Source: Escherichia coli
GTDB lineage: Bacteria > Pseudomonadota > Gammaproteobacteria > Enterobacterales > Enterobacteriaceae
Strand: one strand, 5' to 3'
Assembly: GCF_044324785.1 (NCBI RefSeq)
Contig: NZ_CP172127.1
DNA length: 64,000 bases
Notes under the pieces: model-generated
What the model saw: only the letters and a program-made list of their open reading frames with translations
Databases searched by the model: none
What the model was told of the DNA's origin: nothing
Position numbers and translations under genes: made by a program
Shown here: positions 1 to 64,000 of the stretch, piece by piece
Position numbering within the stretch: position 1 is the first letter of the stretch
How the letters are laid out: each line of letters opens with the position of its first letter

Positions 1-495
1 GCGGTGGTTGAAGGTCTGGAAGGATCGTTAAACGTACCGGTTAGCGAAACGGTGATGTGGACTAATAACATCACTTATATGCTGAAGAGTGAAAACAAAA
101 CCACGGGCGACCGTTTGTCGATCATCCCGGAGTATACGTTGAACTCAACGCTGAGCTGGCAGGCACGGGAAGATTTGTCGATGCAAACAACCTTCACCTG
201 GTACGGCAAGCAGCAGCCGAAGAAGTACAACTATAAAGGTCAGCCAGCGGTTGGACCGGAAACCAAAGAAATCAGCCCGTACAGCATTGTTGGCCTGAGC
301 GCGACCTGGGATGTAACGAAGAATGTCAGTCTGACCGGCGGCGTGGACAACCTGTTCGACAAACGTTTGTGGCGTGCGGGTAATGCCCAGACCACAGGCG
401 ATCTGGCAGGAGCCAACTATATCGCCGGTGCCGGGGCATATACCTATAACGAGCCGGGACGTACGTGGTATATGAGCGTAAACACTCACTTCTGA
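1..495 (+). CDS. fepA: FepA ferric-enterobactin TonB-dependent outer-membrane receptor, C-terminal part (5' end outside window)
   Basis: The frame is open from nt 1 and ends ...GRTWYMSVNTHF with a terminal Phe, typical of an OM beta-barrel. It matches my recollection of the FepA C-terminus, and entD follows as in K-12. Confidence 0.9.
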   Translation, partial: AVVEGLEGSLNVPVSETVMWTNNITYMLKSENKTTGDRLSIIPEYTLNSTLSWQAREDLSMQTTFTWYGKQQPKKYNYKGQPAVGPETKEISPYSIVGLSATWDVTKNVSLTGGVDNLFDKRLWRAGNAQTTGDLAGANYIAGAGAYTYNEPGRTWYMSVNTHF

Positions 496-544
496 TGCTA
501 ACGCTTCCTCCCCCGATATTTGGGGGAGGAATAATATAGTTGAC

Positions 545-1165
545 ATGAAAACTACGCATACCGCCCTCCCCTTTGCCGGACATACGCTGCATTTTGTTGA
601 GTTCGATCCGGCGAGTTTTCGCGAGCAGGATTTACTCTGGCTGCCACACTACGCACAACTGCAACACGCTGGACGTAAACGTAAAACAGAGCATTTAGCT
701 GGACGAATCGCTGCTGTTTATGCCTTGCGGGAATATGGCTATAAATATGTGCCCGCTATCGGCGAGCTACGCCAACCTGTGTGGCCTGCGGAGGTATACG
801 GCAGTATTAGCCACTGCGGGACTACGGCATTAGCCGTGGTATCTCGTCAACCGATTGGCATTGATATCGAAGAGATTTTCTCTGTACAAACCGCAAGAGA
901 ATTGACAGACAACATTATTACACCAGCAGAACACGAGCGACTCGCAGAATGCGGTTTAACCTTTTCTCTGGCGCTAACACTGGCATTTTCCGCCAAAGAG
1001 AGCGCATTTAAGGCATCGGAGAGACAAACTGATGCAGGATTTCTGGATTATCAGATAATTAGCTGGAATAAACAGCAGATCATCATTCGACTAGAGGATG
1101 AGCAGTTTGCTGTGCACTGGCAGATAAAAGAAAAAATAGTCATAACGCTGTGCCAACACGATTAA
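545..1165 (+). CDS. entD: Enterobactin synthase phosphopantetheinyl transferase EntD
   Basis: 206-codon ORF MKTTHTALPFAGHTLHFVEFDP...ITLCQHD, recognisable as EntD. It sits next to fepA. Confidence 0.93.
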   Translation: MKTTHTALPFAGHTLHFVEFDPASFREQDLLWLPHYAQLQHAGRKRKTEHLAGRIAAVYALREYGYKYVPAIGELRQPVWPAEVYGSISHCGTTALAVVSRQPIGIDIEEIFSVQTARELTDNIITPAEHERLAECGLTFSLALTLAFSAKESAFKASERQTDAGFLDYQIISWNKQQIIIRLEDEQFAVHWQIKEKIVITLCQHD

Positions 1166-1286
1166 TTGACGACATCTGGTACGATTCGCCCGCAGCCATC
1201 ACCGACCACGGGCGAAAGTGTAAAGCAGGTGCCTTACCACCCTGACCTGACAACCGGATATGCGGGGATTACTCCCCGCACAACGG

Positions 1287-1439
1287 CTACTTCTTCGGTT
1301 CGTAAGCGAGAACAGCCTTAAACTCAATATTACGTTCCTTCACCGTAAACTCACACAGCGAGTCTCCGACCAGAAGCGTAAATCCCAGTACCGTCAAACA
1401 CAGCACTATGACTGCCACAAGGGCATATTTCGTCAGCAT
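1287..1439 (-). CDS. hokE: Hok/Gef-family type I toxin, copy 1
   Basis: 50 codons, [55 protein letters not shown] lies ~9 nt upstream of the ATG at 1439. The sequence matches HokE as I recall it. Confidence 0.85.
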
Positions 1440-1788
1440 GTTTATATTGCCTCCATGCGAAGAAGGGACTACCATCCAAATTGTCTGGTTTGGAGTGGCA
1501 GCCCCAGGGTTGATAGAAATATCTCCTGGGGCTTCATCTTTCCAGACCTCAGAGTAAACCTGAAACCGGAAAGCTTCAGGCACCCGCCGTTATCTTACCC
1601 TTCCTTAGCAAAATATCTGTTTATTTATACAGTGAGTCCTGTTTCGGACTTCTGTCGGCAAAACTCATCATTGCTCTTAAAACGAAATCGCCCGCAGCCA
1701 TTGCTGACCGCGGGCGAAAGTGTAAAACAGGTGCCTTACCACCCTAACCTGACAACCGGATATGCGGGGATTACTCCCCGCACAACGG

Positions 1789-1941
1789 CTACTTCTTCGG
1801 TTCGTAAGCGAGAACAGCCTTAAACTCAATATTACGTTCCTTCACCGTAAACTCACACAGCGAGTCTCCGACCAGAAGCGTAAATCCCAGCACCGTCAAA
1901 CACAGCACTATGACTGCCGCAAGGGCATATTTCGTCAGCAT
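1789..1941 (-). CDS. hokE: Hok/Gef-family type I toxin, copy 2
   Basis: Same 50-codon ORF with one substitution (V8A), with the same SD and flanks. Confidence 0.85.
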
Positions 1942-2375
1942 GTTTATATTGCCTCCATGCGAAGAAGGGACTACCATCCAAATTGTTTGGGTTTGGAGTG
2001 GCAGCCCCAGGGTTGATAGAAATATCGTCCTGGGGCTTCATCTTTCCAGACCTCAGAGTAAACCTGAAACCGGAAAGCTTCAGACACCCGCCGTTATCTT
2101 ACCCTTCCTTAGCAAAATAGCTGTTTATTTATACAGTAAGTCCTGTTTCGGACTTCTCAATCCTCATTTGATCAACTGAAGCTGAACCCGTTTTTTTCTG
2201 CATGCCTCAATCGTCAAAATTCTTCGCCACCAGTCCGCACTGCCATAACTTGTCATATTGCAAAATGTAGCCAATTTGCTTCAGTCACCATCACCAAAAA
2301 AAAGAAACATTCCAGAACTTCCGCATCTCGCCCAGTCGCTCCCACTTCTATACTGAATAGAAAACGCCAACATAA

Positions 2376-3503
<1,128 letters not shown>

Positions 3504-3568
3504 GCCGGGAATTGCCTTACAGAAGAATATCCCTGACAATGGTGTTTTAACTTACATTTAACAATGTT

Positions 3569-3817
3569 ATGAAACACCCTTTAGAAACCTTGACCACCGC
3601 AGCAGGCATTTTGCTGATGGCTTTCCTTTCTTGCCTGCTGCTGCCCGCCCCCGCACTGGGGCTGACGCTGGCACAAAAACTGGTGACCATGTTCCATCTG
3701 ATGGATCTTAGCCAGCTTTACACTTTATTGTTTTGTCTGTGGTTTTTAGTGCTGGGCGCTATTGAGTATTTTGTTCTGCGCTTTATCTGGCGACGCTGGT
3801 TCTCGCTGGCGGATTAA
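3569..3817 (+). CDS. ybdJ: Small inner-membrane protein YbdJ
   Basis: 82-codon hydrophobic ORF in the K-12 position between ybdK and ybdF. Confidence 0.8.
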
Positions 3818-3881
3818 ACGTCGATTATCGCCGTACTTCGCGGCATACTTTGCTTATTCTCCTTCGCCTAAAGGAACGTTT

Positions 3882-4250
3882 ATGGATAAGCAATCACTGC
3901 ACGAAACGGCGAAACGCCTGGCCCTTGAGTTACCCTTTGTCGAGCTTTGCTGGCCTTTTGGCCCGGAGTTCGATGTTTTTAAAATTGGCGGCAAGATTTT
4001 TATGCTGTCGTCAGAGCTGCGCGGCGTCCCCTTTATCAATCTGAAGTCCGATCCACAAAAATCCCTGTTAAATCAGCAAATATACCCGAGCATCAAGCCA
4101 GGGTATCACATGAATAAAAAGCACTGGATTTCAGTGTATCCCGGCGAGGAAATCTCCGAAGCGTTACTTAGCGATCTGATCAACGATTCGTGGAATCTGG
4201 TGGTTGATGGTCTGGCTAAACGCGATCAAAAAAGAGTGCGTCCAGGCTAA
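3882..4250 (+). CDS. ybdF: YbdF (MmcQ/YjbR-like, unknown function)
   Basis: Internal ATG at 3882 gives [21 protein letters not shown]... (122 aa), as I recall for YbdF. The longer ORF from 3762 overlaps the end of ybdJ and was not used. Confidence 0.85.
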
Positions 4251-4343
4251 AGCGGAAATCTATAGCGCATTTTTCTCGCTTACCATTTCTCGTTGAACCT
4301 TGTAATCTGCTGGCACGCAAAATTACTTTCACATGGAGTCTTT

Positions 4344-4997
4344 ATGGATATCATTTCTGTCGCCTTAAAGCGTCATTCCACTAAGGCATTTGATGCCAGC
4401 AAAAAACTTACCCCGGAACAGGCCGAGCAGATCAAAACTCTCCTGCAATACAGCCCATCCAGTACCAACTCCCAGCCGTGGCATTTTATTGTTGCCAGCA
4501 CGGAAGAAGGTAAAGCGCGTGTTGCCAAATCCGCTGCCGGTAATTACGTGTTCAACGAGCGTAAAATGCTTGATGCCTCGCACGTCGTGGTGTTCTGTGC
4601 AAAAACCGCGATGGACGATGCCTGGCTGAAGCTGGTTGTTGACCAGGAAGATGCCGATGGCCGCTTTGCCACGCCAGAAGCGAAAGCCGCGAACGATAAA
4701 GGTCGCAAGTTCTTCGCTGATATGCACCGTAAAGATCTGCATGATGATGCGCAGTGGATGGCAAAACAGGTTTATCTCAACGTCGGTAACTTCCTGCTCG
4801 GCGTGGCGGCTCTGGGTCTGGACGCGGTACCCATCGAAGGTTTTGACGCCGCCATCCTCGATGAAGAATTTGGTCTGAAAGAGAAAGGCTACACCAGTCT
4901 GGTGGTTGTTCCGGTAGGTCATCACAGCGTTGAAGATTTTAACGCTACGCTGCCGAAATCTCGTCTGCCGCAAAACATCACCTTAACCGAAGTGTAA
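4344..4997 (+). CDS. nfsB: Oxygen-insensitive NAD(P)H nitroreductase NfsB
   Basis: ATG at 4344 gives [48 protein letters not shown]... (217 aa), recognisable as NfsB. Confidence 0.95.
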
Positions 4998-5006
4998 TTC
5001 TCTCTT

Positions 5007-5030
5007 GCCGGGCATCTGCCCGGCTATTTC
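5007..5030 (+). terminator. Probable rho-independent terminator after nfsB
   Basis: Hairpin gccgggc-atct-gcccggc followed by tatttc, 10 nt after the nfsB stop. Confidence 0.55.
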
Positions 5031-5056
5031 CCCTCAGATTCTCCTGATTTGCATAA

Positions 5057-6352
<1,296 letters not shown>

Positions 6353-6353
6353 T

Positions 6354-6398
6354 TAAAAAAACCGCTCTCATCGAATGGATGAGAGCGGACATCGTTTT
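6354..6398. terminator. Bidirectional terminator between convergent ybdG and pheP
   Basis: Perfect hairpin ccgctctcatc-gaat-ggatgagagcgg (6362-6388). It is flanked by an A-run upstream (a T-run for the minus strand) and gtttt downstream. Confidence 0.7.
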
Positions 6399-6419
6399 GT
6401 CGGATGTAGCGTGAATGCC

Positions 6420-7796
6420 TTATTTCCGACGCAGCGTTTTAAATGCTACAAACAGGAATACAATCCACACCGGCAGCAGAATCGCTGACAAGCGCATATC
6501 ATCCATCGTGCACATCAGCAGCAAAATCATGCCGAGGAAAGCGATGCAGAGATAGTTGCCGAACGGATAGAGCAGCGCCTTAAACTGTGTTTCACGTCCC
6601 TGACGTCGCATCGCCGCGCGAAAACGCAGATGCGCCAGGCAGATCATAATCCAGTTCAATAGCAGCGTTGCTACCACCAGCGCCATCAGCAGACCAAACG
6701 CTTTTTGCGGCAGCAGATAGTTGATTAACACCACCAGCGAAGTGATGGCTCCGGAAAGCATCAGCGAGTTAATCGGCACACCGCGACGGCTGACGCGAGT
6801 CAAAAACTTCGGCGCATTACCCTGCACAGAAAGGCCAAACAGCATGCGGCTGTTAGAGTAAACCCCGCTGTTATACACTGACAGCGATGCTACCAGAATG
6901 ACGAAGTTCAGCGCAGAAGCTACCACGTTGCTGTCGAGATTATGGAAAATCATCACAAACGGGCTACTGTTGGATTTCACTTCCACCCACGGATAGAGCG
7001 CCAGTAAAACCACCAGTGAACCGATGTAAAACAGCAGGATGCGATACACCACCTGATTTACCGCTTTTGGAATGCTTTTTTCCGGATCGCGCGCTTCAGC
7101 GGCAGTAATCCCAATCAGCTCCAGACCGCCGAAGGAGAACATAATTACCGCCAGCGACAAAATCAGCCCATTCCAGCCGGTGGCGAAGAAACCACCGTAG
7201 CGCCAGAGGTTGTCGATACTGGCTTTCTCGCCGCCGTGACCAGAAAACAGCAGCCACAGGCCAAAGCCGATCATACCGATGATTGCCAGCACTTTAATCA
7301 GCGCAAACCAGAACTCGGTTTCGCCATATAAGCGCACGTTCACCAGGTTAACGGCGTTGATGATAATAAAGAAGGCGGCAGCCCAAATCCACGTTGGAAC
7401 ATCCGGGAACCAGTACTGCATATAGATGCCCGCAGCGGTCAGCTCTGCCATTCCCACCAGCACGAACATTACCCAGTAGTTCCAGCCAGAGAGGAAGCCC
7501 GCAAACGGTCCCCAGTATTTATAGGCAAAGTGGGCAAATGAACCGGATACCGGCTCTTCGACCACCATCTCGCCGAGCTGGCGCATAATCAGGAAAGCGA
7601 TGATCCCGGCGACGCCGTAGCCCAGCAATACAGCCGGACCCGCCATCTGAATCGCCGGGCCAATGCCAAGAAACAGACCAGTACCAATTGCGCCACCCAG
7701 CGCAATCAGTTGAATATGACGGTTATGTAATCCGCGATGAAGCGTCGGCTCTTGATTCGACGCAGTATCTTCCGATACGGTTGACGCGTTTTTCAC
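6420..7796 (-). CDS. pheP: Phenylalanine-specific APC-family permease PheP
   Basis: ORF 6420-7832. The K-12-like N-terminus (M)KNASTVSEDTASNQEPTLHRGLHNRHIQLIALGG... starts at the GTG at 7796 (458 aa). Twelve-TM amino-acid permease sequence. Confidence 0.9.
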   Translation of the reverse strand: MKNASTVSEDTASNQEPTLHRGLHNRHIQLIALGGAIGTGLFLGIGPAIQMAGPAVLLGYGVAGIIAFLIMRQLGEMVVEEPVSGSFAHFAYKYWGPFAGFLSGWNYWVMFVLVGMAELTAAGIYMQYWFPDVPTWIWAAAFFIIINAVNLVNVRLYGETEFWFALIKVLAIIGMIGFGLWLLFSGHGGEKASIDNLWRYGGFFATGWNGLILSLAVIMFSFGGLELIGITAAEARDPEKSIPKAVNQVVYRILLFYIGSLVVLLALYPWVEVKSNSSPFVMIFHNLDSNVVASALNFVILVASLSVYNSGVYSNSRMLFGLSVQGNAPKFLTRVSRRGVPINSLMLSGAITSLVVLINYLLPQKAFGLLMALVVATLLLNWIMICLAHLRFRAAMRRQGRETQFKALLYPFGNYLCIAFLGMILLLMCTMDDMRLSAILLPVWIVFLFVAFKTLRRK

Positions 7797-7897
7797 GCCT
7801 TTCCCCTGTGTGTCTTTTTTGTTGAGGGGCACCTTTTAACATTTAGTGCCCATCGTCGCAAGACACAATCCACACGGTTAAACCGGGTATCCTGCTT

Positions 7898-10800
7898 TTA
7901 TTTACGTACCCGATGTCGGTGCAGCCACATCAGCTTATACGCCGCCGGGATAATAAACAGCGACAGCAAAGGCGCGGTGATCATGCCGCCAATCATCGGC
8001 GCGGCAATCCGGCTCATCACCTCTGAACCTGCTCCCGTCCCCCACAGAATCGGCAGCAGACCGGCGATAATCACCGCCACCGTCATCGCTTTCGGGCGCA
8101 CGCGCAGGACCGCGCCGTGATATAACGCCTCATCCAGCTTCTGCTCACTGAATGTTTGCGGATTATTCAACGACGGCTCGGCCTCTATAGCGTGACGTAA
8201 ATACATCAGCATCACCACGCCAAATTCGGCGGCGACCCCGGCAAGGGCGATAAAGCCGGTGCCCGTTGCCACAGAAAGATGAAAGCCCATCCACCACAGC
8301 AACCAGATTCCGCCCACCAGCGCAAACGGTACGCTGCTGATAATCAGCAACGCTTCGCCCACCCGACGGAACGCCAGATACAACAGCACGAAGATGATCA
8401 TCAACGTCATCGGCACCATGAGTTTCAGCTTATGGTTGGCGCGCTCCAGTAGCTCGAACTGCCCGGAGAATGCCACGCTGGTACCCGGTTTTAACTGCAC
8501 TTTTTCAGCTATCGCTTTTTGCAGATCGTGAACCACCGACACCATGTCACGATCGCGGGCATCGATATAAATCCAGCTCGTCGGGCGCGCATTCTCGGTT
8601 TTCAGCATCGACGGTCCGGTAGAGACTTTAACGTCAGCCACGTCTGCCAGGGTGATTTGCTGCTTCATCGGCGTCAGAATCGGCAACTGGCGCAACGCCT
8701 GCGGACTATCGCGCCAGCTTTGCGGATAACGCAGATTAATTGGATAACGGGCAATCCCTTCCACCGTTTCGCCAACCATCGCCCCGCCCACCGCAGAAGT
8801 CACAAACAATTGCACATCTGCCACCGTCATACCGTAACGCGCGGCTTTTTCACGGTTAATCTCAACGTTGATATAGCGCCCACCTTCCAGACGCTCGGCA
8901 AGCGCAGAAGCTACGCCTGGCACCGTTCGCGCCACTTCTTCAATTTGCTCCGCCATCGCGTCGATATCCGCCAGCACAGTGCCGGAAACTTTAATGCCGA
9001 TGGGGCTTTTAATGCCAGTCGAGAGCATATCAATACGGTTACGAATTGGCGGCACCCACAGATTCGCCAGCCCCGGCAGCCGCACGGTGTTATCCAGTTC
9101 CTCGATGATTTTGTCCATCGTCATGCCAGGCCGCCACTGATCTTGTGGCTTAAGCTGGATAGTCGTTTCTACCATCTCCAGTGGAGCTGAATCGGTGGCG
9201 GTTTCCGCTTTCCCGGTTTTGCCAAATACCCGCGCCACTTCCGGTACGCTCATAATCAGCTTGTCGGTTTTTTGCAGCATGCTCGCCGCCTCTGCTGCGG
9301 AAATCCCCGGCAGCGTCGATGGCATATACAACAAGTCGCCTTCATTGATCTGCGGTAAAAATTCCCCGCCAACTTTATTGAGCGGCCAGAGAACCGTCAG
9401 CACCGAAAGCGCTGCCACCAACAGCGTGGTTTTCGGCCAGTGCAGTACTTTCAGCAACAGCGGATGATAAACACGAATCAAAAAGCGATTGAGCGGGTTA
9501 CTGCTTTCCGGCGGAATTTTGCCACGGATCCAGTAGCCCATCAGGATCGGGATCACTACGATCGCCAGTAGCGCCGCGCCCGCCATCGCATAGGTTTTGG
9601 TGAACGCCAGCGGGCCAAACAGACGACCTTCCTGCCCTTCCAGGGTGAAGATCGGGATAAACGACAGCGTGATAATCAGCAGACTGATAAACAGCGCCGG
9701 CCCCACTTCAACAGATGCATCGGTGATCACCTGCCAGCGCGTTTTATTATCCAGCGTGGCGTCAGGATGCTGGTGCTGCCACTCTTCCAGCCGTTTATGC
9801 GCATTCTCGATCATGACGATAGCGGCATCGACCATCGCCCCGACGGCAATCGCAATACCGCCCAGCGACATAATATTGGCGTTCAGTCCCTGAAAGTGCA
9901 TGACAATAAAAGCAATACACAACCCCAGCGGCAACGAAATAATCGCCACCAGCGCCGAGCGCACATGCCAGAGAAACAGCGCACAGACTACCGCCACCAC
10001 AATAAACTCTTCCAGCAACTTGCCGCTGAGGTTGTCGATGGCGCGGTCAATGAGCTGACTGCGATCGTATGTTGTAACTATCTCCACGCCTTCCGGCAGA
10101 CTGCTTTTCAGCGTTTCCAGTTTGTCCTTCACGGCGGCGATCACTTCACGGGCGTTTTTGCCGGAACGCAGGATCACCACCCCGCCCGCCACTTCGCCTT
10201 CGCCGTTCAGTTCGGCAATGCCCCGGCGCATCTCCGGGCCAACCTGGACCTTCGCAACATCACGCAGATAAACGGGCACGCCATTTTCACTGGCTTTTAA
10301 AACGATGTGATTAAAGTCGTCAAGCGTTTGCAGATAGCCGCTGGCGCGCACCATATATTCCGCTTCCGCCAGTTCGATCGACGAACCGCCCGCTTCCTGG
10401 TTTGAAGCATCCAGCGCGCTTTTTACTTCGGCGAGACTGATGCCATACTGCGCCAGGCGCTGAGGATCGATAACCACCTGATACTCTTTCACCACACCGC
10501 CCACCGACGCCACTTCCGCAACGTCAGGGATGGTTTTTAGCTCATATTTGAGAAACCAGTCCTGCAATGAGCGTAAATCGGCCAGATCGTGCTTACCGCT
10601 GCGATCCACCAGTGCATATTCATAGATCCAGCCAACACCCGTGGCATCTGGCCCCAGCTCGGCGCTGACTCCCGCAGGCAGCTTACCCTGTACCTGGTTG
10701 AGGTACTCCAGCACCCGCGAGCGCGCCCAGTATGGATCGGTGCCATCTTCGAAAATAACATACACATAAGAGTCGCCAAACTGCGAGAAACCACGCACAG

Positions 10801-11041
10801 TCTTCGCGCCAGGCACCGACAACATCGTGGTGGTTAGCGGATAAGTCACCTGATTTTCAACGATTTGCGGTGCCTGACCGGGATAGCTGGTTTTAATAAT
10901 CACCTGCACATCGGAGAGATCCGGCAGCGCATCCACTGGCGTGTTAATGATGGTCCAGGTGCCCCAGATACTCAGAAACAACGCGCCCATCAGCACCAGA
11001 AAACGGTTCGCCACCGAGCGACGAATAATCCATTCAATCAT
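7898..11041 (-). CDS. cusA: Cu(I)/Ag(I) RND efflux pump inner-membrane subunit CusA
   Basis: 1047-codon [30 protein letters not shown]..., recognisable as CusA. Operon order cusCFBA. Confidence 0.97.
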
Positions 11042-11052
11042 TGGTTATTCCC

Positions 11053-12276
11053 TCAATGCGCATGGGTAGCACTTTCAGAGCGCATCCGCTCCAGTGCGCC
11101 AGAAATATTGGCTTCGGAATCAATCAGGAACAGGCCGCTGGAAACCACCTTTTCACCTTCCGCCAGACCAGAGCGTAACGCGGTGACGCCTTGCGATGCC
11201 TGGAAAACGGCAACGCGTTTCGGTACAAAGCGCCCGTCGGCATCAACGGTAATCACCCGCTGTTCGTTGCCGGTATCAATCAGCGCCTGTGACGGAATGA
11301 GCAGCATCGGTTCGCTAGCGGTATTGAGTTGCAACCAGGCGTTCATTCCCGGTTTTAGCGCCTCGTCGGCGTTGTCGACTTCCAGACGCAGCTGCAGCGT
11401 GCGGGTCGCGGCATCCACGCCGGGTAGCAGGGTCCATTTGCGAATGGTGAGTGTTTTATCCGGTCGCGCCGGAACGGTGAGCGTAAACTGCGGGGCATCT
11501 TTCACCAGCCAGGCGATGGACTCCGGGATCGCTGCAGTGACCCACACCGGGTCCATACCCTGAATTTTCGCGACCACGTTATCTTTGGCGATATTCATAC
11601 CCGCACGCAGATCAAACGCGGTGATCACGCCATCAATGGGCGCTTTGAGCGTAAAGCGAGTCTGGATTTTTTGCGTGGCGATCAGGCGGCGAATATCCGC
11701 CTCCGGCATTCCCGCCAGTCTCAGCCGCTCAAGAATGCCTTCAGTCTGGGTCGCCGTACCGCCGGTTTCGCGCAGCAGTAAATACTCACTCTGCGCTTCC
11801 ACCCAGTCGGGAATGGTCAGGTCGAGAAGCGGCGCGCCCTTTTGCACTTTATCGCCCACGGTAAGCGGATACACCTTGTCGATAAACCCGGCGGCGCGGG
11901 CCTGCACAATGGCATACTGATACTCGTTGTAACTGACATTCGCCGGGAAACTCTGGGCAAAAGTCAGCGGCCCGCGCGTGACGGTAGCCGTTTTCACCCC
12001 CAGATTCTGCGTCTGAGTCGGGTCAATGCGCACACCAGACGCAGAACTCTCTTCATCGGCATATTTCGGCACCAGATCCATATCCATAAACGGCGATTTA
12101 CCTGGTTTATCGAACCGCGTATTGGGATACATCGGGTCGTACCAGAATAAGACTTTACGTTCTGCGGTCGACGTTTTTTCTGCGGGCAGTTCAGCCCGGT
12201 CAAACCAGGTAAAACCTGCCGCAGAAATAATACCGCCCGCGATCATGCTGCCGATAATAAGCGCGATTTTTTTCAT
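11053..12276 (-). CDS. cusB: Cu(I)/Ag(I) efflux membrane-fusion protein CusB
   Basis: 407-codon ORF MKKIALIIGSMIAGGIISAAGFTWF... lying between cusF and cusA. Confidence 0.96.
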   Translation of the reverse strand: MKKIALIIGSMIAGGIISAAGFTWFDRAELPAEKTSTAERKVLFWYDPMYPNTRFDKPGKSPFMDMDLVPKYADEESSASGVRIDPTQTQNLGVKTATVTRGPLTFAQSFPANVSYNEYQYAIVQARAAGFIDKVYPLTVGDKVQKGAPLLDLTIPDWVEAQSEYLLLRETGGTATQTEGILERLRLAGMPEADIRRLIATQKIQTRFTLKAPIDGVITAFDLRAGMNIAKDNVVAKIQGMDPVWVTAAIPESIAWLVKDAPQFTLTVPARPDKTLTIRKWTLLPGVDAATRTLQLRLEVDNADEALKPGMNAWLQLNTASEPMLLIPSQALIDTGNEQRVITVDADGRFVPKRVAVFQASQGVTALRSGLAEGEKVVSSGLFLIDSEANISGALERMRSESATHAH

Positions 12277-12291
12277 CTCATTAAACCTGGG

Positions 12292-12624
12292 TTACTGGCT
12301 GACTTTAATATCTTGTAATAAAGAAAGGCTGCCCTGCTGGACAAAATTAAACGCCACTTTGTCGCCGGTTTTAATTTCACTCATTTTCGTCTGCGGGGTG
12401 ATAGTAAAGCGCATGGTCATCTCCGGCCAGTTCACGGCAGCAATCGGATCGTGATGGATGGTGATTTTTTTGCTTTCCAGATCAACACCTTTTACCACGC
12501 CAGTGGCGCTAATAACCTGCGGTTGTACTTCGCTCATGGTTTCATGATGATGTTCGTTAGCCTGGGCATTAAAGCCAATAACGGTAAACAGACTGAACAT
12601 TGCGACTTGCAGTGCTTTTTTCAT
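12292..12624 (-). CDS. cusF: Periplasmic Cu(I)/Ag(I) chaperone CusF
   Basis: 110 aa with a signal peptide, the NEHHHETM stretch and ...AVNWPEMTMRF..., recognisable as CusF. Confidence 0.96.
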   Translation of the reverse strand: MKKALQVAMFSLFTVIGFNAQANEHHHETMSEVQPQVISATGVVKGVDLESKKITIHHDPIAAVNWPEMTMRFTITPQTKMSEIKTGDKVAFNFVQQGSLSLLQDIKVSQ

Positions 12625-12647
12625 TTATTCTCTCCTGGAGTTAAAAA

Positions 12648-14030
12648 TTATTGCTGCCAACCGCCGCCTAAGGCGGTATATAAAGAAATTTCGTTAACCT
12701 GACGGGCATAATTCAGGTCAAGTAAAGTTTGTCGGGTTGCAAATAAAGAACGCTCAGCATCCAGCACTTCCAGATAACTTACCGCGCCGTGCTGATATAA
12801 TGCCCGCGCCCGTTGCAAAGTAATTTGCAGCGACGCCAGATAACGCTGCTGGGCGCTAATTTGATCGTTCAGGCTTTGACGTAATGCCAGCGCATCTGCC
12901 ACTTCTTTAAAGGCGTTCTGGATTTTCTGTTCATAATTCACCACCGACTGCTGCTGGCGAATTTCGGCGATATCCAGATTGGCCTGGTTACGTCCGGCAT
13001 TAAAAATGGGGATCTCAATTTTGGGTATAAAATTCCACATCCCGCTGCTGGCGTTAAATAATGACGACAGATCGCTGCTGGCGGTTGATATTCCGCTGGT
13101 CAGGCTTATAGATGGGAAAAATGCCGCGCGTGCGGCCCCAATATTGGCATTAGCCGCCATTAACGCGTGTTCAGCTTCCATAATATCCGGGCGCTGCAAT
13201 AAGATTTGCGACGACAAGCCCGCCGGTAATTGAACGCTTTGCAGGCTGTCGCTGTTTACTGTCTGCGCTTGCGGCAGCTTGCCGTAGCTTCCCAATAACA
13301 GTTGCAATGCATTATTCGCCTGCGCCAGTTCCCCCTGACGTTTAGCGATGTCGCTGCGGGTACTTTCAATCACCCCGCGAGCCTGTTCCAGCGCCAGAAC
13401 ATTACTGCTACCTGTCAACAGTTGTTTTTCGACAAACGCATATGACTGCTGATAATTACGCAGCGTTTCTTCGGCTATTTGCAATTGCGCATACGCCAGC
13501 TGCTGATTGAAATAGCTTTGCGCGACATTAGAAACCAGCAGAATATGCACCGCGCGCTGGGCTTCCTCAGTGGCTAAATAATTTTGTCGTTCGGCTTCGC
13601 TCATGTTCTTTAAGCGACCGAAAAAATCGAGATCAAAGCTGGCGTTAAGGCCGGTCGAGAACTCCCGCGTCGTGGCTGAATCGCCTTTAAGATTGCCGCT
13701 CCAGCTGCCGCTGCCCTCGCCATTGAGCTGTGGGTAGCGGTCGGCATCGGTCAGACGATATTGCGCCCGCGCTTCCTGCACTTTCAGCGTCGCCATGCGC
13801 AAATCCCGGTTATTCACCAGCGCCTCGCTAATCAGCATCTTCACCTGGTTATCAACAAAAAAGGTGCGCCAGCCCGCGTTCTGGTAGTTATCTGCTGCGT
13901 TAACCAGGCCGTTCTGGTTGAGTGAGAACTGCTGCGGCACGGGCATTGCCGGGCGCTGATAATCCGGTGCCAGTGAACAACCGGTTAGCGCAAGGGCCAC
14001 ACAAAATGGCAGAAGTTTACAAGGAGACAT
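12648..14030 (-). CDS. cusC: Outer-membrane efflux lipoprotein CusC (TolC-like OMF)
   Basis: 460-codon ORF with lipobox LALTGC, recognisable as CusC. Confidence 0.95.
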   Translation of the reverse strand: MSPCKLLPFCVALALTGCSLAPDYQRPAMPVPQQFSLNQNGLVNAADNYQNAGWRTFFVDNQVKMLISEALVNNRDLRMATLKVQEARAQYRLTDADRYPQLNGEGSGSWSGNLKGDSATTREFSTGLNASFDLDFFGRLKNMSEAERQNYLATEEAQRAVHILLVSNVAQSYFNQQLAYAQLQIAEETLRNYQQSYAFVEKQLLTGSSNVLALEQARGVIESTRSDIAKRQGELAQANNALQLLLGSYGKLPQAQTVNSDSLQSVQLPAGLSSQILLQRPDIMEAEHALMAANANIGAARAAFFPSISLTSGISTASSDLSSLFNASSGMWNFIPKIEIPIFNAGRNQANLDIAEIRQQQSVVNYEQKIQNAFKEVADALALRQSLNDQISAQQRYLASLQITLQRARALYQHGAVSYLEVLDAERSLFATRQTLLDLNYARQVNEISLYTALGGGWQQ

Positions 14031-14099
14031 AGGCTCATAATTTCTGGTGATTTTATGCCGCCAACTTTACTCGCCAGGCTCTGATTTTCCGGTGACAGG

Positions 14100-14121
14100 A
14101 AAATGACAAAATTGTCATTTT
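14100..14121. promoter_or_regulatory. CusR box in the cusC-cusR divergent control region
   Basis: The palindrome aaaatgacaaaattgtcatttt is read directly in the 156-bp intergenic region. It matches the published CusR-binding inverted repeat (AAAATGACAAnnTTGTCATTTT) as I recall it. Confidence 0.8.
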
Positions 14122-14186
14122 GCCAATAAGCGATTGCCATCTGATCCCGCTACTCTAGAATTGCCCGGGCAACATGCGGAGGAAAT

Positions 14187-14870
14187 ATGAAACTGTTGAT
14201 TGTCGAAGATGAAAAGAAAACCGGAGAATACTTGACCAAAGGGTTAACCGAAGCCGGTTTTGTGGTCGATTTGGCCGACAATGGGCTGAATGGCTACCAT
14301 CTGGCGATGACCGGTGATTATGACCTGATAATCCTCGATATTATGCTGCCGGACGTGAACGGCTGGGATATCGTGCGCATGTTGCGCTCCGCCAATAAAG
14401 GGATGCCGATTCTGTTGCTTACCGCGCTTGGCACCATTGAACATCGCGTCAAGGGGCTGGAGTTGGGGGCCGATGACTATCTGGTGAAGCCGTTCGCTTT
14501 TGCTGAACTGCTGGCGCGGGTGCGCACTCTCCTGCGGCGCGGGGCGGCGGTGATTATCGAAAGTCAGTTTCAGGTTGCCGATCTGATGGTCGATCTCGTC
14601 AGCCGCAAAGTCACCCGCAGCGGCACGCGCATCACTCTGACCAGTAAAGAATTTACTCTGCTGGAGTTTTTCCTTCGCCATCAGGGCGAAGTGCTGCCCC
14701 GCTCGCTTATCGCCTCGCAGGTATGGGACATGAATTTCGACAGCGACACTAACGCCATTGATGTGGCGGTGAAGCGGCTACGCGGCAAAATCGACAACGA
14801 CTTTGAGCCGAAGCTGATTCAAACCGTGCGCGGCGTGGGTTACATGCTTGAGGTGCCGGATGGTCAGTAA
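14187..14870 (+). CDS. cusR: OmpR-family copper/silver response regulator CusR
   Basis: 227 aa, [20 protein letters not shown]... with a receiver domain plus a winged-helix domain. Confidence 0.96.
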
Positions 14871-16308
14871 GCCATTTCAGCGCCCGTTTTCGCTGGCAAC
14901 CCGCCTGACCTTTTTTATCAGCCTGGCCACCATCGCGGCGTTTTTCGCCTTTGCATGGATCATGATCCACTCAGTAAAAGTGCATTTTGCCGAGCAGGAT
15001 ATTAATGATTTAAAAGAGATTAGCGCCACACTCAAGCGCGTTCTTAATCATCCCGAAGAGACACAAGCCCGACGCTTAATGACGCTGGAAGATATCGTCA
15101 GTGGTTATTCCAACGTGTTGATTTCCCTGGCAGATAGCCACGGTAAAACGGTATATCACTCCCCCGGTGCGCCCGATATCCGCGAGTTTGCACGTGATGC
15201 CATACCCGATAAAGACGCGCGGGGCGGCGAGGTGTATCTCCTTTCCGGCCCGACAATGATGATGCCGGGCCACGGTCACGGGCATATGGAACACAGCAAC
15301 TGGCGGATGATTAACTTGCCGATTGGCCCGTTGGTGGACGGCAAACCGATTTATACGCTCTACATCGCGCTTTCGATCGATTTTCATCTTCATTACATAA
15401 ATGATTTGATGAATAAACTTATTATGACCGCATCGATCATCAGCATCCTGATCGTCTTTATCGTGCTATTGGCGGTACATAAAGGTCACGCGCCGATCCG
15501 CAGCGTCAGCCGTCAAATCCAGAATATCACCTCGAAAGATCTCGACGTTCGCCTTGACCCGCAGACCGTGCCGATTGAGCTGGAACAGTTGGTACTGTCG
15601 TTCAACCATATGATCGAGCGTATTGAGGATGTCTTTACCCGCCAGTCCAATTTCTCAGCGGATATCGCCCACGAAATTCGTACACCAATTACGAATCTCA
15701 TAACGCAAACGGAAATCGCCCTCAGCCAGTCGCGCAGCCAGAAGGAGCTGGAAGATGTGCTCTACTCTAATCTCGAAGAGCTGACGCGAATGGCGAAAAT
15801 GGTCAGCGATATGTTGTTTCTCGCCCAGGCCGATAACAACCAGTTAATCCCCGAAAAGAAAATGCTCAACCTGGCGGATGAAGTCGGCAAAGTGTTCGAT
15901 TTTTTCGAGGCGTTAGCGGAAGATCGCGGCGTGGAGTTGCGGTTTGTTGGTGACGAGTGTCAGGTTGCGGGCGATCCGCTGATGTTGCGTCGGGCGTTAA
16001 GCAACCTGCTTTCGAACGCCCTGCGTTATACGCCACCCGGAGAGGCAATTGTTGTGCGCTGCCAGACGGTCGATCACCAGGTGCAAGTTACCGTCGAAAA
16101 CCCCGGTACGCCCATTGCGCCCGAGCACTTACCGCGATTGTTTGACCGTTTCTATCGCGTTGACCCCTCCCGTCAGCGAAAAGGCGAAGGTAGCGGCATT
16201 GGTCTGGCGATAGTGAAATCGATAGTTGTCGCGCATAAAGGCACGGTTGCGGTAACGTCAGATGCGCGGGGGACAAGGTTTATGATCAAACTACCGGAGA
16301 AAGGTTAA
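14860..16308 (+). CDS. cusS: Copper/silver sensor histidine kinase CusS
   Basis: ATG at 14860 (overlapping the cusR stop by 11 nt) gives [19 protein letters not shown].... H-box [12 protein letters not shown] and C-terminal ATPase motifs are present. Confidence 0.94.
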
Positions 16309-17051
16309 TTAGTTAGTTCAAACTCAAAGAGTGATGTATCGCCTTCTGTTATTATTTATCAATAAAACAGGGAAGACCTTATTGGTCGTCTGAAATCGAA
16401 GGTTATTCATTTTCGGATATTTACGAGATATTTAGATATGCAATTTAATCAAATTCGTGTTTCTACCAATTGTAGAGCACAATGCTATTACTAAATTTTC
16501 ATCACTATAAAAGAATCGGCTATAATATAAAGCGCAGTCAGGCATCATTAATCTCTATATTATTCACACAATCTATTTATCAAGTGAATTTGATAAATTC
16601 CTAATTTAAAATATTCACTATTAAGCCAGCGTCTAACGACGTTAAGATGGCAATGTGCAGATCATGTTATCAGGGTGGGGCGGTAGCGTATATTCCTTAT
16701 ACAAACCATCATTCATTTCAATAATATTTATTGAGTTATTTATTATTGTGAATAAAAAGACATTACAAATATTGGTTTAACTTTGCATATCAGGTGTTTT
16801 TTTGTTACTCGATGTAATATACGAGCCTGTCCTTAATAACATCGTGAACCCGTCAGTTGAGTTTGTGATTATTTTGTTGACTCAACAGCCCCCCGTTTCT
16901 CTGAAGTAAAATCCCGGACAAAATTCTCACATAACCATGACACTTTTCTGATATTCCCCGGTAACGCCTGAAGCCGGCCCGCTTATCTCATTACCCGACA
17001 TGTTGTACATGCAATATGTGCGGATTATTATTCATTTTCACGGAGGTTGCT

Positions 17052-18953
17052 ATGTCAACCGGATTACGTTTCACACTGGAAGTGGACGGCCTGCCACCGG
17101 ACGCTTTTGCGGTGGTCTCCTTTCATCTCACCCAGTCACTCTCTTCACTTTTTTCCCTAGACCTTTCTCTGGTCAGTCAGCAGGTTCTCTCCCTTGAATT
17201 TGCGCAGGTGCTGGACAAAATGGCCTACCTGACGGTATGGCAGGGCGATGACGTACAGCGCCGGGTGAAAGGCGTGGTGACCTGGTTTGAACTCGGGGAG
17301 AACGACAAAAACCAGATGCTGTACAGCATGAAGGTGCGCCCGCCGCTGTGGCGGGCAGGACTGCGTCAGAACTTCCGTATCTTCCAGAACGAGGACATCA
17401 GAAGCATCCTCGGCACCATACTGCAGGAAAACGACGTCACGGAGTGGAGCCCGCTGTTCAGCGAGCCGCATCCTTCCCGTGAGTTTTGTGTCCAGTACGG
17501 TGAAACCGATTACGACTTTCTCTGCCGGATGGCAGCGGAGGAAGGCATCTTCTTCTATGAGGAGCACGCGCAGAAAAGTACCGACCAGAGTCTGGTGCTG
17601 TGCGACACGGTCCGCTATCTGCCGGAGTCCTTTGAAATCCCCTGGAACCCGAACACCCGTACCGAGGTGAGCACCCTCTGCATCAGCCAGTTCCGCTACA
17701 GCGCACAAATCCGTCCTTCCTCCGTGGTGACCAAAGACTACACCTTTAAACGCCCCGGCTGGGCCGGGCGTTTTGACCAGGAAGGCCAGCATCAGGATTA
17801 CCAGCGCACACAGTATGAAGTGTATGACTGGCCGGGGCGTTTCAAGAGCGCCCACGGGCAGAACTTTGCCCGCTGGCAGATGGACGGCTGGCGAAACAAC
17901 GCAGAAACCGCGCGGGGAATGAGCCGCTCGCCGGAGATATGGCCGGGACGGCGAATTGTGCTGACGGAGCATCCGCAGGCGAACCTGAACCGGGAATGGC
18001 AGGTGGTGGCGAGCGAACTGCACGGCGAACAGCCGCAGGCGGTGCCGGGACGGCGGGGCGCGGGGACGGCGCTGGAGAACCAGTTTGTGGTAATCCCGGC
18101 AGACCGGACGTGGCGGCCACAGCCGAAGCCAAAGCCGTCAGTGGACGGTCCACAGAGCGCCGTCGTGACGGGGCCTGCGGGAGAGGAAATCTTCTGCGAC
18201 GAGCATGGCCGGGTGCGGGTGAAATTCAACTGGGACCGCTATAACCCGGCCAACCAGGACAGCTCGTGCTGGATACGGGTGGCGCAGGCGTGGGCGGGGC
18301 CGGGATTTGGCAACCTGGCGATACCGCGCGTGGGTCAGGAGGTCATTGTGGACTTCCTCAACGGCGACCCAGACCAGCCCATCATCATGGGCCGCACCTA
18401 TCACCAGGAAAACCGCACCCCCGGCAGCCTGCCGGGAACGAAGACGCAGATGACCATCCGCTCCAAAACATATATGGGCAGCGGGTTTAACGAGCTGAAG
18501 TTTGACGATGCAACAGGGAAAGAACAGGTCTACATCCACGCGCAGAAGAACATGGATACCGAGGTGCTCAACGACCGTACCACCACCGTAAAACACGATC
18601 ACCGCGAAACCGTAAAAAATGACCAGACGGTCACGATCCAGGAAGGTAACCGCCTTCTTACGGTGGCAAAAGGCCACAAAATCACAGGCGTACTAAAAGG
18701 GTCCTTATCTGAGGATGTCTTTCAGGACAGAGGCACGATTGCCGGTTCAGTGCATGTTGACGCTGTAAACAATGGTGGCGAAGGCGACGGTATACAGGCT
18801 TATACGGCGATTAAGCAAATTATGCTGGCCGTGGAGGAAAGCAAAATTGCGCTGACGCCGGATGGCATTCAGCTACAGGTCGGGGAATCGACGGTAATCA
18901 GGCTGTCGAAGGATGGCATCACCATCGTGGGCAGTTCTGTTTTCATCAACTGA
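17052..18953 (+). CDS. vgrG: T6SS spike protein VgrG
   Basis: ATG at 17052, preceded by GGAGG at 17043. 633 aa with the classic VgrG gp27/gp5 core (...SCWIRVAQAWAGPGFGNLAIPRVGQEVIVDFLNGDPDQPIIMGRTYH...). Confidence 0.93.
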   Translation: MSTGLRFTLEVDGLPPDAFAVVSFHLTQSLSSLFSLDLSLVSQQVLSLEFAQVLDKMAYLTVWQGDDVQRRVKGVVTWFELGENDKNQMLYSMKVRPPLWRAGLRQNFRIFQNEDIRSILGTILQENDVTEWSPLFSEPHPSREFCVQYGETDYDFLCRMAAEEGIFFYEEHAQKSTDQSLVLCDTVRYLPESFEIPWNPNTRTEVSTLCISQFRYSAQIRPSSVVTKDYTFKRPGWAGRFDQEGQHQDYQRTQYEVYDWPGRFKSAHGQNFARWQMDGWRNNAETARGMSRSPEIWPGRRIVLTEHPQANLNREWQVVASELHGEQPQAVPGRRGAGTALENQFVVIPADRTWRPQPKPKPSVDGPQSAVVTGPAGEEIFCDEHGRVRVKFNWDRYNPANQDSSCWIRVAQAWAGPGFGNLAIPRVGQEVIVDFLNGDPDQPIIMGRTYHQENRTPGSLPGTKTQMTIRSKTYMGSGFNELKFDDATGKEQVYIHAQKNMDTEVLNDRTTTVKHDHRETVKNDQTVTIQEGNRLLTVAKGHKITGVLKGSLSEDVFQDRGTIAGSVHVDAVNNGGEGDGIQAYTAIKQIMLAVEESKIALTPDGIQLQVGESTVIRLSKDGITIVGSSVFIN

Positions 18954-18980
18954 TTCACTCAGATTAACAGGGAGTATTTT

Positions 18981-19442
18981 ATGCAGTTCACTTTTAATGA
19001 AGGTCATATTCAGCTGCCATCGCAATGGCAGGATCAGTCGATGCAGGTCCTGGTGTCCACAGATAACAGTGGCATCAACCTGGTCATTACCCGCGAACCC
19101 GTTCCACAGGGAACCCTGACACCAGAACTGTACCAGGAAACGCTGGCGCTGTACCAGGGCAAACTTGATGGGTACACCGAACATGCCTGCCGGGAAATCA
19201 CTCTGGCAGAGGCCCCGGCCTGGCTGCTGGATTATTCCTGGAACGGTCCGGAAGATGAAGGGAATCAGGGGCGGATTAGCCAGATAGCCGTATTCCAGCG
19301 GCGTGGAGATACGCTGCTGACCTTCACTTTCAGCACCTCCTTATCCCTGAAGAACAGTCAAAAGACGATGCTGCTGGAGGTGATAAAGAGCTTCACCCCG
19401 TTGCCACCGGAGAATGACATCCAAAAGGACCAGCCGCGCTGA
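18981..19442 (+). CDS. DUF1795/DcrB-fold Eag-type effector chaperone
   Basis: 153 aa. The N-terminus MQFTFNEGHIQLPSQWQDQSMQV is typical of Eag/DUF1795 proteins, and the gene sits between vgrG and a prePAAR effector. Confidence 0.8.
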   Translation: MQFTFNEGHIQLPSQWQDQSMQVLVSTDNSGINLVITREPVPQGTLTPELYQETLALYQGKLDGYTEHACREITLAEAPAWLLDYSWNGPEDEGNQGRISQIAVFQRRGDTLLTFTFSTSLSLKNSQKTMLLEVIKSFTPLPPENDIQKDQPR

Positions 19443-19461
19443 CATAAACGAGGGATAACAC

Positions 19462-22400
19462 ATGAGTGAAGGACCAGGCGGGCCACAGGGAGCGACCGCA
19501 GGCGGTACGCTGGCAATGCGAATGCTGTCACAGCAGGCGATGGTCGCCAGCCAGATGAAACGGGCAGCCAACGACAAAGCCATTGCACAGATGTTGGCAT
19601 CAAAAAAGTCTGGCCCCCCCGCCGCCAGGCTGGGCGATGAAATTCAGCACAAGAGTTTTTTGGGGGCGCTGGCAGGGGCCGTGCTGGGGGCGATAGTGAC
19701 CATCGCAGAAGGTTGCCTGATTATCGCCGCCTGTGCCACCGGCCCTTATGCGCTGGTTCTGGTGCCTGCGCTGATGTATGCCAGCTATAAGGCGAGTGAT
19801 TATGTGGAGGAGAAACAGAACCAGCTTGAATCCTGGATAAACAGCTTTTGTGACAAGGACGGGGCCATCAATACTGGTTCTAAAAATGTAAACATTAACG
19901 GAAAGCCCGCTGCCAGGGCCGCCGTCACACTTCCCCCTCCTCCCCTGACTGAAGCAATACCCTCTCCACCACAGGGGGAACCTTCATGGGGGGATATTGC
20001 CACTGACCTGCTTGAATCGGCAGCGGAAAAAGCAGTGCCACTGGCGAAGGCCTGGGGGAACGCTGTTATCACCCTGACGGACAGCAATGCCAGTTTTATG
20101 GATCGCTTATGTGCAGGCACATCGCTTCTGTTTCCCTACGGCCCGGTATTAATGGAGTTTGCCACCATGGTGGGCGGGCGTGGCGAAATCAAAAAAGACG
20201 TGGATTTCCCGGAAGCCGGTGAAGACACGGCGCTCTGCGACAAGGAGACTAAACCGCCGAGGATAGCCCAGGGCAGCAGCAACGTCTTCATCAACAATCA
20301 GCCTGCCGCGCGCAAGGGCGACAAACTGGAGTGCAGCGCGGCAATCGTGGAAGGTTCGCCGGACGTCTTTATTGGGGGTGAGCAGGTCACCTATCTGGAT
20401 ATCCAGCCGGAGTTCCCGCCGTGGCAGAGAATGATCCTGGGGGGAATAACGATAGCCAGCTATCTTCTGCCGCCAGCGGGACTGCTGGGAAAAATGAAGA
20501 ATCTGGCGAGACTCGGCAAACTGGGAAACCTGCTGGGGAAAAGCGGGAAGCTGCTGGGCGCAAAACTCGGCGCATTGCTGAGCAGAACAAAAAATGCCCT
20601 GAAAAATACGTATAACGTCCTGAAAAAGTTTATCAAAGATCCGGTTGACCCGGTAACCGGCGCGTACTGCGACGAACGTACCGACTTCACCCTGGGCCAG
20701 ACCCTCCCCCTCTCCTTCACCCGTTTCCACAGTTCTGTACTGCCACTGCATGGCCTGACGGGCGTGGGCTGGAGCGACTCCTGGAGCGAATACGCCTGGG
20801 TGCGTGAACAGGGAAACCGGGTGGATATCATCAGCCAGGGAGCCACGCTGTACTTTGCCTTCGACGGAGACAGTGATACGGCGGTTAACCCGTATCACGC
20901 CCAGTATATCCTGCGCCGCCGCGACGATTACCTGGAGCTGTTCGACCGTGATGCCCTGAGCAGCCGCTTCTTTTATGACGCCTTTCCGGGAATGCGCCTG
21001 CGCCACCAGGTGACCGGCGATACCAATGATGACCGCCTGGCACACAGCCCCGGTGACCGGATGTACATGCTGGGCGGAATGAGTGACACCGCCAGCAACC
21101 GCATCACGTTTGAGCGCGACAGTCAGTACCGGATCACGGGTGTCAGTCACACCGACGGGATCCGGCTTAAACTGACGTACCACGCCAGCGGCTACCTGAA
21201 AGCCATTCACCGCACGGATAACGGCATACAGACGCTGGCGACCTACGAACAGGACGAACGGGGACGGCTGACAGAAGCGGATGCGCGGCTGGACTACCAC
21301 CTGTTTTATGAGTACGACGATGCGGACCGGATCATCCGCTGGTCCGATAACGACCAGACGTGGAGCCGTTTCACCTACGATGCACAGGGCCGGTGCGTGA
21401 CCGTCACCGGGGCGGAAGGCTATTACAACGCCACGCTGGACTATGGTGACGGCTGCACTTCCGTGACGGACGGCAAGGGCATTCACCGTTATTACTATGA
21501 TCCTGACGGCAATATCCTGCGGGAAGACGCGCCGGACGGCAGTACCACCACGTATGAATGGGATGAATTCCATCACCTGCTGGCCCGCCACTCCCCTGCC
21601 GGACGGGTGGAGAAATTTGAATACAACGCCGTACACGGTCAGTTAAGCCGTTACACGGCGGCAGACGGCGCGGTGTGGCAGTACCGCTATGATGAGCGCG
21701 GCCTGCTCAGCAACATCACCGACCCTGCCGGGCAGACGTGGACACAGCAGTGTGATGAACGCGGCCTGCCGGTAAGTCTGGTGTCGCCACAGGGCGAAGA
21801 GACCCGGCTGGCGTACACGCCACAGGGGCTGCTGTCGGGGATATTCCGCCAGGATGAACGGCGTCTGGGCATAGAGTACGACCACCACAACCGGCCGGAA
21901 ACACTCACCGACGTGATGGGCCGTGAACACCACACCGAATACAGCGGTCACGACCTGCCGGTGAAGATGCGCGGCCCCGGCGGTCAGTCAGTGCGGTTAC
22001 AGTGGCAGCAGCACCATAAACTGAGTGGCCTTGAGCGGGCAGGAACCGGCGCGGAAGGATTCCGCTACGACCGCCACGGCAACCTGCTGGCGTACACGGA
22101 CGGTAACGGCGTTGTCTGGACAATGGAATACGGCCCGTTCGATTTGCCGGTGGCGCGAACGGACGGTGAAGGCCACCGCTGGCAGTACCGCTACGATAAA
22201 GACACGCTGCAACTGACAGAAGTCATCAATCCGCAGGGTGAGTCATACCGTTATATTCTCGACAACTGTGGCCGGGTGACGGAAGAGCGTGACTGGGGCG
22301 GCGTGGTCTGGCGTTACCGCTATGACGCCGATGGCCTGTGTACCGCCAGGGTTAACGGCCTGGAGGAAACTATCCTCTACAGCCGGGACGCCGCAGGCCG

Positions 22401-24324
22401 CCTGGCAGAAGTCATCACCCCGGAAGGCAAAACGCAGTATGCGTATGACAAATCCGGCAGGCTGACGGGTATCTTCAGCCCGGACGGCACATCACAGCGC
22501 ACCGGCTACGACGAACGCGGGCGGGTGAATGTCACCACTCAGGGCAGACGGGCCATTGAGTACCACCACCCCGATGAACACACCGTTATCCGCTGTATCC
22601 TGCCACCGGAAGATGAACGCGACAGACACCCCGGTGAATCCCTGCTGAAAACCACCTACCGCTACAACGCCGCCGGAGAACTGACGGAGGTTATCCTGCC
22701 GGGGGATGAGACGCTGACGTTCAGCCGTGATGAGGCAGGACGTGAAGTGCTCCGGCACAGTAACCGGGGTTTTGCCTGTGAACAGGGCTGGAATGCAGCC
22801 GGTCAGCTTACCAGCCAGCGCGCCGGATTTTTCCCGGCGGAAGCCACATGGGGCGGACTGCTCCCCTCACTGGTGCGGGAGTACCGTTACGACAGCGCGG
22901 GCAATGTGTCGGCTGTCACCAGCCGGGAAGACTACGGACGGGAAACACGGCGGGAGTACCGGCTGGACCGGAACGGCCAGGTCACAACGGTGACAGCCTC
23001 AGGCACCGGGCTGGGCTATGGCGAAGGCGACGAGACTTATGGCTATGACAGCTGCGGCTACCTGAAGGCGCAGTCTGCGGGCAGGCACCGGATAAGTGAA
23101 GAGACTGACCAGTATGCCGGAGGCCACCGGCTGAAACAGGCCGGAAACACGCAGTATGACTATGACGCCGCAGGCCGGATGGTCAGCCGCACCAGACACC
23201 GTGACGGCTACCGCCCGGAAACAGAGCGGTTCCGGTGGGACAGCCGGGACCAGCTGACCGGGTATTGCAGCGCACAGGGGGAGCAGTGGGAATACCGCCA
23301 CGACGCCAGCGGCAGGCGGACGGAAAAACGCTGCGACCGGAAGAAAATCCGTTTTACGTACCTGTGGGACGGCGACAATATTGCGGAAATCCGGGAATAC
23401 CGCGATGATAAACTGTACAGCGTACGGCACCTGGTGTTTAACGGCTTTGAGCTGGTAAGCCAGCAGTGCAGCCGGGTACGGCAGGCGCATCCGTCCGTGG
23501 CCCCGCAGTGGGTGACGCGAACGAATTATGCGGTGAGCGACCTGACAGGCCGCCCGCTGATGCTCTTTAACAGTGAAGGTAAAACCGTCTGGCGGCCGGG
23601 ACAGACCAGCCTGTGGGGGCTGGCACTCAGCCTGCCCGCAGACACCGGCTACCCGGACCCGCGCGGGGAACTGGACCCGGAAGCCCCCCCCGGCCTGCTG
23701 TATGCGGGACAGTGGCAGGATACGGAATCGGGGCTGTGCTATAACCGGTTCCGGTATTACGAGCCGGAAACCGGAATGTACCTGGTGAGTGATCCGCTGG
23801 GGTTGCAGGGAGGTGAGCAGACTTACCGGTATGTGCCTAATCCTTGTGGGTATGTTGATCCGCTGGGGCTGGCAAAAACCAGTATTATAAAATCTTCTAC
23901 AGGCAAAATCCCACAAGGGTTAACAAAAAGCGAATTTGAGATTTTTTCAAAAAAATTAAAGGATGTATTAGCCCGAGAGGGAATCTCGACAGAGAATGTG
24001 TTTGTACATGGCAGTAGAGCCAGAGGAGATGCTGTATCAGGTGTTTCAGATATTGATATAAAAGTGATCCTTAGTGATAAAGATTTTGGTGCCTTTGCAG
24101 CAAGACGTATTGCTGAGTCCTCAGGAAGGACTCGAAATTTAATCAGGAAGGCCGTTGCTAAAAATCAAAAAATAAATTCAAGAGGAATTTCTAAAACTTT
24201 TGAATCTACTGTATGGGATGAGGTTTTCACTACCTTACCAAAAGGTGAGTTTTCAAGCATTCAAGTTTCTGTTATGACCAAAACTTCACCATTCAACACT
24301 AATCCGAGTATTATATTACCATGA
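19462..24324 (+). CDS. prePAAR/PAAR-Rhs T6SS effector with C-terminal nucleotidyltransferase-like toxin domain
   Basis: 1620 codons. Features in order: prePAAR-like AARLGDEIQH (19621-19650), hydrophobic helices, PAAR motifs (GKPAARA; NQPAARKGD), numerous YD repeats, and the core end DPLGLQGGEQTYRYVPNPCGYVDPLGL (ends 23871). An AT-rich 150-codon CT follows, containing HGSRARGDAVSGVSDIDIKV. Confidence 0.93.
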   Translation: MSEGPGGPQGATAGGTLAMRMLSQQAMVASQMKRAANDKAIAQMLASKKSGPPAARLGDEIQHKSFLGALAGAVLGAIVTIAEGCLIIAACATGPYALVLVPALMYASYKASDYVEEKQNQLESWINSFCDKDGAINTGSKNVNINGKPAARAAVTLPPPPLTEAIPSPPQGEPSWGDIATDLLESAAEKAVPLAKAWGNAVITLTDSNASFMDRLCAGTSLLFPYGPVLMEFATMVGGRGEIKKDVDFPEAGEDTALCDKETKPPRIAQGSSNVFINNQPAARKGDKLECSAAIVEGSPDVFIGGEQVTYLDIQPEFPPWQRMILGGITIASYLLPPAGLLGKMKNLARLGKLGNLLGKSGKLLGAKLGALLSRTKNALKNTYNVLKKFIKDPVDPVTGAYCDERTDFTLGQTLPLSFTRFHSSVLPLHGLTGVGWSDSWSEYAWVREQGNRVDIISQGATLYFAFDGDSDTAVNPYHAQYILRRRDDYLELFDRDALSSRFFYDAFPGMRLRHQVTGDTNDDRLAHSPGDRMYMLGGMSDTASNRITFERDSQYRITGVSHTDGIRLKLTYHASGYLKAIHRTDNGIQTLATYEQDERGRLTEADARLDYHLFYEYDDADRIIRWSDNDQTWSRFTYDAQGRCVTVTGAEGYYNATLDYGDGCTSVTDGKGIHRYYYDPDGNILREDAPDGSTTTYEWDEFHHLLARHSPAGRVEKFEYNAVHGQLSRYTAADGAVWQYRYDERGLLSNITDPAGQTWTQQCDERGLPVSLVSPQGEETRLAYTPQGLLSGIFRQDERRLGIEYDHHNRPETLTDVMGREHHTEYSGHDLPVKMRGPGGQSVRLQWQQHHKLSGLERAGTGAEGFRYDRHGNLLAYTDGNGVVWTMEYGPFDLPVARTDGEGHRWQYRYDKDTLQLTEVINPQGESYRYILDNCGRVTEERDWGGVVWRYRYDADGLCTARVNGLEETILYSRDAAGRLAEVITPEGKTQYAYDKSGRLTGIFSPDGTSQRTGYDERGRVNVTTQGRRAIEYHHPDEHTVIRCILPPEDERDRHPGESLLKTTYRYNAAGELTEVILPGDETLTFSRDEAGREVLRHSNRGFACEQGWNAAGQLTSQRAGFFPAEATWGGLLPSLVREYRYDSAGNVSAVTSREDYGRETRREYRLDRNGQVTTVTASGTGLGYGEGDETYGYDSCGYLKAQSAGRHRISEETDQYAGGHRLKQAGNTQYDYDAAGRMVSRTRHRDGYRPETERFRWDSRDQLTGYCSAQGEQWEYRHDASGRRTEKRCDRKKIRFTYLWDGDNIAEIREYRDDKLYSVRHLVFNGFELVSQQCSRVRQAHPSVAPQWVTRTNYAVSDLTGRPLMLFNSEGKTVWRPGQTSLWGLALSLPADTGYPDPRGELDPEAPPGLLYAGQWQDTESGLCYNRFRYYEPETGMYLVSDPLGLQGGEQTYRYVPNPCGYVDPLGLAKTSIIKSSTGKIPQGLTKSEFEIFSKKLKDVLAREGISTENVFVHGSRARGDAVSGVSDIDIKVILSDKDFGAFAARRIAESSGRTRNLIRKAVAKNQKINSRGISKTFESTVWDEVFTTLPKGEFSSIQVSVMTKTSPFNTNPSIILP
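21559..23844 (+). repeat. rhs core direct repeat, copy A (within the full-length rhs)
   Basis: Aligns with 27298-29583 at a constant offset of 5739 nt. The first ~80 nt are diverged and the rest is near-identical by eye. Confidence 0.9.
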
Positions 24325-24671
24325 AGAAAAAAGATATTAGATTTGCAATATCCATTAACTCCAACTTAAGTAAGATAGAATTAATGGAAAAAATTAAAAA
24401 TATAATCCCAGGGCTTATTGAAATAACTTCCAGTGCATTAAGAGAAGAAAAAAACATGGTAGTTATTGAAGAAAATGATCTTTATGACCCTATAAAAGCA
24501 GAGGGAGCTGATGGATGGATGTATTATAAATTCATATTATCCATATTCCCATTAAAGGGAGTGGAAACAACATTAGAATATCAACGGGAATTATCTTTTC
24601 TTTTCTTAAAGAAAATAAAAGATGCGGGCCTGTTGGGTGAACTTATATGCGAGGATGATTTTCATGACTGA
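24321..24671 (+). CDS. Presumptive cognate immunity protein of the Rhs NTase-like CT
   Basis: 116-codon AT-rich ORF whose ATG overlaps the rhs stop (ATGA), the usual Rhs CT/immunity arrangement. I recognise no motif in it. Confidence 0.7.
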   Translation: MKKKDIRFAISINSNLSKIELMEKIKNIIPGLIEITSSALREEKNMVVIEENDLYDPIKAEGADGWMYYKFILSIFPLKGVETTLEYQRELSFLFLKKIKDAGLLGELICEDDFHD

Positions 24672-24730
24672 TGACCTCTACATATATCCTCAGTTCGTGG
24701 CTGGTATTACATGATCTGACAGGGAAAGAT

Positions 24731-24880
24731 CGTGGCGAAATCAAAAAAGACGTGGATTTCCCGGAAGCCGGTGAGGACACGGCGCTCTGCGACAAGGAGA
24801 ACAAACCACCGAGGATAGCCCAGGGCAGCAGCAACGTCTTCATCAACAATCAGCCTGCCGCACGCAAAGGGGACAAACTG
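24731..24880 (+). pseudogene. 150-bp fragment of an rhs PAAR region
   Basis: Matches 20179-20328 of the main rhs (RGEIKKDVDFPEAGEDTALCDKE[N/T]KPPRIAQGSSNVFINNQPAARKGDKL). It is truncated on both sides and abuts the ISEc1 left end. Confidence 0.85.
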
Positions 24881-26171
24881 CAGGGAAAGATCACGTAACG
24901 CTGCTTTTTTGTACTAAATAATTCGCATTTTATGTTTAAAAATTGAGATATTCCTCATTACCTAAAGCTGTTTTTTATTGCTTATACATGATCAAATACT
25001 CCTTACATAATTAAGGAGAACAAAATGGAACTTAAAAAATTGATGGAACATATTTCTGTTATCCCCGATTACAGACAAGCATGGAAAGTAGAACATAAAT
25101 TGTCAGATATTCTACTGTTGACTATTTGCGCCGTCATTTGTGGTGCAGAAGGCTGGGAAGATATAGAGGATTTTGGTGAAACACATCTCGATTTTTTGAA
25201 GCAATATGGTGATTTTGAAAATGGTATTCCTGTCCACGATACCATTGCCAGAGTTGTATCCTGTATCAGTCCTGCAAAATTTCACGAGTGCTTTATTAAC
25301 TGGATGCGAGATTGCCATACTTCAGATGATAAAGACGTTATTGCAATCGATGGAAAAACACTCCGGCATTCTTATGACAAGAGTCGCCGCAGGGGAGCGA
25401 TTCATGTCATTAGTGCGTTCTCAACAATGCACAGTCTGGTCATCGGACAGATCAGGACGGATGAGAAATCTAATGAGATTACAGCTATCCCAGAACTTCT
25501 TAACATGCTGGATATTAAAGGAAAAATCATCACAACTGATGCGATGGGTTGCCAGAAAGATATTGCAGAGAAGATACAAAAACAGGGCGGTGATTATTTA
25601 TTCGCTGTAAAAGGAAATCAGGGGCGGCTTAATAAAGCCTTTGAGGAAAAATTCCCACTGAAAGAATTAAATAATCCAGAGCATGATAGTTACGCAATTA
25701 GTGAAAAGAGTCACGGCAGAGAAGAAATCCGACTTCATATTGTTTGCGATGTCCCTGATGAACTTATTGATTTCACGTTTGAATGGAAAGGGCTGAAGAA
25801 ATTATGCATAGCAGTCTCCTTTCGCTCAATAATAGCAGAGCAAAAGAAAGAGCCAGAAATGACGGTCAGATATTATATCAGTTCTGCTGATTTAAACACA
25901 GAAAAGTTCGCCACAGCAATCCGAAACCACTGGCACGTGGAGAATAAGCTGCACTGGCGTCTGGATGTGGTAATGAATGAAGACGACTGCAAAATAAGAA
26001 GAGGAAATGCAGCAGAATTATTTTCAGGGATACGGCACATCGCTATTAATATTTTGACGAATGATAAGGTATTCAAGGCAGGGTTAAGACGTAAGATACG
26101 AAAAGCAGCTATGGACAGAAACTACATGGCGTCAGTCCTTGCGGGGAGCGGGCTTTCGTAATCTTTCCCTG
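24881..26171 (+). mobile_element. ISEc1 (H-repeat, ISAs1 family), copy 1
   Basis: Imperfect terminal inverted repeats: cagggaaagatcacgtaacg on the left, and ...cgtaatctttccctg on the right. The element encloses the H-repeat-associated transposase ORF. Confidence 0.88.
25025..26161 (+). CDS. ISAs1-family (H-repeat-associated, YhhI-like) transposase
   Basis: 378 aa, [37 protein letters not shown]..., recognisable as the E. coli Rhs-associated H-rpt protein. AAGGAG SD upstream. Confidence 0.9.
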
Positions 26172-26396
26172 GACATGACGATTATTGTTCGTTCAAATCC
26201 GAGTAAAGCCGCTATTCTTGAAGAATTTTTACATGGTACACAAGAGAAACTAGGAATAGCTGAAAAATTAGGACGTTATGGACTAGGGAGTGCAGAAACG
26301 CACGTTAAGGATTTCATGATAAGACACAAAAAAATGCTTGGGTTATCTGATGAGGATGTAGCAATACTCAAAATATTGAAAGACAAGGGGTTGTGA
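26172..26396 (+). pseudogene. C-terminal stub of an orphan polymorphic-toxin CT, truncated by ISEc1
   Basis: The open frame starts exactly at the IS right end (…DMTIIVRSNPSKAAILEEFLHGTQEKLG…KDKGL). Its stop overlaps the next ATG (TGATG), as in toxin/immunity pairs. Confidence 0.55.
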
Positions 26397-26683
26397 TGAA
26401 TATAATTCTGCCGATAAAAGATATATTTATTATTGCGGGAAACATAGTTTTTAGCGTTTTATACAATGAACATATTGAGTTCCCATGCCGCTGCCAATTA
26501 CTATCTTCAAATTCTGAAGTTATGCAAGAGTTATATATTGAAAAAGAGTTATTTATTAAACGCACTACAGAAAATGATTGTCGTGCTTTAGTGTTAAGAG
26601 GAACATTGGAATACTTATTTGATGAAATTATTGCTGGCGATTGTGCATTGGCCTTATTACAAAAAGAAATAAAAAAAGATTAA
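26396..26683 (+). CDS. Presumptive orphan immunity protein 2
   Basis: 95-codon AT-rich ORF overlapping the upstream stub's stop by 1 nt. No recognisable motif. Confidence 0.55.
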   Translation: MNIILPIKDIFIIAGNIVFSVLYNEHIEFPCRCQLLSSNSEVMQELYIEKELFIKRTTENDCRALVLRGTLEYLFDEIIAGDCALALLQKEIKKD

Positions 26684-26699
26684 TCCAATATGTAGAACT

Positions 26700-26905
26700 G
26701 GACAATACCCATCTTTTAACAATGAACTTCGTAATTTTTATCTTAGAAATAATGCTACATTATATGAGGTATATCATGAAGTAATTCATGCCAAGCAATT
26801 TGCGAAAATATTTCTATCGGAGGTGCTGATGCACCATCTAATATGAGACTTATGGATATAATGACACATACAACTCATCATAAATATTACAGGCCTTGGG
26901 AATGA
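26700..26905 (+). pseudogene. Decayed orphan toxin CT with HExxH (zinc-metallopeptidase-like) motif
   Basis: One frame reads ...NELRNFYLRNNATLYEVYHEVIHAKQFAKI... and stops at 26844. Another frame, open from 26780, continues ...GGADAPSNMRLMDIMTHTTHHKYYRPWE* to 26905. This is consistent with a 1-nt frameshift near the A-run at ~26804. There is no rhs core upstream. Confidence 0.6.
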
Positions 26906-27264
26906 TAAATAAAATAGTGAAAAAAATGTTGGTTTCATATAGCCCTAAGAAACCGGAGTCTAGGGGCGGGGATTTTGTTATTCCGTTGTTTTTTAATGAG
27001 AAAGTTTCTTTTTTTAGCATAAAAAGTGGCAAGCCAGTGCGATATGGTCTTATGGTATTTACAGGGAAAGTAATTACCATAGATGATATTCTTAGTAAAG
27101 TTCGTTTTCCTGATGTTATGAATGAGCAAAATATTCAACCGTTAATTGACTTTATTAATAACATTAGCGATTTTAAAATAGGGGATGTTATTGAAATTGA
27201 TGATAATGGTAAATTGAAAGTTGTGCCAAAATCAGCAGGACACCCTGTGAGTAAATTGCCATGA
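26902..27264 (+). CDS. Presumptive orphan immunity protein 3
   Basis: 120-codon ORF from the ATG at 26902, overlapping the stub stop as ATGA. AT-rich, with no recognisable motif. Confidence 0.55.
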   Translation: MINKIVKKMLVSYSPKKPESRGGDFVIPLFFNEKVSFFSIKSGKPVRYGLMVFTGKVITIDDILSKVRFPDVMNEQNIQPLIDFINNISDFKIGDVIEIDDNGKLKVVPKSAGHPVSKLP

Positions 27265-27297
27265 TACTTAAGGGGCCTGATTTTCTGTTTTTGCCAG

Positions 27298-29583
27298 TGG
27301 GACGAATACCATCACCTGCTGGCGAGGCTGTCTCCGGCAGGACGGCTGGAAAAGTTTGACTATCATCTGACACTCGGTCAGTTAAGCCGTTACACGGCGG
27401 CAGACGGCGCGGAGTGGCAGTACCGCTATGATGAGCGCGGCCTGCTCAGCAACATCACCGACCCTGCCGGGCAGACGTGGACACAGCAGTGCGATGAACG
27501 CGGCCTGCCGGTGAGTCTGGTGTCGCCACAGGGCGAAGAGACCCGGCTGGCGTACACCGCTCAGGGGCTGCTGTCGGGGATATTCCGCCAGGATGAACGG
27601 CGTCTGGGCATAGAGTACGACCACCACAACCGGCCGGAAACACTCACCGACGTGATGGGCCGTGAACACCACACCGAATACAGCGGTCACGACCTGCCGG
27701 TGAAGATGCGCGGCCCCGGCGGTCAGTCAGTGCGCTTACAGTGGCAGCAGCACCATAAACTGAGCGGCATTGAACGTGCTGGAACCGGCGCGGAAGGATT
27801 TCGCTATGACCGCCACGGCAACCTGCTGGCCTGGACGGACGGCAACGGTGTTGACTGGACAATGGAATACGGCCCGTTTGATTTGCCGGTGGCGCGAACG
27901 GACGGTGAAGGCCACCGCTGGCAGTACCGCTACGATAAAGACACGCTGCAACTGACAGAAGTCATCAATCCGCAGGGCGAGTCATACCGTTATATTCTCG
28001 ACAACTGTGGGCGGGTGACGGAAGAGCATGACTGGGGCGGCGTGGTCTGGCGTTACCGCTATGACGCCGATGGTCTGTGTACCGCCAGGGTTAACGGCCT
28101 GGAGGAAACCATCCTCTACAGCCGGGACGCCGCAGGCCGCCTGGCAGAAGTCATCACCCCGGAAGGGAAAACGCAGTATGCGTATGACAAATCCGGCAGG
28201 CTGACGGGTATCTTCAGCCCGGACGGCACATCACAGCGCACCGGCTACGACGAACGCGGGCGGGTGAATGTCACCACTCAGGGCCGACGGGCCATTGAAT
28301 ACCACCACCCCGATGAACACACCGTCATCCGCTGTATCCTGCCACCGGAAGATGAACGCGACAGACACCCCGGTGAATCCCTGCTGAAAACCACCTACCG
28401 CTACAACGCCGCCGGAGAACTGACGGAGGTTATCCTGCCGGGGGATGAGACGCTGACGTTCAGCCGTGATGAGGCAGGACGTGAAGTGCTCCGGCACAGT
28501 AACCGGGGTTTTGCCTGTGAACAGGGCTGGAATGCAGCCGGTCAGCTTACCAGCCAGCGCGCCGGATTTTTCCCGGCGGAAGCCACATGGGGCGGACTGC
28601 TCCCCTCACTGGTGCGGGAGTACCGTTACGACAGCGCGGGCAATGTGTCGGCTGTCACCAGCCGGGAAGACTACGGACGGGAAACACGGCGGGAGTACCG
28701 GCTGGACCGGAACGGCCAGGTCACAACGGTGACAGCCTCAGGCACCGGGCTGGGCTATGGCGAAGGCGACGAGACTTATGGCTATGACAGCTGCGGCTAC
28801 CTGAAGGCGCAGTCTGCGGGCAGGCACCGGATAAGTGAAGAGACTGACCAGTATGCCGGAGGCCACCGGCTGAAACAGGCCGGAAACACGCAGTATGACT
28901 ATGACGCCGCAGGCCGGATGGTCAGCCGCACCAGACACCGTGACGGCTACCGCCCGGAAACAGAGCGGTTCCGGTGGGACAGCCGGGACCAGCTGACCGG
29001 GTATTGCAGCGCACAGGGGGAGCAGTGGGAATACCGCCACGACGCCAGCGGCAGGCGGACGGAAAAACGCTGCGACCGGAAGAAAATCCGTTTTACGTAC
29101 CTGTGGGACGGCGACAATATTGCGGAAATCCGGGAATACCGCGATGATAAACTGTACAGCGTACGGCACCTGGTGTTTAACGGCTTTGAGCTGGTAAGCC
29201 AGCAGTGCAGCCGGGTACGGCAGGCGCATCCGTCCGTGGCCCCGCAGTGGGTGACGCGAACGAATTATGCGGTGAGCGACCTGACAGGCCGCCCGCTGAT
29301 GCTCTTTAACAGTGAAGGTAAAACCGTCTGGCGGCCGGGACAGACCAGCCTGTGGGGGCTGGCACTCAGCCTGCCCGCAGACACCGACTACCCGGACCCG
29401 CGCGGGGAGCTGGACCCGGAAGCCGACCCCGGCCTGCTGTATGCAGGACAGTGGCAGGATACGGAATCAGGGCTGTGCTATAACCGGTTCCGGTACTACG
29501 AGCCGGAAACCGGAATGTACCTGGTGAGTGATCCGCTGGGGTTGCAGGGGGGTGAGCAGACTTACCGGTATGTGCCGAATCCT
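27298..29583 (+). repeat. rhs core direct repeat, copy B (orphan)
   Basis: See copy A. The offset is 5739 nt, and homology ends at the codon after the shared ...VPNP. Confidence 0.9.
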
Positions 29584-30051
29584 TTAAGATATAAAGATTT
29601 CTATGGGCTTAGTAAGAGTTCAATAATAACGAGAGGAAAGAATGCTGGTCATGGCTATGCAGCCAGCGTTACACCTGGAGGCAAAGGTACGGTGTTGGCT
29701 GGTCACGGAGGATCAAAATTTGGCGATAAAATGATTATACCAGAAGGCGTATCGATAACGATGCCGAGAGATGGTATTAAAATATCAGATATGACTGGAA
29801 AATTACTGGAATCTGGTAATGTGGATGATATAATTAAAGCTGCAAGTAATAATCCTCGTGTAGCTAGCGATCTTGAAGGTTGGGTTACTTATTTGCCCGG
29901 CACTGAAATCCCTGATTATATTTTAAAACCACCCACCAATCTTAACATACTGGAAAATTCAGTAACGGTGAACACTTCAACTTATTTATCTCAAATGGTA
30001 AATGCTGGTCAAGGTAATGTAATCTGGGCTGCATGCACCGAATTTTTTTAA
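27298..30051 (+). pseudogene. Orphan 5'-truncated rhs core with an intact alternative CT toxin domain
   Basis: The frame is open stop-to-stop from 27265 with no plausible start or N-terminal PAAR region. 27298-29583 parallels the main rhs core. It diverges after ...YRYVPNP into a distinct AT-rich 155-codon CT (LRYKDFYGLSKSSIITRGKNAGHGY...VIWAACTEFF). Confidence 0.85.
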
Positions 30052-30065
30052 CGCGGGGTAATCGT

Positions 30066-30548
30066 ATGTATTTTAAAGATGATACTGACTATACATATTT
30101 CCTTCCTAATGAATATTTTTTACACGGGGTGAAAAATGTGGGCTGGATAGACAGAGAACACCCCTTCACAAAAGGGATTAGTGACGCTGAATTTATTGAA
30201 AAGTTAAAAGCAATAATTCTAACAGAGAATGAAGCAACTTGTTTTTCAGTTAATAAAATAAGAGGATTTCACAAATGTAATTTTTGCAATAGTGAAATGA
30301 TAACAATAACCGATGGAAGAAAAAAAGGATACCTTGGCATGAGTGAAATATGGATTCCATCCATCCACCATAATGAGTATTACGCGTTTCCTTCATTAAT
30401 TTTCCATTATATAACATCTCACATGTATAGACCACCAGAGGACTTTATTGTATCTGTTTTAAACTTGAATTTAAGCGAGAGTTTTTGCGCTCAAAACATA
30501 TATGACAATAAAATTAAGGAATTAAAAATAGACTTCTGGTTTCGTTAA
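30066..30548 (+). CDS. Presumptive immunity protein of the orphan Rhs CT
   Basis: 160-codon AT-rich ORF from the ATG at 30066, 15 nt after the orphan rhs stop. It contains HKCNFCNSE. The annotated start at 30033 would overlap the toxin end and was not used. Confidence 0.6.
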   Translation: MYFKDDTDYTYFLPNEYFLHGVKNVGWIDREHPFTKGISDAEFIEKLKAIILTENEATCFSVNKIRGFHKCNFCNSEMITITDGRKKGYLGMSEIWIPSIHHNEYYAFPSLIFHYITSHMYRPPEDFIVSVLNLNLSESFCAQNIYDNKIKELKIDFWFR

Positions 30549-30568
30549 AGCTGGTAATTTAACTTATC

Positions 30569-30665
30569 GGGAATACCGCTATGATGGCAGTTTCAGACGG
30601 ACGGAGAAATGCTGTCAGCAAAAAGACTTCCGCTTCGCGTATCTGTGGGGCATGGGGATAATTTA
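30569..30665 (+). pseudogene. Diverged rhs core scrap
   Basis: Reads (W)EYRYDGSFRRTEKCCQQKDFRFAYLWG, paralleling WEYRHDASGRRTEKRCDRKKIRFTYLWDG of the main rhs (around 23286-23385) but clearly more diverged. Confidence 0.6.
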
Positions 30666-30732
30666 TCTTCATCAATTGATATATTGATTAATGGCAAGGA
30701 GGCCATTGAAATTCCGTAAGGCCAACTTGATA

Positions 30733-30914
30733 TGACGCCTGGCACACAGCCCCGGTGACCGGATGTATATGCTGGGCGGGATGAGCGACACCGCCAGCAA
30801 CCGCATCACGTTTGAGCGCGACAGCCAGTACCGGATCACGGGTGTCAGTCACACCGACGGGATCCGGCTTAAACTGACGTACCACGCCAGCGGCTACCTG
30901 AAAGCCATTCACCG
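30733..30914 (+). pseudogene. rhs core fragment (N-proximal part of the core) truncated by an IS end
   Basis: Matches 21036-21217 of the main rhs (LAHSPGDRMYMLGGMSDTASNRITFERDSQYRITGVSHTDGIRLKLTYHASGYLKAIHR). It ends at an H-repeat left terminus. Confidence 0.8.
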
Positions 30915-31023
30915 CAGGGAAAGATCACGTAACGCTGCTTTTTTGTACTAAGCAATTCGCATTTTATGTTCAGTATTTGAGATACTCCTTATAACACAAA
31001 CCTGTTTTTCATAGCTTATATAT
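30915..31023 (+). mobile_element. Solo, diverged H-repeat/ISEc1 left-end fragment
   Basis: Starts with cagggaaagatcacgtaacgctgcttttttgtacta, like the IS left end, then diverges from the canonical copy. It is cut off by the next complete copy. Confidence 0.7.
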
Positions 31024-32315
31024 GTAGGAAAAGATCACGTAACGCTCCTTTTTTGTACTAAATAATTCGCATTTTATGTTTAAAAATTGAGATATTCCTC
31101 ATTACCTAAAGCTGTTTTTTATTGCTTACACATGATCAAATACTCCTTACATAATTAAGGATAACAAAATGTAACTTAAAAAATTGATGGAACATATTTC
31201 TATTATCCCCGATTACAGACAAGCCTGGAAAGTGGAACATAAATTATCGGATATTCTACTGTTGACTATTTGTGCCGTTATTTCGGGTGCAGAAGGTTGG
31301 GAAGATATAGAGGATTTTGGGGAAACACATCTCGATTTTTTAAAACAATATGGTGATTTTGAAAATGGTATTCCTGTTCACGATACCATTGCCAGAGTTG
31401 TATCCTGTATCAGCCCTGCAAAATTTCACGAGTGCTTTATTAACTGGATGCGAGATTGCCATACTTCAGATGATAAAGACGTCATCGCAATTGATGGAAA
31501 AACACTCCGGCATTCTTATGGCAAGAGTCGCCGCAGGGGAGCGATTCATGTCATTAGTGCGTTCTCAACAATGCACAGTCTGGTCATCGGACAGATCAGG
31601 ACGGATGAGAAATCCAATGAAATTACAGCTATCCCTGAACTTCTTAACATGCTGGATATTAAAGGAAAAATCATCACAACTGATGCAATGGGTTGCCAGA
31701 AAGATATTGCAGAGAAGATACAAAAACAGGGCGGTGATTATTTATTCGCTGTAAAAGGAAATCAGGGGCGGCTTAATAAAGCCTTTGAGGAAAAATTTCC
31801 ACTGAAAGAATTAAATAATCCAGAGCATGACAGTTACGCCATTAGTGAAAAGAGTCACGACAGAGAAGAAATCCGTCTTCATATTGTTTGCGATGTCCCT
31901 GATGAACTTATTGATTTCACGTTTGAATGGAAAGGACTGAAGAAATTATGCGTGGCAGTCTCCTTTCGGTCAATAATAGCAGAACAAAAGAAAGAGCCAG
32001 AAATGACGGTCAGATATTATATCAGTTCTGCTGATTTAACCGCAGAGAAGTTCGCCACAGCAATCCGAAACCACTGGCACGTGGAGAATAAGCTGCACTG
32101 GCGTCTGGACGTGGTAATGAATGAAGACGACTGCAAAATAAGAAGAGGAAATGCAGCAGAATTATTTTCAGGGATACGGCACATCGCTATTAATATTTTG
32201 ACGAATGATAAGGTATTCAAGGCAGGGTTAAGACGTAAGATGCGAAAAGCAGCCATGGACAGAAACTATCTCGCGTCAGTCCTTGCTGGGAGCGGGCTTT
32301 CGTAATCTTTCCCTG
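31024..32315 (+). mobile_element. ISEc1 (H-repeat, ISAs1 family), copy 2
   Basis: The left end taggaaaagatcacgtaacg has 2 mismatches to copy 1. The right end ...cgtaatctttccctg finishes at 32315. Same length class as copy 1. Confidence 0.85.
31187..32305 (+). CDS. ISAs1-family transposase, copy 2, N-terminally compromised
   Basis: The canonical start has ATG-TAA (31169-31174) where copy 1 has ATG-GAA, and the SD is AAGGAT rather than AAGGAG. The frame is otherwise intact from the internal ATG at 31187 ([15 protein letters not shown]...). Confidence 0.6.
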
Positions 32316-32502
32316 CGTTAACCGCCCCTCCTTGACACCACGCTTTTGTCTACATTCTACGCAAACGGCAACTTTTATAACCAGTGTAAAAATAACGTGC
32401 CGCAATAGTCATACCTATTAATGGTAAAAAGCTGTCACAATTCATAAAAAACCTTAATATACGCCACCCTAAACATAACCAGCGTTAATGTAAGGTTTTT
32501 GT

Positions 32503-34740
32503 GTGGACTGGCTTCTTGATGTTTTTGCTACCTGGCTCTACGGCTTAAAAGTAATCGCGATAACGTTAGCGGTCATCATGTTCATCAGCGGGCTGGACGA
32601 TTTTTTTATTGATGTCGTCTACTGGGTACGCCGCATTAAACGCAAGTTGAGTGTTTATCGCCGCTACCCGCGAATGAGTTACCGCGAACTGTATAAACCA
32701 GATGAAAAACCGTTAGCGATTATGGTTCCGGCGTGGAATGAAACGGGCGTCATCGGCAATATGGCCGAGCTGGCGGCGACCACGCTCGACTATGAAAACT
32801 ATCATATCTTTGTTGGCACCTACCCCAACGACCCCGATACTCAGCGTGATGTTGACGAAGTGTGCGCTCGCTTCCCAAACGTGCATAAGGTAGTCTGCGC
32901 GCGTCCTGGCCCCACCAGCAAAGCCGACTGCCTGAACAACGTGCTGGACGCCATCACCCAGTTTGAGCGTAGCGCCAATTTCGCTTTCGCTGGTTTTATT
33001 CTGCATGACGCCGAAGACGTAATTTCACCGATGGAATTGCGTTTGTTCAACTATCTGGTCGAGCGTAAAGATCTGATTCAGATCCCGGTATACCCATTCG
33101 AACGCGAATGGACGCACTTCACCAGCATGACTTACATTGATGAGTTTTCAGAACTGCATGGCAAAGATGTTCCGGTGCGTGAAGCCCTCGCCGGACAGGT
33201 GCCCAGCGCAGGCGTCGGCACCTGTTTCAGCCGCCGCGCCGTGACCGCACTGTTAGCTGACGGTGACGGTATTGCTTTCGACGTGCAGAGTCTTACTGAA
33301 GATTACGACATTGGTTTCCGCCTGAAAGAAAAAGGTATGACGGAAATTTTTGTCCGTTTTCCGGTGGTGGACGAAGCCAAAGAACGCGAGCAGCGTAAAT
33401 TTTTACAGCACGCGCGGACGTCAAACATGATCTGCGTGCGCGAATATTTCCCTGATACCTTTTCGACTGCGGTTCGACAAAAATCTCGCTGGATCATCGG
33501 CATTGTTTTCCAGGGCTTTAAAACCCATAAATGGACCTCCAGCCTGACGCTGAACTACTTTCTCTGGCGCGACCGCAAAGGGGCAATCAGTAACTTTGTC
33601 AGCTTCCTCGCGATGCTGGTGATGATCCAGCTTTTGCTGTTACTGGCGTATGAAAGTTTGTGGCCCGATGCCTGGCATTTCCTTTCTATTTTCAGCGGCA
33701 GCGCATGGTTAATGACCCTGCTGTGGCTAAACTTTGGTTTGATGGTTAACCGCATCGTGCAGCGGGTGATTTTTGTCACTGGCTACTACGGTCTGACGCA
33801 GGGGCTGCTATCTGTCCTGCGTCTTTTCTGGGGCAACCTGATTAACTTCATGGCCAACTGGCGCGCGTTAAAACAGGTACTTCAACACGGCGATCCACGT
33901 CGCGTCGCGTGGGATAAAACAACGCATGACTTCCCCAGCGTGACTGGCGATACCCGCTCGTTGCGCCCGTTAGGCCAAATTCTGCTGGAAAATCAGGTCA
34001 TCACTGAAGAACAACTCGATACAGCACTGCGTAATCGCGTCGAAGGTCTACGCCTGGGCGGTTCAATGCTGATGCAGGGGCTGATTAGCGCCGAACAGCT
34101 GGCACAGGCGCTGGCAGAGCAAAACGGCGTGGCGTGGGAGTCGATCGACGCCTGGCAGATCCCTTCATCACTGATTGCCGAAATGCCGGCCTCCGTGGCG
34201 CTGCATTATGCAGTGCTGCCGCTGCGTCTGGAAAATGATGAGTTAATTGTCGGCAGTGAAGATGGTATTGACCCGGTTTCGCTGGCGGCCCTGACGCGTA
34301 AAGTCGGACGCAAAGTGCGTTACGTCATTGTTCTGCGCGGACAAATTGTCACGGGGTTACGTCACTGGTATGCACGCCGACGCGGTCACGATCCGCGGGC
34401 AATGTTGTACAATGCGGTTCAGCATCAGTGGCTCACGGAACAGCAGGCCGGTGAAATCTGGCGGCAATATGTGCCGCATCAGTTCCTGTTCGCCGAAATA
34501 CTGACCACGCTCGGTCATATTAATCGTTCAGCAATTAACGTGTTGTTATTGCGCCATGAACGCAGTTCTCTGCCGCTCGGCAAGTTTTTGGTCACCGAAG
34601 GCGTTATCAGCCAGGAAACGTTGGATCGCGTCCTGACAATTCAACGCGAATTACAAGTTTCGATGCAATCACTATTACTCAAAGCAGGTTTAAACACAGA
34701 ACAGGTTGCGCAACTGGAGTCCGAAAATGAAGGAGAATAA
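32503..34740 (+). CDS. nfrB: NfrB, inner-membrane family-2 glycosyltransferase (phage N4 adsorption; c-di-GMP-controlled exopolysaccharide synthase)
   Basis: 745 codons from a GTG, MDWLLDVFATWLYGLKVIAITLAV.... GT2 motifs are present (HDAED, RQKSRW), with a long C-terminal cytoplasmic region. Recognisable as K-12 NfrB. Confidence 0.94.
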   Translation: MDWLLDVFATWLYGLKVIAITLAVIMFISGLDDFFIDVVYWVRRIKRKLSVYRRYPRMSYRELYKPDEKPLAIMVPAWNETGVIGNMAELAATTLDYENYHIFVGTYPNDPDTQRDVDEVCARFPNVHKVVCARPGPTSKADCLNNVLDAITQFERSANFAFAGFILHDAEDVISPMELRLFNYLVERKDLIQIPVYPFEREWTHFTSMTYIDEFSELHGKDVPVREALAGQVPSAGVGTCFSRRAVTALLADGDGIAFDVQSLTEDYDIGFRLKEKGMTEIFVRFPVVDEAKEREQRKFLQHARTSNMICVREYFPDTFSTAVRQKSRWIIGIVFQGFKTHKWTSSLTLNYFLWRDRKGAISNFVSFLAMLVMIQLLLLLAYESLWPDAWHFLSIFSGSAWLMTLLWLNFGLMVNRIVQRVIFVTGYYGLTQGLLSVLRLFWGNLINFMANWRALKQVLQHGDPRRVAWDKTTHDFPSVTGDTRSLRPLGQILLENQVITEEQLDTALRNRVEGLRLGGSMLMQGLISAEQLAQALAEQNGVAWESIDAWQIPSSLIAEMPASVALHYAVLPLRLENDELIVGSEDGIDPVSLAALTRKVGRKVRYVIVLRGQIVTGLRHWYARRRGHDPRAMLYNAVQHQWLTEQQAGEIWRQYVPHQFLFAEILTTLGHINRSAINVLLLRHERSSLPLGKFLVTEGVISQETLDRVLTIQRELQVSMQSLLLKAGLNTEQVAQLESENEGE

Positions 34741-37699
34741 CCTTAATCGCGTCATCGGATGGTCTGGTTTACTGCTGACGTCTTTATTGAGTACCAGCGC
34801 ACTCGCAGACAATATCGACACCAGCGCAGAAGAGCTGGGGCTGAGCGATTATCGCCATTTTGTTATTTATCCCCGTCTCGATAAGGCGCTGAAGGCACAG
34901 AAAAATAACGACGAAGCAACCGCCATCCGCGAATTTGAATATATACACCAGCAGGTGCCGGATAATATTCCGCTGACTTTATACCTTGCGGAAGCCTATC
35001 GCCATTTTGGTCATGATGCCCGGGCGCGGCTGTTGCTTGAGGATCAACTGAAACGTCATCCAGGAGATGCCCGACTTGAGCGCAGTCTGGCGGCTATTCC
35101 AGTTGAAGTGAAAAGCGTTACGACTGTTGAAGAACTGCTTGCCCAGCAAAAATCGTGCGACGCTGCGCCGACCCTGCGTTGTCGCAGTGAAGTCGGGCAG
35201 AATGCCCTGCGGCTGGCACAATTACCTGTCGCCAGAGCGCAACTGAACGATGCGACGTTTGCTGCATCGCCGGAAGGAAAAACGCTGCGAACCGATCTGC
35301 TGCAACGCGCAATCTACCTGAAACAATGGTCCCAGGCAGATACGCTATACAATGAAGCACGCCAGCAGAACACATTAAGCGCGGCAGAACGCCGTCAGTG
35401 GTTTGACGTGCTTCTTGCCGGGCAGCTGGACGATCGGATCCTGGCGCTGCAATCACAGGGGATCTTCACCGATCCGCAGTCATATATTACTTACGCGACC
35501 GCGCTGGCTTATCGTGGCGAAAAAGCACGCCTCCAGCGTTATCTCATTGAAAATAAGCCGCTGTTTACCACGGACGTACAAGAGAAAAGTTGGCTCTATC
35601 TGTTATCTAAATACAGCGTCAACCCCGTTCAGGCGTTGGCGAATTATACGGTACAGTTTGCCGATAACCGCCAGTATGTTGTTGGCGCGACGCTACCGGT
35701 GCTGTTAAAAGAAGGTCAGTACGACGCAGCGCAAAAACTGCTCGCCACCCTCCCCGCCAATGAAATGCTTGAGGAGCGTTATACCGTTAGCGTAGCGACC
35801 CATAACAAGGCTGAAGCTCTGCGTCTGGCACGATTGCTGTATCAGCAAGAACCGGCAAATCTTACCCGCCTGGATCAACTGACCTGGCAACTGATGCAGA
35901 ACGAGCAGTCACGCGAAGCTGCCGATTTATTGCTGCAACGCTATCCTTTCCAGGGCGATGCGCGTGTCAGCCAGACTTTAATGGCGCGACTGGCGTCTCT
36001 GCTGGAAAGTCATCCTTACCTGGCAACTCCGGCGAAAGTGGCAATTTTATCGAAACCCTTACCGCTGGCAGAGCAACGTCAGTGGCAAAGTCAGTTGCCG
36101 GGTATTGCAGATAATTGCCCGGCAATAGTTCGCTTGCTGGGCGATATGTCGCCTTCCTACGATGCCGCCGCCTGGAACCGTCTGGCAAAGTGTTATCGGG
36201 ACACGCTACCCGGTGTGGCGTTGTATGCATGGCTTCAGGCCGAACAACGACAACCGAACGCCTGGCAACATCGTGCGGTAGCCTATCAGGCGTATCAGGT
36301 TGAAGACTACGCCACCGCACTGGCGGCCTGGCAGAAAATCAGTCTTCACGACATGAGCAATGAGGATCTGCTTGCTGCTGCCAATACCGCCCAGGCGGCA
36401 GGAAATGGTGCGGCTCGCGATCGCTGGCTTCAGCAGGCAGAACAACGTGGGCTGGGAAACAATGCCCTCTACTGGTGGCTGCATGCGCAACGTTACATTC
36501 CTGGTCAGCCGGAACTCGCACTGAACGATCTCACGCGCTCAATCAATATTGCGCCTTCTGCCAACGCTTACGTTGCGCGGGCGACAATTTATCGCCAACG
36601 TCATAATGTCCCGGCGGCGGTGAGTGATTTGCGCGCCGCTCTGGAACTGGAACCGAATAATAGCAACACCCAGGCAGCGCTTGGTTACGCCTTGTGGGAT
36701 AGCGGTGATATCGCACAGTCGCGGGAAATGCTCGAACAGGCGCATAAAGGGCTACCGGACGATCCGGCACTTATCCGACAACTGGCCTACGTGAACCAGC
36801 GTCTGGATGACATGCCTGCGACGCAGCACTACGCCCGGCTGGTGATTGATGACATTGATAATCAGGCGCTGATAACCCCACTGACCCCAGAGCAAAATCA
36901 GCAACGCTTCAATTTCCGCCGTCTGCATGAGGAGGTCGGTCGCCGCTGGACGTTCAGTTTCGATTCTTCTATCGGCTTGCGTTCCGGCGCAATGAGTACC
37001 GCTAACAATAATGTCGGCGGCGCAGCACCAGGGAAAAGCTATCGTAGCTACGGGCAACTGGAAGCCGAGTACCGCATCGGACGCAATATGCTGCTGGAAG
37101 GCGACCTGCTCTCGGTTTACAGCCGCGTATTTGCCGATACCGGAGAAAACGGGGTGATGATGCCGGTGAAAAATCCGATGTCCGGCACCGGTCTGCGCTG
37201 GAAGCCGCTGCGCGATCAGATCTTTTTCCTCGCCGTCGAACAGCAGTTGCCGCTGAACGGGCAAAATGGCGCATCCGATACCATGCTGCGCGCCAGCGCC
37301 TCATTCTTTAATGGCGGCAAATACAGCGACGAATGGCACCCGAACGGTTCAGGCTGGTTTGCCCAAAACCTGTACCTCGATGCGGCGCAATATGTCCGCC
37401 AGGATATTCAGGCGTGGACGGCAGACTATCGCGTAAGCTGGCATCAGAAGGTGGCGAACGGACAGACTATTGAGCCTTACGCTCACGTTCAGGACAACGG
37501 TTATCGTGATAAAGGCACTCAGGGCGCGCAGCTTGGCGGTGTCGGGGTCCGCTGGAATATCTGGACCGGCGAGACGCACTACGACGCCTGGCCGCACAAA
37601 GTCAGTCTCGGCATCGAATATCAACATACCTTTAAGGCGATTAATCAACGTAACGGAGAGCGCAACAACGCGTTTCTCACCATCGGAGTGCACTGGTAA
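34727..37699 (+). CDS. nfrA: NfrA, outer-membrane TPR/beta-barrel protein (phage N4 receptor system)
   Basis: The ATG at 34727 overlaps the nfrB stop. MKENNLNRVIGWSGLLLTSLLSTSALA signal peptide, 990 aa, ends ...FLTIGVHW. Confidence 0.94.
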   Translation: MKENNLNRVIGWSGLLLTSLLSTSALADNIDTSAEELGLSDYRHFVIYPRLDKALKAQKNNDEATAIREFEYIHQQVPDNIPLTLYLAEAYRHFGHDARARLLLEDQLKRHPGDARLERSLAAIPVEVKSVTTVEELLAQQKSCDAAPTLRCRSEVGQNALRLAQLPVARAQLNDATFAASPEGKTLRTDLLQRAIYLKQWSQADTLYNEARQQNTLSAAERRQWFDVLLAGQLDDRILALQSQGIFTDPQSYITYATALAYRGEKARLQRYLIENKPLFTTDVQEKSWLYLLSKYSVNPVQALANYTVQFADNRQYVVGATLPVLLKEGQYDAAQKLLATLPANEMLEERYTVSVATHNKAEALRLARLLYQQEPANLTRLDQLTWQLMQNEQSREAADLLLQRYPFQGDARVSQTLMARLASLLESHPYLATPAKVAILSKPLPLAEQRQWQSQLPGIADNCPAIVRLLGDMSPSYDAAAWNRLAKCYRDTLPGVALYAWLQAEQRQPNAWQHRAVAYQAYQVEDYATALAAWQKISLHDMSNEDLLAAANTAQAAGNGAARDRWLQQAEQRGLGNNALYWWLHAQRYIPGQPELALNDLTRSINIAPSANAYVARATIYRQRHNVPAAVSDLRAALELEPNNSNTQAALGYALWDSGDIAQSREMLEQAHKGLPDDPALIRQLAYVNQRLDDMPATQHYARLVIDDIDNQALITPLTPEQNQQRFNFRRLHEEVGRRWTFSFDSSIGLRSGAMSTANNNVGGAAPGKSYRSYGQLEAEYRIGRNMLLEGDLLSVYSRVFADTGENGVMMPVKNPMSGTGLRWKPLRDQIFFLAVEQQLPLNGQNGASDTMLRASASFFNGGKYSDEWHPNGSGWFAQNLYLDAAQYVRQDIQAWTADYRVSWHQKVANGQTIEPYAHVQDNGYRDKGTQGAQLGGVGVRWNIWTGETHYDAWPHKVSLGIEYQHTFKAINQRNGERNNAFLTIGVHW

Positions 37700-38590
37700 A
37701 TGCGTAAGTTCATTTTCGTATTGCTGACACTGCTTTTGGTCAGCCCTTTTTCCTTTGCGATGAAAGGTATTATCTGGCAACCACAAAACCGTGATAGTCA
37801 GGTTACCGATACCCAGTGGCAGGGGCTGATGAGTCAGTTACGTTTGCAAGGCTTCGATACCCTGGTTTTGCAATGGACCCGTTACGGCGATGCATTCACC
37901 CAGCCAGAACAGCGCGCGTTATTGTTTAAGCGTGCCGCAGCTGCGCAACAGGCTGGCCTGAAGCTGATTGTCGGGCTGAACGCCGATCCGGAATTTTTTA
38001 TACACCAGAAACAGTCATCCGCGGCGCTGGAAAGCTATCTTAATCGCCTGCTGGCTGCCGATCTCCAGCAAGCCAGATTATGGAGCGCCGCGCCTGGCGT
38101 AACGCCGGATGGCTGGTACATCAGCGCGGAAATTGACGACCTGAACTGGCGTAGCGAAGCCGCCCGTCAGCCTTTGCTAACATGGTTAAACAACGCGCAG
38201 CGGCTGATTAGCGATGTTTCAGCAAAACCGGTTTATATCAGTAGTTTTTTCGCCGGAAACATGTCGCCCGATGGCTATCGCCAACTGCTGGAACACGTTA
38301 AAGCAACCGGCGTTAATGTCTGGGTACAGGATGGCAGCGGCGTGGATAAACTTACTGCTGAACAGCGTGAACGTTATCTACAGGCCAGCGCCGATTGCCA
38401 AAGCTCCGCCCCAGCAAGCGGCATTGTTTATGAACTGTTTGTCGCCGGCAAAGGCAAAACCTTTACAGCGAAACCGAAACCGGATGCAGAGATCGCCTCG
38501 CTGTTAGCGAAACGTTCCTCTTGCGGTAAAGACACGCTCTATTTCTCTCTGCGCTATTTGCCCGTCGCACACGGCATTCTCGAGTATTAA
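37700..38590 (+). CDS. ybcH: YbcH, exported protein co-transcribed with nfrBA
   Basis: 296 aa with a signal peptide (MRKFIFVLLTLLLVSPFSFA). The ATG directly abuts the nfrA TAA. Confidence 0.9.
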   Translation: MRKFIFVLLTLLLVSPFSFAMKGIIWQPQNRDSQVTDTQWQGLMSQLRLQGFDTLVLQWTRYGDAFTQPEQRALLFKRAAAAQQAGLKLIVGLNADPEFFIHQKQSSAALESYLNRLLAADLQQARLWSAAPGVTPDGWYISAEIDDLNWRSEAARQPLLTWLNNAQRLISDVSAKPVYISSFFAGNMSPDGYRQLLEHVKATGVNVWVQDGSGVDKLTAEQRERYLQASADCQSSAPASGIVYELFVAGKGKTFTAKPKPDAEIASLLAKRSSCGKDTLYFSLRYLPVAHGILEY

Positions 38591-38772
38591 ATCCCTTCCA
38601 GGTAAGTCGGGTACGACCTGACTTACCACTTTCGCTCTCGTCAGAATTCCATCAAGATTAATTGCTAAAAAGCATGCTAAAGAAAGAAGATCGTTATCGG
38701 CGAACGGGCCGATCACTCATGCAGGAAGCATAGATCCTTTGAGCGGAGTTTCTGATATCTGAGGAGTGCGAA

Positions 38773-39534
38773 ATGCAATTGAGCAGCAGTGAACCTTGCG
38801 TGGTGATCCTGACCGAAAAAGAGGTAGAGGTAAGCGTTAATAACCATGCCACGTTTACCCTTCCGAAAAATTACCTGGCCGCCTTCGCGTGCAACAATAA
38901 CGTCATTGAACTCTCAACGTTAAATCACGTATTAATCACCCACATCAACCGCAACATCATCAACGATTATCTGTTGTTTTTAAATAAGAACTTAACCTGT
39001 GTAAAGCCCTGGTCGCGGCTGGCTACCCCGGTTATCGCTTGTCATAGCCGTACACCGGAAGTGTTCCGGCTAGCCGCCAACCACAGCAAGCAGCAACCCA
39101 GCAAACCCTGCGAAGCGGAGTTGACGCGCGCATTGCTTTTTACCGTATTGTCTAACTTTCTTGAGCAATCGCGGTTTATTGCCCTACTGATGTATATCTT
39201 ACGCAGCAGCGTCCGCGACAGCGTCTGCCGCATTATTCAAAGCGATATTCAGCATTACTGGAATCTGCGAATTGTCGCCAGTTCGCTATGTTTAAGCCCC
39301 AGCCTGCTCAAAAAGAAATTAAAAAACGAAAATACCAGCTATAGCCAGATTGTCACAGAGTGTCGTATGCGTTACGCCGTACAGATGTTATTGATGGATA
39401 ACAAAAATATCACTCAGGTAGCGCAATTATGTGGCTATAGCAGCACGTCGTACTTTATCTCTGTTTTTAAGGCGTTTTACGGCCTGACACCGTTGAATTA
39501 TCTCGCCAAACAGCGACAAAAAGTGATGTGGTGA
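38773..39534 (+). CDS. envY: AraC-family porin thermoregulator EnvY
   Basis: 253 aa with a C-terminal AraC HTH (...GYSSTSYFISVFKAFYGLTPLNY...). K-12 position between ybcH and pauD/ompT. Confidence 0.9.
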   Translation: MQLSSSEPCVVILTEKEVEVSVNNHATFTLPKNYLAAFACNNNVIELSTLNHVLITHINRNIINDYLLFLNKNLTCVKPWSRLATPVIACHSRTPEVFRLAANHSKQQPSKPCEAELTRALLFTVLSNFLEQSRFIALLMYILRSSVRDSVCRIIQSDIQHYWNLRIVASSLCLSPSLLKKKLKNENTSYSQIVTECRMRYAVQMLLMDNKNITQVAQLCGYSSTSYFISVFKAFYGLTPLNYLAKQRQKVMW

Positions 39535-39579
39535 AGGGCAAAGCGGAAACGGATAAGACGGGCATAAATGAAGAAGAAA

Positions 39580-39624
39580 TGGCGCGCCCTGCAGGATTCG
39601 AACCTGCGGCCCACGACTTAGAAG
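39580..39624 (-). pseudogene. pauD: argU-derived pseudo-tRNA fragment (prophage attachment-site remnant)
   Basis: The reverse complement cttctaagtcgtgggccgcaggttcgaatcctgcagggcgcgcca equals the anticodon loop through the CCA end of tRNA-Arg(UCU) argU as I recall it. The 5' half of the tRNA is absent. Confidence 0.85.
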
Positions 39625-40046
39625 TTCCTAGAACGACATTTTAAGTCAACAACTTACCGCGCCATCTCTGCGCTCACACGTCCCACTACCTCAAAACATG
39701 TAAAGCCTTGCAAGCCATTGTGAGGCCTTATGTGTCTCAGTTTTGTCCCTCTTTTTTGTACCAAAAAACATAGCAATTGAGGATAAACCTCATGCTATTT
39801 TCGCTTATATGCCTCTAAAGGCATGGCGCTTAAATAGATAAAAACACCACAAAAGCATAAAAAACCACACAGTAAAACCGCAACATAAAACAATAACAGA
39901 TAATTAAACCAAAAACAGATAGCGCATTGTGATAATCATTCAATACTAAACAAAATATAAACAGTGGAGCAATATGTAATTGACTCATTAAGTTAGATAT
40001 AAAAAATACATATTCAATCATTAAAACGATTGAATGGAGAACTTTT

Positions 40047-41000
40047 ATGCGGGCGAAACTTCTGGGAATAGTCCTGACAACCCCTATTGCGATCAGCTCT
40101 TTTGCTTCTACCGAGACTATATCGTTTACTCCTGACAACATAAATGCGGACATTAGTCTTGGAACTCTGAGCGGAAAAACAAAAGAGCGCGTTTATCTAG
40201 CTGAAGAAGGAGGCCGAAAAGTCAGTCAACTCGACTGGAAATTCAATAACGCTGCAATTATTAAAGGTGCAATTAATTGGGATTTGATGCCCCAGATATC
40301 TATTGGGGCTGCGGGCTGGACTACTCTCGGCAGCCGGGGTGGCAATATGGTCGATCAGGACTGGATGGATTCCAGTAACCCCGGAACCTGGACAGATGAA
40401 AGTAGGCACCCTGATACACAACTCAATTATGCTAACGAATTTGATCTGAATATCAAAGGCTGGCTCCTCAACGAACCCAATTACCGCCTGGGACTCATGG
40501 CCGGATATCAGGAAAGCCGTTATAGCTTTACAGCCAGAGGTGGTTCCTATATCTACAGTTCTGAGGAGGGATTCAGAGATGATATCGGCTCCTTCCCGAA
40601 TGGAGAAAGAGCAATCGGCTACAAACAACGTTTTAAAATGCCCTACATTGGCTTGACTGGAAGTTATCGTTATGAAGATTTTGAACTCGGTGGCACATTT
40701 AAATACAGCGGCTGGGTGGAATCATCTGATAACGATGAACACTATGACCCGGGAAAAAGAATCACTTATCGCAGTAAGGTCAAAGACCAAAATTACTATT
40801 CTGTTGCAGTCAATGCAGGTTATTACGTAACACCTAACGCAAAAGTTTATGTTGAAGGCGCATGGAATCGGGTTACGAATAAAAAAGGTAATACTTCACT
40901 TTATGATCACAATGATAACACTTCAGACTACAGCAAAAATGGTGCAGGCATAGAAAACTATAACTTCATCACTACTGCTGGTCTTAAGTACACCTTTTAA
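40047..41000 (+). CDS. ompT: Outer-membrane protease OmpT (omptin)
   Basis: 317 aa, MRAKLLGIVLTTPIAISSFASTE...TTAGLKYTF, recognisable as OmpT. GGAGA SD. Confidence 0.96.
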   Translation: MRAKLLGIVLTTPIAISSFASTETISFTPDNINADISLGTLSGKTKERVYLAEEGGRKVSQLDWKFNNAAIIKGAINWDLMPQISIGAAGWTTLGSRGGNMVDQDWMDSSNPGTWTDESRHPDTQLNYANEFDLNIKGWLLNEPNYRLGLMAGYQESRYSFTARGGSYIYSSEEGFRDDIGSFPNGERAIGYKQRFKMPYIGLTGSYRYEDFELGGTFKYSGWVESSDNDEHYDPGKRITYRSKVKDQNYYSVAVNAGYYVTPNAKVYVEGAWNRVTNKKGNTSLYDHNDNTSDYSKNGAGIENYNFITTAGLKYTF

Positions 41001-41019
41001 CAACGTTAAATAGATTTTC

Positions 41020-41056
41020 TCCCCGGTGGTATTGTATCGCCCCGGGGAATTTGTTT
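41020..41056 (+). terminator. Possible terminator after ompT
   Basis: A 7-bp GC stem, tccccgg...ccgggga, with a 15-nt loop, followed by atttgttt. Confidence 0.45.
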
Positions 41057-41230
41057 ACCGTTAAGAGCAACAATATCCCCTAAACTTGTAAGCATTTAAC
41101 CTGCCTCCTAACGTGTAAGCTCTTACCACAACACTAGACTCAATATATTCAAATTCGCTATGCCGTGACATCATTTAACACCTTGTAATTCATCGCCATA
41201 ATTGATTTAATTCACAAATAAAACTATAAC

Positions 41231-41899
41231 ATGGTGAAATTGATGAAAAAAAACACAGATGATGGGGCTAAAATTTACACACCACTTACCCTAAAGCTTT
41301 ATGACTGGTGGGTTTTGGGAGTATCAAATCGGCTTGCATGGGGATGTCCTACAAAGGAACACCTTCTTCCACACTTTCTGGAACATTTAGGTAACAACCA
41401 TCTGGATATTGGTGTTGGAACTGGGTTTTACCTTACTCACGTACCTGAGAGTAGTCTGATATCTTTAATGGATTTGAACGAAGCTAGCCTGAACGCGGCA
41501 TCTACAAGGGCTGGGGAATCAAAAATTAAACATAAAATTAGCCATGATGTTTTTGAACCTTATCCCGCGGCGTTACATGGCCAATTTGATTCCATTTCCA
41601 TGTTTTACCTTCTTCACTGCCTGCCTGGAAATATATCTACAAAAAGCTGTGTAATACGCAATGCGGCGCAGGCCTTAACTGACGATGGAACTCTATACGG
41701 AGCCACAATTCTTGGCGATGGAGTTGTGCACAATAGCTTCGGTCAAAAACTGATGCGCATTTACAATCAGAAAGGCATCTTTTCAAACACAAAAGATTCC
41801 GAAGAAGGCTTAACACATATACTCTCAGAGCATTTCGAGAATGTTAAAACCAAGGTTCAAGGTACTGTAGTAATGTTTTCCGCTTCAGGGAAAAAATAG
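41231..41899 (+). CDS. Class I SAM-dependent methyltransferase (prophage cargo)
   Basis: 222 aa with motif I LDIGVGTG and post-I LMDLNE. An alternative start exists at 41243. It may correspond to the DLP12 ybcY methyltransferase, but I cannot confirm that from memory. Confidence 0.75.
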   Translation: MVKLMKKNTDDGAKIYTPLTLKLYDWWVLGVSNRLAWGCPTKEHLLPHFLEHLGNNHLDIGVGTGFYLTHVPESSLISLMDLNEASLNAASTRAGESKIKHKISHDVFEPYPAALHGQFDSISMFYLLHCLPGNISTKSCVIRNAAQALTDDGTLYGATILGDGVVHNSFGQKLMRIYNQKGIFSNTKDSEEGLTHILSEHFENVKTKVQGTVVMFSASGKK

Positions 41900-42403
41900 C
41901 ATCCAACCGCAGCACGTTCTTGCATACGCCGTGTCTGCGGTTTAATTTTCACTCTCAAATATTGTAGTTAAGTACAATCATGATTCTTTGGACTATATAA
42001 ATTTTCTTGTAATTAGTTCTTTAGCCGAAATTTTAAAACAATTATTTATTCAAGGGATGGACTCTATTAGGAACTATCTCAAAAACATGAATAACCACCA
42101 TCTTACGATTGAATTATTTTACAGAGTATTCTTATTGAGAAAAACAACAGCAGGTACACCAAATAATATAGAAATGTAAATTTAGGTTCATTAATCTTTT
42201 GAGTTACAACCTAAACTTTCCGTTAATCACTAAGATATCAATAGATTATACTCACTGAGCGCACGTTTTTTACAATTATTATTTCTCACATCAAAATGCG
42301 CATACCAATCTGTTATTTGACACTTTCTTATTTGTTACTAGAGTTAATTGGGTGCTGACAAGGCACATGTTATTTACAATTTGAAAATCAGAGGAGAAAT
42401 GAT

Positions 42404-42586
42404 ATGACCGAACATCGTGGCGGTGCAGGTAATTTCGCTGAAGATCGACAAAAAGCTTCTGACGCTGGTCGTAAAGGCGGCCAACATAGTGGCGGTAATT
42501 TTAAAAACGATCCACAAAGAGCATCAGAAGCAGGGAAAAAAGGTGGTCAGAATAGCCATGGTGGCGGCCGTAAATCTGACTCTTAA
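42404..42586 (+). CDS. YciG-like KGG-repeat general stress protein
   Basis: 60 aa, MTEHRGGAGNFAEDRQKASDAGRKGGQHSGGNFKNDPQRASEAGKKGGQ..., very close to K-12 YciG as I recall it. GAGGAG SD. Confidence 0.88.
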   Translation: MTEHRGGAGNFAEDRQKASDAGRKGGQHSGGNFKNDPQRASEAGKKGGQNSHGGGRKSDS

Positions 42587-42664
42587 TTTATTACCCCCTA
42601 CATTCGTGAATAACTGAAGCTAACTGCGAGCCTACGGGCTCGCAGTGAAAACTCTGGAGTGATT

Positions 42665-43165
42665 ATGCAAATTAAATCTGTTGAAGATATCTTCATCCAC
42701 TTATTATCGGATACATACAGCGCTGAGAAACAACTAACAAAGGCACTGTCTAAACTTAGTCGCTCTGCATATAGTGATAAATTAACCGCTGCTTTTCAGT
42801 CACATCTTGATGAGACACATGGTCAAATTGAACGCATCGATCAGGTTGTTGATTCTGAAGATGGTCTTAAATTGAAAAGAATTAAGTGTGCCGCAATGGA
42901 AGGACTTATCGAAGAGGCGAATGAGGTAATTGAAAGCACTGATAAAAATGAAGTACGTGATGCAGCATTGATTGCTGCAGCACAAAAAGTAGAGCACTAT
43001 GAAATTGCCAGTTATGGCACTTTGGTAACACTCGCTGAGCAATTAGGATATAAAAAAGCGGCTAAACTCCTGAAAGAAACACTGGAAGAGGAAAAAGCTA
43101 CTGATGTCAAATTAACAGATCTGGCATTTAATAACGTTAATAAAAAAGCTCAGGATAACTCCTGA
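42665..43165 (+). CDS. YciF-like DUF892 ferritin-like stress protein
   Basis: ATG at 42665 (GGAG 7 nt upstream) gives MQIKSVEDIFIHLLSDTYSAEKQLTKAL..., recognisable as a YciF homologue. Confidence 0.88.
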   Translation: MQIKSVEDIFIHLLSDTYSAEKQLTKALSKLSRSAYSDKLTAAFQSHLDETHGQIERIDQVVDSEDGLKLKRIKCAAMEGLIEEANEVIESTDKNEVRDAALIAAAQKVEHYEIASYGTLVTLAEQLGYKKAAKLLKETLEEEKATDVKLTDLAFNNVNKKAQDNS

Positions 43166-43201
43166 ACTATAGACTTCAATTTCTTTTAGGATAAACAGAT
43201 T

Positions 43202-43708
43202 ATGAATAGAATTGAACATTACCATGACTGGCTTCGTGATGCACATGCGATGGAGAAACAAGCTGAAAAAATGCTTGAGTCTATGGCCAGCCGGATAGAA
43301 AACTATCCAGAGTTACGTTCCAGAATTGAGCAGCACATTAGCGAAACAAAGAACCAGCTTTCACAGCTTGAAAGCATACTTGATCGTAATAATATTTCGC
43401 GCTCTGTCATTAAAGACTCTATGAGTCAAATGGCCGCGTTTGGGCAATCCATTGGTGGAATTTTTCCATCTGATGAAATTGTCAAAGGTTCGATCAGTGG
43501 CTATGTGTTCGAACAATTTGAAATTGCGTGTTACACATCTCTTCTCGCAGCAGCCAAAAATGCGGGTGATACAGCCTCAGTACCCATTATTGAAGCAATT
43601 CTTAATGAAGAAAAACAAATGGCTGAATGGCTTCTTAACCATATTCCTGACACCACTGAACAATTCATGGTCAGATCTGAAATTGATGGAGTTGAAGCCA
43701 AAAAATAA
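43202..43708 (+). CDS. YciE-like DUF892 ferritin-like stress protein
   Basis: 168 aa, MNRIEHYHDWLRDAHAMEKQAEKMLESMASRIENYPEL..., recognisable as a YciE homologue. Confidence 0.88.
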   Translation: MNRIEHYHDWLRDAHAMEKQAEKMLESMASRIENYPELRSRIEQHISETKNQLSQLESILDRNNISRSVIKDSMSQMAAFGQSIGGIFPSDEIVKGSISGYVFEQFEIACYTSLLAAAKNAGDTASVPIIEAILNEEKQMAEWLLNHIPDTTEQFMVRSEIDGVEAKK

Positions 43709-43726
43709 TTCTTTTGAGGAGGCATT

Positions 43727-44617
43727 ATGTTTAGACACGTGAAAAAACTTCAATATACAGTACGTGTAAGTGAGCCAAACCCAGGCTTGGCTAATCTACT
43801 TTTAGAACAATTCGGCGGGCCACAGGGTGAGCTTGCAGCAGCATGCCGATACTTCACTCAAGGCTTAAGTGATGAAGATGCAGGCCGAAGGGATATGCTG
43901 ATGGACATAGCAACAGAAGAACTAAGTCATCTCGAAATTATTGGTTCTCTTGTTGGTATGCTCAACAAAGGTGCAAAAGGAGCACTTGCTGAAGGAACTG
44001 AGAATGAAGCTGAGCTTTACCGTTCCTTAACTCAAAATGGCAATGACAGCCATATAACTTCTCTCCTCTACGGAGGAGGCCCAGCATTAACTAATTCAGC
44101 TGGAGTACCCTGGACTGCAGCTTATGTTGATACTATTGGCGAAGTCACGGCCGATCTTCGTTCAAATATTGCAGCTGAAGCTCGGGCAAAGATCATTTAC
44201 GAACGTCTCATTAATGTTACTGATGATCCTGGAGTAAAAGACACTCTGGCATTTTTAATGACCAGGGAAGCAGCACACATGCTTTCATTTGAAAAAGCAT
44301 TACATTCAATTCGTAACACCTTTCCACCAGGGAAATTACCACCAATTGAGAAATACAAAAACGTATATTACAACATGTCAGAAGGTGAAGACGTCAGAGG
44401 TAGTTGGAACAGTGATGAAAACTTTGACTATGTTTCCGATCCAGTTCCAGCGGTTGACGGTGGGGATGGGAAGGCCTCGATAAATCTTTCGACCAAGCAA
44501 GAAGCTATGATAAAAGCTATGGCAACAAGGTTGAAATCCCATGAAGACATCAATCCTGTCACTGGCGCTGAGCTTGCTGAAGGAGAACCACAAACAAAGA
44601 TAAATAGTAAAAACTAA
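43727..44617 (+). CDS. Manganese (non-haem) catalase, KatN-like
   Basis: 296 aa with Mn-catalase-type sequence (...GELAAACRYFTQG..., ATEELSHLEIIG, AAEARAKIIYERL). It is the fourth gene after yciG/F/E homologues, as in the Salmonella yciGFE-katN operon. Confidence 0.82.
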   Translation: MFRHVKKLQYTVRVSEPNPGLANLLLEQFGGPQGELAAACRYFTQGLSDEDAGRRDMLMDIATEELSHLEIIGSLVGMLNKGAKGALAEGTENEAELYRSLTQNGNDSHITSLLYGGGPALTNSAGVPWTAAYVDTIGEVTADLRSNIAAEARAKIIYERLINVTDDPGVKDTLAFLMTREAAHMLSFEKALHSIRNTFPPGKLPPIEKYKNVYYNMSEGEDVRGSWNSDENFDYVSDPVPAVDGGDGKASINLSTKQEAMIKAMATRLKSHEDINPVTGAELAEGEPQTKINSKN

Positions 44618-44705
44618 TTATCTTCTGGTATTTAGCTATCCCTCATAAGTTAATTGCCGCTGAGATATCCTAAGCTCTAGCCTCTGAAAATACATTTATA
44701 TTTCG

Positions 44706-44737
44706 AAGCCCGCGATATTTTAAGCGGGCTTTTATTT
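44706..44737 (+). terminator. Rho-independent terminator of the yciGFE-katN-like operon
   Basis: Hairpin aagcccgc-gatattttaa-gcgggctt followed by ttatttt. It abuts the convergent tfa stop. Confidence 0.7.
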
Positions 44738-45318
44738 TAAACTTCTGGTATTACAGGCCACTCAATATCAGGTGCAGTTGATGTATCAACACGGTTCAGC
44801 AACACCCGATACTTCTTCCAGGCTTCCAGCAACGAGTTTTCTTCCTCCGTTGCGATCTCCAGATCTACAGCATCCTGAAGTGGCGCAATATGCTCACTGG
44901 CTACCTGCATCAGGCTGTTTTTTGTTTCTTCCACCTCCCGGATCCGGAACAGTTTTTCTGCTTCTGCATCTTTCACCCAGGCTGTGCCGTTCCACTTCTG
45001 AAACTCCCCTTCCGGCGATAACCAGGTAACATTTTCCGGTAACGGACCGAGTTCAGAAATAAATAACGCGTCCCCTGACGCTACGTCATAAACCGTTTTA
45101 CCCCGATGATCTTCAACGAGATGCCACGATGCCTCATCACTGTTGAAAACAGCCACGAAGCCTGCCGGAATATCTGGCGGTGCAATATCGGTACTGTTTG
45201 CTGGCAGACCTGTATGAGGCGGAATATATGCATCACCTTCACCAATAAATTCATTAGTTCCGGCCAGCAGATTATAAATTTTTATGGTCCGTGGTTGTTC
45301 ACTCATTCTGAATGCCAT
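44737..45318 (-). CDS. tfa: Tail fibre assembly protein Tfa (lambda-type)
   Basis: 193 aa, [48 protein letters not shown]..., recognisable as lambda Tfa. Confidence 0.93.
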
Positions 45319-48300
45319 TATGCAAGCCTCACAATATAGTTAAATGCGATGTTTTTGACGGTGTTTTCCGCGTTACCAGCAGCGTTAACGGTGATGGTGT
45401 GTCCATGTGAACCAATTGCAACGGAGTGCGTGTGTGCACCAATACCGACAGTATGTGCATGTGCGCCTGCGCTTGCAGCAGTGCCGGACAGCGAGTGGGT
45501 ATGAGCACCATCTGATGATGTCTTCCCTGCATTACGAGTCTGGCCACTACCGCTTGTTGTGCTCATAATCCCCGCGCTTAGATTTGAAATCGCGGTATAA
45601 CCATTAGGGAAAATGCTCGTGTTCGTGCCACCAAATGCACCGGAACTCTTGTGTTGGTGCGCACCGGCACTATTTGCAGTCCCGCTAATACTATGGGTAT
45701 GCGCCCCGGTGTTATTCGTGGATTTGGTTCCGTAATCAAACGACGATGTGTTTTTCGTCCCCAAATCCGTACTGGATGCGCTGGCGCTGTGGGTGTGCGA
45801 TTTAATGCCGTCCTGTTCCTGAGACAATACGGCCCGACCACTGGCAGGTTTGCCCTTAATCGTCCAGCCACGCATATCAGGGATCACGCCTGACGGATAA
45901 GCGGCTGCAAGTTTCGGGTAAGCAGATTTGTCAAAAGTCTGCCCCTGCATCAGGGCATAACCAGACGGAACGGTATCTGATGGCCACGGGATTGGTGCGC
46001 CGACTGGGTAGCTTTCTGGTGGAAGATTTTTCGAGGTATAAACTTCTGCCCAGTCTTCCTCAAAACCATAACCGTCTCTTGAAGAACGGTAGAACAGACC
46101 ACCATTTCTGTAATGCGCCTTCATCTGCAAGGTCCGGCAACTTCCGACTCCGGTATAGAAGTTAACCAGAATATAGCTGTCGCCAGAGCGGGTGACATTG
46201 TAAGCGCCTGATTCGGCATTCCAGGGAACGCCACCATCCGCATCGGCATATGTATCCGTTGCCCTTCTGGCAAAAGCAGCCACATGCGCGGCGGTTAAAG
46301 TAATATCTTTGGAACCATCAAACTCAACACCAGAAACCAGTCTTGGCGTTTGTAGCTTTGTTGCTGTTAATGCATTACCGTTCAGACTTGCGGACAGTTT
46401 GGTTCCAATAACCAGTTCGCCGGTTGCGTTATCAATAGCAAACGGTCTTAATGTATTCCAGCCACCATAAACATCACCTTGATTGGTAAGCAGCAGGTAA
46501 GTTTTAGCGCCATCATTACGCCATAATGCACCATACTCCCCACCTATCATTCGAATCTGATTACCACCACGCGCTACAATTTCGTCTGTGGCAAAAAGTT
46601 TTTTGCACGACAAGTTATCGTTAACGATTAACGAATGAGACTCATAAAAACCACGCCCACTCTTAAAATCAAGGATAACGTCCGCCGCGATACATTCAGT
46701 CGCTGGATTTGTTGCCCCAAACTTATAGGTCGTATCATTAACAATGAGATCAGCACCAGGTGCGGATATTGACAGGCCATCTTCGATAAACGCAAAAACA
46801 GGGAAAGCAGCGCCATCAACATAGAACACAGAGCGCAAATCATCGCCCTTATTACTCATCATTATTGAGTGGATGGCTCGTTCATTGTTTTGATATTGCC
46901 AGAACATTCCATAAGCATAACGCCCCCTGTAAGTCCAGCCACCAGGCATAACAAATCCGTTAAACTCGCAGTTATTCATCGGATCGCCTGCGGTTCGCGT
47001 TGCCGTGGTGATAATGACCCTTGATGCCAGTTCGCTTACTGAGCCAGCAGAACGCATAACAACAACAGGGTAATATTTTCCAGATGTTGCACCTGCAGGA
47101 GCGTTAACCAGCACATAACGCATACCACGCTTATCAGCAAAGTCTGTTTTACTGACCGCGTTAATGTTGTTCAGGAAGCGTCCCTTATCGGGTATATCAG
47201 CGCCGTTCTGGTCTTTCTGCAGACGTTTCTCTGCATTGTCATAGGCTGATTTTACTGCCTTTGGCGTTGCCGCCAGCGTTTCAGACGTACTGTTGGTCGC
47301 ACTGCTGAGCTGTACTATCCCCTTTTTCGTCGTGCTCGCATCCTCAAGCGCCACGGCGGATGCAATATCCTCTGCCCGTTTTGCCGCTGTCTCGGCGCGC
47401 GTTGCCGCGGATTCCGCCGTACTTTTGCTCTGTGCTGCCGCCGTCGCACTGCCAGCTGCCTCTGTCGCCTTCGTGGATGCTGTCGTGGCGCTGCCCTTCG
47501 CTGCGGACGCTTGTCTGGTCGCCTCATCTTTTGAAGCAGACGCCGATGATGCCGATGACGCCGCCGAACTGGCGGACGATGCGGCAGCCGTTTTTGAGGA
47601 TTCTGCGCTGGTTTCCGACGCTTTCGCGTTCGTCTCGGATGTCTTCGCTGCGGATGCAGACCTCTCTGCTACCGCAGCCTGTTCAGTGGCTTCGCCAGCC
47701 TTCGTTGTGGCTGCTGAGGCGGCCGATGCTGCGCTTTCTGCCGATTTCCCGGCGGTGGTGGCACTGGCTGCGGCCTCCTCCGCTTTGGCTGACGCCTCTC
47801 GGGCTGATGATGCAGCGGTAGTTTCTGAACCTGCCGCAGCTGAGGCGCTCTGTTCCGCTGCCGTTTCAGAAGACCTGGCGTTTGTCTCGGACGTTTTTGC
47901 CGCCTTCGCAGAATTTGCTGCCGCCGTTGCCGAGGAAGCTGCACTACCGGCGCTTGATAATGCGTTCGTTTCTGATGATTTTGCCGCCTCTTTTGAAGCC
48001 GCCGCATCCCTGGCTGAGGTGGTAGCTTCTGACGCCTTTGTGGTCGCGGTGGATGCAGAAGTGGCTGCTAATTGTTGTGACGCTGCCGCATTCGTTTCTG
48101 ACGTTTTCGCCGCACCGGCACTGGTAGCCGCCGCGCTTTTTGAGGACTCTGCAGCGGCAGCACTTTTTGATGCCTCAGAGGCTTTTGCTGATGCCGTTCC
48201 TGCGCTGGAAAAAGCCTCCTGAGCCGACGTCGCGGCCTGTCCGGCTGACGTGCTGGCTGCGCGTGCTGAGTCTGCAGCATCAGTCGCATGGGTTGCCGCC

Positions 48301-48719
48301 TCACGGGCAGATGTGCTGGCATCGCTGGCTGACTTCTTCGCGGCTGCCGTGTTCTGTGCCACTGCGGACGCGTTACGCGCCACCTCTTCCACCATCAGTT
48401 CAAAACGGCGCAGTGCCTCCGGACGGGCATCCTCCTCCGTCATGGCACCGAGAAAATCATTCAGCGTACCGGGTTGAGAATCTTCATACACGGTGATGGT
48501 CCCGGCATGTGACGGCGGGAAGCCTTCCACCAACAGAATAACGCTGTACTGACCGTACTCAACGTCCATGCTGTAACGCCCGGCTTCATCCGGATTTTCT
48601 GAGGCCAGTGTGTTCACCACCACCGTGGTGCTGTTACGTTTTGCTTTCAGCTGGATTGTGCAGTTCTGTACCGGTTTTCCTGTGCCGTCTTTCAGTACAC
48701 CTGAAATCTTTACTGCCAT
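45318..48719 (-). CDS. stf: Side tail fibre protein Stf (intact, mosaic)
   Basis: ATG at 48719 gives [35 protein letters not shown]... (1133 aa). It has a long Ala/Ser/Thr-rich repeat region and the C-terminal His-rich repeats and ...[11 protein letters not shown] end seen in lambda Stf. The stop overlaps the tfa start (TAATG). Confidence 0.92.
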
Positions 48720-48728
48720 ATTCACCCC

Positions 48729-48757
48729 ACAAAAAAGCCCGCCAGAACCGGCGGGCT
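48729..48757 (-). terminator. Probable terminator downstream of lom
   Basis: On the minus strand: hairpin agcccgcc-ggttct-ggcgggct followed by tttttg. Confidence 0.55.
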
Positions 48758-48783
48758 GTCATAACACTGTGTTACCTGGCTAA

Positions 48784-49383
48784 TCAGAACTTATAACCGA
48801 CGCCCACGATGAAACCGGCAGTGCGCCAGTCGCCACTGCCGGAGCCTTCATAAGCAATATCAATAGCCACGGATTCGGTCGGGTTAAACTGCACGCCAGC
48901 TCCCCACGCCAGAGAGGTGTTACTGTGGCGAGCGTCATCACTTCCGGTCAGCACGTCGTGCGTTTTTCCCTTGTTGTCAGTTACGCGGAGATAATCCCCG
49001 GAAAAAGTCGACACACGGCTGTAAGCCACGCCTGCCATCGCATACGCGCTGAACCATTCATTCACGCGTACAGACGGCCCCGCCATCACGCTGAACCAGC
49101 GGTTACGAACGGAATCTTCATGCCAGCGGGTATCGCTGTAATGGGTCAGCTGGCGATTCTTGTCTCCTGCATAGCTGAAAGACGTCACCATCCCCAGTGT
49201 GTCCGTAAACTCATAACGGTATTTCACGTTAATCCCGTTCAGATCATCGCTGCCGGGAACGTTCGTCGAGACATGAAGATACCCTGCGCTCAGCGTGGAC
49301 TGATGTTCAGACGCCCATGCAGGCGCACCGGATACGGCCAGACAAATGGCTGCGGACAAAATGGCGGCATAAAGTTTACGCAT
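48784..49383 (-). CDS. lom: Lom/Ail-family outer-membrane protein
   Basis: 199 aa with a signal peptide. The C-terminus ...DIAYEGSGSGDWRTAGFIVGVGYKF resembles lambda Lom, and the gene sits between J and stf. Confidence 0.9.
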   Translation of the reverse strand: MRKLYAAILSAAICLAVSGAPAWASEHQSTLSAGYLHVSTNVPGSDDLNGINVKYRYEFTDTLGMVTSFSYAGDKNRQLTHYSDTRWHEDSVRNRWFSVMAGPSVRVNEWFSAYAMAGVAYSRVSTFSGDYLRVTDNKGKTHDVLTGSDDARHSNTSLAWGAGVQFNPTESVAIDIAYEGSGSGDWRTAGFIVGVGYKF

Positions 49384-49405
49384 AATTACCTCTCGCTTTT
49401 CTGCA

Positions 49406-49433
49406 ATAAAAAAGGCACCATTTCTGGTGCCCT
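49406..49433 (-). terminator. Probable terminator downstream of J
   Basis: On the minus strand: hairpin aaggcacca-gaaa-tggtgcctt followed by ttttttatt. Confidence 0.5.
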
Positions 49434-49452
49434 TATATGTGTTATAACAATT

Positions 49453-52400
49453 TCAACGAATACTGATGCCGGAAGCGGCTTTTTTGGTCACAATCACCGT
49501 ACAGTCGGTGATATTACCTGCCCACTGATTGCCTTTATGGAAAACCTTAAACTCCAGAGTGACGCTTCCCCTGCCACTAGGCATATCAATAACCGCACTG
49601 TAGCTACCGGGAATGGCCCCTTTAGTTTCTCTGGATGCGATTAATACACCGTTTTTGCGAACTTCAAAACCATAACCCGTGTATCTTGTACCTCCCGGGT
49701 TATTACCACTTCCCGGATCGCTATACGCTATTCCGTTAAAGATAATGGGCGGAATAATGATTTGACGGTCAAAGTTATGATCATCGCTGATGGTGACTGT
49801 AACCGTCCCGTTTGGTGTTTCCGTGTTACCCCACGTACCAGCCTGTTTCGGAAATGATTTGGATACAGCTTTAACGAAGTCACCTCTGACCTGAGTCGCC
49901 TCCAGCATGCCCTTAATCGTACAGTTCTGGTTAATCGTGACATTGTTGAGCGTTCCTGAGTTCGCATTCACACTACCACTGATATCCGCATTTTTAGCGG
50001 TCAGCTTTCCGTCTGATGTCAGGGAAAATACCGGAGGACTGCCACCGCTGGTAATGGTGGGGGCTGTCAGGCGCTTCAGGAACACGTCGTTCATGAATAT
50101 CTGGTTGCCCTGCGCCACAAACATCGGCGTTTCATTCCCGTTTGCCGGGTCAATAAACGCGATACGGTTAGCGGCAACCAGAAACTGGCTCAGCTTGCCT
50201 TCCTCCGTGTCCTCCATGCTGAGGCCAATACCCGCGACATAATGTTTGCCGTCTTTGGTCTGCTCAATTTTGACGCCCCACATGGCATTCCATTTATCGT
50301 TAGCGTCCTTCCACTCTTTCGAAAACTCATCCAGTCTGCTGGCGTTATCCTCCGTCAGATCAACTTTTTCCAGCAGCGCTTTACCGAGATGGGATTCGGT
50401 TATCTTGCCTTTGAAAAAATCCAGGTAACCTTCCGCATCATCGCTCGCCCGACCGACGGCCTCCACGAATGCCGATTTGCCAACGGTGTTCACACTGCGG
50501 ATATAAAAGTAATAATCATGGCCCGGTTTGATATTGATACTGGCGGCTATCCAGTACAGCGCCGTACCAAGATAGCGGGCTGTGGTTTCAACCTGCCTGA
50601 TATCGGTAATCCGCTTTTCCGAGAACCAGAACTCAAACTGTACCGTCGGGTCATAAACGGCAAGATGCGGCGTGGCGGTTATCTGAAAATAGCCCGGCGT
50701 CAGCTCAATCCTCGACGGTGCTGCCGGTGCGGCAATCCGGAACGATACCGACGCCGGATCGCCCTGCTGCCCCCACGCATTTACCGCCCGGACTGTCAGC
50801 CTGTAGTTCCCCAGCGCCAGTTGCGTGAAGCGGTATGTGGTTTCCGTCGTCCGGGCCGTGCTGACCAGCCGCTCACTGCCGTCATCCGCTGTTACGGTCA
50901 GACGGAGCAGGAAGCTCACGCCCTTCACCACCTTCGGCGTGTCCCAGCGCGCCAGCACCTGATATTCCCCGCTGTCTGCGGTGACTTCGGCGGTCAGGTG
51001 CTGCACCGCTGGCGGCGTGACACCATTCACCGTGCCGCTCTGGTCGCCGTCAAAGTGCGCCCCGTTATCCACGATGGCTTCTTTTTCCGGTACATGCTGC
51101 ACGGCAGTGATGGCATACGTGCCGTCATCGTTCTCACGGATACTCACACAGCGGAACAGGCGCTGACGCAACGTCGGCAACTTCAGCCCCCACACACTGT
51201 ATTCTGCAACGCCGTCAGGAACCCGGTTCACTTTCACCTTAAGTCCGTCGGTGACGGACTGAACCTCCACGCTGACCGGATTACCACTTCCGTCAACCAG
51301 GCTTATCAGCGTGGTACCGGAGGATGGCAGCGTGATTTCACGGTCGAGCGTCAGCGTCCGGGTCTGGCTGTTCACCGCCAGCACGCGACCACCGGTGCTG
51401 ATACCGGCATAGTCATCATCGCAGATTTCAATGACATCGCCCGGTACATGGCGAAGCCCTTCAGCACCCACGCTGAAATCCACGGTCTGCGTCTCCAGCA
51501 GTTCCGTTTTAATCAGCCACAGCCCGGCGCGGTGTGCCTGCCCCCGGCTGGTACAGCCAAAGGCATCCATCTTCGTGACATTACGACCGTAACGGGCAAT
51601 GGCCTGCGTATCTTCAACAAGCTCTGTCGCCGTCTCCCAGCCGTTGTTCGGGTCAATCCAGTTCACCTCAACGGCATTATGGCGGTCCTTCAGGGCGCTG
51701 AAGCTGTAGCGGAACGGCGCGCCATCATCCGGCATCACCACATTACTGCGGTTATAGGTCCACACCTTATCTGATGGTCGGTCCTGCACGAACGTCAGCG
51801 TCTGCCCGTTCCATACCGGCATACAGCGCATCGCCGAGCAGAAATCACTGAGCACATCCCACGCCTTACGCTGCGTGGTCAGGTAGGCATTACAGGTGAT
51901 GCGCGGCTCCGTGCCGCCAAAACCGTCCGGCACTGACTGGTCGCAGTACTGGCCGATGACATACAGCGCCCATTTATCCACATCCGCCGCACCAAGACGT
52001 TTCCCCATGCCGTAGCGCGGGTGGGTCAGCATATCCCACAGACACCAGGCCGGGTTGTTGCTGTATGCCGGCTTAAACGTTCCGTCACAGATACCGCTGT
52101 ATTGCCGCGTCTGCGGGTTATAGTTCGACGGCACCTGCAGAATGCGCCCGCGAAGATGATAATTACGGCTCACCTGCTGGCTGCCGAACTGCTCCGAGTC
52201 CACCTGCACGCCGACCAGTGCCGTGTTCGGGTAGCACTGTTTCACATCGATGATTTCGGTGTATGACGACCAGAGCGTTTTGTTCTGCAGCTGGTCTGTG
52301 GTGCTGTCCGGCGTCATCCTGCGCATCCGGATATTAAACGGGCGCGGCGGCAGGCTACCCACCACCACCGAGGCCAGATACTGCGAGGTGGTTTTGCCCT

Positions 52401-52866
52401 TAATGGTGATGTCTTTTTCCGTCACCCAGCCACCGTTACGTTGTATCTGAACCAGCAGACGGACTTCCGACGGATTCCTGTCACCCTTTGAGGTGGTTTC
52501 CACCAGTGCCTGTACACCGAAGGTAAAGCGCAGACGGTCGATGTTTGCAGACGTAATGGTGCGGGTGATCGGCGTGTCATATTTCACTTCCGTACCCAGC
52601 ACCGTCTCGGAGCCGGAGGATTCAAACCCCTCCGGCGGTGTCTGCTCCTGCTCACCGGCACGGAACACCACCGTGACACCGGAGATGTTGGTATTCCCCT
52701 CAGTGTCCAGCACCGGCGTACTGTTCAGCAGCACGCTTTTTAATCCATCCACCGGACCTTCAACCGGCCCTTCGCTGATGGCATCGATCACACTCAGCAA
52801 CTGCGTGGACTTCAGGTTGTCCTTCGCTTCGCGCGGGGTATGCCCCTTACTGCTTCCTTTACCCAT
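49453..52866 (-). CDS. J: Tail tip / host-specificity protein J with a non-lambda C-terminal domain
   Basis: 1137 aa, [34 protein letters not shown].... It tracks lambda J over roughly the first 980 residues, and the last ~150 residues differ from what I recall for lambda. Confidence 0.93.
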
Positions 52867-52926
52867 TCCTCACGCTCCATAAATGACAAAACCGCCCGCA
52901 GGCGGTTTCACATAAAACATTTTGCA

Positions 52927-53598
52927 TCAGCAACCAATCACCACAACCTGACCACCGTCCCCTTCGTCTGCCGTGCTGATCTCCTGAGAAACCACGCGTG
53001 ACCCCACGCGCATTTCCCCGTACAGAACAGGCAGAACATTGCCCTGGGCAACCATGTTATCCAGTGAGGAGAAATAGGTGTTCTGCTTACCGTTATCCGT
53101 TGTCTGTATACGGGGAGTTCTGGCTTTCGGTGCCAGCATCTGCGCCACACCACCGAGCACCATACTGGCACCGAGAGAAAACAGGATGCCGGTCATACCA
53201 CCGGCCCCAATGGCTGCCCCCCATGCTGCAAGGGTGGCTCCGGCGGTAAAGAATGATCCGGCAATGGCGGCAGCCCCCAGGACAATCTGGAATACGCCAC
53301 CTGACTTGGCCCCGGCGACTCTGGGAACAATATGAATTACAGCGCCATCAGGCAGAGTCTCATGTAACTGCGCCGTTAACCCGGACGTGCTGACGTCCCG
53401 CCCGGCAATCCGTACCTGATACCAGCCGTCGCTCAGTTTCTGACGAAACGCCGGGAGCTGTGTGGCCAGTGCCCGGATGGCTTCAGCCCCCGTTTTCACA
53501 CGAAGGTCGATGCGGCGACCAAATCGTTGTAAATCCCCGTAAAGGCAGATGCGCGCCATGCCCGGTGACGCCAGAGGGAGTGTGTGCGTCGCAGCCAT
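52927..53598 (-). CDS. I: Tail tip assembly protein I
   Basis: 223 aa, MAATHTLPLASPGMARICLYGDLQRFGRRIDL..., recognisable as lambda I. Confidence 0.93.
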   Translation of the reverse strand: MAATHTLPLASPGMARICLYGDLQRFGRRIDLRVKTGAEAIRALATQLPAFRQKLSDGWYQVRIAGRDVSTSGLTAQLHETLPDGAVIHIVPRVAGAKSGGVFQIVLGAAAIAGSFFTAGATLAAWGAAIGAGGMTGILFSLGASMVLGGVAQMLAPKARTPRIQTTDNGKQNTYFSSLDNMVAQGNVLPVLYGEMRVGSRVVSQEISTADEGDGGQVVVIGC

Positions 53599-54239
53599 TT
53601 GTCGGTGTACCTCTCTCGTTTGCTCAGTTGTTCAGGAATATGGTGCAGCAGCTCGCCGTCGCCGCAGTAAATTGCGGCGTGATTCGGCACTGATGAACCA
53701 AAACAGCACAGCAGCACATCGCCCGGCTGTGCCGCTGACAACGGCACCTGATACAGCCCCGTCGCCTCCAGATTATCCAGATAGAGATTCTGGCCGTTAC
53801 GCCACCAGTCATCCTCACGATGAAAGTCCGGCATCTCAATCCCCGCCAGATGATAAGCATCCCGGAACAGTGTGTAACAGTCCGTCACACCGTGCTCAAA
53901 GCGCCGCCCGGTGAGATGCGGCACACAGCGGAACTTATGAATCGTCCCCCGGCAGACCAGCCACCACGGCAAATCACTCTGCACCTGCAGCCGCCGGTCG
54001 GCCTCACTCAGCCAGGGCAGACCACCGGGGTGGCTGTGGACCAGCGCCACAATCTCACCCTGCATTTCTGCCTGCAGCCAGTCTTCCGGCGACATACGGA
54101 AATACGCCTCCGGCTCACCGGAGATATTCACGCAGGGGAAATATCTTTCCCCCTCCGGCGTGCTTACCACGAAGCCGCACGACTCCGCTGGCGCACATCG
54201 CCGGGCGTGCGCCAGAATCGCTGATTCTGTCTGTGTCAT
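53496..54239 (-). CDS. K: Tail tip assembly protein K (MPN/JAMM plus NlpC/P60-like)
   Basis: 247-codon ORF MTQTESAILAHARRCAPAESCGF... with HSHPGGLPWLSEAD. The classical 199-aa lambda K annotation would start at the internal ATG at 54095. It overlaps I by 103 nt, as in lambda. Confidence 0.88.
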   Translation of the reverse strand: MTQTESAILAHARRCAPAESCGFVVSTPEGERYFPCVNISGEPEAYFRMSPEDWLQAEMQGEIVALVHSHPGGLPWLSEADRRLQVQSDLPWWLVCRGTIHKFRCVPHLTGRRFEHGVTDCYTLFRDAYHLAGIEMPDFHREDDWWRNGQNLYLDNLEATGLYQVPLSAAQPGDVLLCCFGSSVPNHAAIYCGDGELLHHIPEQLSKRERYTDKWLRRTHSLWRHRAWRASAFTGIYNDLVAASTFV

Positions 54240-54244
54240 GGGAT

Positions 54245-54943
54245 TTACTGCGAAAGTTTGTTAATGGAAAGGAAGCCGCCAAAGTTGCCGACGTTATTGC
54301 GGAACTTACAACCGCTCAGGCATTTGCTGCATTTATCCTTCGTGATATCGGACGTTGGCTGGTCATATTCATCCGCGACAGCCGGACCGCTATAACCGCA
54401 CTCGTCACCGCGATAGGTCCAGGTGCAGGTGTTGGCCAGCATGATACGTCCCGGAAAAACAGCGCCATCCGTTTCCGTCGGCGTGGACAGTACAAAGGAG
54501 GCACTCACCGCGCTCAGTTCGCTGCACTGCTCAATGCGCCAGCGGCTGATCACCTCCTGCTCCGGATCGGCGTAACTGTTTCCGTTGACGAAGTTCACCG
54601 CATCCAGAAAACGGGCGTAAACCTTACGCCGGACCACCGTTCCGCCGACCAGACTCTGCATATCTTCCGCCATCCCGGTGACCATACCGTACAGGTTAGA
54701 AACCGTCAGCGTGGGGCGCGTACTGGTGCCTTTGCCATTCAGTTCAAAACCGCTCCCCTGAATGGGATACGGCTGATACTGTCGCCCCTGCCAGGTGACC
54801 GGCTCACCTTTTTCGTTCTGCTCATTACAGAAAAAATAACGTTCTCCACCGACCTCTGTCAGGTCGATTTCCCAGAGCACCACGCTGGCCGACTGCTCCG
54901 CACGGGTGCATTCATTCAGTGTTTCCTGCCGGATATCCTGCAT
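54245..54943 (-). CDS. L: Tail tip protein L
   Basis: 232 aa, MQDIRQETLNECTRAEQSASVVLWEIDL..., in lambda order and of lambda size. Confidence 0.92.
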   Translation of the reverse strand: MQDIRQETLNECTRAEQSASVVLWEIDLTEVGGERYFFCNEQNEKGEPVTWQGRQYQPYPIQGSGFELNGKGTSTRPTLTVSNLYGMVTGMAEDMQSLVGGTVVRRKVYARFLDAVNFVNGNSYADPEQEVISRWRIEQCSELSAVSASFVLSTPTETDGAVFPGRIMLANTCTWTYRGDECGYSGPAVADEYDQPTSDITKDKCSKCLSGCKFRNNVGNFGGFLSINKLSQ

Positions 54944-55272
54944 CAGTTCACCACCTGTTCAAACTCTGCGCTGAACTCAACACGCAGCATACTGACCCGC
55001 GACGACCATTTTGCGCAGGTCACCTTTATCTGCCGCCACTCATAAGGCGGCGTCCACAGAAAGGATTTCCAGCCCCCGTGCTCTTCCAGAAACGACTCCA
55101 GTACCGTGGCCTCCTCACGGGGGACAGAAAGCGTCACGCTGTACGTTTTCAGGTTGGCATTCAGCCCGGCAGGCGCTCGCTGAGAATAGCCATCACCAAA
55201 GCGCACCTTTCTTACAGAAGGGACCGAAGCCACATCCATACCGGGTTTCACTTTCCAGCGGAAGGTCTTCAT
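54943..55272 (-). CDS. M: Tail tip protein M
   Basis: 109 aa, in lambda order and of lambda size. It overlaps the H stop and the L start. Confidence 0.9.
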   Translation of the reverse strand: MKTFRWKVKPGMDVASVPSVRKVRFGDGYSQRAPAGLNANLKTYSVTLSVPREEATVLESFLEEHGGWKSFLWTPPYEWRQIKVTCAKWSSRVSMLRVEFSAEFEQVVN

Positions 55273-57830
55273 CGTCCACCTCCGGAGAACAGGCCACCAT
55301 CACGCATCTGTGTCTGAATTTCATCACGGGCACCCTTGCGGGCCATGTCATACACCGCCTTCAGAGCAGCCGGACCTATCTGCCCGTTCGTGCCGTCGTT
55401 GTTAATCACCACATGGTTATTCTGCTCAAACGTCCCGGACGCCTGCGACCGGCTGTCTGCCATGCTGCCAGGTGTACCGACATAACCGCCGGTGGCATAG
55501 CCGCGCATCAGCCGGTAAAGATTCCCCACGCCAATCCGGCTGGTTGCCTCCTTCGTGAAGACAAACTCACCACGGTGAACAATCCCCGCTGGCTCATATT
55601 TGCCGCCGGTTCCCGTAAATCCTCCGGTTGCAAAATGGAATTTCGCCGCAGCGGCCTGAATGGCTGTACCGCCTGACGCGGATGCGCCGCCACCAACAGC
55701 CCCGCCAATGGCGCTGCCGATACTCCCGACAATCCCCACCATTGCCTGCTTAAGCAGAATTTCTGTCATCATGGACAGCACGGAACGGGTGAAGCTGCGC
55801 CAGTTCTGCTCACTGCCGGTCAGCATCGCCGCCATATTCTGTGCAATACCATCAAAGGTCTGCGTGGCTGCACTTTTTACCTGCGACATACTGTCCGTGG
55901 CGCTCTCTTCCCACTCACTCCAGCCGGACTTCAGGCCTGCCATCCAGTTCCCGCGAAGCTGGTCTTCAGCCGCCCAGGTCTTTTTCTGCTCTGACATGAC
56001 GTTATTCAGCGCCAGCGGATTATCGCCATACTGTTCCTTCAGGCGCTGTTCCGTGGCTTCCCGTTCTGCCTGCCGGTCAGTCAGCCCCCGGCTTTTCGCA
56101 TCAATGGCGGCCCGTTTTGCCCGTTGCTGCTGTGCGAATTTATCCGCCTGCTGCGCCAGCGCGTTCAGGCGCTCCTGATACGTAACCTTGTCGCCAAGTG
56201 CAGCCAGCTGGCGTTTGTACTCCAGCGTCTCATCTTTATGCGCCAGCAGGGATTTCTCCTGTGCAGACAGCTGGCGACGTTGCGCCGCCTCCTCCAGTAC
56301 CGCGAACTGACTCTCCGCCTTCCACAAATCCCGGCGCTGCTGGCTGATTTTCTCATTTGCTCCGGCATGCTTCTCCAGCGTCCGGAGTTCTGCCTGAAGC
56401 GTCAGCAGGGCAGCATGAGCACTGTCTTCCTGACGATCGCCCGCAGACACCTTCACGCCGGACTGTTTCGGCTTTTTCAGCGTCGCTTCATAATCCTTTT
56501 TCGCCGCCGCCATCAGCGTGTTGTAATCCGCCTGCAGGATTTTCCCGTCTTTCAGTGCCTTGTTCAGTTCTTCCTGACGGGCGGTATATTTCTCCAGCGG
56601 CGTCTGCAGCCGTTCGTAAGCCTTCTGCGCCTCTTCGGTATATTTCAGCCGTGACGCTTCGGTATCGCTCTGCTGCTGCGCATTTTTGTCCTGTTGAGTC
56701 TGCTGCTCAGCCTTCTTTCGGGCGGCTTCAAGCGCAAGACGGGCCTTTTCACGATCATCCCAGTAACGCGCCCGCGCTTCATCGTTAACAAAATAATCAT
56801 CCTTGCGCAGATTCCAGATGTCGTCTGCTTTCTTATACGCAGCCTCTGCCTTAATCAGCATCTCCTGCGCGGTATCAGGACGACCAATATCCAGCACCGC
56901 ATCCCACATGGATTTGAATGCCCGCGCAGTCCTGTCTGCCCAGGTCTCCAGCGTGCCCATGTTCTCTTTCAGGCGGCGGGTCTGGTCATCAAACCCTTTC
57001 GTTGCGGCCTCGTTCGCCGCCTGCAATGCCCCGGCTTCATCGCCGGAACGCTGCAACTGAGCAACATACGCAATCTGCTCCGCCGTCACGTTATGGAACT
57101 GGCGAGCCATCGCCGTCAGCCCCGACGTCGGGTCTGTGGTCAGCTTCCCGAAGGCTTCAGCGACCTTGTCCACCTCCACGCCGGATGCAGAGGAGAAACG
57201 CGCCACACTCTGGCTGATGGACGCAATCTGAGCCTCACCGCTTACCCCCGCCTTAACCAGTGCGCTGAGTGACTCGCTGGTCTGGTTAAACGTCAGCCCT
57301 GCCGCCTGCCCGGCTCTGGACAGGACCAGCATACGATCTGCCGTCAGTCCCGCCTGATTGCCGGAAAGGACCAGCGTTTTGTTGAAATCGGACAGGGTTG
57401 AGTTGCCCTGATACCAGGCATACGCCAGCGCACCGGTCGCCACCGCCAGCGAGGTGGCCCCCACCATCGGCAGGGTGATCGCACCGGCAAGCCCCCTGAA
57501 CATGGGGATCATCCCGCCGAAGGAGTCCTTCACCTGCCCCCCCTGTTGCAGCAGGATCAGCCACGGACTTTGCCCGCCTGCAAGCTGCGTGGCCACGTCG
57601 GTGAACTGTGCAGGCAGCATACGCATGGCGGCTTTATACTGCCCGACGGAAATCCCCGCTTTCTGTGCAGCCAGCGCCTGTCGGCTCAGCGACTGTTCAA
57701 CGACTGCCGCTGTTTTTTTCGCATCACTTTCCGTACCGGAAAAATGACGCCTGACTCTGGCCATCTGCTCGTCAAATCTGGCCGCATCCAGACTCAAATC
57801 AACGACCAGATCGCCTACCGGTTCAGCCAT
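55269..57830 (-). CDS. H: Tape measure protein H
   Basis: 853 aa, the same length as lambda H. MAEPVGDLVVDLSLDAARFDEQMARVRRHF.... Confidence 0.93.
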   Translation of the reverse strand: MAEPVGDLVVDLSLDAARFDEQMARVRRHFSGTESDAKKTAAVVEQSLSRQALAAQKAGISVGQYKAAMRMLPAQFTDVATQLAGGQSPWLILLQQGGQVKDSFGGMIPMFRGLAGAITLPMVGATSLAVATGALAYAWYQGNSTLSDFNKTLVLSGNQAGLTADRMLVLSRAGQAAGLTFNQTSESLSALVKAGVSGEAQIASISQSVARFSSASGVEVDKVAEAFGKLTTDPTSGLTAMARQFHNVTAEQIAYVAQLQRSGDEAGALQAANEAATKGFDDQTRRLKENMGTLETWADRTARAFKSMWDAVLDIGRPDTAQEMLIKAEAAYKKADDIWNLRKDDYFVNDEARARYWDDREKARLALEAARKKAEQQTQQDKNAQQQSDTEASRLKYTEEAQKAYERLQTPLEKYTARQEELNKALKDGKILQADYNTLMAAAKKDYEATLKKPKQSGVKVSAGDRQEDSAHAALLTLQAELRTLEKHAGANEKISQQRRDLWKAESQFAVLEEAAQRRQLSAQEKSLLAHKDETLEYKRQLAALGDKVTYQERLNALAQQADKFAQQQRAKRAAIDAKSRGLTDRQAEREATEQRLKEQYGDNPLALNNVMSEQKKTWAAEDQLRGNWMAGLKSGWSEWEESATDSMSQVKSAATQTFDGIAQNMAAMLTGSEQNWRSFTRSVLSMMTEILLKQAMVGIVGSIGSAIGGAVGGGASASGGTAIQAAAAKFHFATGGFTGTGGKYEPAGIVHRGEFVFTKEATSRIGVGNLYRLMRGYATGGYVGTPGSMADSRSQASGTFEQNNHVVINNDGTNGQIGPAALKAVYDMARKGARDEIQTQMRDGGLFSGGGR

Positions 57831-58257
57831 ACCGGACTCCTCCTGCGATCCCTTCTGATACTGTCATCAGCATTACGTCATCCTCCGTCATGTCCGCCAC
57901 ATCCGGGGAAGCGGGGATAACTTCATTCCCGTCCGGGCCAAAGCGGACACCTCCGGCAAGCCCTGCCGCTTTCTGCATCAGCACATCATCTTCAGGCTCT
58001 TCGTCAGCCTCGCGCCGGTTCAGCAGACTGAAATCCAGCGGATGCATATCCGGATCGCTGAAAAACAGGCTGAGCACGGTGTACGTCAGCCCGGAAAAGT
58101 GCATATCCAGCAGAACATCATGAAAATAATGGGTACTGTAAAAGCGGTGCCAGTCGGCATACTCCGTGGATGACATCCCGGCAAGCATGGCACGCCAGTC
58201 GGGTCGCCCCATCTCACGCGCCAGTTTCAGGGCAAAACTCAGCTCACCGTCGAACAC
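57823..58257 (-). CDS. T: T reading frame (expressed as the G-T fusion by -1 frameshift)
   Basis: 144-codon frame overlapping the end of G, in lambda order. The slippery site lies in the overlap. Confidence 0.85.
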   Translation of the reverse strand: MFDGELSFALKLAREMGRPDWRAMLAGMSSTEYADWHRFYSTHYFHDVLLDMHFSGLTYTVLSLFFSDPDMHPLDFSLLNRREADEEPEDDVLMQKAAGLAGGVRFGPDGNEVIPASPDVADMTEDDVMLMTVSEGIAGGVRYG

Positions 58258-58661
58258 TTTCCCGCAGAAACAGGCTCTGCGGGCCCGGCGTCCTCTGTCT
58301 GTTCAGGGGCATTATTCACCACAAACTCATACATACCAGACAGCCGGTACACCACGTTTTCAGCATGAGAAATTGCCTCCGTGGGCCAGGTGGTAAGCAC
58401 TTCCTGCTCAATCTGTTTAACGGCTTCATTCATGGACGGCATCTGCGTCTTCTGCGGATGGTTATGCCACAGGGACATCGCCACCAGAAACGCGCCGGTT
58501 CTGATGGCGTCTTCCACAGTAAACTTCCGGTTGCTGTCTGACTCCGCCTGTTCTGCCTGCCGTTTCATCAGGGCGAGATGCTCAATGCGCTGCAGGGCTG
58601 ACAGTTCAGAAAGCGTGACGGTCACACCGTTATGTTCAAATGATTCGGTTTTCAGGAACAT
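58239..58661 (-). CDS. G: Tail assembly chaperone G
   Basis: 140 aa, MFLKTESFEHNGVTVTLSELSALQRIEHLALMKRQ..., ending ...SAGKCSTVS as in lambda G. Confidence 0.92.
   Translation of the reverse strand: MFLKTESFEHNGVTVTLSELSALQRIEHLALMKRQAEQAESDSNRKFTVEDAIRTGAFLVAMSLWHNHPQKTQMPSMNEAVKQIEQEVLTTWPTEAISHAENVVYRLSGMYEFVVNNAPEQTEDAGPAEPVSAGKCSTVS
58257..58263 (-). promoter_or_regulatory. Programmed -1 ribosomal frameshift heptamer G GGA AAG (G to G-T)
   Basis: The minus-strand sequence gcG GGA AAG tgt was read in the G frame, five codons before the G stop. It is identical to the lambda slippery site. Confidence 0.85.
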
Positions 58662-58676
58662 CGCTGACTCTCCGGA

Positions 58677-59417
58677 TTAACTGGCGGTGACGGTAATTTC
58701 TGCAACCGCAGCAAACTCACCATTACCGGATACAACCGGAATGTTGACCTTGCCTGCAGCAACGCCGTTCACGGTGATGGTCATACCACTGACCGACACG
58801 GTGGCTTTTGTTTTATCCGCAGACACCGCACGAAAGCTCTTGTCGGTTACGCCCTCCGGCTGGAAGGCCACGGTCAGCGTGGTGCTCTGCCCTTTCACCA
58901 CCGAGGTGCTGGCAGGCGTCACGGTCATGCCGGTTGCCGCTGTTACCGTGCTGCGATCTTCTGCCATCGACGGACGTCCCACATTGGTGACTTTCACCGT
59001 GCGGGTGATCACTTCCTTCGCCGTCACCGCCTTACCGATACTGCTGACCCAGCCACGGAACACATCGACCGTGCCGTTCGGGAAGCGGATTTTATAGGCA
59101 CGGGTATCGCCTTCATTAAACCACGCCAGCAGCGCCTGCTGCCCCTGCTCTCCGGGCATCCACGCCAGCGTGAAGCTGGTATCTCCGGCAGATTTCTGCC
59201 CCTGCCCGGTCGCAGTCCAGTCTGCATCTTCATCATCGAGATAGCTGTCGTCATAGGACTCAGCGGTCAGTTCGCCGGGCGTCAGGTCTTTAACTTTTGC
59301 CAGACGCGACCAGTCAACGTCTGAAAGCGGATTCGCATAAGGGTCACCGCTCCCCTTATAAACCCACAGGGTGGTCCCGGCACCTTTCACCGGCATTGTA
59401 GGATTTGGTACAGGCAT
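58677..59417 (-). CDS. V: Major tail tube protein V (with C-terminal Ig-like domain)
   Basis: ATG at 59417 gives [33 protein letters not shown]... (246 aa), recognisable as lambda V. Confidence 0.93.
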
Positions 59418-59424
59418 AGCGTCC

Positions 59425-59820
59425 TCACATTTCATAGGTAATGACATAAGTCAGATCGGCTGAACTCCACAGGCCCGCATCATCGTCGCGCCGGTAGTCA
59501 TAGCCGCTGGCCACCATACTGGTGATCAAATCTGACAGTGCCGGGATATCGCTCATCACCGGATAAATCCGGGACTCCATCCACGCATCCAGCTCTGAAT
59601 CCGGCACCTGAGCAGGCAGGAAAACTTCGATATGCAGCTCCGCCTGCCAGGTATCGCTGTCCAGCTCTTCGCCCGTGTATTCAGCGCCGGTGAGATAAAC
59701 GGCAACTGCCGGAAAATCCGCCTCATCAAAAACAGCGGGGCGACCATCAAAAAACGTCGCCCCGGTGTCATGCTTCTCCAGTGCATCCAGTACGGCTGCA
59801 CGGAGTTCAGTATGTTTCAT
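59425..59820 (-). CDS. U: Tail terminator protein U
   Basis: 131 aa, [33 protein letters not shown]..., in lambda order and of lambda size. Confidence 0.92.
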
Positions 59821-60395
59821 CGCTTTATTACCATCCTCAGTTGATGCTGCAGCGCATAGCCCAGCTCTTTCGGAAGACGTTCACGCCGTATCCGCTCAAT
59901 ATTTTGTTTAAACGCCGTGGTCAGCGGCTCCGCCATCGGGATTTTCACCACATCAATGGGGTAACGGTTTTTCCCGGCCACACGCTGCATGACATGCCAC
60001 CGGCCATTTTTCAGTTGCTGAATAAACGCGCCGGGAATACGACGGTTACCCACCACAAGCACGCTGCCGCCACCTTTCAGGGATGAACGCTGCCCCTTTT
60101 TACGACGCCTGCGGCGCGAAAGGACAACCCGCGCATTACCCAGCTTGATTACGGGCAAATCCCCCCGGTTAACTTTGATTCTGGCCTGCGGATTTTTGAC
60201 CGTGGCCCTTTTCAGCCTGGCCCTTTCCTTTACCAGTTTCCGGCGTACCTTTGTCTCACGGGCAACCTGTGACGCCGACTGCGATATCGCGGATGAAGCA
60301 ACGCGGTTAATGGCCATTGCGGCGGCACCAGGCACCGCCGTTTTGCTGATACGGCTGAGGTTTTCAACGGCCTGCTCAAGACCTTTTATGGCCAT
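59817..60395 (-). CDS. Z: Tail completion protein Z
   Basis: 192 aa, in lambda order and of lambda size. Confidence 0.9.
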   Translation of the reverse strand: MAIKGLEQAVENLSRISKTAVPGAAAMAINRVASSAISQSASQVARETKVRRKLVKERARLKRATVKNPQARIKVNRGDLPVIKLGNARVVLSRRRRRKKGQRSSLKGGGSVLVVGNRRIPGAFIQQLKNGRWHVMQRVAGKNRYPIDVVKIPMAEPLTTAFKQNIERIRRERLPKELGYALQHQLRMVIKR

Positions 60396-60406
60396 ACATC
60401 CCCCTT

Positions 60407-60760
60407 TCAGCGGCGACGGTTAACGGCAGGCGGTACGCCCCGTCCAAGCCAGAGATGACAACTTCCGCCATCATCCGGCGAAACCCGATCTACCCAGAAA
60501 TTTTCCTCACCGATGGTCAGCGTGTCTCCACGCCGCAGCTGCCGCACCTCATCAGTCCGGACAAACAGGGACGGGCTGGAGCCTTCAACGCGCACGCCCT
60601 GTCCGGCATAGCTGATATTTTCAGGGTCATCAAAAACACCACGTATCACCGCACCTGACTGCTCACCGGATGTAATGGTGGCTGACGTTCCCATGTACCC
60701 GCGTATCGTTTCATCGGCGCGGGCAATGGCAGCATCGAACAGGTTATCGAAATCAGCCAC
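60407..60760 (-). CDS. FII: Head-tail joining protein FII
   Basis: 117 aa, MADFDNLFDAAIARADETIRGYMG..., in lambda order and of lambda size. Confidence 0.92.
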   Translation of the reverse strand: MADFDNLFDAAIARADETIRGYMGTSATITSGEQSGAVIRGVFDDPENISYAGQGVRVEGSSPSLFVRTDEVRQLRRGDTLTIGEENFWVDRVSPDDGGSCHLWLGRGVPPAVNRRR

Positions 60761-60771
60761 AGCGCCTCCCG

Positions 60772-61170
60772 TTATTGCATTCTGGCCAGGCCGCGCTCTG
60801 TCATTTCGGCTGCCACACCGGCAGAGACACGAAACGCCGTTCCCGGCAGCACAAATGCCACAGGTTCATCCCGCGTGGCGTGAAGTGCATCAGTATGCAG
60901 CTTCACCAGTGCCACGACCGTGACCAGTTCAGACGTATCCAGAATCACGGTATCCGGCTGCGCTGATCCCACCTCATTTTCATGTCCGGTCAGCACATTT
61001 TCCCGGCTGAGAGGGGTGTCCTGACCGGCAGTTTCATCCGTGTCATCAAGCTCCTCTTTCAGCTCTGCCACACGGAGCGCCAGTTCTTCTTTCGTCCCCG
61101 TCAGGCTGACATCACGGTTCAGTTGTTCACCCAGCGAGCGGAGACGGGCAATCAGTTCATCTTTCGTCAT
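60772..61170 (-). CDS. FI: DNA-packaging accessory protein FI
   Basis: ATG at 61170 (GGAGG SD) gives MTKDELIARLRSLGEQLNRDVSLTG... (132 aa). Confidence 0.92.
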   Translation of the reverse strand: MTKDELIARLRSLGEQLNRDVSLTGTKEELALRVAELKEELDDTDETAGQDTPLSRENVLTGHENEVGSAQPDTVILDTSELVTVVALVKLHTDALHATRDEPVAFVLPGTAFRVSAGVAAEMTERGLARMQ

Positions 61171-61211
61171 GGACTCCTCCACAGAGAAACAATGGCCCCG
61201 AAGGGCCATGA

Positions 61212-62237
61212 TTACGCCAGTTGTACGGACACGAACTCATCAGGGTCAGCCAGCAGCATCAGCGGTGCTGACTGAATCATGGTGAACTCACGCGCCGGAT
61301 CGCCGGTGGTCACCCAGTTTTTCGGGTAACGGGCAGAGGCGTTAATGCCTTCGCGCTGTGCGTCCGCATCCTGAATGCAGCCATAGGTGCGCAGACCGCG
61401 TGCCTGAGTGTTCCCCAGCACCATCGTGTTGTCCGGCAGGAAGTTCTTTTTGACGCCGTTTTCCACGTACTGTCCGGAATACACGACGATGGCCACATCG
61501 CCATACATCCCCTTATAGGACACCGCTTTGCCCAGGTCTTTCACCGCTGTCTCCAGCTCGGAATTAGAGCCACGACGGGTATCCAGCTTCTCCTTGACGG
61601 CTTTGAAGGAACGGAACAGCGCCCAGCCTTTCGGATCGAACACGATGATATTCACCACACCGCTGGCGTTCAGCGCGTAGGCTTCGATATCGTCGGTCGG
61701 GTCATACGTGGACTTGTCACGCTTGCTCCACTCCGTGCCGCCGGACTGCGTGATGTTATTCTCCTCACTGCGGCCCATATCCACCTCAACCGGATCGAAG
61801 GCTTCACCGGTCATGGTGTATTTGCCCTTAAGCACGGCAGAAACTGCCTGCATCTCTTCGACCTGAGCAATGGCCAGCTCTTCGTCACGCATGTTCTGCA
61901 TGATGATGCGACGGCGGCGGTAAGCCGGGTCCGCCAGATTCTGCGGATCTTCATCCGGCAGGCGACGCAGGGTCATCTGCGGATTCACTTCATGCTTCGG
62001 CTTGACATATCCCGGCGTAAATTCAGAGGTGGAGCCGCCACGGGAACGGATAACCTCACCGGAAACAATCGGCGAAACGTACAGCGCCATGTTTACCAGT
62101 CCCGGAATTTGTGAGAGATAGACTTTCTCCGTGGTGAAGGGATAGCTCTCACGGAAAAAGAGACGCAGAAACAGCGGATCAAACTTAAATTTCTGCTCAT
62201 TTGCCGCCAGCAGTTGGGCGGTTGTGTACATCGACAT
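61212..62237 (-). CDS. E: Major capsid protein E (HK97 fold)
   Basis: ATG at 62237 gives MSMYTTAQLLAANEQKFKFDPLFLRLFFRESYPF... (341 aa), recognisable as lambda E. Confidence 0.95.
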   Translation of the reverse strand: MSMYTTAQLLAANEQKFKFDPLFLRLFFRESYPFTTEKVYLSQIPGLVNMALYVSPIVSGEVIRSRGGSTSEFTPGYVKPKHEVNPQMTLRRLPDEDPQNLADPAYRRRRIIMQNMRDEELAIAQVEEMQAVSAVLKGKYTMTGEAFDPVEVDMGRSEENNITQSGGTEWSKRDKSTYDPTDDIEAYALNASGVVNIIVFDPKGWALFRSFKAVKEKLDTRRGSNSELETAVKDLGKAVSYKGMYGDVAIVVYSGQYVENGVKKNFLPDNTMVLGNTQARGLRTYGCIQDADAQREGINASARYPKNWVTTGDPAREFTMIQSAPLMLLADPDEFVSVQLA

Positions 62238-62292
62238 AAAAAAATCCCGTAAAAAAAGCCGCACAGGCGGCCTTTAGTGATGAAGGGTAAAG

Positions 62293-62625
62293 TTAAACGA
62301 TGCTGATTGCCGTTCCGGCAAACGCGGTCCGTTTTTTCGTCTCGTCGCTGGCAGCCTCCGGCCAGAGCACATCCTCATAACGGAACGTGCCGGACTTGTA
62401 GAACGTCAGCGTGGTGCTGGTCTGGTCAGCAGCAACCGCAAGAATGCCAACGGCAGCACCGTCGGTGGTGCCATCCCACGCAACCAGCTTACGGCTGGAG
62501 GTGTCCAGCATCAGCGGGGTCATTGCAGGCGCTTTCGCACTCAATCCGCCGGGCGCGGTTGCGGTATGAGCCGGGTCACTGTTGCCCTGCGGCTGGTAAT
62601 GGGTAAAGGTTTCTTTGCTCGTCAT
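62293..62625 (-). CDS. D: Capsid decoration protein D
   Basis: ATG at 62625 gives [33 protein letters not shown]... (110 aa), recognisable as lambda D. Confidence 0.95.
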
Positions 62626-62634
62626 AAACATCCC

Positions 62635-63240
62635 TTACACTGGTGTGTTCAGCAAATCGTTAACGGCATCAGATGCCGGGTTACCTGCAGCCAGCGGTGC
62701 CGGTGCCCCCTGCATCAGACGATCCAGCGCAGTGTCACTGCGCGCCTGTGCACTCTGTGGTGCTGCGGCCAGAATGCGGCGGGCCGTTTTCACGGTCATA
62801 CCGGGGGTTTCTGCCAGCACGCGTGCCTGTTCTTCGCGTCCGTGAGCCTCCTCACAGTTGAGGATCCCCATAATGCGGCTGTTTTCTGCCGCAACCGCTG
62901 CGGTGATCTGCGCGTTCACGTCCGGCTGCGCCGCGCTGGCGTTCTCGCCCTCCGTCGCTGGCACCACGTCAGTAACGTCAGCCTGCGAAGCAGTGGCTGA
63001 AACAGTTGTTGATTGAGTCTCTTTGGTCATTCGCCCTCCTGAGAGACGGGATTTACGTGCAACCAGTGCATCACGCATGACGGTGATCGCATCGGTGCTG
63101 TTAACAAGTTCATCAGCCAGTCCGGCATCAATGGCCTCCTGACCGCTGTACACTGCAGCCTCGGTATCCAGCACAGCCTGCACGGACAGGCCGGTATATG
63201 CCGACACCTTCTGCGCAAACATCTGGCGGGTTGCGTCCAT
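62635..63240 (-). CDS. Nu3: Scaffolding protein Nu3 (nested in-frame in C)
   Basis: The internal ATG at 63240 gives MDATRQMFAQKVSAY... (201 aa), co-terminal with C as in lambda. Confidence 0.75.
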   Translation of the reverse strand: MDATRQMFAQKVSAYTGLSVQAVLDTEAAVYSGQEAIDAGLADELVNSTDAITVMRDALVARKSRLSGGRMTKETQSTTVSATASQADVTDVVPATEGENASAAQPDVNAQITAAVAAENSRIMGILNCEEAHGREEQARVLAETPGMTVKTARRILAAAPQSAQARSDTALDRLMQGAPAPLAAGNPASDAVNDLLNTPV

Positions 63241-63954
63241 CCGGGACTGCAGTGTCTCCCGGACGTCATCCGGAAGATGGCTGTAGGGGTTGCCATCCAC
63301 CTTATGGCTGCCGCTGTAAATCAGCGTGATTTCCACACCCTGTTTCTCCAGCGCAGCACCGTAATTACTGTGAGCCATCATGACGCCGATGGAGCCTGTC
63401 CGGGCGGTCTGCGTGACCAGACGCCGGGAGGCGGCACTGGCAAGCAACTGACCTGCACTGCAGTTCATGTCGTTGGCAAGCGCCCATACCGGTTTTATGT
63501 CACGCACACGGGCGATGATGTCAGCGCAGTCAAATGCCCCCGCCACCATCCCGCCGGGCGTGTCCATATCGAGCAGAATGCCGTCCACCATCGGATCGCT
63601 GGCAGCCTGTTGCAGACGGGCGATAATGCCGTTGTAACCGGTCATCCCCGAGTACGGCTGCAGCGCCCGCGTCCGGCTGACCAGCGTGCCGGACACCGGC
63701 AGCACGGCGATGCCGTTCATGACCTGATAACTGCGGGCCTGTCGTGGTCCGTCATCATCACCGGATAATGCCAGCGTCGCGAGTGCCTCCTGGGCAGTCA
63801 GGCTGTCGCCGGACACCGCATCCGTCAGGCTGCTGATCCCAAGCTGGCCTGCAAGCGCACAAAAGAAAACCCGCGCATAGGCGGGTTCAAGCATCAGCGG
63901 CTCATTAAAGGCCATGCTGGCAATATGCGGGAGATTACGCAGCTCTGCTGTCAC
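62635..63954 (-). CDS. C: Capsid assembly protease C (ClpP/S49 family)
   Basis: GTG at 63954 (GAGGAGGAG SD) gives (M)TAELRNLPHIASMAFNEPLMLEPAYARVFF... (439 aa), recognisable as lambda C. Confidence 0.92.
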   Translation of the reverse strand: MTAELRNLPHIASMAFNEPLMLEPAYARVFFCALAGQLGISSLTDAVSGDSLTAQEALATLALSGDDDGPRQARSYQVMNGIAVLPVSGTLVSRTRALQPYSGMTGYNGIIARLQQAASDPMVDGILLDMDTPGGMVAGAFDCADIIARVRDIKPVWALANDMNCSAGQLLASAASRRLVTQTARTGSIGVMMAHSNYGAALEKQGVEITLIYSGSHKVDGNPYSHLPDDVRETLQSRMDATRQMFAQKVSAYTGLSVQAVLDTEAAVYSGQEAIDAGLADELVNSTDAITVMRDALVARKSRLSGGRMTKETQSTTVSATASQADVTDVVPATEGENASAAQPDVNAQITAAVAAENSRIMGILNCEEAHGREEQARVLAETPGMTVKTARRILAAAPQSAQARSDTALDRLMQGAPAPLAAGNPASDAVNDLLNTPV

Positions 63955-64000
63955 TCTTCTCCTCCTCTGTTGATTGTCGCAGCCCGGATTCAAATGCTGC
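63935..64000 (-). CDS. B: Portal protein B, C-terminal 21 codons (rest outside window)
   Basis: The frame reads ...AAFESGLRQSTEEEKSDSRAA* with a stop at 63935-63937. It overlaps the C start by 20 nt, as in lambda. Confidence 0.7.
   Translation of the reverse strand, partial: AAFESGLRQSTEEEKSDSRAA

Follow-up and report, generated by a model that had tools for sequence, protein, structure and literature searches.

The locus examined here lies in a 64,000-nucleotide stretch of Escherichia coli contig NZ_CP172127.1 (the window), and it raises the question of what an rhs copy without a beginning of its own encodes at its C-terminal end, and whether the product could ever be put to use. The initial annotation described an orphan rhs copy with neither a start nor a PAAR region, ending in a distinct, AT-rich C-terminal tip (CT) of 155 residues, and the open reading frame listing, BLASTN and translation agree with that description. 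The features of the two rhs genes are:

19462 to 24324, plus strand: main rhs gene, which reads ...YRYVPNPCGYVDPLGLAKTS... at the point equivalent to the end of the orphan
21559 to 23845, plus strand: stretch of the main rhs gene homologous to the orphan core (BLASTN), the candidate recombination partner
27298 to 29583, plus strand: 5'-truncated Rhs core fragment of the orphan (BLASTN against the main rhs gene; translation)
27511 to 30051, plus strand: orphan open reading frame, ending ...GGEQTYRYVPNPLRYKDFYGLSKSSIITRGKNAGHGYAASVTPGGKGTVLAGHGG...NVIWAACTEFF and a stop codon, as quoted in the initial annotation
29530 to 29610, plus strand: Rhs autoproteolysis region, consisting of DPLGL (29530-29544), 17 residues and DFYGL (29596-29610)

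BLASTN aligned positions 27298-29584 of the orphan with positions 21559-23845 of the main gene at 97.4% identity over 2289 nt, and the homology ended at 29584, the coordinate that had been given for the start of the CT. The divergence had been placed one codon past the shared YRYVPNP, which is incorrect, as the two sequences part right after the Pro codon. At its other end the Rhs homology of the orphan begins at about 27298 and the frame is open back to a TGA at 27262-27264; inspection of the translation and of the upstream frame revealed no ATG start, no PAAR domain and no N-terminal delivery region. The core fragment runs in frame into the 155 codons of the CT, and the GC content falls from 62% in the core to 38.7% in the CT and 31.3% in the downstream open reading frame. 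The locus therefore has the architecture of an orphan module, in which a core that lacks its 5' part, start codon and PAAR region shares homology with a complete rhs gene of that locus. The main and the orphan rhs genes are separated by ISAs1 copies and several further orphan remnants. In the near-identical locus of E. coli strain N3, genes for VgrG and for a DcrB/Eag-type chaperone are found upstream of rhs.

This arrangement resembles that of the orphan rhs modules of Salmonella Typhimurium LT2 (PMC3967940; PMC7043789), in which a piece of core lacking signals for initiation and export likewise sits 3' of a full rhs gene, has its own immunity gene and can recombine with the main gene through shared core sequence. 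The two systems use different toxin and immunity families, ISAs1 and orphan remnants intervene in the E. coli locus, and activation by recombination is a proposal here, whereas recombination-driven deployment of an orphan was demonstrated experimentally in Salmonella (PMC3967940).

The identity of the CT and of its downstream neighbor was addressed with the profile-HMM searches that the initial annotation had proposed for both proteins. Both matched Pfam families that are biochemically uncharacterised, and the features concerned are:

29584 to 30051, plus strand: toxin CT of the Stv family (PF21527), 155 codons and a stop codon (Pfam; AF2 model; GC content)
29704 to 29706, plus strand: codon CAC of His41 in AGHG, the proposed catalytic base (invariant in 92/92 domains)
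30034 to 30036, plus strand: codon TGC of Cys151 in WAAC, the proposed nucleophile (present in 89/92 domains)
30066 to 30548, plus strand: DUF7919 (PF25535) gene for the putative cognate immunity protein of 160 aa (Pfam; adjacency; AF2 model)
30276 to 30287, plus strand: conserved Cys pair C71-x2-C74 of DUF7919
30405 to 30422, plus strand: conserved His pair H114-x4-H119 of DUF7919

The CT matched Stv with an E value of 7.1e-13 (49.8 bits against a gathering cut-off of 24.2, covering profile positions 2-121 of 121), and the downstream protein matched DUF7919 with an E value of 3.5e-34 (118.2 bits against a gathering cut-off of 27); both matches are far beyond chance. Judged by these profiles, Stv and DUF7919 are catalogued families and the locus adds a member to a known kind of predicted toxin. 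The word "unknown" in the earlier description of the CT thus holds for its fold and activity and no longer for its family. Scans of both proteins against NCBIfam, PADLOC and PHROGs gave no match, and therefore neither has a curated name or belongs to a known defence system or phage family there. No hydrophobic transmembrane or signal-like segment was found in the CT or in the DUF7919 protein. The literature that was found on PF21527 and DUF6861 consists of one in-silico preprint; for DUF7919 no paper was found, nor was any experiment on the toxicity or neutralisation of a Stv or DUF7919 protein. In that preprint, computational analysis marked Stv as a probable toxin whose His-Cys pair resembles the one in caspases and CPD (De Silva et al., bioRxiv 10.1101/2022.08.23.504947).

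Across 92 aligned Stv domains, His41, Ser126 and Gly144 are present in all 92, Cys151 and Glu76 in 89, and Asp69 in 81. The suggestion that the CT is a His/Cys enzyme is supported by this pattern as the best reading. The GHG repeat that had drawn attention in the CT is conserved only in its second copy, in which His41 is flanked by the invariant Gly40 and Gly42; the histidine of the first copy (His23) occurs in just 51/92 domains. The Pfam model begins at residue 36, while the conserved and confidently predicted fold begins at about residue 17, taking in the GHGYA segment, so that the folded domain spans approximately residues 17-155 (29632-30048). Cys151 is the only Cys in the 146-aa domain that would be released, and the open reading frame in the window stops four residues after it. 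Both the CT, in which every family-invariant residue is present over 155 codons, and the downstream gene are intact, as had been stated. A profile search returned 523 Stv clusters at 50% identity, in which the domain lies at the very end of the carrier protein, followed by a median of 1 residue; the carriers are Rhs, CdiA (with DUF637 and Fil_haemagg_2), DUF6861, PT-HINT/PT-TG and T7SS_signal-Rhs proteins.

The TAA stop codon of the CT occupies 30049-30051, which leaves 14 nt before the ATG at 30066; the 160-aa length and the coordinates of the downstream gene were as annotated, and the gap had been given as 15 nt. Starting from an alternative in-frame ATG (30033), the protein would have 171 aa, whereas the homologues begin at the Met of MYF.... 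Among 67 DUF7919 sequences, C71, H114 and H119 are invariant and C74 is conserved at 90% or more, and this CxxC...HxxxxH set is a possible zinc site.

The proposal that the downstream gene is the immunity gene was strengthened by its distribution. In the loci outside the window that were examined, Stv, complete or as a remnant, adjoins DUF7919 in 13 of the 14 that carry DUF7919, with the immunity gene directly 3' of the toxin domain; the remaining DUF7919 gene is solitary. The paired carriers are Rhs, CdiA, DUF6861 and T7SS-Rhs proteins, and the pairs occur in E. coli strains N3, NCTC11023 and 14EC047, in Superficieibacter and Salmonella, in three metagenomic or genomic Rhs proteins, a CdiA orphan and a DUF6861 effector, and in Streptomyces, Pseudomonas flavescens and two Ralstonia megaplasmids. 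Pairing was assessed locus by locus, and a scan of a genome collection with a narrow alignment returned the Superficieibacter locus alone. Because the two genes are adjacent in 13 of 14 loci over such varied carriers, Stv and DUF7919 form a predicted toxin-immunity pair, a pairing that is newly found here. The preprint mentions neither immunity proteins nor DUF7919 (the word "immunity" has 0 occurrences; bioRxiv 10.1101/2022.08.23.504947). The founding Stv gene stands by itself on a Shigella plasmid of 2.7 kb, for which no immunity gene was reported. Such a gene without a partner is odd for an enzyme toxic to its own cell. A tblastn search of plasmids with the present CT did not recover the founding Shigella Stv, which is too distant.

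The AF2 model of the CT had a pLDDT of 91 and a pTM of 0.82, with residues 1-16 disordered, and the model of DUF7919, built with database homologues, had a pLDDT of 95.5. Foldseek found no significant match in the PDB for either model, and phmmer and profile hmmsearch searches of PDB sequences with both families returned nothing significant. In the CT model, strands 37-39 and 144-149 directly precede His41 and Cys151, respectively, so that TVLAGHG and NVIWAAC have the layout of the His-before-Cys motifs of clan CD peptidases. In clan CD, which includes caspases, gingipains and the CPD (Peptidase_C80) of MARTX and clostridial toxins, a hydrophobic strand running into HG is succeeded later in the chain by a second such strand running into (A)C, and the His and Cys are separated by approximately 26-55 residues with one helix between them. 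Stv is like clan CD in the order of the two residues and in its strand-G-H-G and strand-A-C motifs; in contrast, its His and Cys are 110 residues apart, an interval that holds nine predicted strands and three helices, and the beta-alpha-beta alternation is missing from the model. The initial annotation had likewise found the spacing, which it put at about 120 residues, unlike a classical clan CD dyad. The clan-CD-like motif pattern of Stv was also remarked on in the preprint, as was co-occurrence of Stv with Peptidase_C80 (bioRxiv 10.1101/2022.08.23.504947), and a search for Peptidase_C80-Stv tandem proteins among the Stv matches found none.

Other enzyme arrangements were considered for the CT. 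The model does not have the alpha/beta/alpha sandwich of caspases, and neither the CT nor 42 family members matched the Pfam families Peptidase_C14, C80, C13, C25 or CHAT at E<=1. Versions of Tox-Caspase resemble Stv in occurring as the C-terminal-most domain of polymorphic toxins, as described by Zhang et al. 2012 (PMC3482391), a survey with no motif entry for GHG, AGH or WAAC. A papain-like fold (Cpe1/Tox-PL) and a 3C-like fold (with a His40/Glu71/Cys147 spacing) were rejected because the Cys is too near the C-terminus. In the papain-like case, the sole Cys lies 4 residues from the end and after the His, and no fold match was obtained; the 3C-like case, like the clan CE/YopJ, sortase, LRAT-like and L,D-transpeptidase arrangements, found no support in the fold search. 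Cpe1-Cpi1, in which a papain-like cysteine protease toxin of T6SS and CDI cuts GyrB and ParE (PMC12136450), nevertheless resembles what is proposed for Stv, being an interbacterial thiol enzyme that acts in the cytoplasm, is carried on Rhs, PAAR, VgrG or CdiA proteins and has a dedicated immunity protein. It provides the best experimental model for the possible action of Stv.

Two readings would assign the domain a different function. The RefSeq/NCBI name of Stv is "putative adhesin", and an AlphaFold interaction screen in the preprint predicts contacts with FimF and FimA, which would make Stv an adhesin or a fimbria-binding virulence factor; the same preprint traces the label to an unvalidated annotation transfer from a Bordetella protein (bioRxiv 10.1101/2022.08.23.504947). 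Since Rhs, CdiA and T7SS toxins carry Stv as their C-terminal cargo, and the domain is paired with a dedicated gene for a cytoplasmic partner, this function is highly improbable. Stv could also be a toxin other than a thiol hydrolase, in which the His, Cys and Ser residues and the GGxGxAxAGHG segment bind a nucleotide, NAD or a metal for a transferase or nuclease activity. That the fold matches no protease, that a conserved glycine-rich segment stands immediately before His41 and that the Cys is missing in 3/92 domains are consistent with such an activity, and ADP-ribosyltransferases or NADases account for many of the Rhs tips characterised in the recent literature drawn on here. Against it, no HMM or fold match to ADP-ribosyltransferase, NADase or nuclease families was obtained: Pfam, NCBIfam and PDB sequence searches gave no ADP-ribosyltransferase or NADase match, and the only NADase row in the Foldseek output for the Stv model had an E value of 8.2 and a TM score of 0.21. 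The strand-HG and strand-(A)C pattern is moreover that of clan CD peptidases, and a transferase or nuclease is judged unlikely.

Whether the toxin could be released from an Rhs protein depends on the boundary at which the CT begins. The consensus is PxxxxDPxG[W/L/F], with the catalytic Asp pair D1324/D1346 of P. protegens RhsA 22 residues apart (PMC8765631). The second boundary motif of the orphan is PLRYKDFYGL, compared with PCGYVDPLGL in the main gene, and retains the P, D, G and L, while the Pro after the Asp is replaced by Phe. It had been called degenerate, which is accurate for the lost Pro; both Asp residues, their spacing of 22 residues, identical in the orphan and the main gene, and the G-L are kept. 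Cleavage is predicted after the Leu, between 29610 and 29611, and because the two RhsA-type Asp residues and the G-L are kept at this spacing, a loss of autoproteolysis in the orphan is not expected. In close relatives, SK(S/T)S comes after either VDPLGL or VDPFGL, and the Pro-to-Phe change, which is not found among them, could impair processing.

Taken together, our data indicate that the module is probably a silent orphan Rhs cassette in a T6SS-linked locus, encoding a Stv toxin that would act as a His/Cys enzyme in the cytoplasm and a DUF7919 immunity protein. The proposed cassette consists of a 2.3-kb Rhs core fragment, the Stv CT and the DUF7919 gene, placed in a locus with vgrG, a DcrB/Eag-type chaperone gene and rhs in an E. 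coli strain near N3. At present the toxin is undeliverable because the start codon, the PAAR domain and the N-terminal region needed for export are absent. Recombination with the main rhs gene through the 97%-identical core would make Stv deployable, exchanging the nucleotidyltransferase-like tip of the main gene for Stv. On a full Rhs protein, the Asp pair of DPLGL-(17)-DFYGL would cut after the Leu and free a domain of 146 residues and 15 kDa within the Rhs cocoon, which the T6SS would carry into the cytoplasm of a neighboring cell. There Stv would most likely act as a thiol enzyme with Cys151 as the nucleophile and His41 as the general base, and with Ser126, Glu76 and Asp69 as further putative active-site residues; its most probable activity is hydrolysis of a peptide or amide bond in an essential target conserved across bacteria. 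The DUF7919 protein is cytoplasmic, probably binds zinc and would most likely block the toxin by forming a direct 1:1 complex with it.

The present use of the module is a separate matter. The immunity gene is present in 58 of 5426 complete E. coli genomes (in 57 at >=99% identity) and the whole toxin domain in only 1, so that the immunity gene may be the only part under selection. In 57 of the 58 genomes the toxin is reduced to its last 32 codons by a 1.66-kb deletion that joins the core at about 28300 to the CT at 29956, and a toxin stub with an immunity gene is likewise found in Pseudomonas flavescens. The close Stv relatives examined in Enterobacterales genomes are disabled, the Superficieibacter copy by a frameshift and the Salmonella copy in L005 by an IS; a further Salmonella protein of 143 aa (P0001) is encoded on a contig of 2.3 kb. 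These observations and the degenerate boundary motif would fit a module kept purely as an immunity island, in which DUF7919 guards against the Stv toxins of other strains and the toxin fragment decays without being deployed. Set against this are the undamaged domain in the window and the 2.3 kb of recombination-proficient homology that have been retained, and we regard this use as a serious but less than even possibility; it is compatible with the orphan Stv-DUF7919 explanation, as it concerns present use and not identity. Alternatively, the orphan could be expressed internally as a type II toxin-antitoxin pair within the producer, as for the Salmonella rhs loci, whose main and orphan genes were both shown to contain internal promoters and to yield toxic products from within (PMC7043789), and the short distance between the toxin and immunity genes would suit such a pair. 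A promoter and terminator scan around the cassette remained at chance level, however, with 4 promoter-like sites in 29400-30800 against 4.6 expected from shuffled sequence; no internal start codon is backed by homologues, and the only annotated internal open reading frame (in strain N3) begins after His41. Internal expression of this kind is thus improbable.

Orphan Rhs cassettes are ordinary and the locus itself is unsurprising; its value lies in the Stv family. Stv is a widespread toxin tip that has no solved structure, carries a misleading label in RefSeq and is statistically linked to successful Shigella lineages, and DUF7919 is its dedicated and equally uncharacterised partner across Rhs, CdiA and T7SS carriers. 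The E. coli pattern provides a clean example of immunity kept after toxin loss. More tentatively, Stv and DUF7919 may each have an unseen fold and together make up one widespread toxin-immunity system serving T5SS (CdiA), T6SS (Rhs, DUF6861) and T7SS (actinobacterial Rhs), in which the toxin would represent a His/Cys enzyme of a new class, its clan-CD-style "strand-HG ... strand-AC" layout having arisen independently, and the immunity protein a new zinc-binding inhibitor. With the pairing and the named residues, what was a vague annotation becomes a toxin-immunity hypothesis that can be tested directly.

The 155-codon C-terminal domain (CT) of the orphan rhs gene (29584-30051) scored above the cut-off for the Pfam family PF21527, named Stv (49.8 versus 24.2 bits; E 7.1e-13), and the 160-aa protein encoded after it matched PF25535, DUF7919 (E 3.5e-34). 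Searches of both proteins against NCBIfam, PADLOC, PHROGs and PDB sequences gave zero matches. The features of the locus are as follows.

19462..24324: main rhs gene, full-length, 1620 aa
24671-24898: 75-aa PAAR-motif ORF (PAAR E 1.3e-7), duplicating a portion of the N-terminal sequence of the main Rhs (GEIKKDVDFPEAGEDTALCDKE.KPPRIAQGSSNVFINNQPAARKGDKL)
25025-26161 and 31184-32305: near-identical transposase genes of the ISAs1/H-repeat type, 378 and 373 aa long, flanking the orphan region
26139-27264: three short ORFs of low GC content (85, 96 and 122 aa), situated past the first ISAs1 copy and ahead of the Stv orphan
27511..30051, + strand: orphan ORF, the open portion of a longer Rhs-homologous stretch
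30066..30548: DUF7919 ORF, 160 aa, starting 14 nt past the TAA of the CT
30550-30687: divergent Rhs-core-like fragment directly after the DUF7919 stop codon (AGNLTYREYRYDGSFRRTEKCCQQKDFRFAYLWGMG versus EYRHDASGRRTEKRCDRKKIRFTYLWDGD in the main gene)
30763-30951: second core fragment, identical to a main-gene piece (MYMLGGMSDTASNRITFERD...)

BLASTN within the window aligned 27298-29584 with 21559-23845 of the main gene at 97.4% identity over 2289 nt, and the homology ended exactly at 29584. After the shared VPNP, the main gene continues as CGYVDPLGL-AKTS and the orphan as LRYKDFYGL-SKSS. The GC content, 62% in the orphan core, drops to 38.7% over the CT and to 31.3% over the ORF that follows. 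The orphan frame extends upstream only to the TGA at 27262-27264, which is the stop codon of the preceding small ORF, and no ATG, PAAR or N-terminal region was present in it. For the DUF7919 gene, the ATG at 30066 is favoured over the in-frame ATG at 30033 because homologues begin at the same MYF... methionine. The initial annotation, which described an orphan without start or PAAR region, a distinct CT and a following 160-aa ORF, was right in every material respect; the gap that it gave as 15 nt is 14 nt.

The PAAR-motif ORF is a displaced 5′ rhs fragment just ahead of an ISAs1 copy. The 85-, 96- and 122-aa ORFs had no Pfam match; the annotation of N3, a near-identical E. coli strain, places a zincin-like metallopeptidase toxin fragment at the equivalent position, and these ORFs are therefore probably immunity genes left behind by earlier orphan cassettes. 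The main rhs gene is intact in the window (19462-24671 region) and annotated as frameshifted in N3. Its tip (GC 35.8%) weakly matches nucleotidyltransferases (NTP_transf_2, E 1.8e-6; Polbeta, E 2.3e-5) and is followed by a 116-aa ORF with no Pfam match, presumably its immunity gene. This NTase-type Rhs toxin candidate may merit separate study.

C-terminal cleavage of RhsA from Pseudomonas protegens occurs after PxxxxDPxG[W/L/F] and requires D1324 and D1346, which are 22 residues apart (PMC8765631). The boundary reads DPLGL-(17)-DPLGL in the main gene and DPLGL-(17)-DFYGL in the orphan, and the Asp-to-Asp spacing of the orphan is 22 residues, as in the main gene and RhsA. The Superficieibacter and Salmonella relatives keep the Pro (CGWVDPLGL-SKSS and CGWVDPFGL-SKTS). 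The second motif, which had been flagged as degenerate (KDFYGL instead of VDPLGL), is therefore degenerate at one non-catalytic position only, with the Asp pair kept. Judged from the motif, we expect that the predicted autoproteolysis at the orphan boundary would persist.

The 3′ two-thirds of the CT carry the RefSeq name "putative adhesin". A literature search on PF21527 found mention only in one preprint (bioRxiv 10.1101/2022.08.23.504947), which defines Stv from a gene on a 2.7-kb Shigella plasmid, describes the "adhesin" label as an unvalidated transfer, finds Stv C-terminally in Rhs, DUF6861 and Peptidase_C80-containing proteins, and never mentions immunity. When 1.84 billion representative proteins were searched with the family profile, 523 Stv clusters reached E<=1e-3. 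Among 153 proteins (the best 150 of the profile matches plus the matches of the first search), Stv lay at the very end of the chain, followed by a median of 1 residue. The carriers were CdiA-type proteins (DUF637 and haemagglutinin repeats), Rhs proteins of up to 3827 aa, DUF6861 effectors, proteins with PT-HINT/PT-TG pre-toxin modules and a Streptomyces T7SS_signal-Rhs protein, a pattern that bears the signature of a polymorphic-toxin tip.

Conservation was counted over 92 full-length Stv domains aligned to the CT. H41, G42, S126 and G144 were kept in 92/92, G40 in 91, P53 in 90, G33, G55, E76 and C151 in 89, G32 in 88, D69 in 81 and H23 in 51. The conserved pair is therefore His41 (...VLAGHG...) and Cys151 (...VIWAAC...), the sole Cys of the released domain. 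Thus, of the repeated GHG and the WAAC that had been singled out earlier, the second GHG and the Cys stand, and the first GHG (H23) does not.

A confident AlphaFold2 model, for which 42 members of the family served as input (pLDDT 91, pTM 0.82; residues 1-16 disordered), showed six short strands, three helices (69-97) and six more strands, with His41 after strand 37-39 and Cys151 after strand 144-149. Foldseek comparison with 350,542 chains gave a best match of only E 2.3 and TM 0.14, and the family profile had no match among PDB sequences. The CT, initially described as of unknown fold, belongs to a known family and has a predicted fold without a solved relative. In clan CD peptidases, a hydrophobic strand precedes HG, another precedes AC, and the His lies before the Cys. 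Stv shares these local motifs and their order; however, its fold differs, its His-Cys spacing is 110 residues and no peptidase HMM matched it, and clan CD membership was rejected, in line with the earlier doubt over a spacing then put at ~120 aa.

To determine whether DUF7919 is the cognate immunity family, gene neighbourhoods at unrelated loci were examined from both Stv and DUF7919 proteins. DUF7919 was directly downstream in 7/7 loci reached from Stv proteins: Superficieibacter, Salmonella, a metagenomic 1405-aa Rhs, a CdiA orphan array, a DUF6861-Stv effector (partial DUF7919 ORF, confirmed by eye and HMM), and Rhs proteins of 3827 and 2500 aa. The adjacency also occurred on two Ralstonia megaplasmids and, whole or as a stub, in three E. 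coli genomes (N3, NCTC11023 and 14EC047). From DUF7919 proteins, a Streptomyces gene was found after a T7SS-Rhs-Stv gene, and a Pseudomonas flavescens gene in a CdiA orphan array, right after a 3′ Stv stub. Stv pairing at 13/14 DUF7919-carrying loci outside the window thus argues for the immunity role suggested initially. The remaining gene, on a Blastocatellia contig (L014, 3001-3402), is solitary: its neighbours are sensor kinase and SpoIIE phosphatase genes, and no toxin gene lies close by. Either it is a stray immunity gene or it hints at a second role for the family. In one library protein (P0075, 517 aa), a partial Stv is followed within one ORF by DUF7919 positions 1-50; this is probably a read-through of toxin and immunity genes, frameshifted or fused. 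In the Rhs and CdiA orphan arrays of Superficieibacter, Salmonella and Pseudomonas, a small SymE_toxin-family gene recurs on the opposite strand, upstream of the Stv/DUF7919 cassette by anything from a few hundred bases to 2.3 kb.

With 1605 clusters at 90% identity, the DUF7919 family is large, and a literature search found no mention of it. The gene after the CT carries the RefSeq name "hypothetical protein" or "DUF7919 family protein". Across 67 sequences, D5, G26, W27, C71, H114, H119, Y121, P123 and P124 were invariant and C74 nearly so; C-x2-C...H-x4-H is a plausible zinc site. Signal peptides and membrane segments are absent from both the Stv and the DUF7919 protein, which suggests a cytoplasmic site of action.

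The window segment is a close relative of N3, with a distinct sequence (99.9% identity over 29400-30700; 99.2% over 26000-31200). In N3, vgrG and a DcrB-related (Eag-type) chaperone gene precede rhs, which is followed by orphan remnants with two ISAs1 copies and then by nrfB-nfrA. In the window, the ISAs1 copies that flank the orphan region could mediate the observed between-strain rearrangements. Among 5426 complete E. coli genomes, the immunity gene occurred in 58 (57 at >=99% identity) and the 5′ 377 nt of the CT in N3 only. In the two of these genomes that were examined, 14EC047 and NCTC11023, a 1.66-kb deletion joins the core at ~28300 to the CT at 29956, leaving the last 32 toxin codons and the DUF7919 gene; 14EC047 has this gene intact, NCTC11023 in two pieces. 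The remaining top matches also start at 29956, and the core fragments after the immunity gene accompany it in the other genomes (block 29956-30920 conserved). Within these genomes, the intact cassette is found only in the window and N3; elsewhere immunity alone survives. Of the close Enterobacterales relatives examined, the Superficieibacter cassette is disabled by a frameshift and that of Salmonella is cut off by an IS; a word-indexed search of 5.8 billion protein clusters, of limited sensitivity, returned no full-length Rhs with a close relative of the CT. A stub of the last ~30-40 Stv codons lies right upstream of intact DUF7919 in both 14EC047 (5732-6593) and P. flavescens (2872-3456), an outcome that has arisen independently in two genera. 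The stub may carry immunity-expression signals, or might merely mark tolerated deletions.

The two family memberships, the orphan architecture, the gene pairing, the invariant residues and a fold with no known match are established, and the locus is very likely an orphan toxin-immunity cassette; the initial interpretation was largely correct. His/Cys catalysis by Stv is reasonably probable, and proteolysis specifically is a tentative proposal. The cassette would be silent until a homologous recombination event at the main rhs gene placed Stv on a deliverable Rhs, by analogy with a Salmonella orphan for which such activation was demonstrated (PMC3967940); internal expression as a TA-like pair (PMC7043789) is less likely. 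After recombination, autoproteolysis would free a 146-residue domain for T6SS injection, and in the target cytoplasm Stv would use Cys151 and His41 for catalysis, most probably as a peptidase or amidase, and DUF7919 would bind and block it. The main counter-indications include that Stv has no structural link to any enzyme class and that the plasmid copy of the founding Stv gene has no immunity gene. Loci of this type are ordinary, and the two families are already in Pfam. What goes beyond routine is that both folds are without solved relatives, and that the link between toxin and partner, together with the residues proposed for catalysis, allows a specific and cheap experimental test.

Follow-up and report, generated by a model that had tools for sequence, protein, structure and literature searches.

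The six genes that lie between an attachment-site remnant and the tail fibre assembly gene tfa in the window (the whole 64,000-nt stretch of Escherichia coli DNA that was analysed) are best explained as the cargo end of an argU-integrated, DLP12-type lambdoid prophage, carrying ompT, a methyltransferase gene and an O157-type yciGFE-katN operon as three independent morons, a reading to which we assign a probability of about 0.88. The identity of the genes, their active-site residues, the limits of the prophage, the insertion breakpoints, the conservation of the promoter and the distribution across genomes were determined directly here, with families assigned by NCBIfam and Pfam profiles. The cargo end would be the counterpart of lambda's b region, its three morons being transcribed independently of one another and expressed from the repressed prophage.

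Results

The right end of the DLP12-site prophage is marked by an attR core between envY and ompT (39580..39624, minus strand), which duplicates 45 nt from the 3' end of the tRNA-Arg gene argU and exactly matches the reverse complement of argU in the near-identical genome SCU-104. The K-12 annotation also ends DLP12 between ompT and envY, and in phage 2G7b the point homologous to attR directly adjoins the int gene. All six genes between attR and the convergent tfa are therefore inside the prophage, as the earlier note had claimed from their position between an att remnant and tfa. All six open reading frames were confirmed on the plus strand in the order ompT, methyltransferase, yciG-like, yciF-like, yciE-like and Mn catalase; tfa (44737..45318, minus strand; Pfam Caudo_TAP, 1.2e-43) is the last late gene and converges on katN. 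SCU-104 and strain A17 carry full 46-kb prophages in the order argU-intD...tfa-katN..methyltransferase-ompT-attR; A17 is 99% identical to window positions 40343-64000, and its host prophage is complete by structure, judged by appearance. The proposal that the cargo genes have their own expression signals held up, with Shine-Dalgarno sequences visible for ompT, yciG, yciF and katN, and with hairpins after ompT and after the catalase gene that both proved terminator-like on folding.

The outermost gene, ompT (40047..41000, plus strand), was identified as an omptin outer-membrane protease by NCBIfam NF008222 (707 bits; cut-off 537) and Pfam Omptin, and retains the catalytic residues D103/D105/D230/H232; its product is an aspartyl-type outer-membrane protease that cuts cationic peptides. 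Its terminator hairpin (approximately 41020-41047; -26.6 kcal/mol, z = -4.6) is followed by a U-tract. Copies at least 99% identical, accompanied by the methyltransferase gene, adjoin int in 13 phage genome records, and the status of ompT as DLP12 prophage cargo is already standard in K-12 annotation.

The ybcY-type methyltransferase module (41148..41946, plus strand; Pfam Methyltransf_12/23/25) contains a coding sequence for a class I SAM enzyme at 41231-41899, which probably starts at the ATG at 41243, giving 218 aa, rather than at 41231, and a terminator hairpin at 41905-41942. The segment 41148-41946 is an exact unit common to K-12 ybcY, phage 2G7b and 3856 of the 5426 E. coli genomes. The nearest solved folds to its AF2 model (pLDDT 89.7) are PE N-methyltransferase, JHAMT, NodS and PfPMT, although these matches are generic (TM approximately 0.6, 14-21% identity), and none of the DNA-methylase motifs (D/N/S)PP(Y/F) or PCQ was found in the protein. 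Judged by this modelled resemblance, the substrate is probably a small molecule or lipid. The methylome analysis suggested previously is therefore unlikely to reveal the target, because the protein lacks a DNA-methylase motif and its fold neighbours act on small molecules or lipids.

The third unit, the yciGFE-katN moron (41947..44754, plus strand), is a 2808-nt insertion replacing the 29-nt methyltransferase-tfa spacer that is the state in K-12 DLP12 and phage 2G7b, with breakpoints placed at 41946/41947 and 44754/44755 by blastn against K-12, 2G7b, EDL933 and Evo1. The last six codons of tfa (44737-44754) fall within moron-specific sequence, and the GC content of the moron is 0.39, versus 0.55-0.56 in the neighbouring nfrA and tail gene J. 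Its first gene (42404..42586, plus strand; Pfam KGG, 1.1e-16) encodes a YciG-like, 60-aa KGG-repeat general stress protein (identity 100% with the O157 protein, 83% with K-12 YciG), and is followed by a strong 10-bp hairpin (42623-42646) without a U-tract. Two ferritin-like proteins follow on the same strand: YciF-like (42665..43165; Pfam DUF892, 3.2e-54; 100% identical to the O157 protein, 80% to K-12) and YciE-like (43202..43708; Pfam DUF892, 2.2e-50; 99.4% and 87.5%, respectively). The metal-site residues Q54, E113 and E143, which were mutated in Salmonella YciF and are required for its ferroxidase activity (bioRxiv 10.1101/2023.01.20.524870), are kept in the YciF-like protein here. The last gene, katN (43727..44617, plus strand), encodes a 296-aa di-manganese (non-haem) catalase (Pfam Mn_catalase PF05067; 5.4e-87, 291.8 bits) with PDB relatives in Anabaena KatB (4e-47) and the Mn catalases of L. 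plantarum and T. thermophilus, and with the Mn ligand positions E35, E65, H68, E151 and H184 present. After katN comes a bidirectional terminator (44705-44732), then UUUUAUUUU; it is common to katN and tfa.

Upstream of yciG, an AT-rich region of 29% GC (41947..42403, plus strand) includes a candidate sigma-S-type promoter, from which we infer a regulatory function in this window. The promoter scan (10/12) placed a -35 element TTGACA at 42317-42322 and a -10 element TAGAGT at 42339-42344, with C at -13 and TAA at -6 to -4 as sigma-S features, and the core TTGAC..CTA...TTAA is invariant upstream of yciG in K-12, Salmonella, Enterobacter, Klebsiella and Leclercia.

Of 5426 complete E. coli genomes, 381 (7%) carry the moron, and in 318 of these the whole 9.9 kb from ompT to lom occurs in one place. 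Its locations include at least three att sites, namely argU, bio-ybhB (the lambda att site) and another site used in O157 and O8:H8, and at three different att sites it invariably lies immediately distal to tfa. A scan of 50,697 phage records found the katN operon in no complete sequenced phage. The only disruptions among the matches listed were one catalase gene interrupted by IS903B (fS54a) and one half-query hit. A chromosomal yciGFE occurs in 4735 of the 5426 genomes, and SCU-104 has chromosomal yciEFG adjoining trpA, so the prophage operon is a second copy, as had been proposed; in EDL933 both the prophage and the chromosomal copies are expressed (PMC2907692). The K-12 arrangement given in the earlier note was also borne out, with yciGFE elsewhere (between trpA and ompW), no katN, and appY next to ompT; appY is absent from the window.

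Discussion

The stress and catalase operon is already known, being the one studied on prophage CP-933X of E. coli O157:H7. The five proteins from methyltransferase to catalase are 99-100% identical to those adjoining tfa in O157:H7 EDL933, genes that, from their order and the published description, we take to be Z1924-Z1921 of CP-933X; KatN itself is 99.3% identical to the EDL933 allele, taken as Z1921. The likeness to CP-933X (O-island 52) extends to gene order, the position distal to tfa and the preceding methyltransferase, with ompT and lom in the same prophage end. The window copy lies at argU (the DLP12 site), whereas the O157 copy lies at the CP-933X site and has an alpha/beta-hydrolase, a tfa remnant and ISEc8 between ompT and the methyltransferase, none of which interrupts the window copy; CP-933X is, moreover, described as cryptic, while the host prophage seems structurally whole in A17, a related strain. 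The view that this combination of genes was unstudied did not survive, since a methyltransferase-yciGFE-katN-tfa-stf-lom block with ompT nearby is present in O157:H7 and its RpoS control, catalase activity and H-NS control are published. Z1922-Z1924 are 35-, 64- and 137-fold RpoS-dependent (PMC2907692), and for katN in EHEC, RpoS is essential, OxyR stimulates and H-NS represses about 450-fold (PMC5363993). Purified Z1921 has a catalase activity of 268 U/mg and a katN deletion mutant is H2O2-sensitive in plain broth (PMC5363993); a contribution to tolerating H2O2 and to surviving in macrophages is likewise on record (PMC2907692; PMC5363993). By analogy, the RpoS, OxyR and H-NS control and the catalase activity would also hold in this strain, although the moron DNA differs from the O157 allele by 3%, partly in the regulatory region, and regulation could therefore differ.

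The gene order G-F-E-catalase is, as noted earlier, that of the Salmonella trpA-yciG-yciF-yciE-katN-ompW locus. The Salmonella enterica operon shares the four genes and the conserved -35/-10 core upstream of yciG, with protein identities of 84% (KatN), 88% (YciG), 80% (YciF) and 82% (YciE), and is reported to be sigma-S dependent (Robbe-Saule 2001 and Beraud 2010, as cited by others). It is chromosomal (trpA-ompW), whereas the window operon is in a prophage, and outside the core promoter the upstream sequence bears no relation to that of Salmonella, so YncC/McbR control cannot be assumed. K-12 DLP12 shares the argU att site, ompT (99.4% protein identity), the methyltransferase module (97% nt identity) and the convergent tfa and methyltransferase genes. 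It differs in having lost its head and tail genes, in its right end (tfaD-ybcY-tfaX-appY-ompT-attR), where ybcY is a pseudogene and tfaX and appY are inserted between methyltransferase and ompT, and in having only 29 nt in place of the 2.8-kb katN moron. The active lambdoid phages 2G7b, ev243, Turner, Kati and the PhiR series have the order int-attP-ompT-(alpha/beta-hydrolase)-methyltransferase by the tail fibre genes, with OmpT at least 99% and the methyltransferase module 98% identical to those of the window, but yciGFE-katN in none.

It is very improbable that these genes belong to the host chromosome, as a core or ancestral stress island merely abutting the prophage. Such an origin would be consistent with the near-universal occurrence of ompT at the nfrA-ybcH-(envY) position, the frequency of chromosomal yciGFE and the lack of katN in free phage records, but the argU repeat lies outside ompT and the 13 phage records place ompT and the methyltransferase by int. 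The katN moron is confined to 7% of genomes and at three different att sites always lies by tfa, and its nucleotide identity to chromosomal yciGFE is only 74-77%, which argues against a recent local duplication. A somewhat better, yet still unlikely, alternative is that KatN acts mainly as an exported T6SS effector detoxifying host H2O2 in macrophages rather than as a stationary-phase catalase of the cytoplasm, the other operon genes being bystanders. T6SS-dependent secretion and translocation of KatN, with lower macrophage ROS, have been reported (PMC5363993), and the vgrG-PAAR-Rhs island at 17016-24324 of the window suggests that the strain probably has a T6SS. The secretion claim comes from one laboratory, however, and a later transcriptome study found no T6SS/T6SS-2 induction in phagosomes; no T6SS effector or adaptor domain was recognisable in KatN by NCBIfam or Pfam profiles, katN is co-transcribed with cytoplasmic ferritin-like proteins at varied loci in many Enterobacteriaceae, and the deletion mutant is already H2O2-sensitive in plain broth.

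Less likely again is a xenogeneically silenced passenger without selectable function in this host, hitch-hiking with the prophage. The low GC of the upstream region, the strength of H-NS repression and redundancy with chromosomal yciGFE, katE and katG would fit such a passenger, and the EHEC katN deletion mutant was as virulent as wild type in mice, implying that the fitness contribution of katN may be small or redundant (KatE, KatG, AhpC). Against this, the four operon proteins are 99-100% identical across alleles with approximately 3% DNA difference, so the changes are for the most part silent or outside coding sequence; the active sites keep their residues, disrupted copies are rare among the matches listed, the yciG promoter core is conserved and RpoS induction in EDL933 is strong (PMC2907692).

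Under the favoured reading of three prophage morons, the operon would have inserted in the short methyltransferase-tfa spacer, as the allele found next to tfa in O157:H7. Transcription would proceed from the conserved yciG promoter with its sigma-S features, and in growing cells H-NS would silence the operon via the upstream region of 29% GC. Its products in stationary phase would be a hydrophilin-like YciG, the di-iron ferritin-like YciF and YciE of ferroxidase type and a di-manganese catalase, the last reported in EHEC to leave the cell as well in a T6SS-dependent manner; jointly, these products may limit damage driven by iron and H2O2.

Prophage boundaries and modular cargo end

The six open reading frames that the earlier note had placed in the cargo block were all recovered on the + strand, and profile searches upheld each of its assignments. 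They encode OmpT (40047-41000), a class I SAM methyltransferase (41231-41899) and a YciG-like KGG-repeat protein of 60 aa (42404-42586), all three identified by family profile search, followed by two DUF892 ferritin-like proteins resembling YciF (42665-43165) and YciE (43202-43708; Pfam matches of 3.2e-54 and 2.2e-50, respectively) and a 296-aa Mn catalase, KatN (43727-44617), all identified by profile search. The tail-fibre assembly gene tfa (44737-45318, - strand) is convergent with the catalase gene. Between envY and ompT lies attR (39580-39624), whose 45 nt exactly repeat the 3' end of the tRNA-Arg gene argU. In the two closest complete E. coli genomes, SCU-104 (99.9% identity over the cargo) and A17 (99% over window positions 40343-64000), the block ends a 46-kb lambdoid prophage whose opposite end is argU-intD, and the annotated DLP12 prophage of K-12 likewise starts at argU and stops between ompT and envY. 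These boundaries therefore confirm the proposed topology of six genes between an att remnant and tfa.

Breakpoints within the block were located by blastn of the window against K-12 DLP12, the free lambdoid phage 2G7b, O157:H7 strain EDL933 and strain Evo1. The methyltransferase module (41148-41946) occurs as a unit in 3856 of 5426 complete E. coli genomes. The interval between it and tfa measures 2808 nt in the window (41947-44754), as against 29 nt in K-12 and 2G7b, and this insertion, which holds yciGFE-katN, is referred to here as the moron. It includes the final six codons of tfa with its stop codon (44737-44754), homology to the K-12 and 2G7b tfa genes starting at 44755; through the insertion, tfa thus acquired both a new C-terminal tail and a new terminator, which it shares with katN. 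The GC content of the moron is 39% (0.39) and that of its 457-nt upstream region 29%, compared with 55% in nfrA and 56% in the tail gene J. On the other side of the module, no extra gene lies between ompT and the methyltransferase gene in the window, whereas this interval holds an alpha/beta-hydrolase gene and a tfa remnant in O157 and 2G7b, and tfaX and appY in K-12; strain A39 joins appY with the katN operon. The cargo end is thus modular, running from ompT through a hydrolase, appY or nothing, the methyltransferase, and the katN operon or nothing, to tfa.

The hairpins described after ompT and after the catalase gene were recovered as terminator-like structures followed by U-tracts. A third terminator lies 3' of the methyltransferase gene, and yciG is followed by a stable 10-bp hairpin that has no U-tract. 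Shine-Dalgarno sequences precede ompT, yciG, yciF and katN, in agreement with the claim that the genes carry their own. A 63-aa TTG-initiated ORF in the AT-rich region (41988-42179) was dismissed as spurious, and the Rfam scan of the cargo block found no RNA family inside it. The block lies inside the att sites, its katN moron is a discrete insertion with a promoter, a terminator and a base composition of its own, and the reading as prophage cargo was correct.

Outside the block, Rfam returned a full-length match to the candidate small-RNA family IS009 (RF02111) at 44777-44975 on the - strand (227.9 bits, gathering score 117). This match falls in the 3' portion of the tfa reading frame and may simply mirror the conserved tfa sequence used to define the family. 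Near the window start, two tandem matches to the sok antisense RNA (RF01794) on the - strand (1431-1585 and 1933-2089; 83.7 and 77.9 bits) imply two adjacent putative hok/sok type I toxin-antitoxin loci.

The yciGFE-katN operon and its published O157:H7 counterpart

The genes yciG, yciF, yciE and katN lie on one strand with intergenic gaps of 78, 36 and 18 nt. The G-F-E-catalase order, described earlier as that of Salmonella, is indeed found in Salmonella as well as in Enterobacter, Klebsiella, Leclercia and Phytobacter. Upstream of yciG, a candidate promoter at 42317-42344 combines TTGACA and TAGAGT hexamers separated by 16 nt with a C at -13 and TAA at -6 to -4. Such a C, and TAA following the -10 hexamer, are typical of sigma-S promoters. 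Across seven aligned yciG upstream regions, in an alignment that took in K-12, two Salmonella subspecies, Enterobacter, Klebsiella and Leclercia, the promoter columns are invariant and the sequence beyond the core promoter is unrelated. The assignment was made from this alignment, and the putative sigma-S character of the promoter is a sequence signature only. The yciG promoter of Salmonella and K-12 and a YncC site were reportedly mapped by Beraud et al. in 2010. A 2026 paper on McbR only cites the yciG locus.

Our analysis of OmpT, KatN and the YciF-like protein revealed conserved active-site residues. OmpT scored 707 bits against NF008222 (cut-off 537) and is identical to K-12 OmpT at 315 of 317 residues. 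The catalytic pairs of OmpT, Asp83/Asp85 and Asp210/His212 in mature numbering, are kept as D103, D105, D230 and H232 of the precursor. KatN matched Pfam Mn_catalase (PF05067) with 291.8 bits (cut-off 27) over residues 1-270, and its relatives in the PDB include Anabaena KatB (4e-47) and the Mn catalase of L. plantarum (4.7e-35). The di-manganese ligands of the latter are E35, E66, H69, E148 and H181; all five positions are present in KatN (E35, E65, H68, E151 and H184), with ligand spacings of 3 and 33 residues that agree with L. plantarum. With 167 bits, below the cut-off of 350, KatN falls outside the subfamily of the NCBIfam equivalog ManCatBAC. The YciF-like protein keeps Q54, E113 and the bridging E143, the residues of the two metal sites on which the iron-binding ferroxidase activity of Salmonella YciF depends (bioRxiv 10.1101/2023.01.20.524870).

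Beside tfa, EDL933 encodes proteins identical to the methyltransferase and to the YciG-like and YciF-like proteins; the YciE-like protein differs at one residue and KatN at 2 of 296 from the allele that we equate with Z1921. We equate these EDL933 genes with Z1924-Z1921 of the cryptic prophage CP-933X on the basis of gene order, protein accessions and the published description. Wan et al. (2017; PMC5363993) named Z1921 KatN and described katN and z1922-z1924 as a CP-933X operon homologous to Salmonella yciGFEkatN; Dong and Schellhorn (2009; PMC2907692) had listed Z1922-Z1924 under CP-933X/O-island 52, with 35-, 64- and 137-fold RpoS dependence for Z1922, Z1923 and Z1924, respectively. Transcription of katN requires RpoS, is stimulated by OxyR and is repressed ~450-fold by H-NS, the purified Z1921 protein has a catalase activity of 268.3 U/mg, and a delta-katN mutant is sensitive to 1-2 mM H2O2 (PMC5363993). 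Conservation of the di-manganese ligands, the YciF metal residues, the OmpT catalytic residues and the promoter supports the transfer of these results to the window. The operon is therefore not part of an unstudied combination, as the earlier note had supposed: RpoS dependence, catalase activity and H2O2 survival were already published for an essentially identical copy, on which most of the checks proposed there have thus been done. It is the known yciGFE-katN unit of CP-933X, housed at the DLP12 site (argU) by a different lambdoid prophage that appears to be more complete.

Taken together with the published regulation, the cargo block would comprise three independent morons expressed from a repressed prophage. 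H-NS, acting on the AT-rich leader region, would silence the katN operon until sigma-S switches it on in stationary phase, and its products would be a hydrophilin-like protein, two di-iron ferritin-like proteins and an Mn catalase.

T6SS-dependent secretion of KatN and a lowering of macrophage ROS have also been reported (Wan et al. 2017; PMC5363993). Our analysis did not support KatN as a recognisable T6SS effector, its domains being only Mn_catalase and a sub-threshold COQ7 match, with no effector marker or adaptor of the PAAR, MIX or DUF4123-linked kind and no genetic linkage to vgrG or hcp. Its gene neighbours are yciE and tfa, and a vgrG-Rhs island in the window is 19 kb away and unrelated. 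Because KatN lacks an effector marker and travels with cytoplasmic partners in many species, we regard T6SS export as a reported add-on rather than its core function.

The island itself, which SCU-104 lacks, spans 16 kb (16296-32360) between cusS and nfrB. Within it lie vgrG (17016-18953), a gene for a DcrB-like protein of 153 aa (18981-19442), a 1620-aa PAAR-DUF6531-RHS toxin gene (19462-24324), two ISAs1-type transposase genes (25025-26161 and 31184-32305), and an orphan Rhs fragment of 846 aa that has a Stv domain and precedes a DUF7919 gene (27511-30548). The arrangement suggests an auxiliary T6SS vgrG-rhs cluster whose toxin tip has been displaced.

Distribution, origin and carriage by phages

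The moron was found in 381 of the 5426 complete E. coli genomes, always on the chromosome, and the O157:H7 allele made up roughly four fifths of the matches listed; the whole ompT-to-lom stretch lies at one place in 318 genomes. It is directly distal to tfa at no fewer than (at least) three integration sites: argU in SCU-104 and A17, its site in O157 and O8:H8, and bio-ybhB (lambda att) in Evo1. Carriers of katN include a rectal isolate from a healthy student and isolates from otter, baboon, pig and a native rodent. The claim in the literature that katN is missing from non-pathogenic E. coli is too strong, since commensal and wildlife strains carry it.

K-12 has yciG-yciF-yciE, without a catalase gene, between trpA and ompW, and this chromosomal operon is present in 4735 of the 5426 genomes. 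The prophage operon is accordingly a second copy, as the earlier note proposed: SCU-104 holds chromosomal yciGFE besides it, and both copies are expressed in EDL933 (PMC2907692). A recent duplication of the chromosomal genes was ruled out by a nucleotide identity of 74-77%; the prophage proteins share 83%, 80% and 87.5% identity with K-12 YciG, YciF and YciE. The two sets are, as judged from this divergence, old paralogues. When one genome per species was scanned, the G-F-E-katN order proved widespread in Enterobacteriaceae, the Salmonella locus also lying between trpA and ompW. In Salmonella, Enterobacter and Klebsiella, identity is 80-92% across the whole operon. The chromosomal KatN proteins that match best, in Kosakonia, Phytobacter and Yokenella, are 86-87% identical, and the YciF and YciE proteins of these genera only 64-68% identical to those of the prophage. 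With this best protein match of 86-87%, the scan yielded no close chromosomal donor, and none of its best 80 matching species genomes belonged to Escherichia proper.

In SCU-104 (NZ_CP053284.1, 2,140,032-2,193,469), a second lambdoid prophage is inserted in ompW beside the chromosomal yciEFG, leaving an ompW fragment at its far end. Beyond its tail fibres it carries genes for a YadA-like adhesin and a 1341-aa S6-family (SPATE-like) peptidase.

The ompT and methyltransferase genes are genuine phage cargo. Both occur in 13 phage genome records, including 2G7b, ev243, Turner, Kati and the PhiR series, in which OmpT is at least 99% identical, and the order in 2G7b is int-(attP)-ompT-alpha/beta-hydrolase-tfa remnant-methyltransferase-tail fibre genes. 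Of the 50,697 phage records searched, none that is complete contains the katN moron. Only two KatN matches above 60% were found in that collection (84% by tblastn), in unannotated records of 1.6 kb and 2.2 kb; these were rejected as phage genomes and read as fragments with a Salmonella-type katN. The 46-kb A17 prophage has no structural pseudogenes. Conceivably, the katN operon may be carried by an intact lambdoid phage that is inducible and integrates at argU, a reading that we consider rather unlikely. If so, a sigma-S-controlled Mn-catalase/ferroxidase module would be spreading by lysogenic conversion among commensal and wildlife E. coli, and would not be merely a fossil in the cryptic CP-933X of O157:H7.

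The ybcY-type methyltransferase

The annotated methyltransferase (WP_000239881.1) has 222 aa and starts at 41231. Its true start is most likely the second ATG, at 41243, which would give a protein of 218 aa and make the annotation four codons too long: Met5 is invariant among 26 homologues, the phage-family (PHROG) profile begins at this residue, and a GGTGA Shine-Dalgarno sequence lies 6 nt upstream. Homologues are widespread in Enterobacterales, none with a specific name, and a literature search for ybcY returned no functional data.

A confident AlphaFold model built with the 26 homologues (pLDDT 89.7) was nearest to phosphatidylethanolamine N-methyltransferase, juvenile-hormone acid methyltransferase, NodS, and phosphoethanolamine and natural-product methyltransferases, at TM ~0.6 and with very similar E-values. 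The best 50 Foldseek matches in the PDB were all small-molecule, lipid, natural-product or uncharacterised methyltransferases, and the sequence neighbours in the PDB were UbiG and JHAMT. Neither a (D/N/S)PP(Y/F/W) motif IV nor a C5 PCQ motif is present in the sequence. Identity as a DNA methylase was rejected, as the protein has no such catalytic motif and its neighbours in fold and sequence are not DNA methylases. The modelled fold and the sequence thus point to a small-molecule or lipid substrate as more likely than DNA, and the methylome analysis suggested earlier for finding the target is therefore the wrong test. Naming the protein a phosphatidylethanolamine N-methyltransferase after the top Foldseek match was also dropped, dozens of unrelated small-molecule methyltransferases scoring alike. 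This ubiquitous protein may nevertheless be a phage-encoded PE-type lipid N-methyltransferase remodelling the host envelope, a possibility that we rate below even the carriage of katN by an intact phage.

Significance

The observation of the cargo block is correct and the katN operon already known: the pieces of the cargo block were individually annotated, and the catalase operon was characterised experimentally in O157:H7. The additions made here, namely the breakpoints, the modular cargo end, the three att sites with commensal and wildlife carriers, and the absence of any close chromosomal donor, are bookkeeping only and raise no new question. The cargo block is a textbook example of how prophage morons supply E. 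coli with additional envelope and stress functions.
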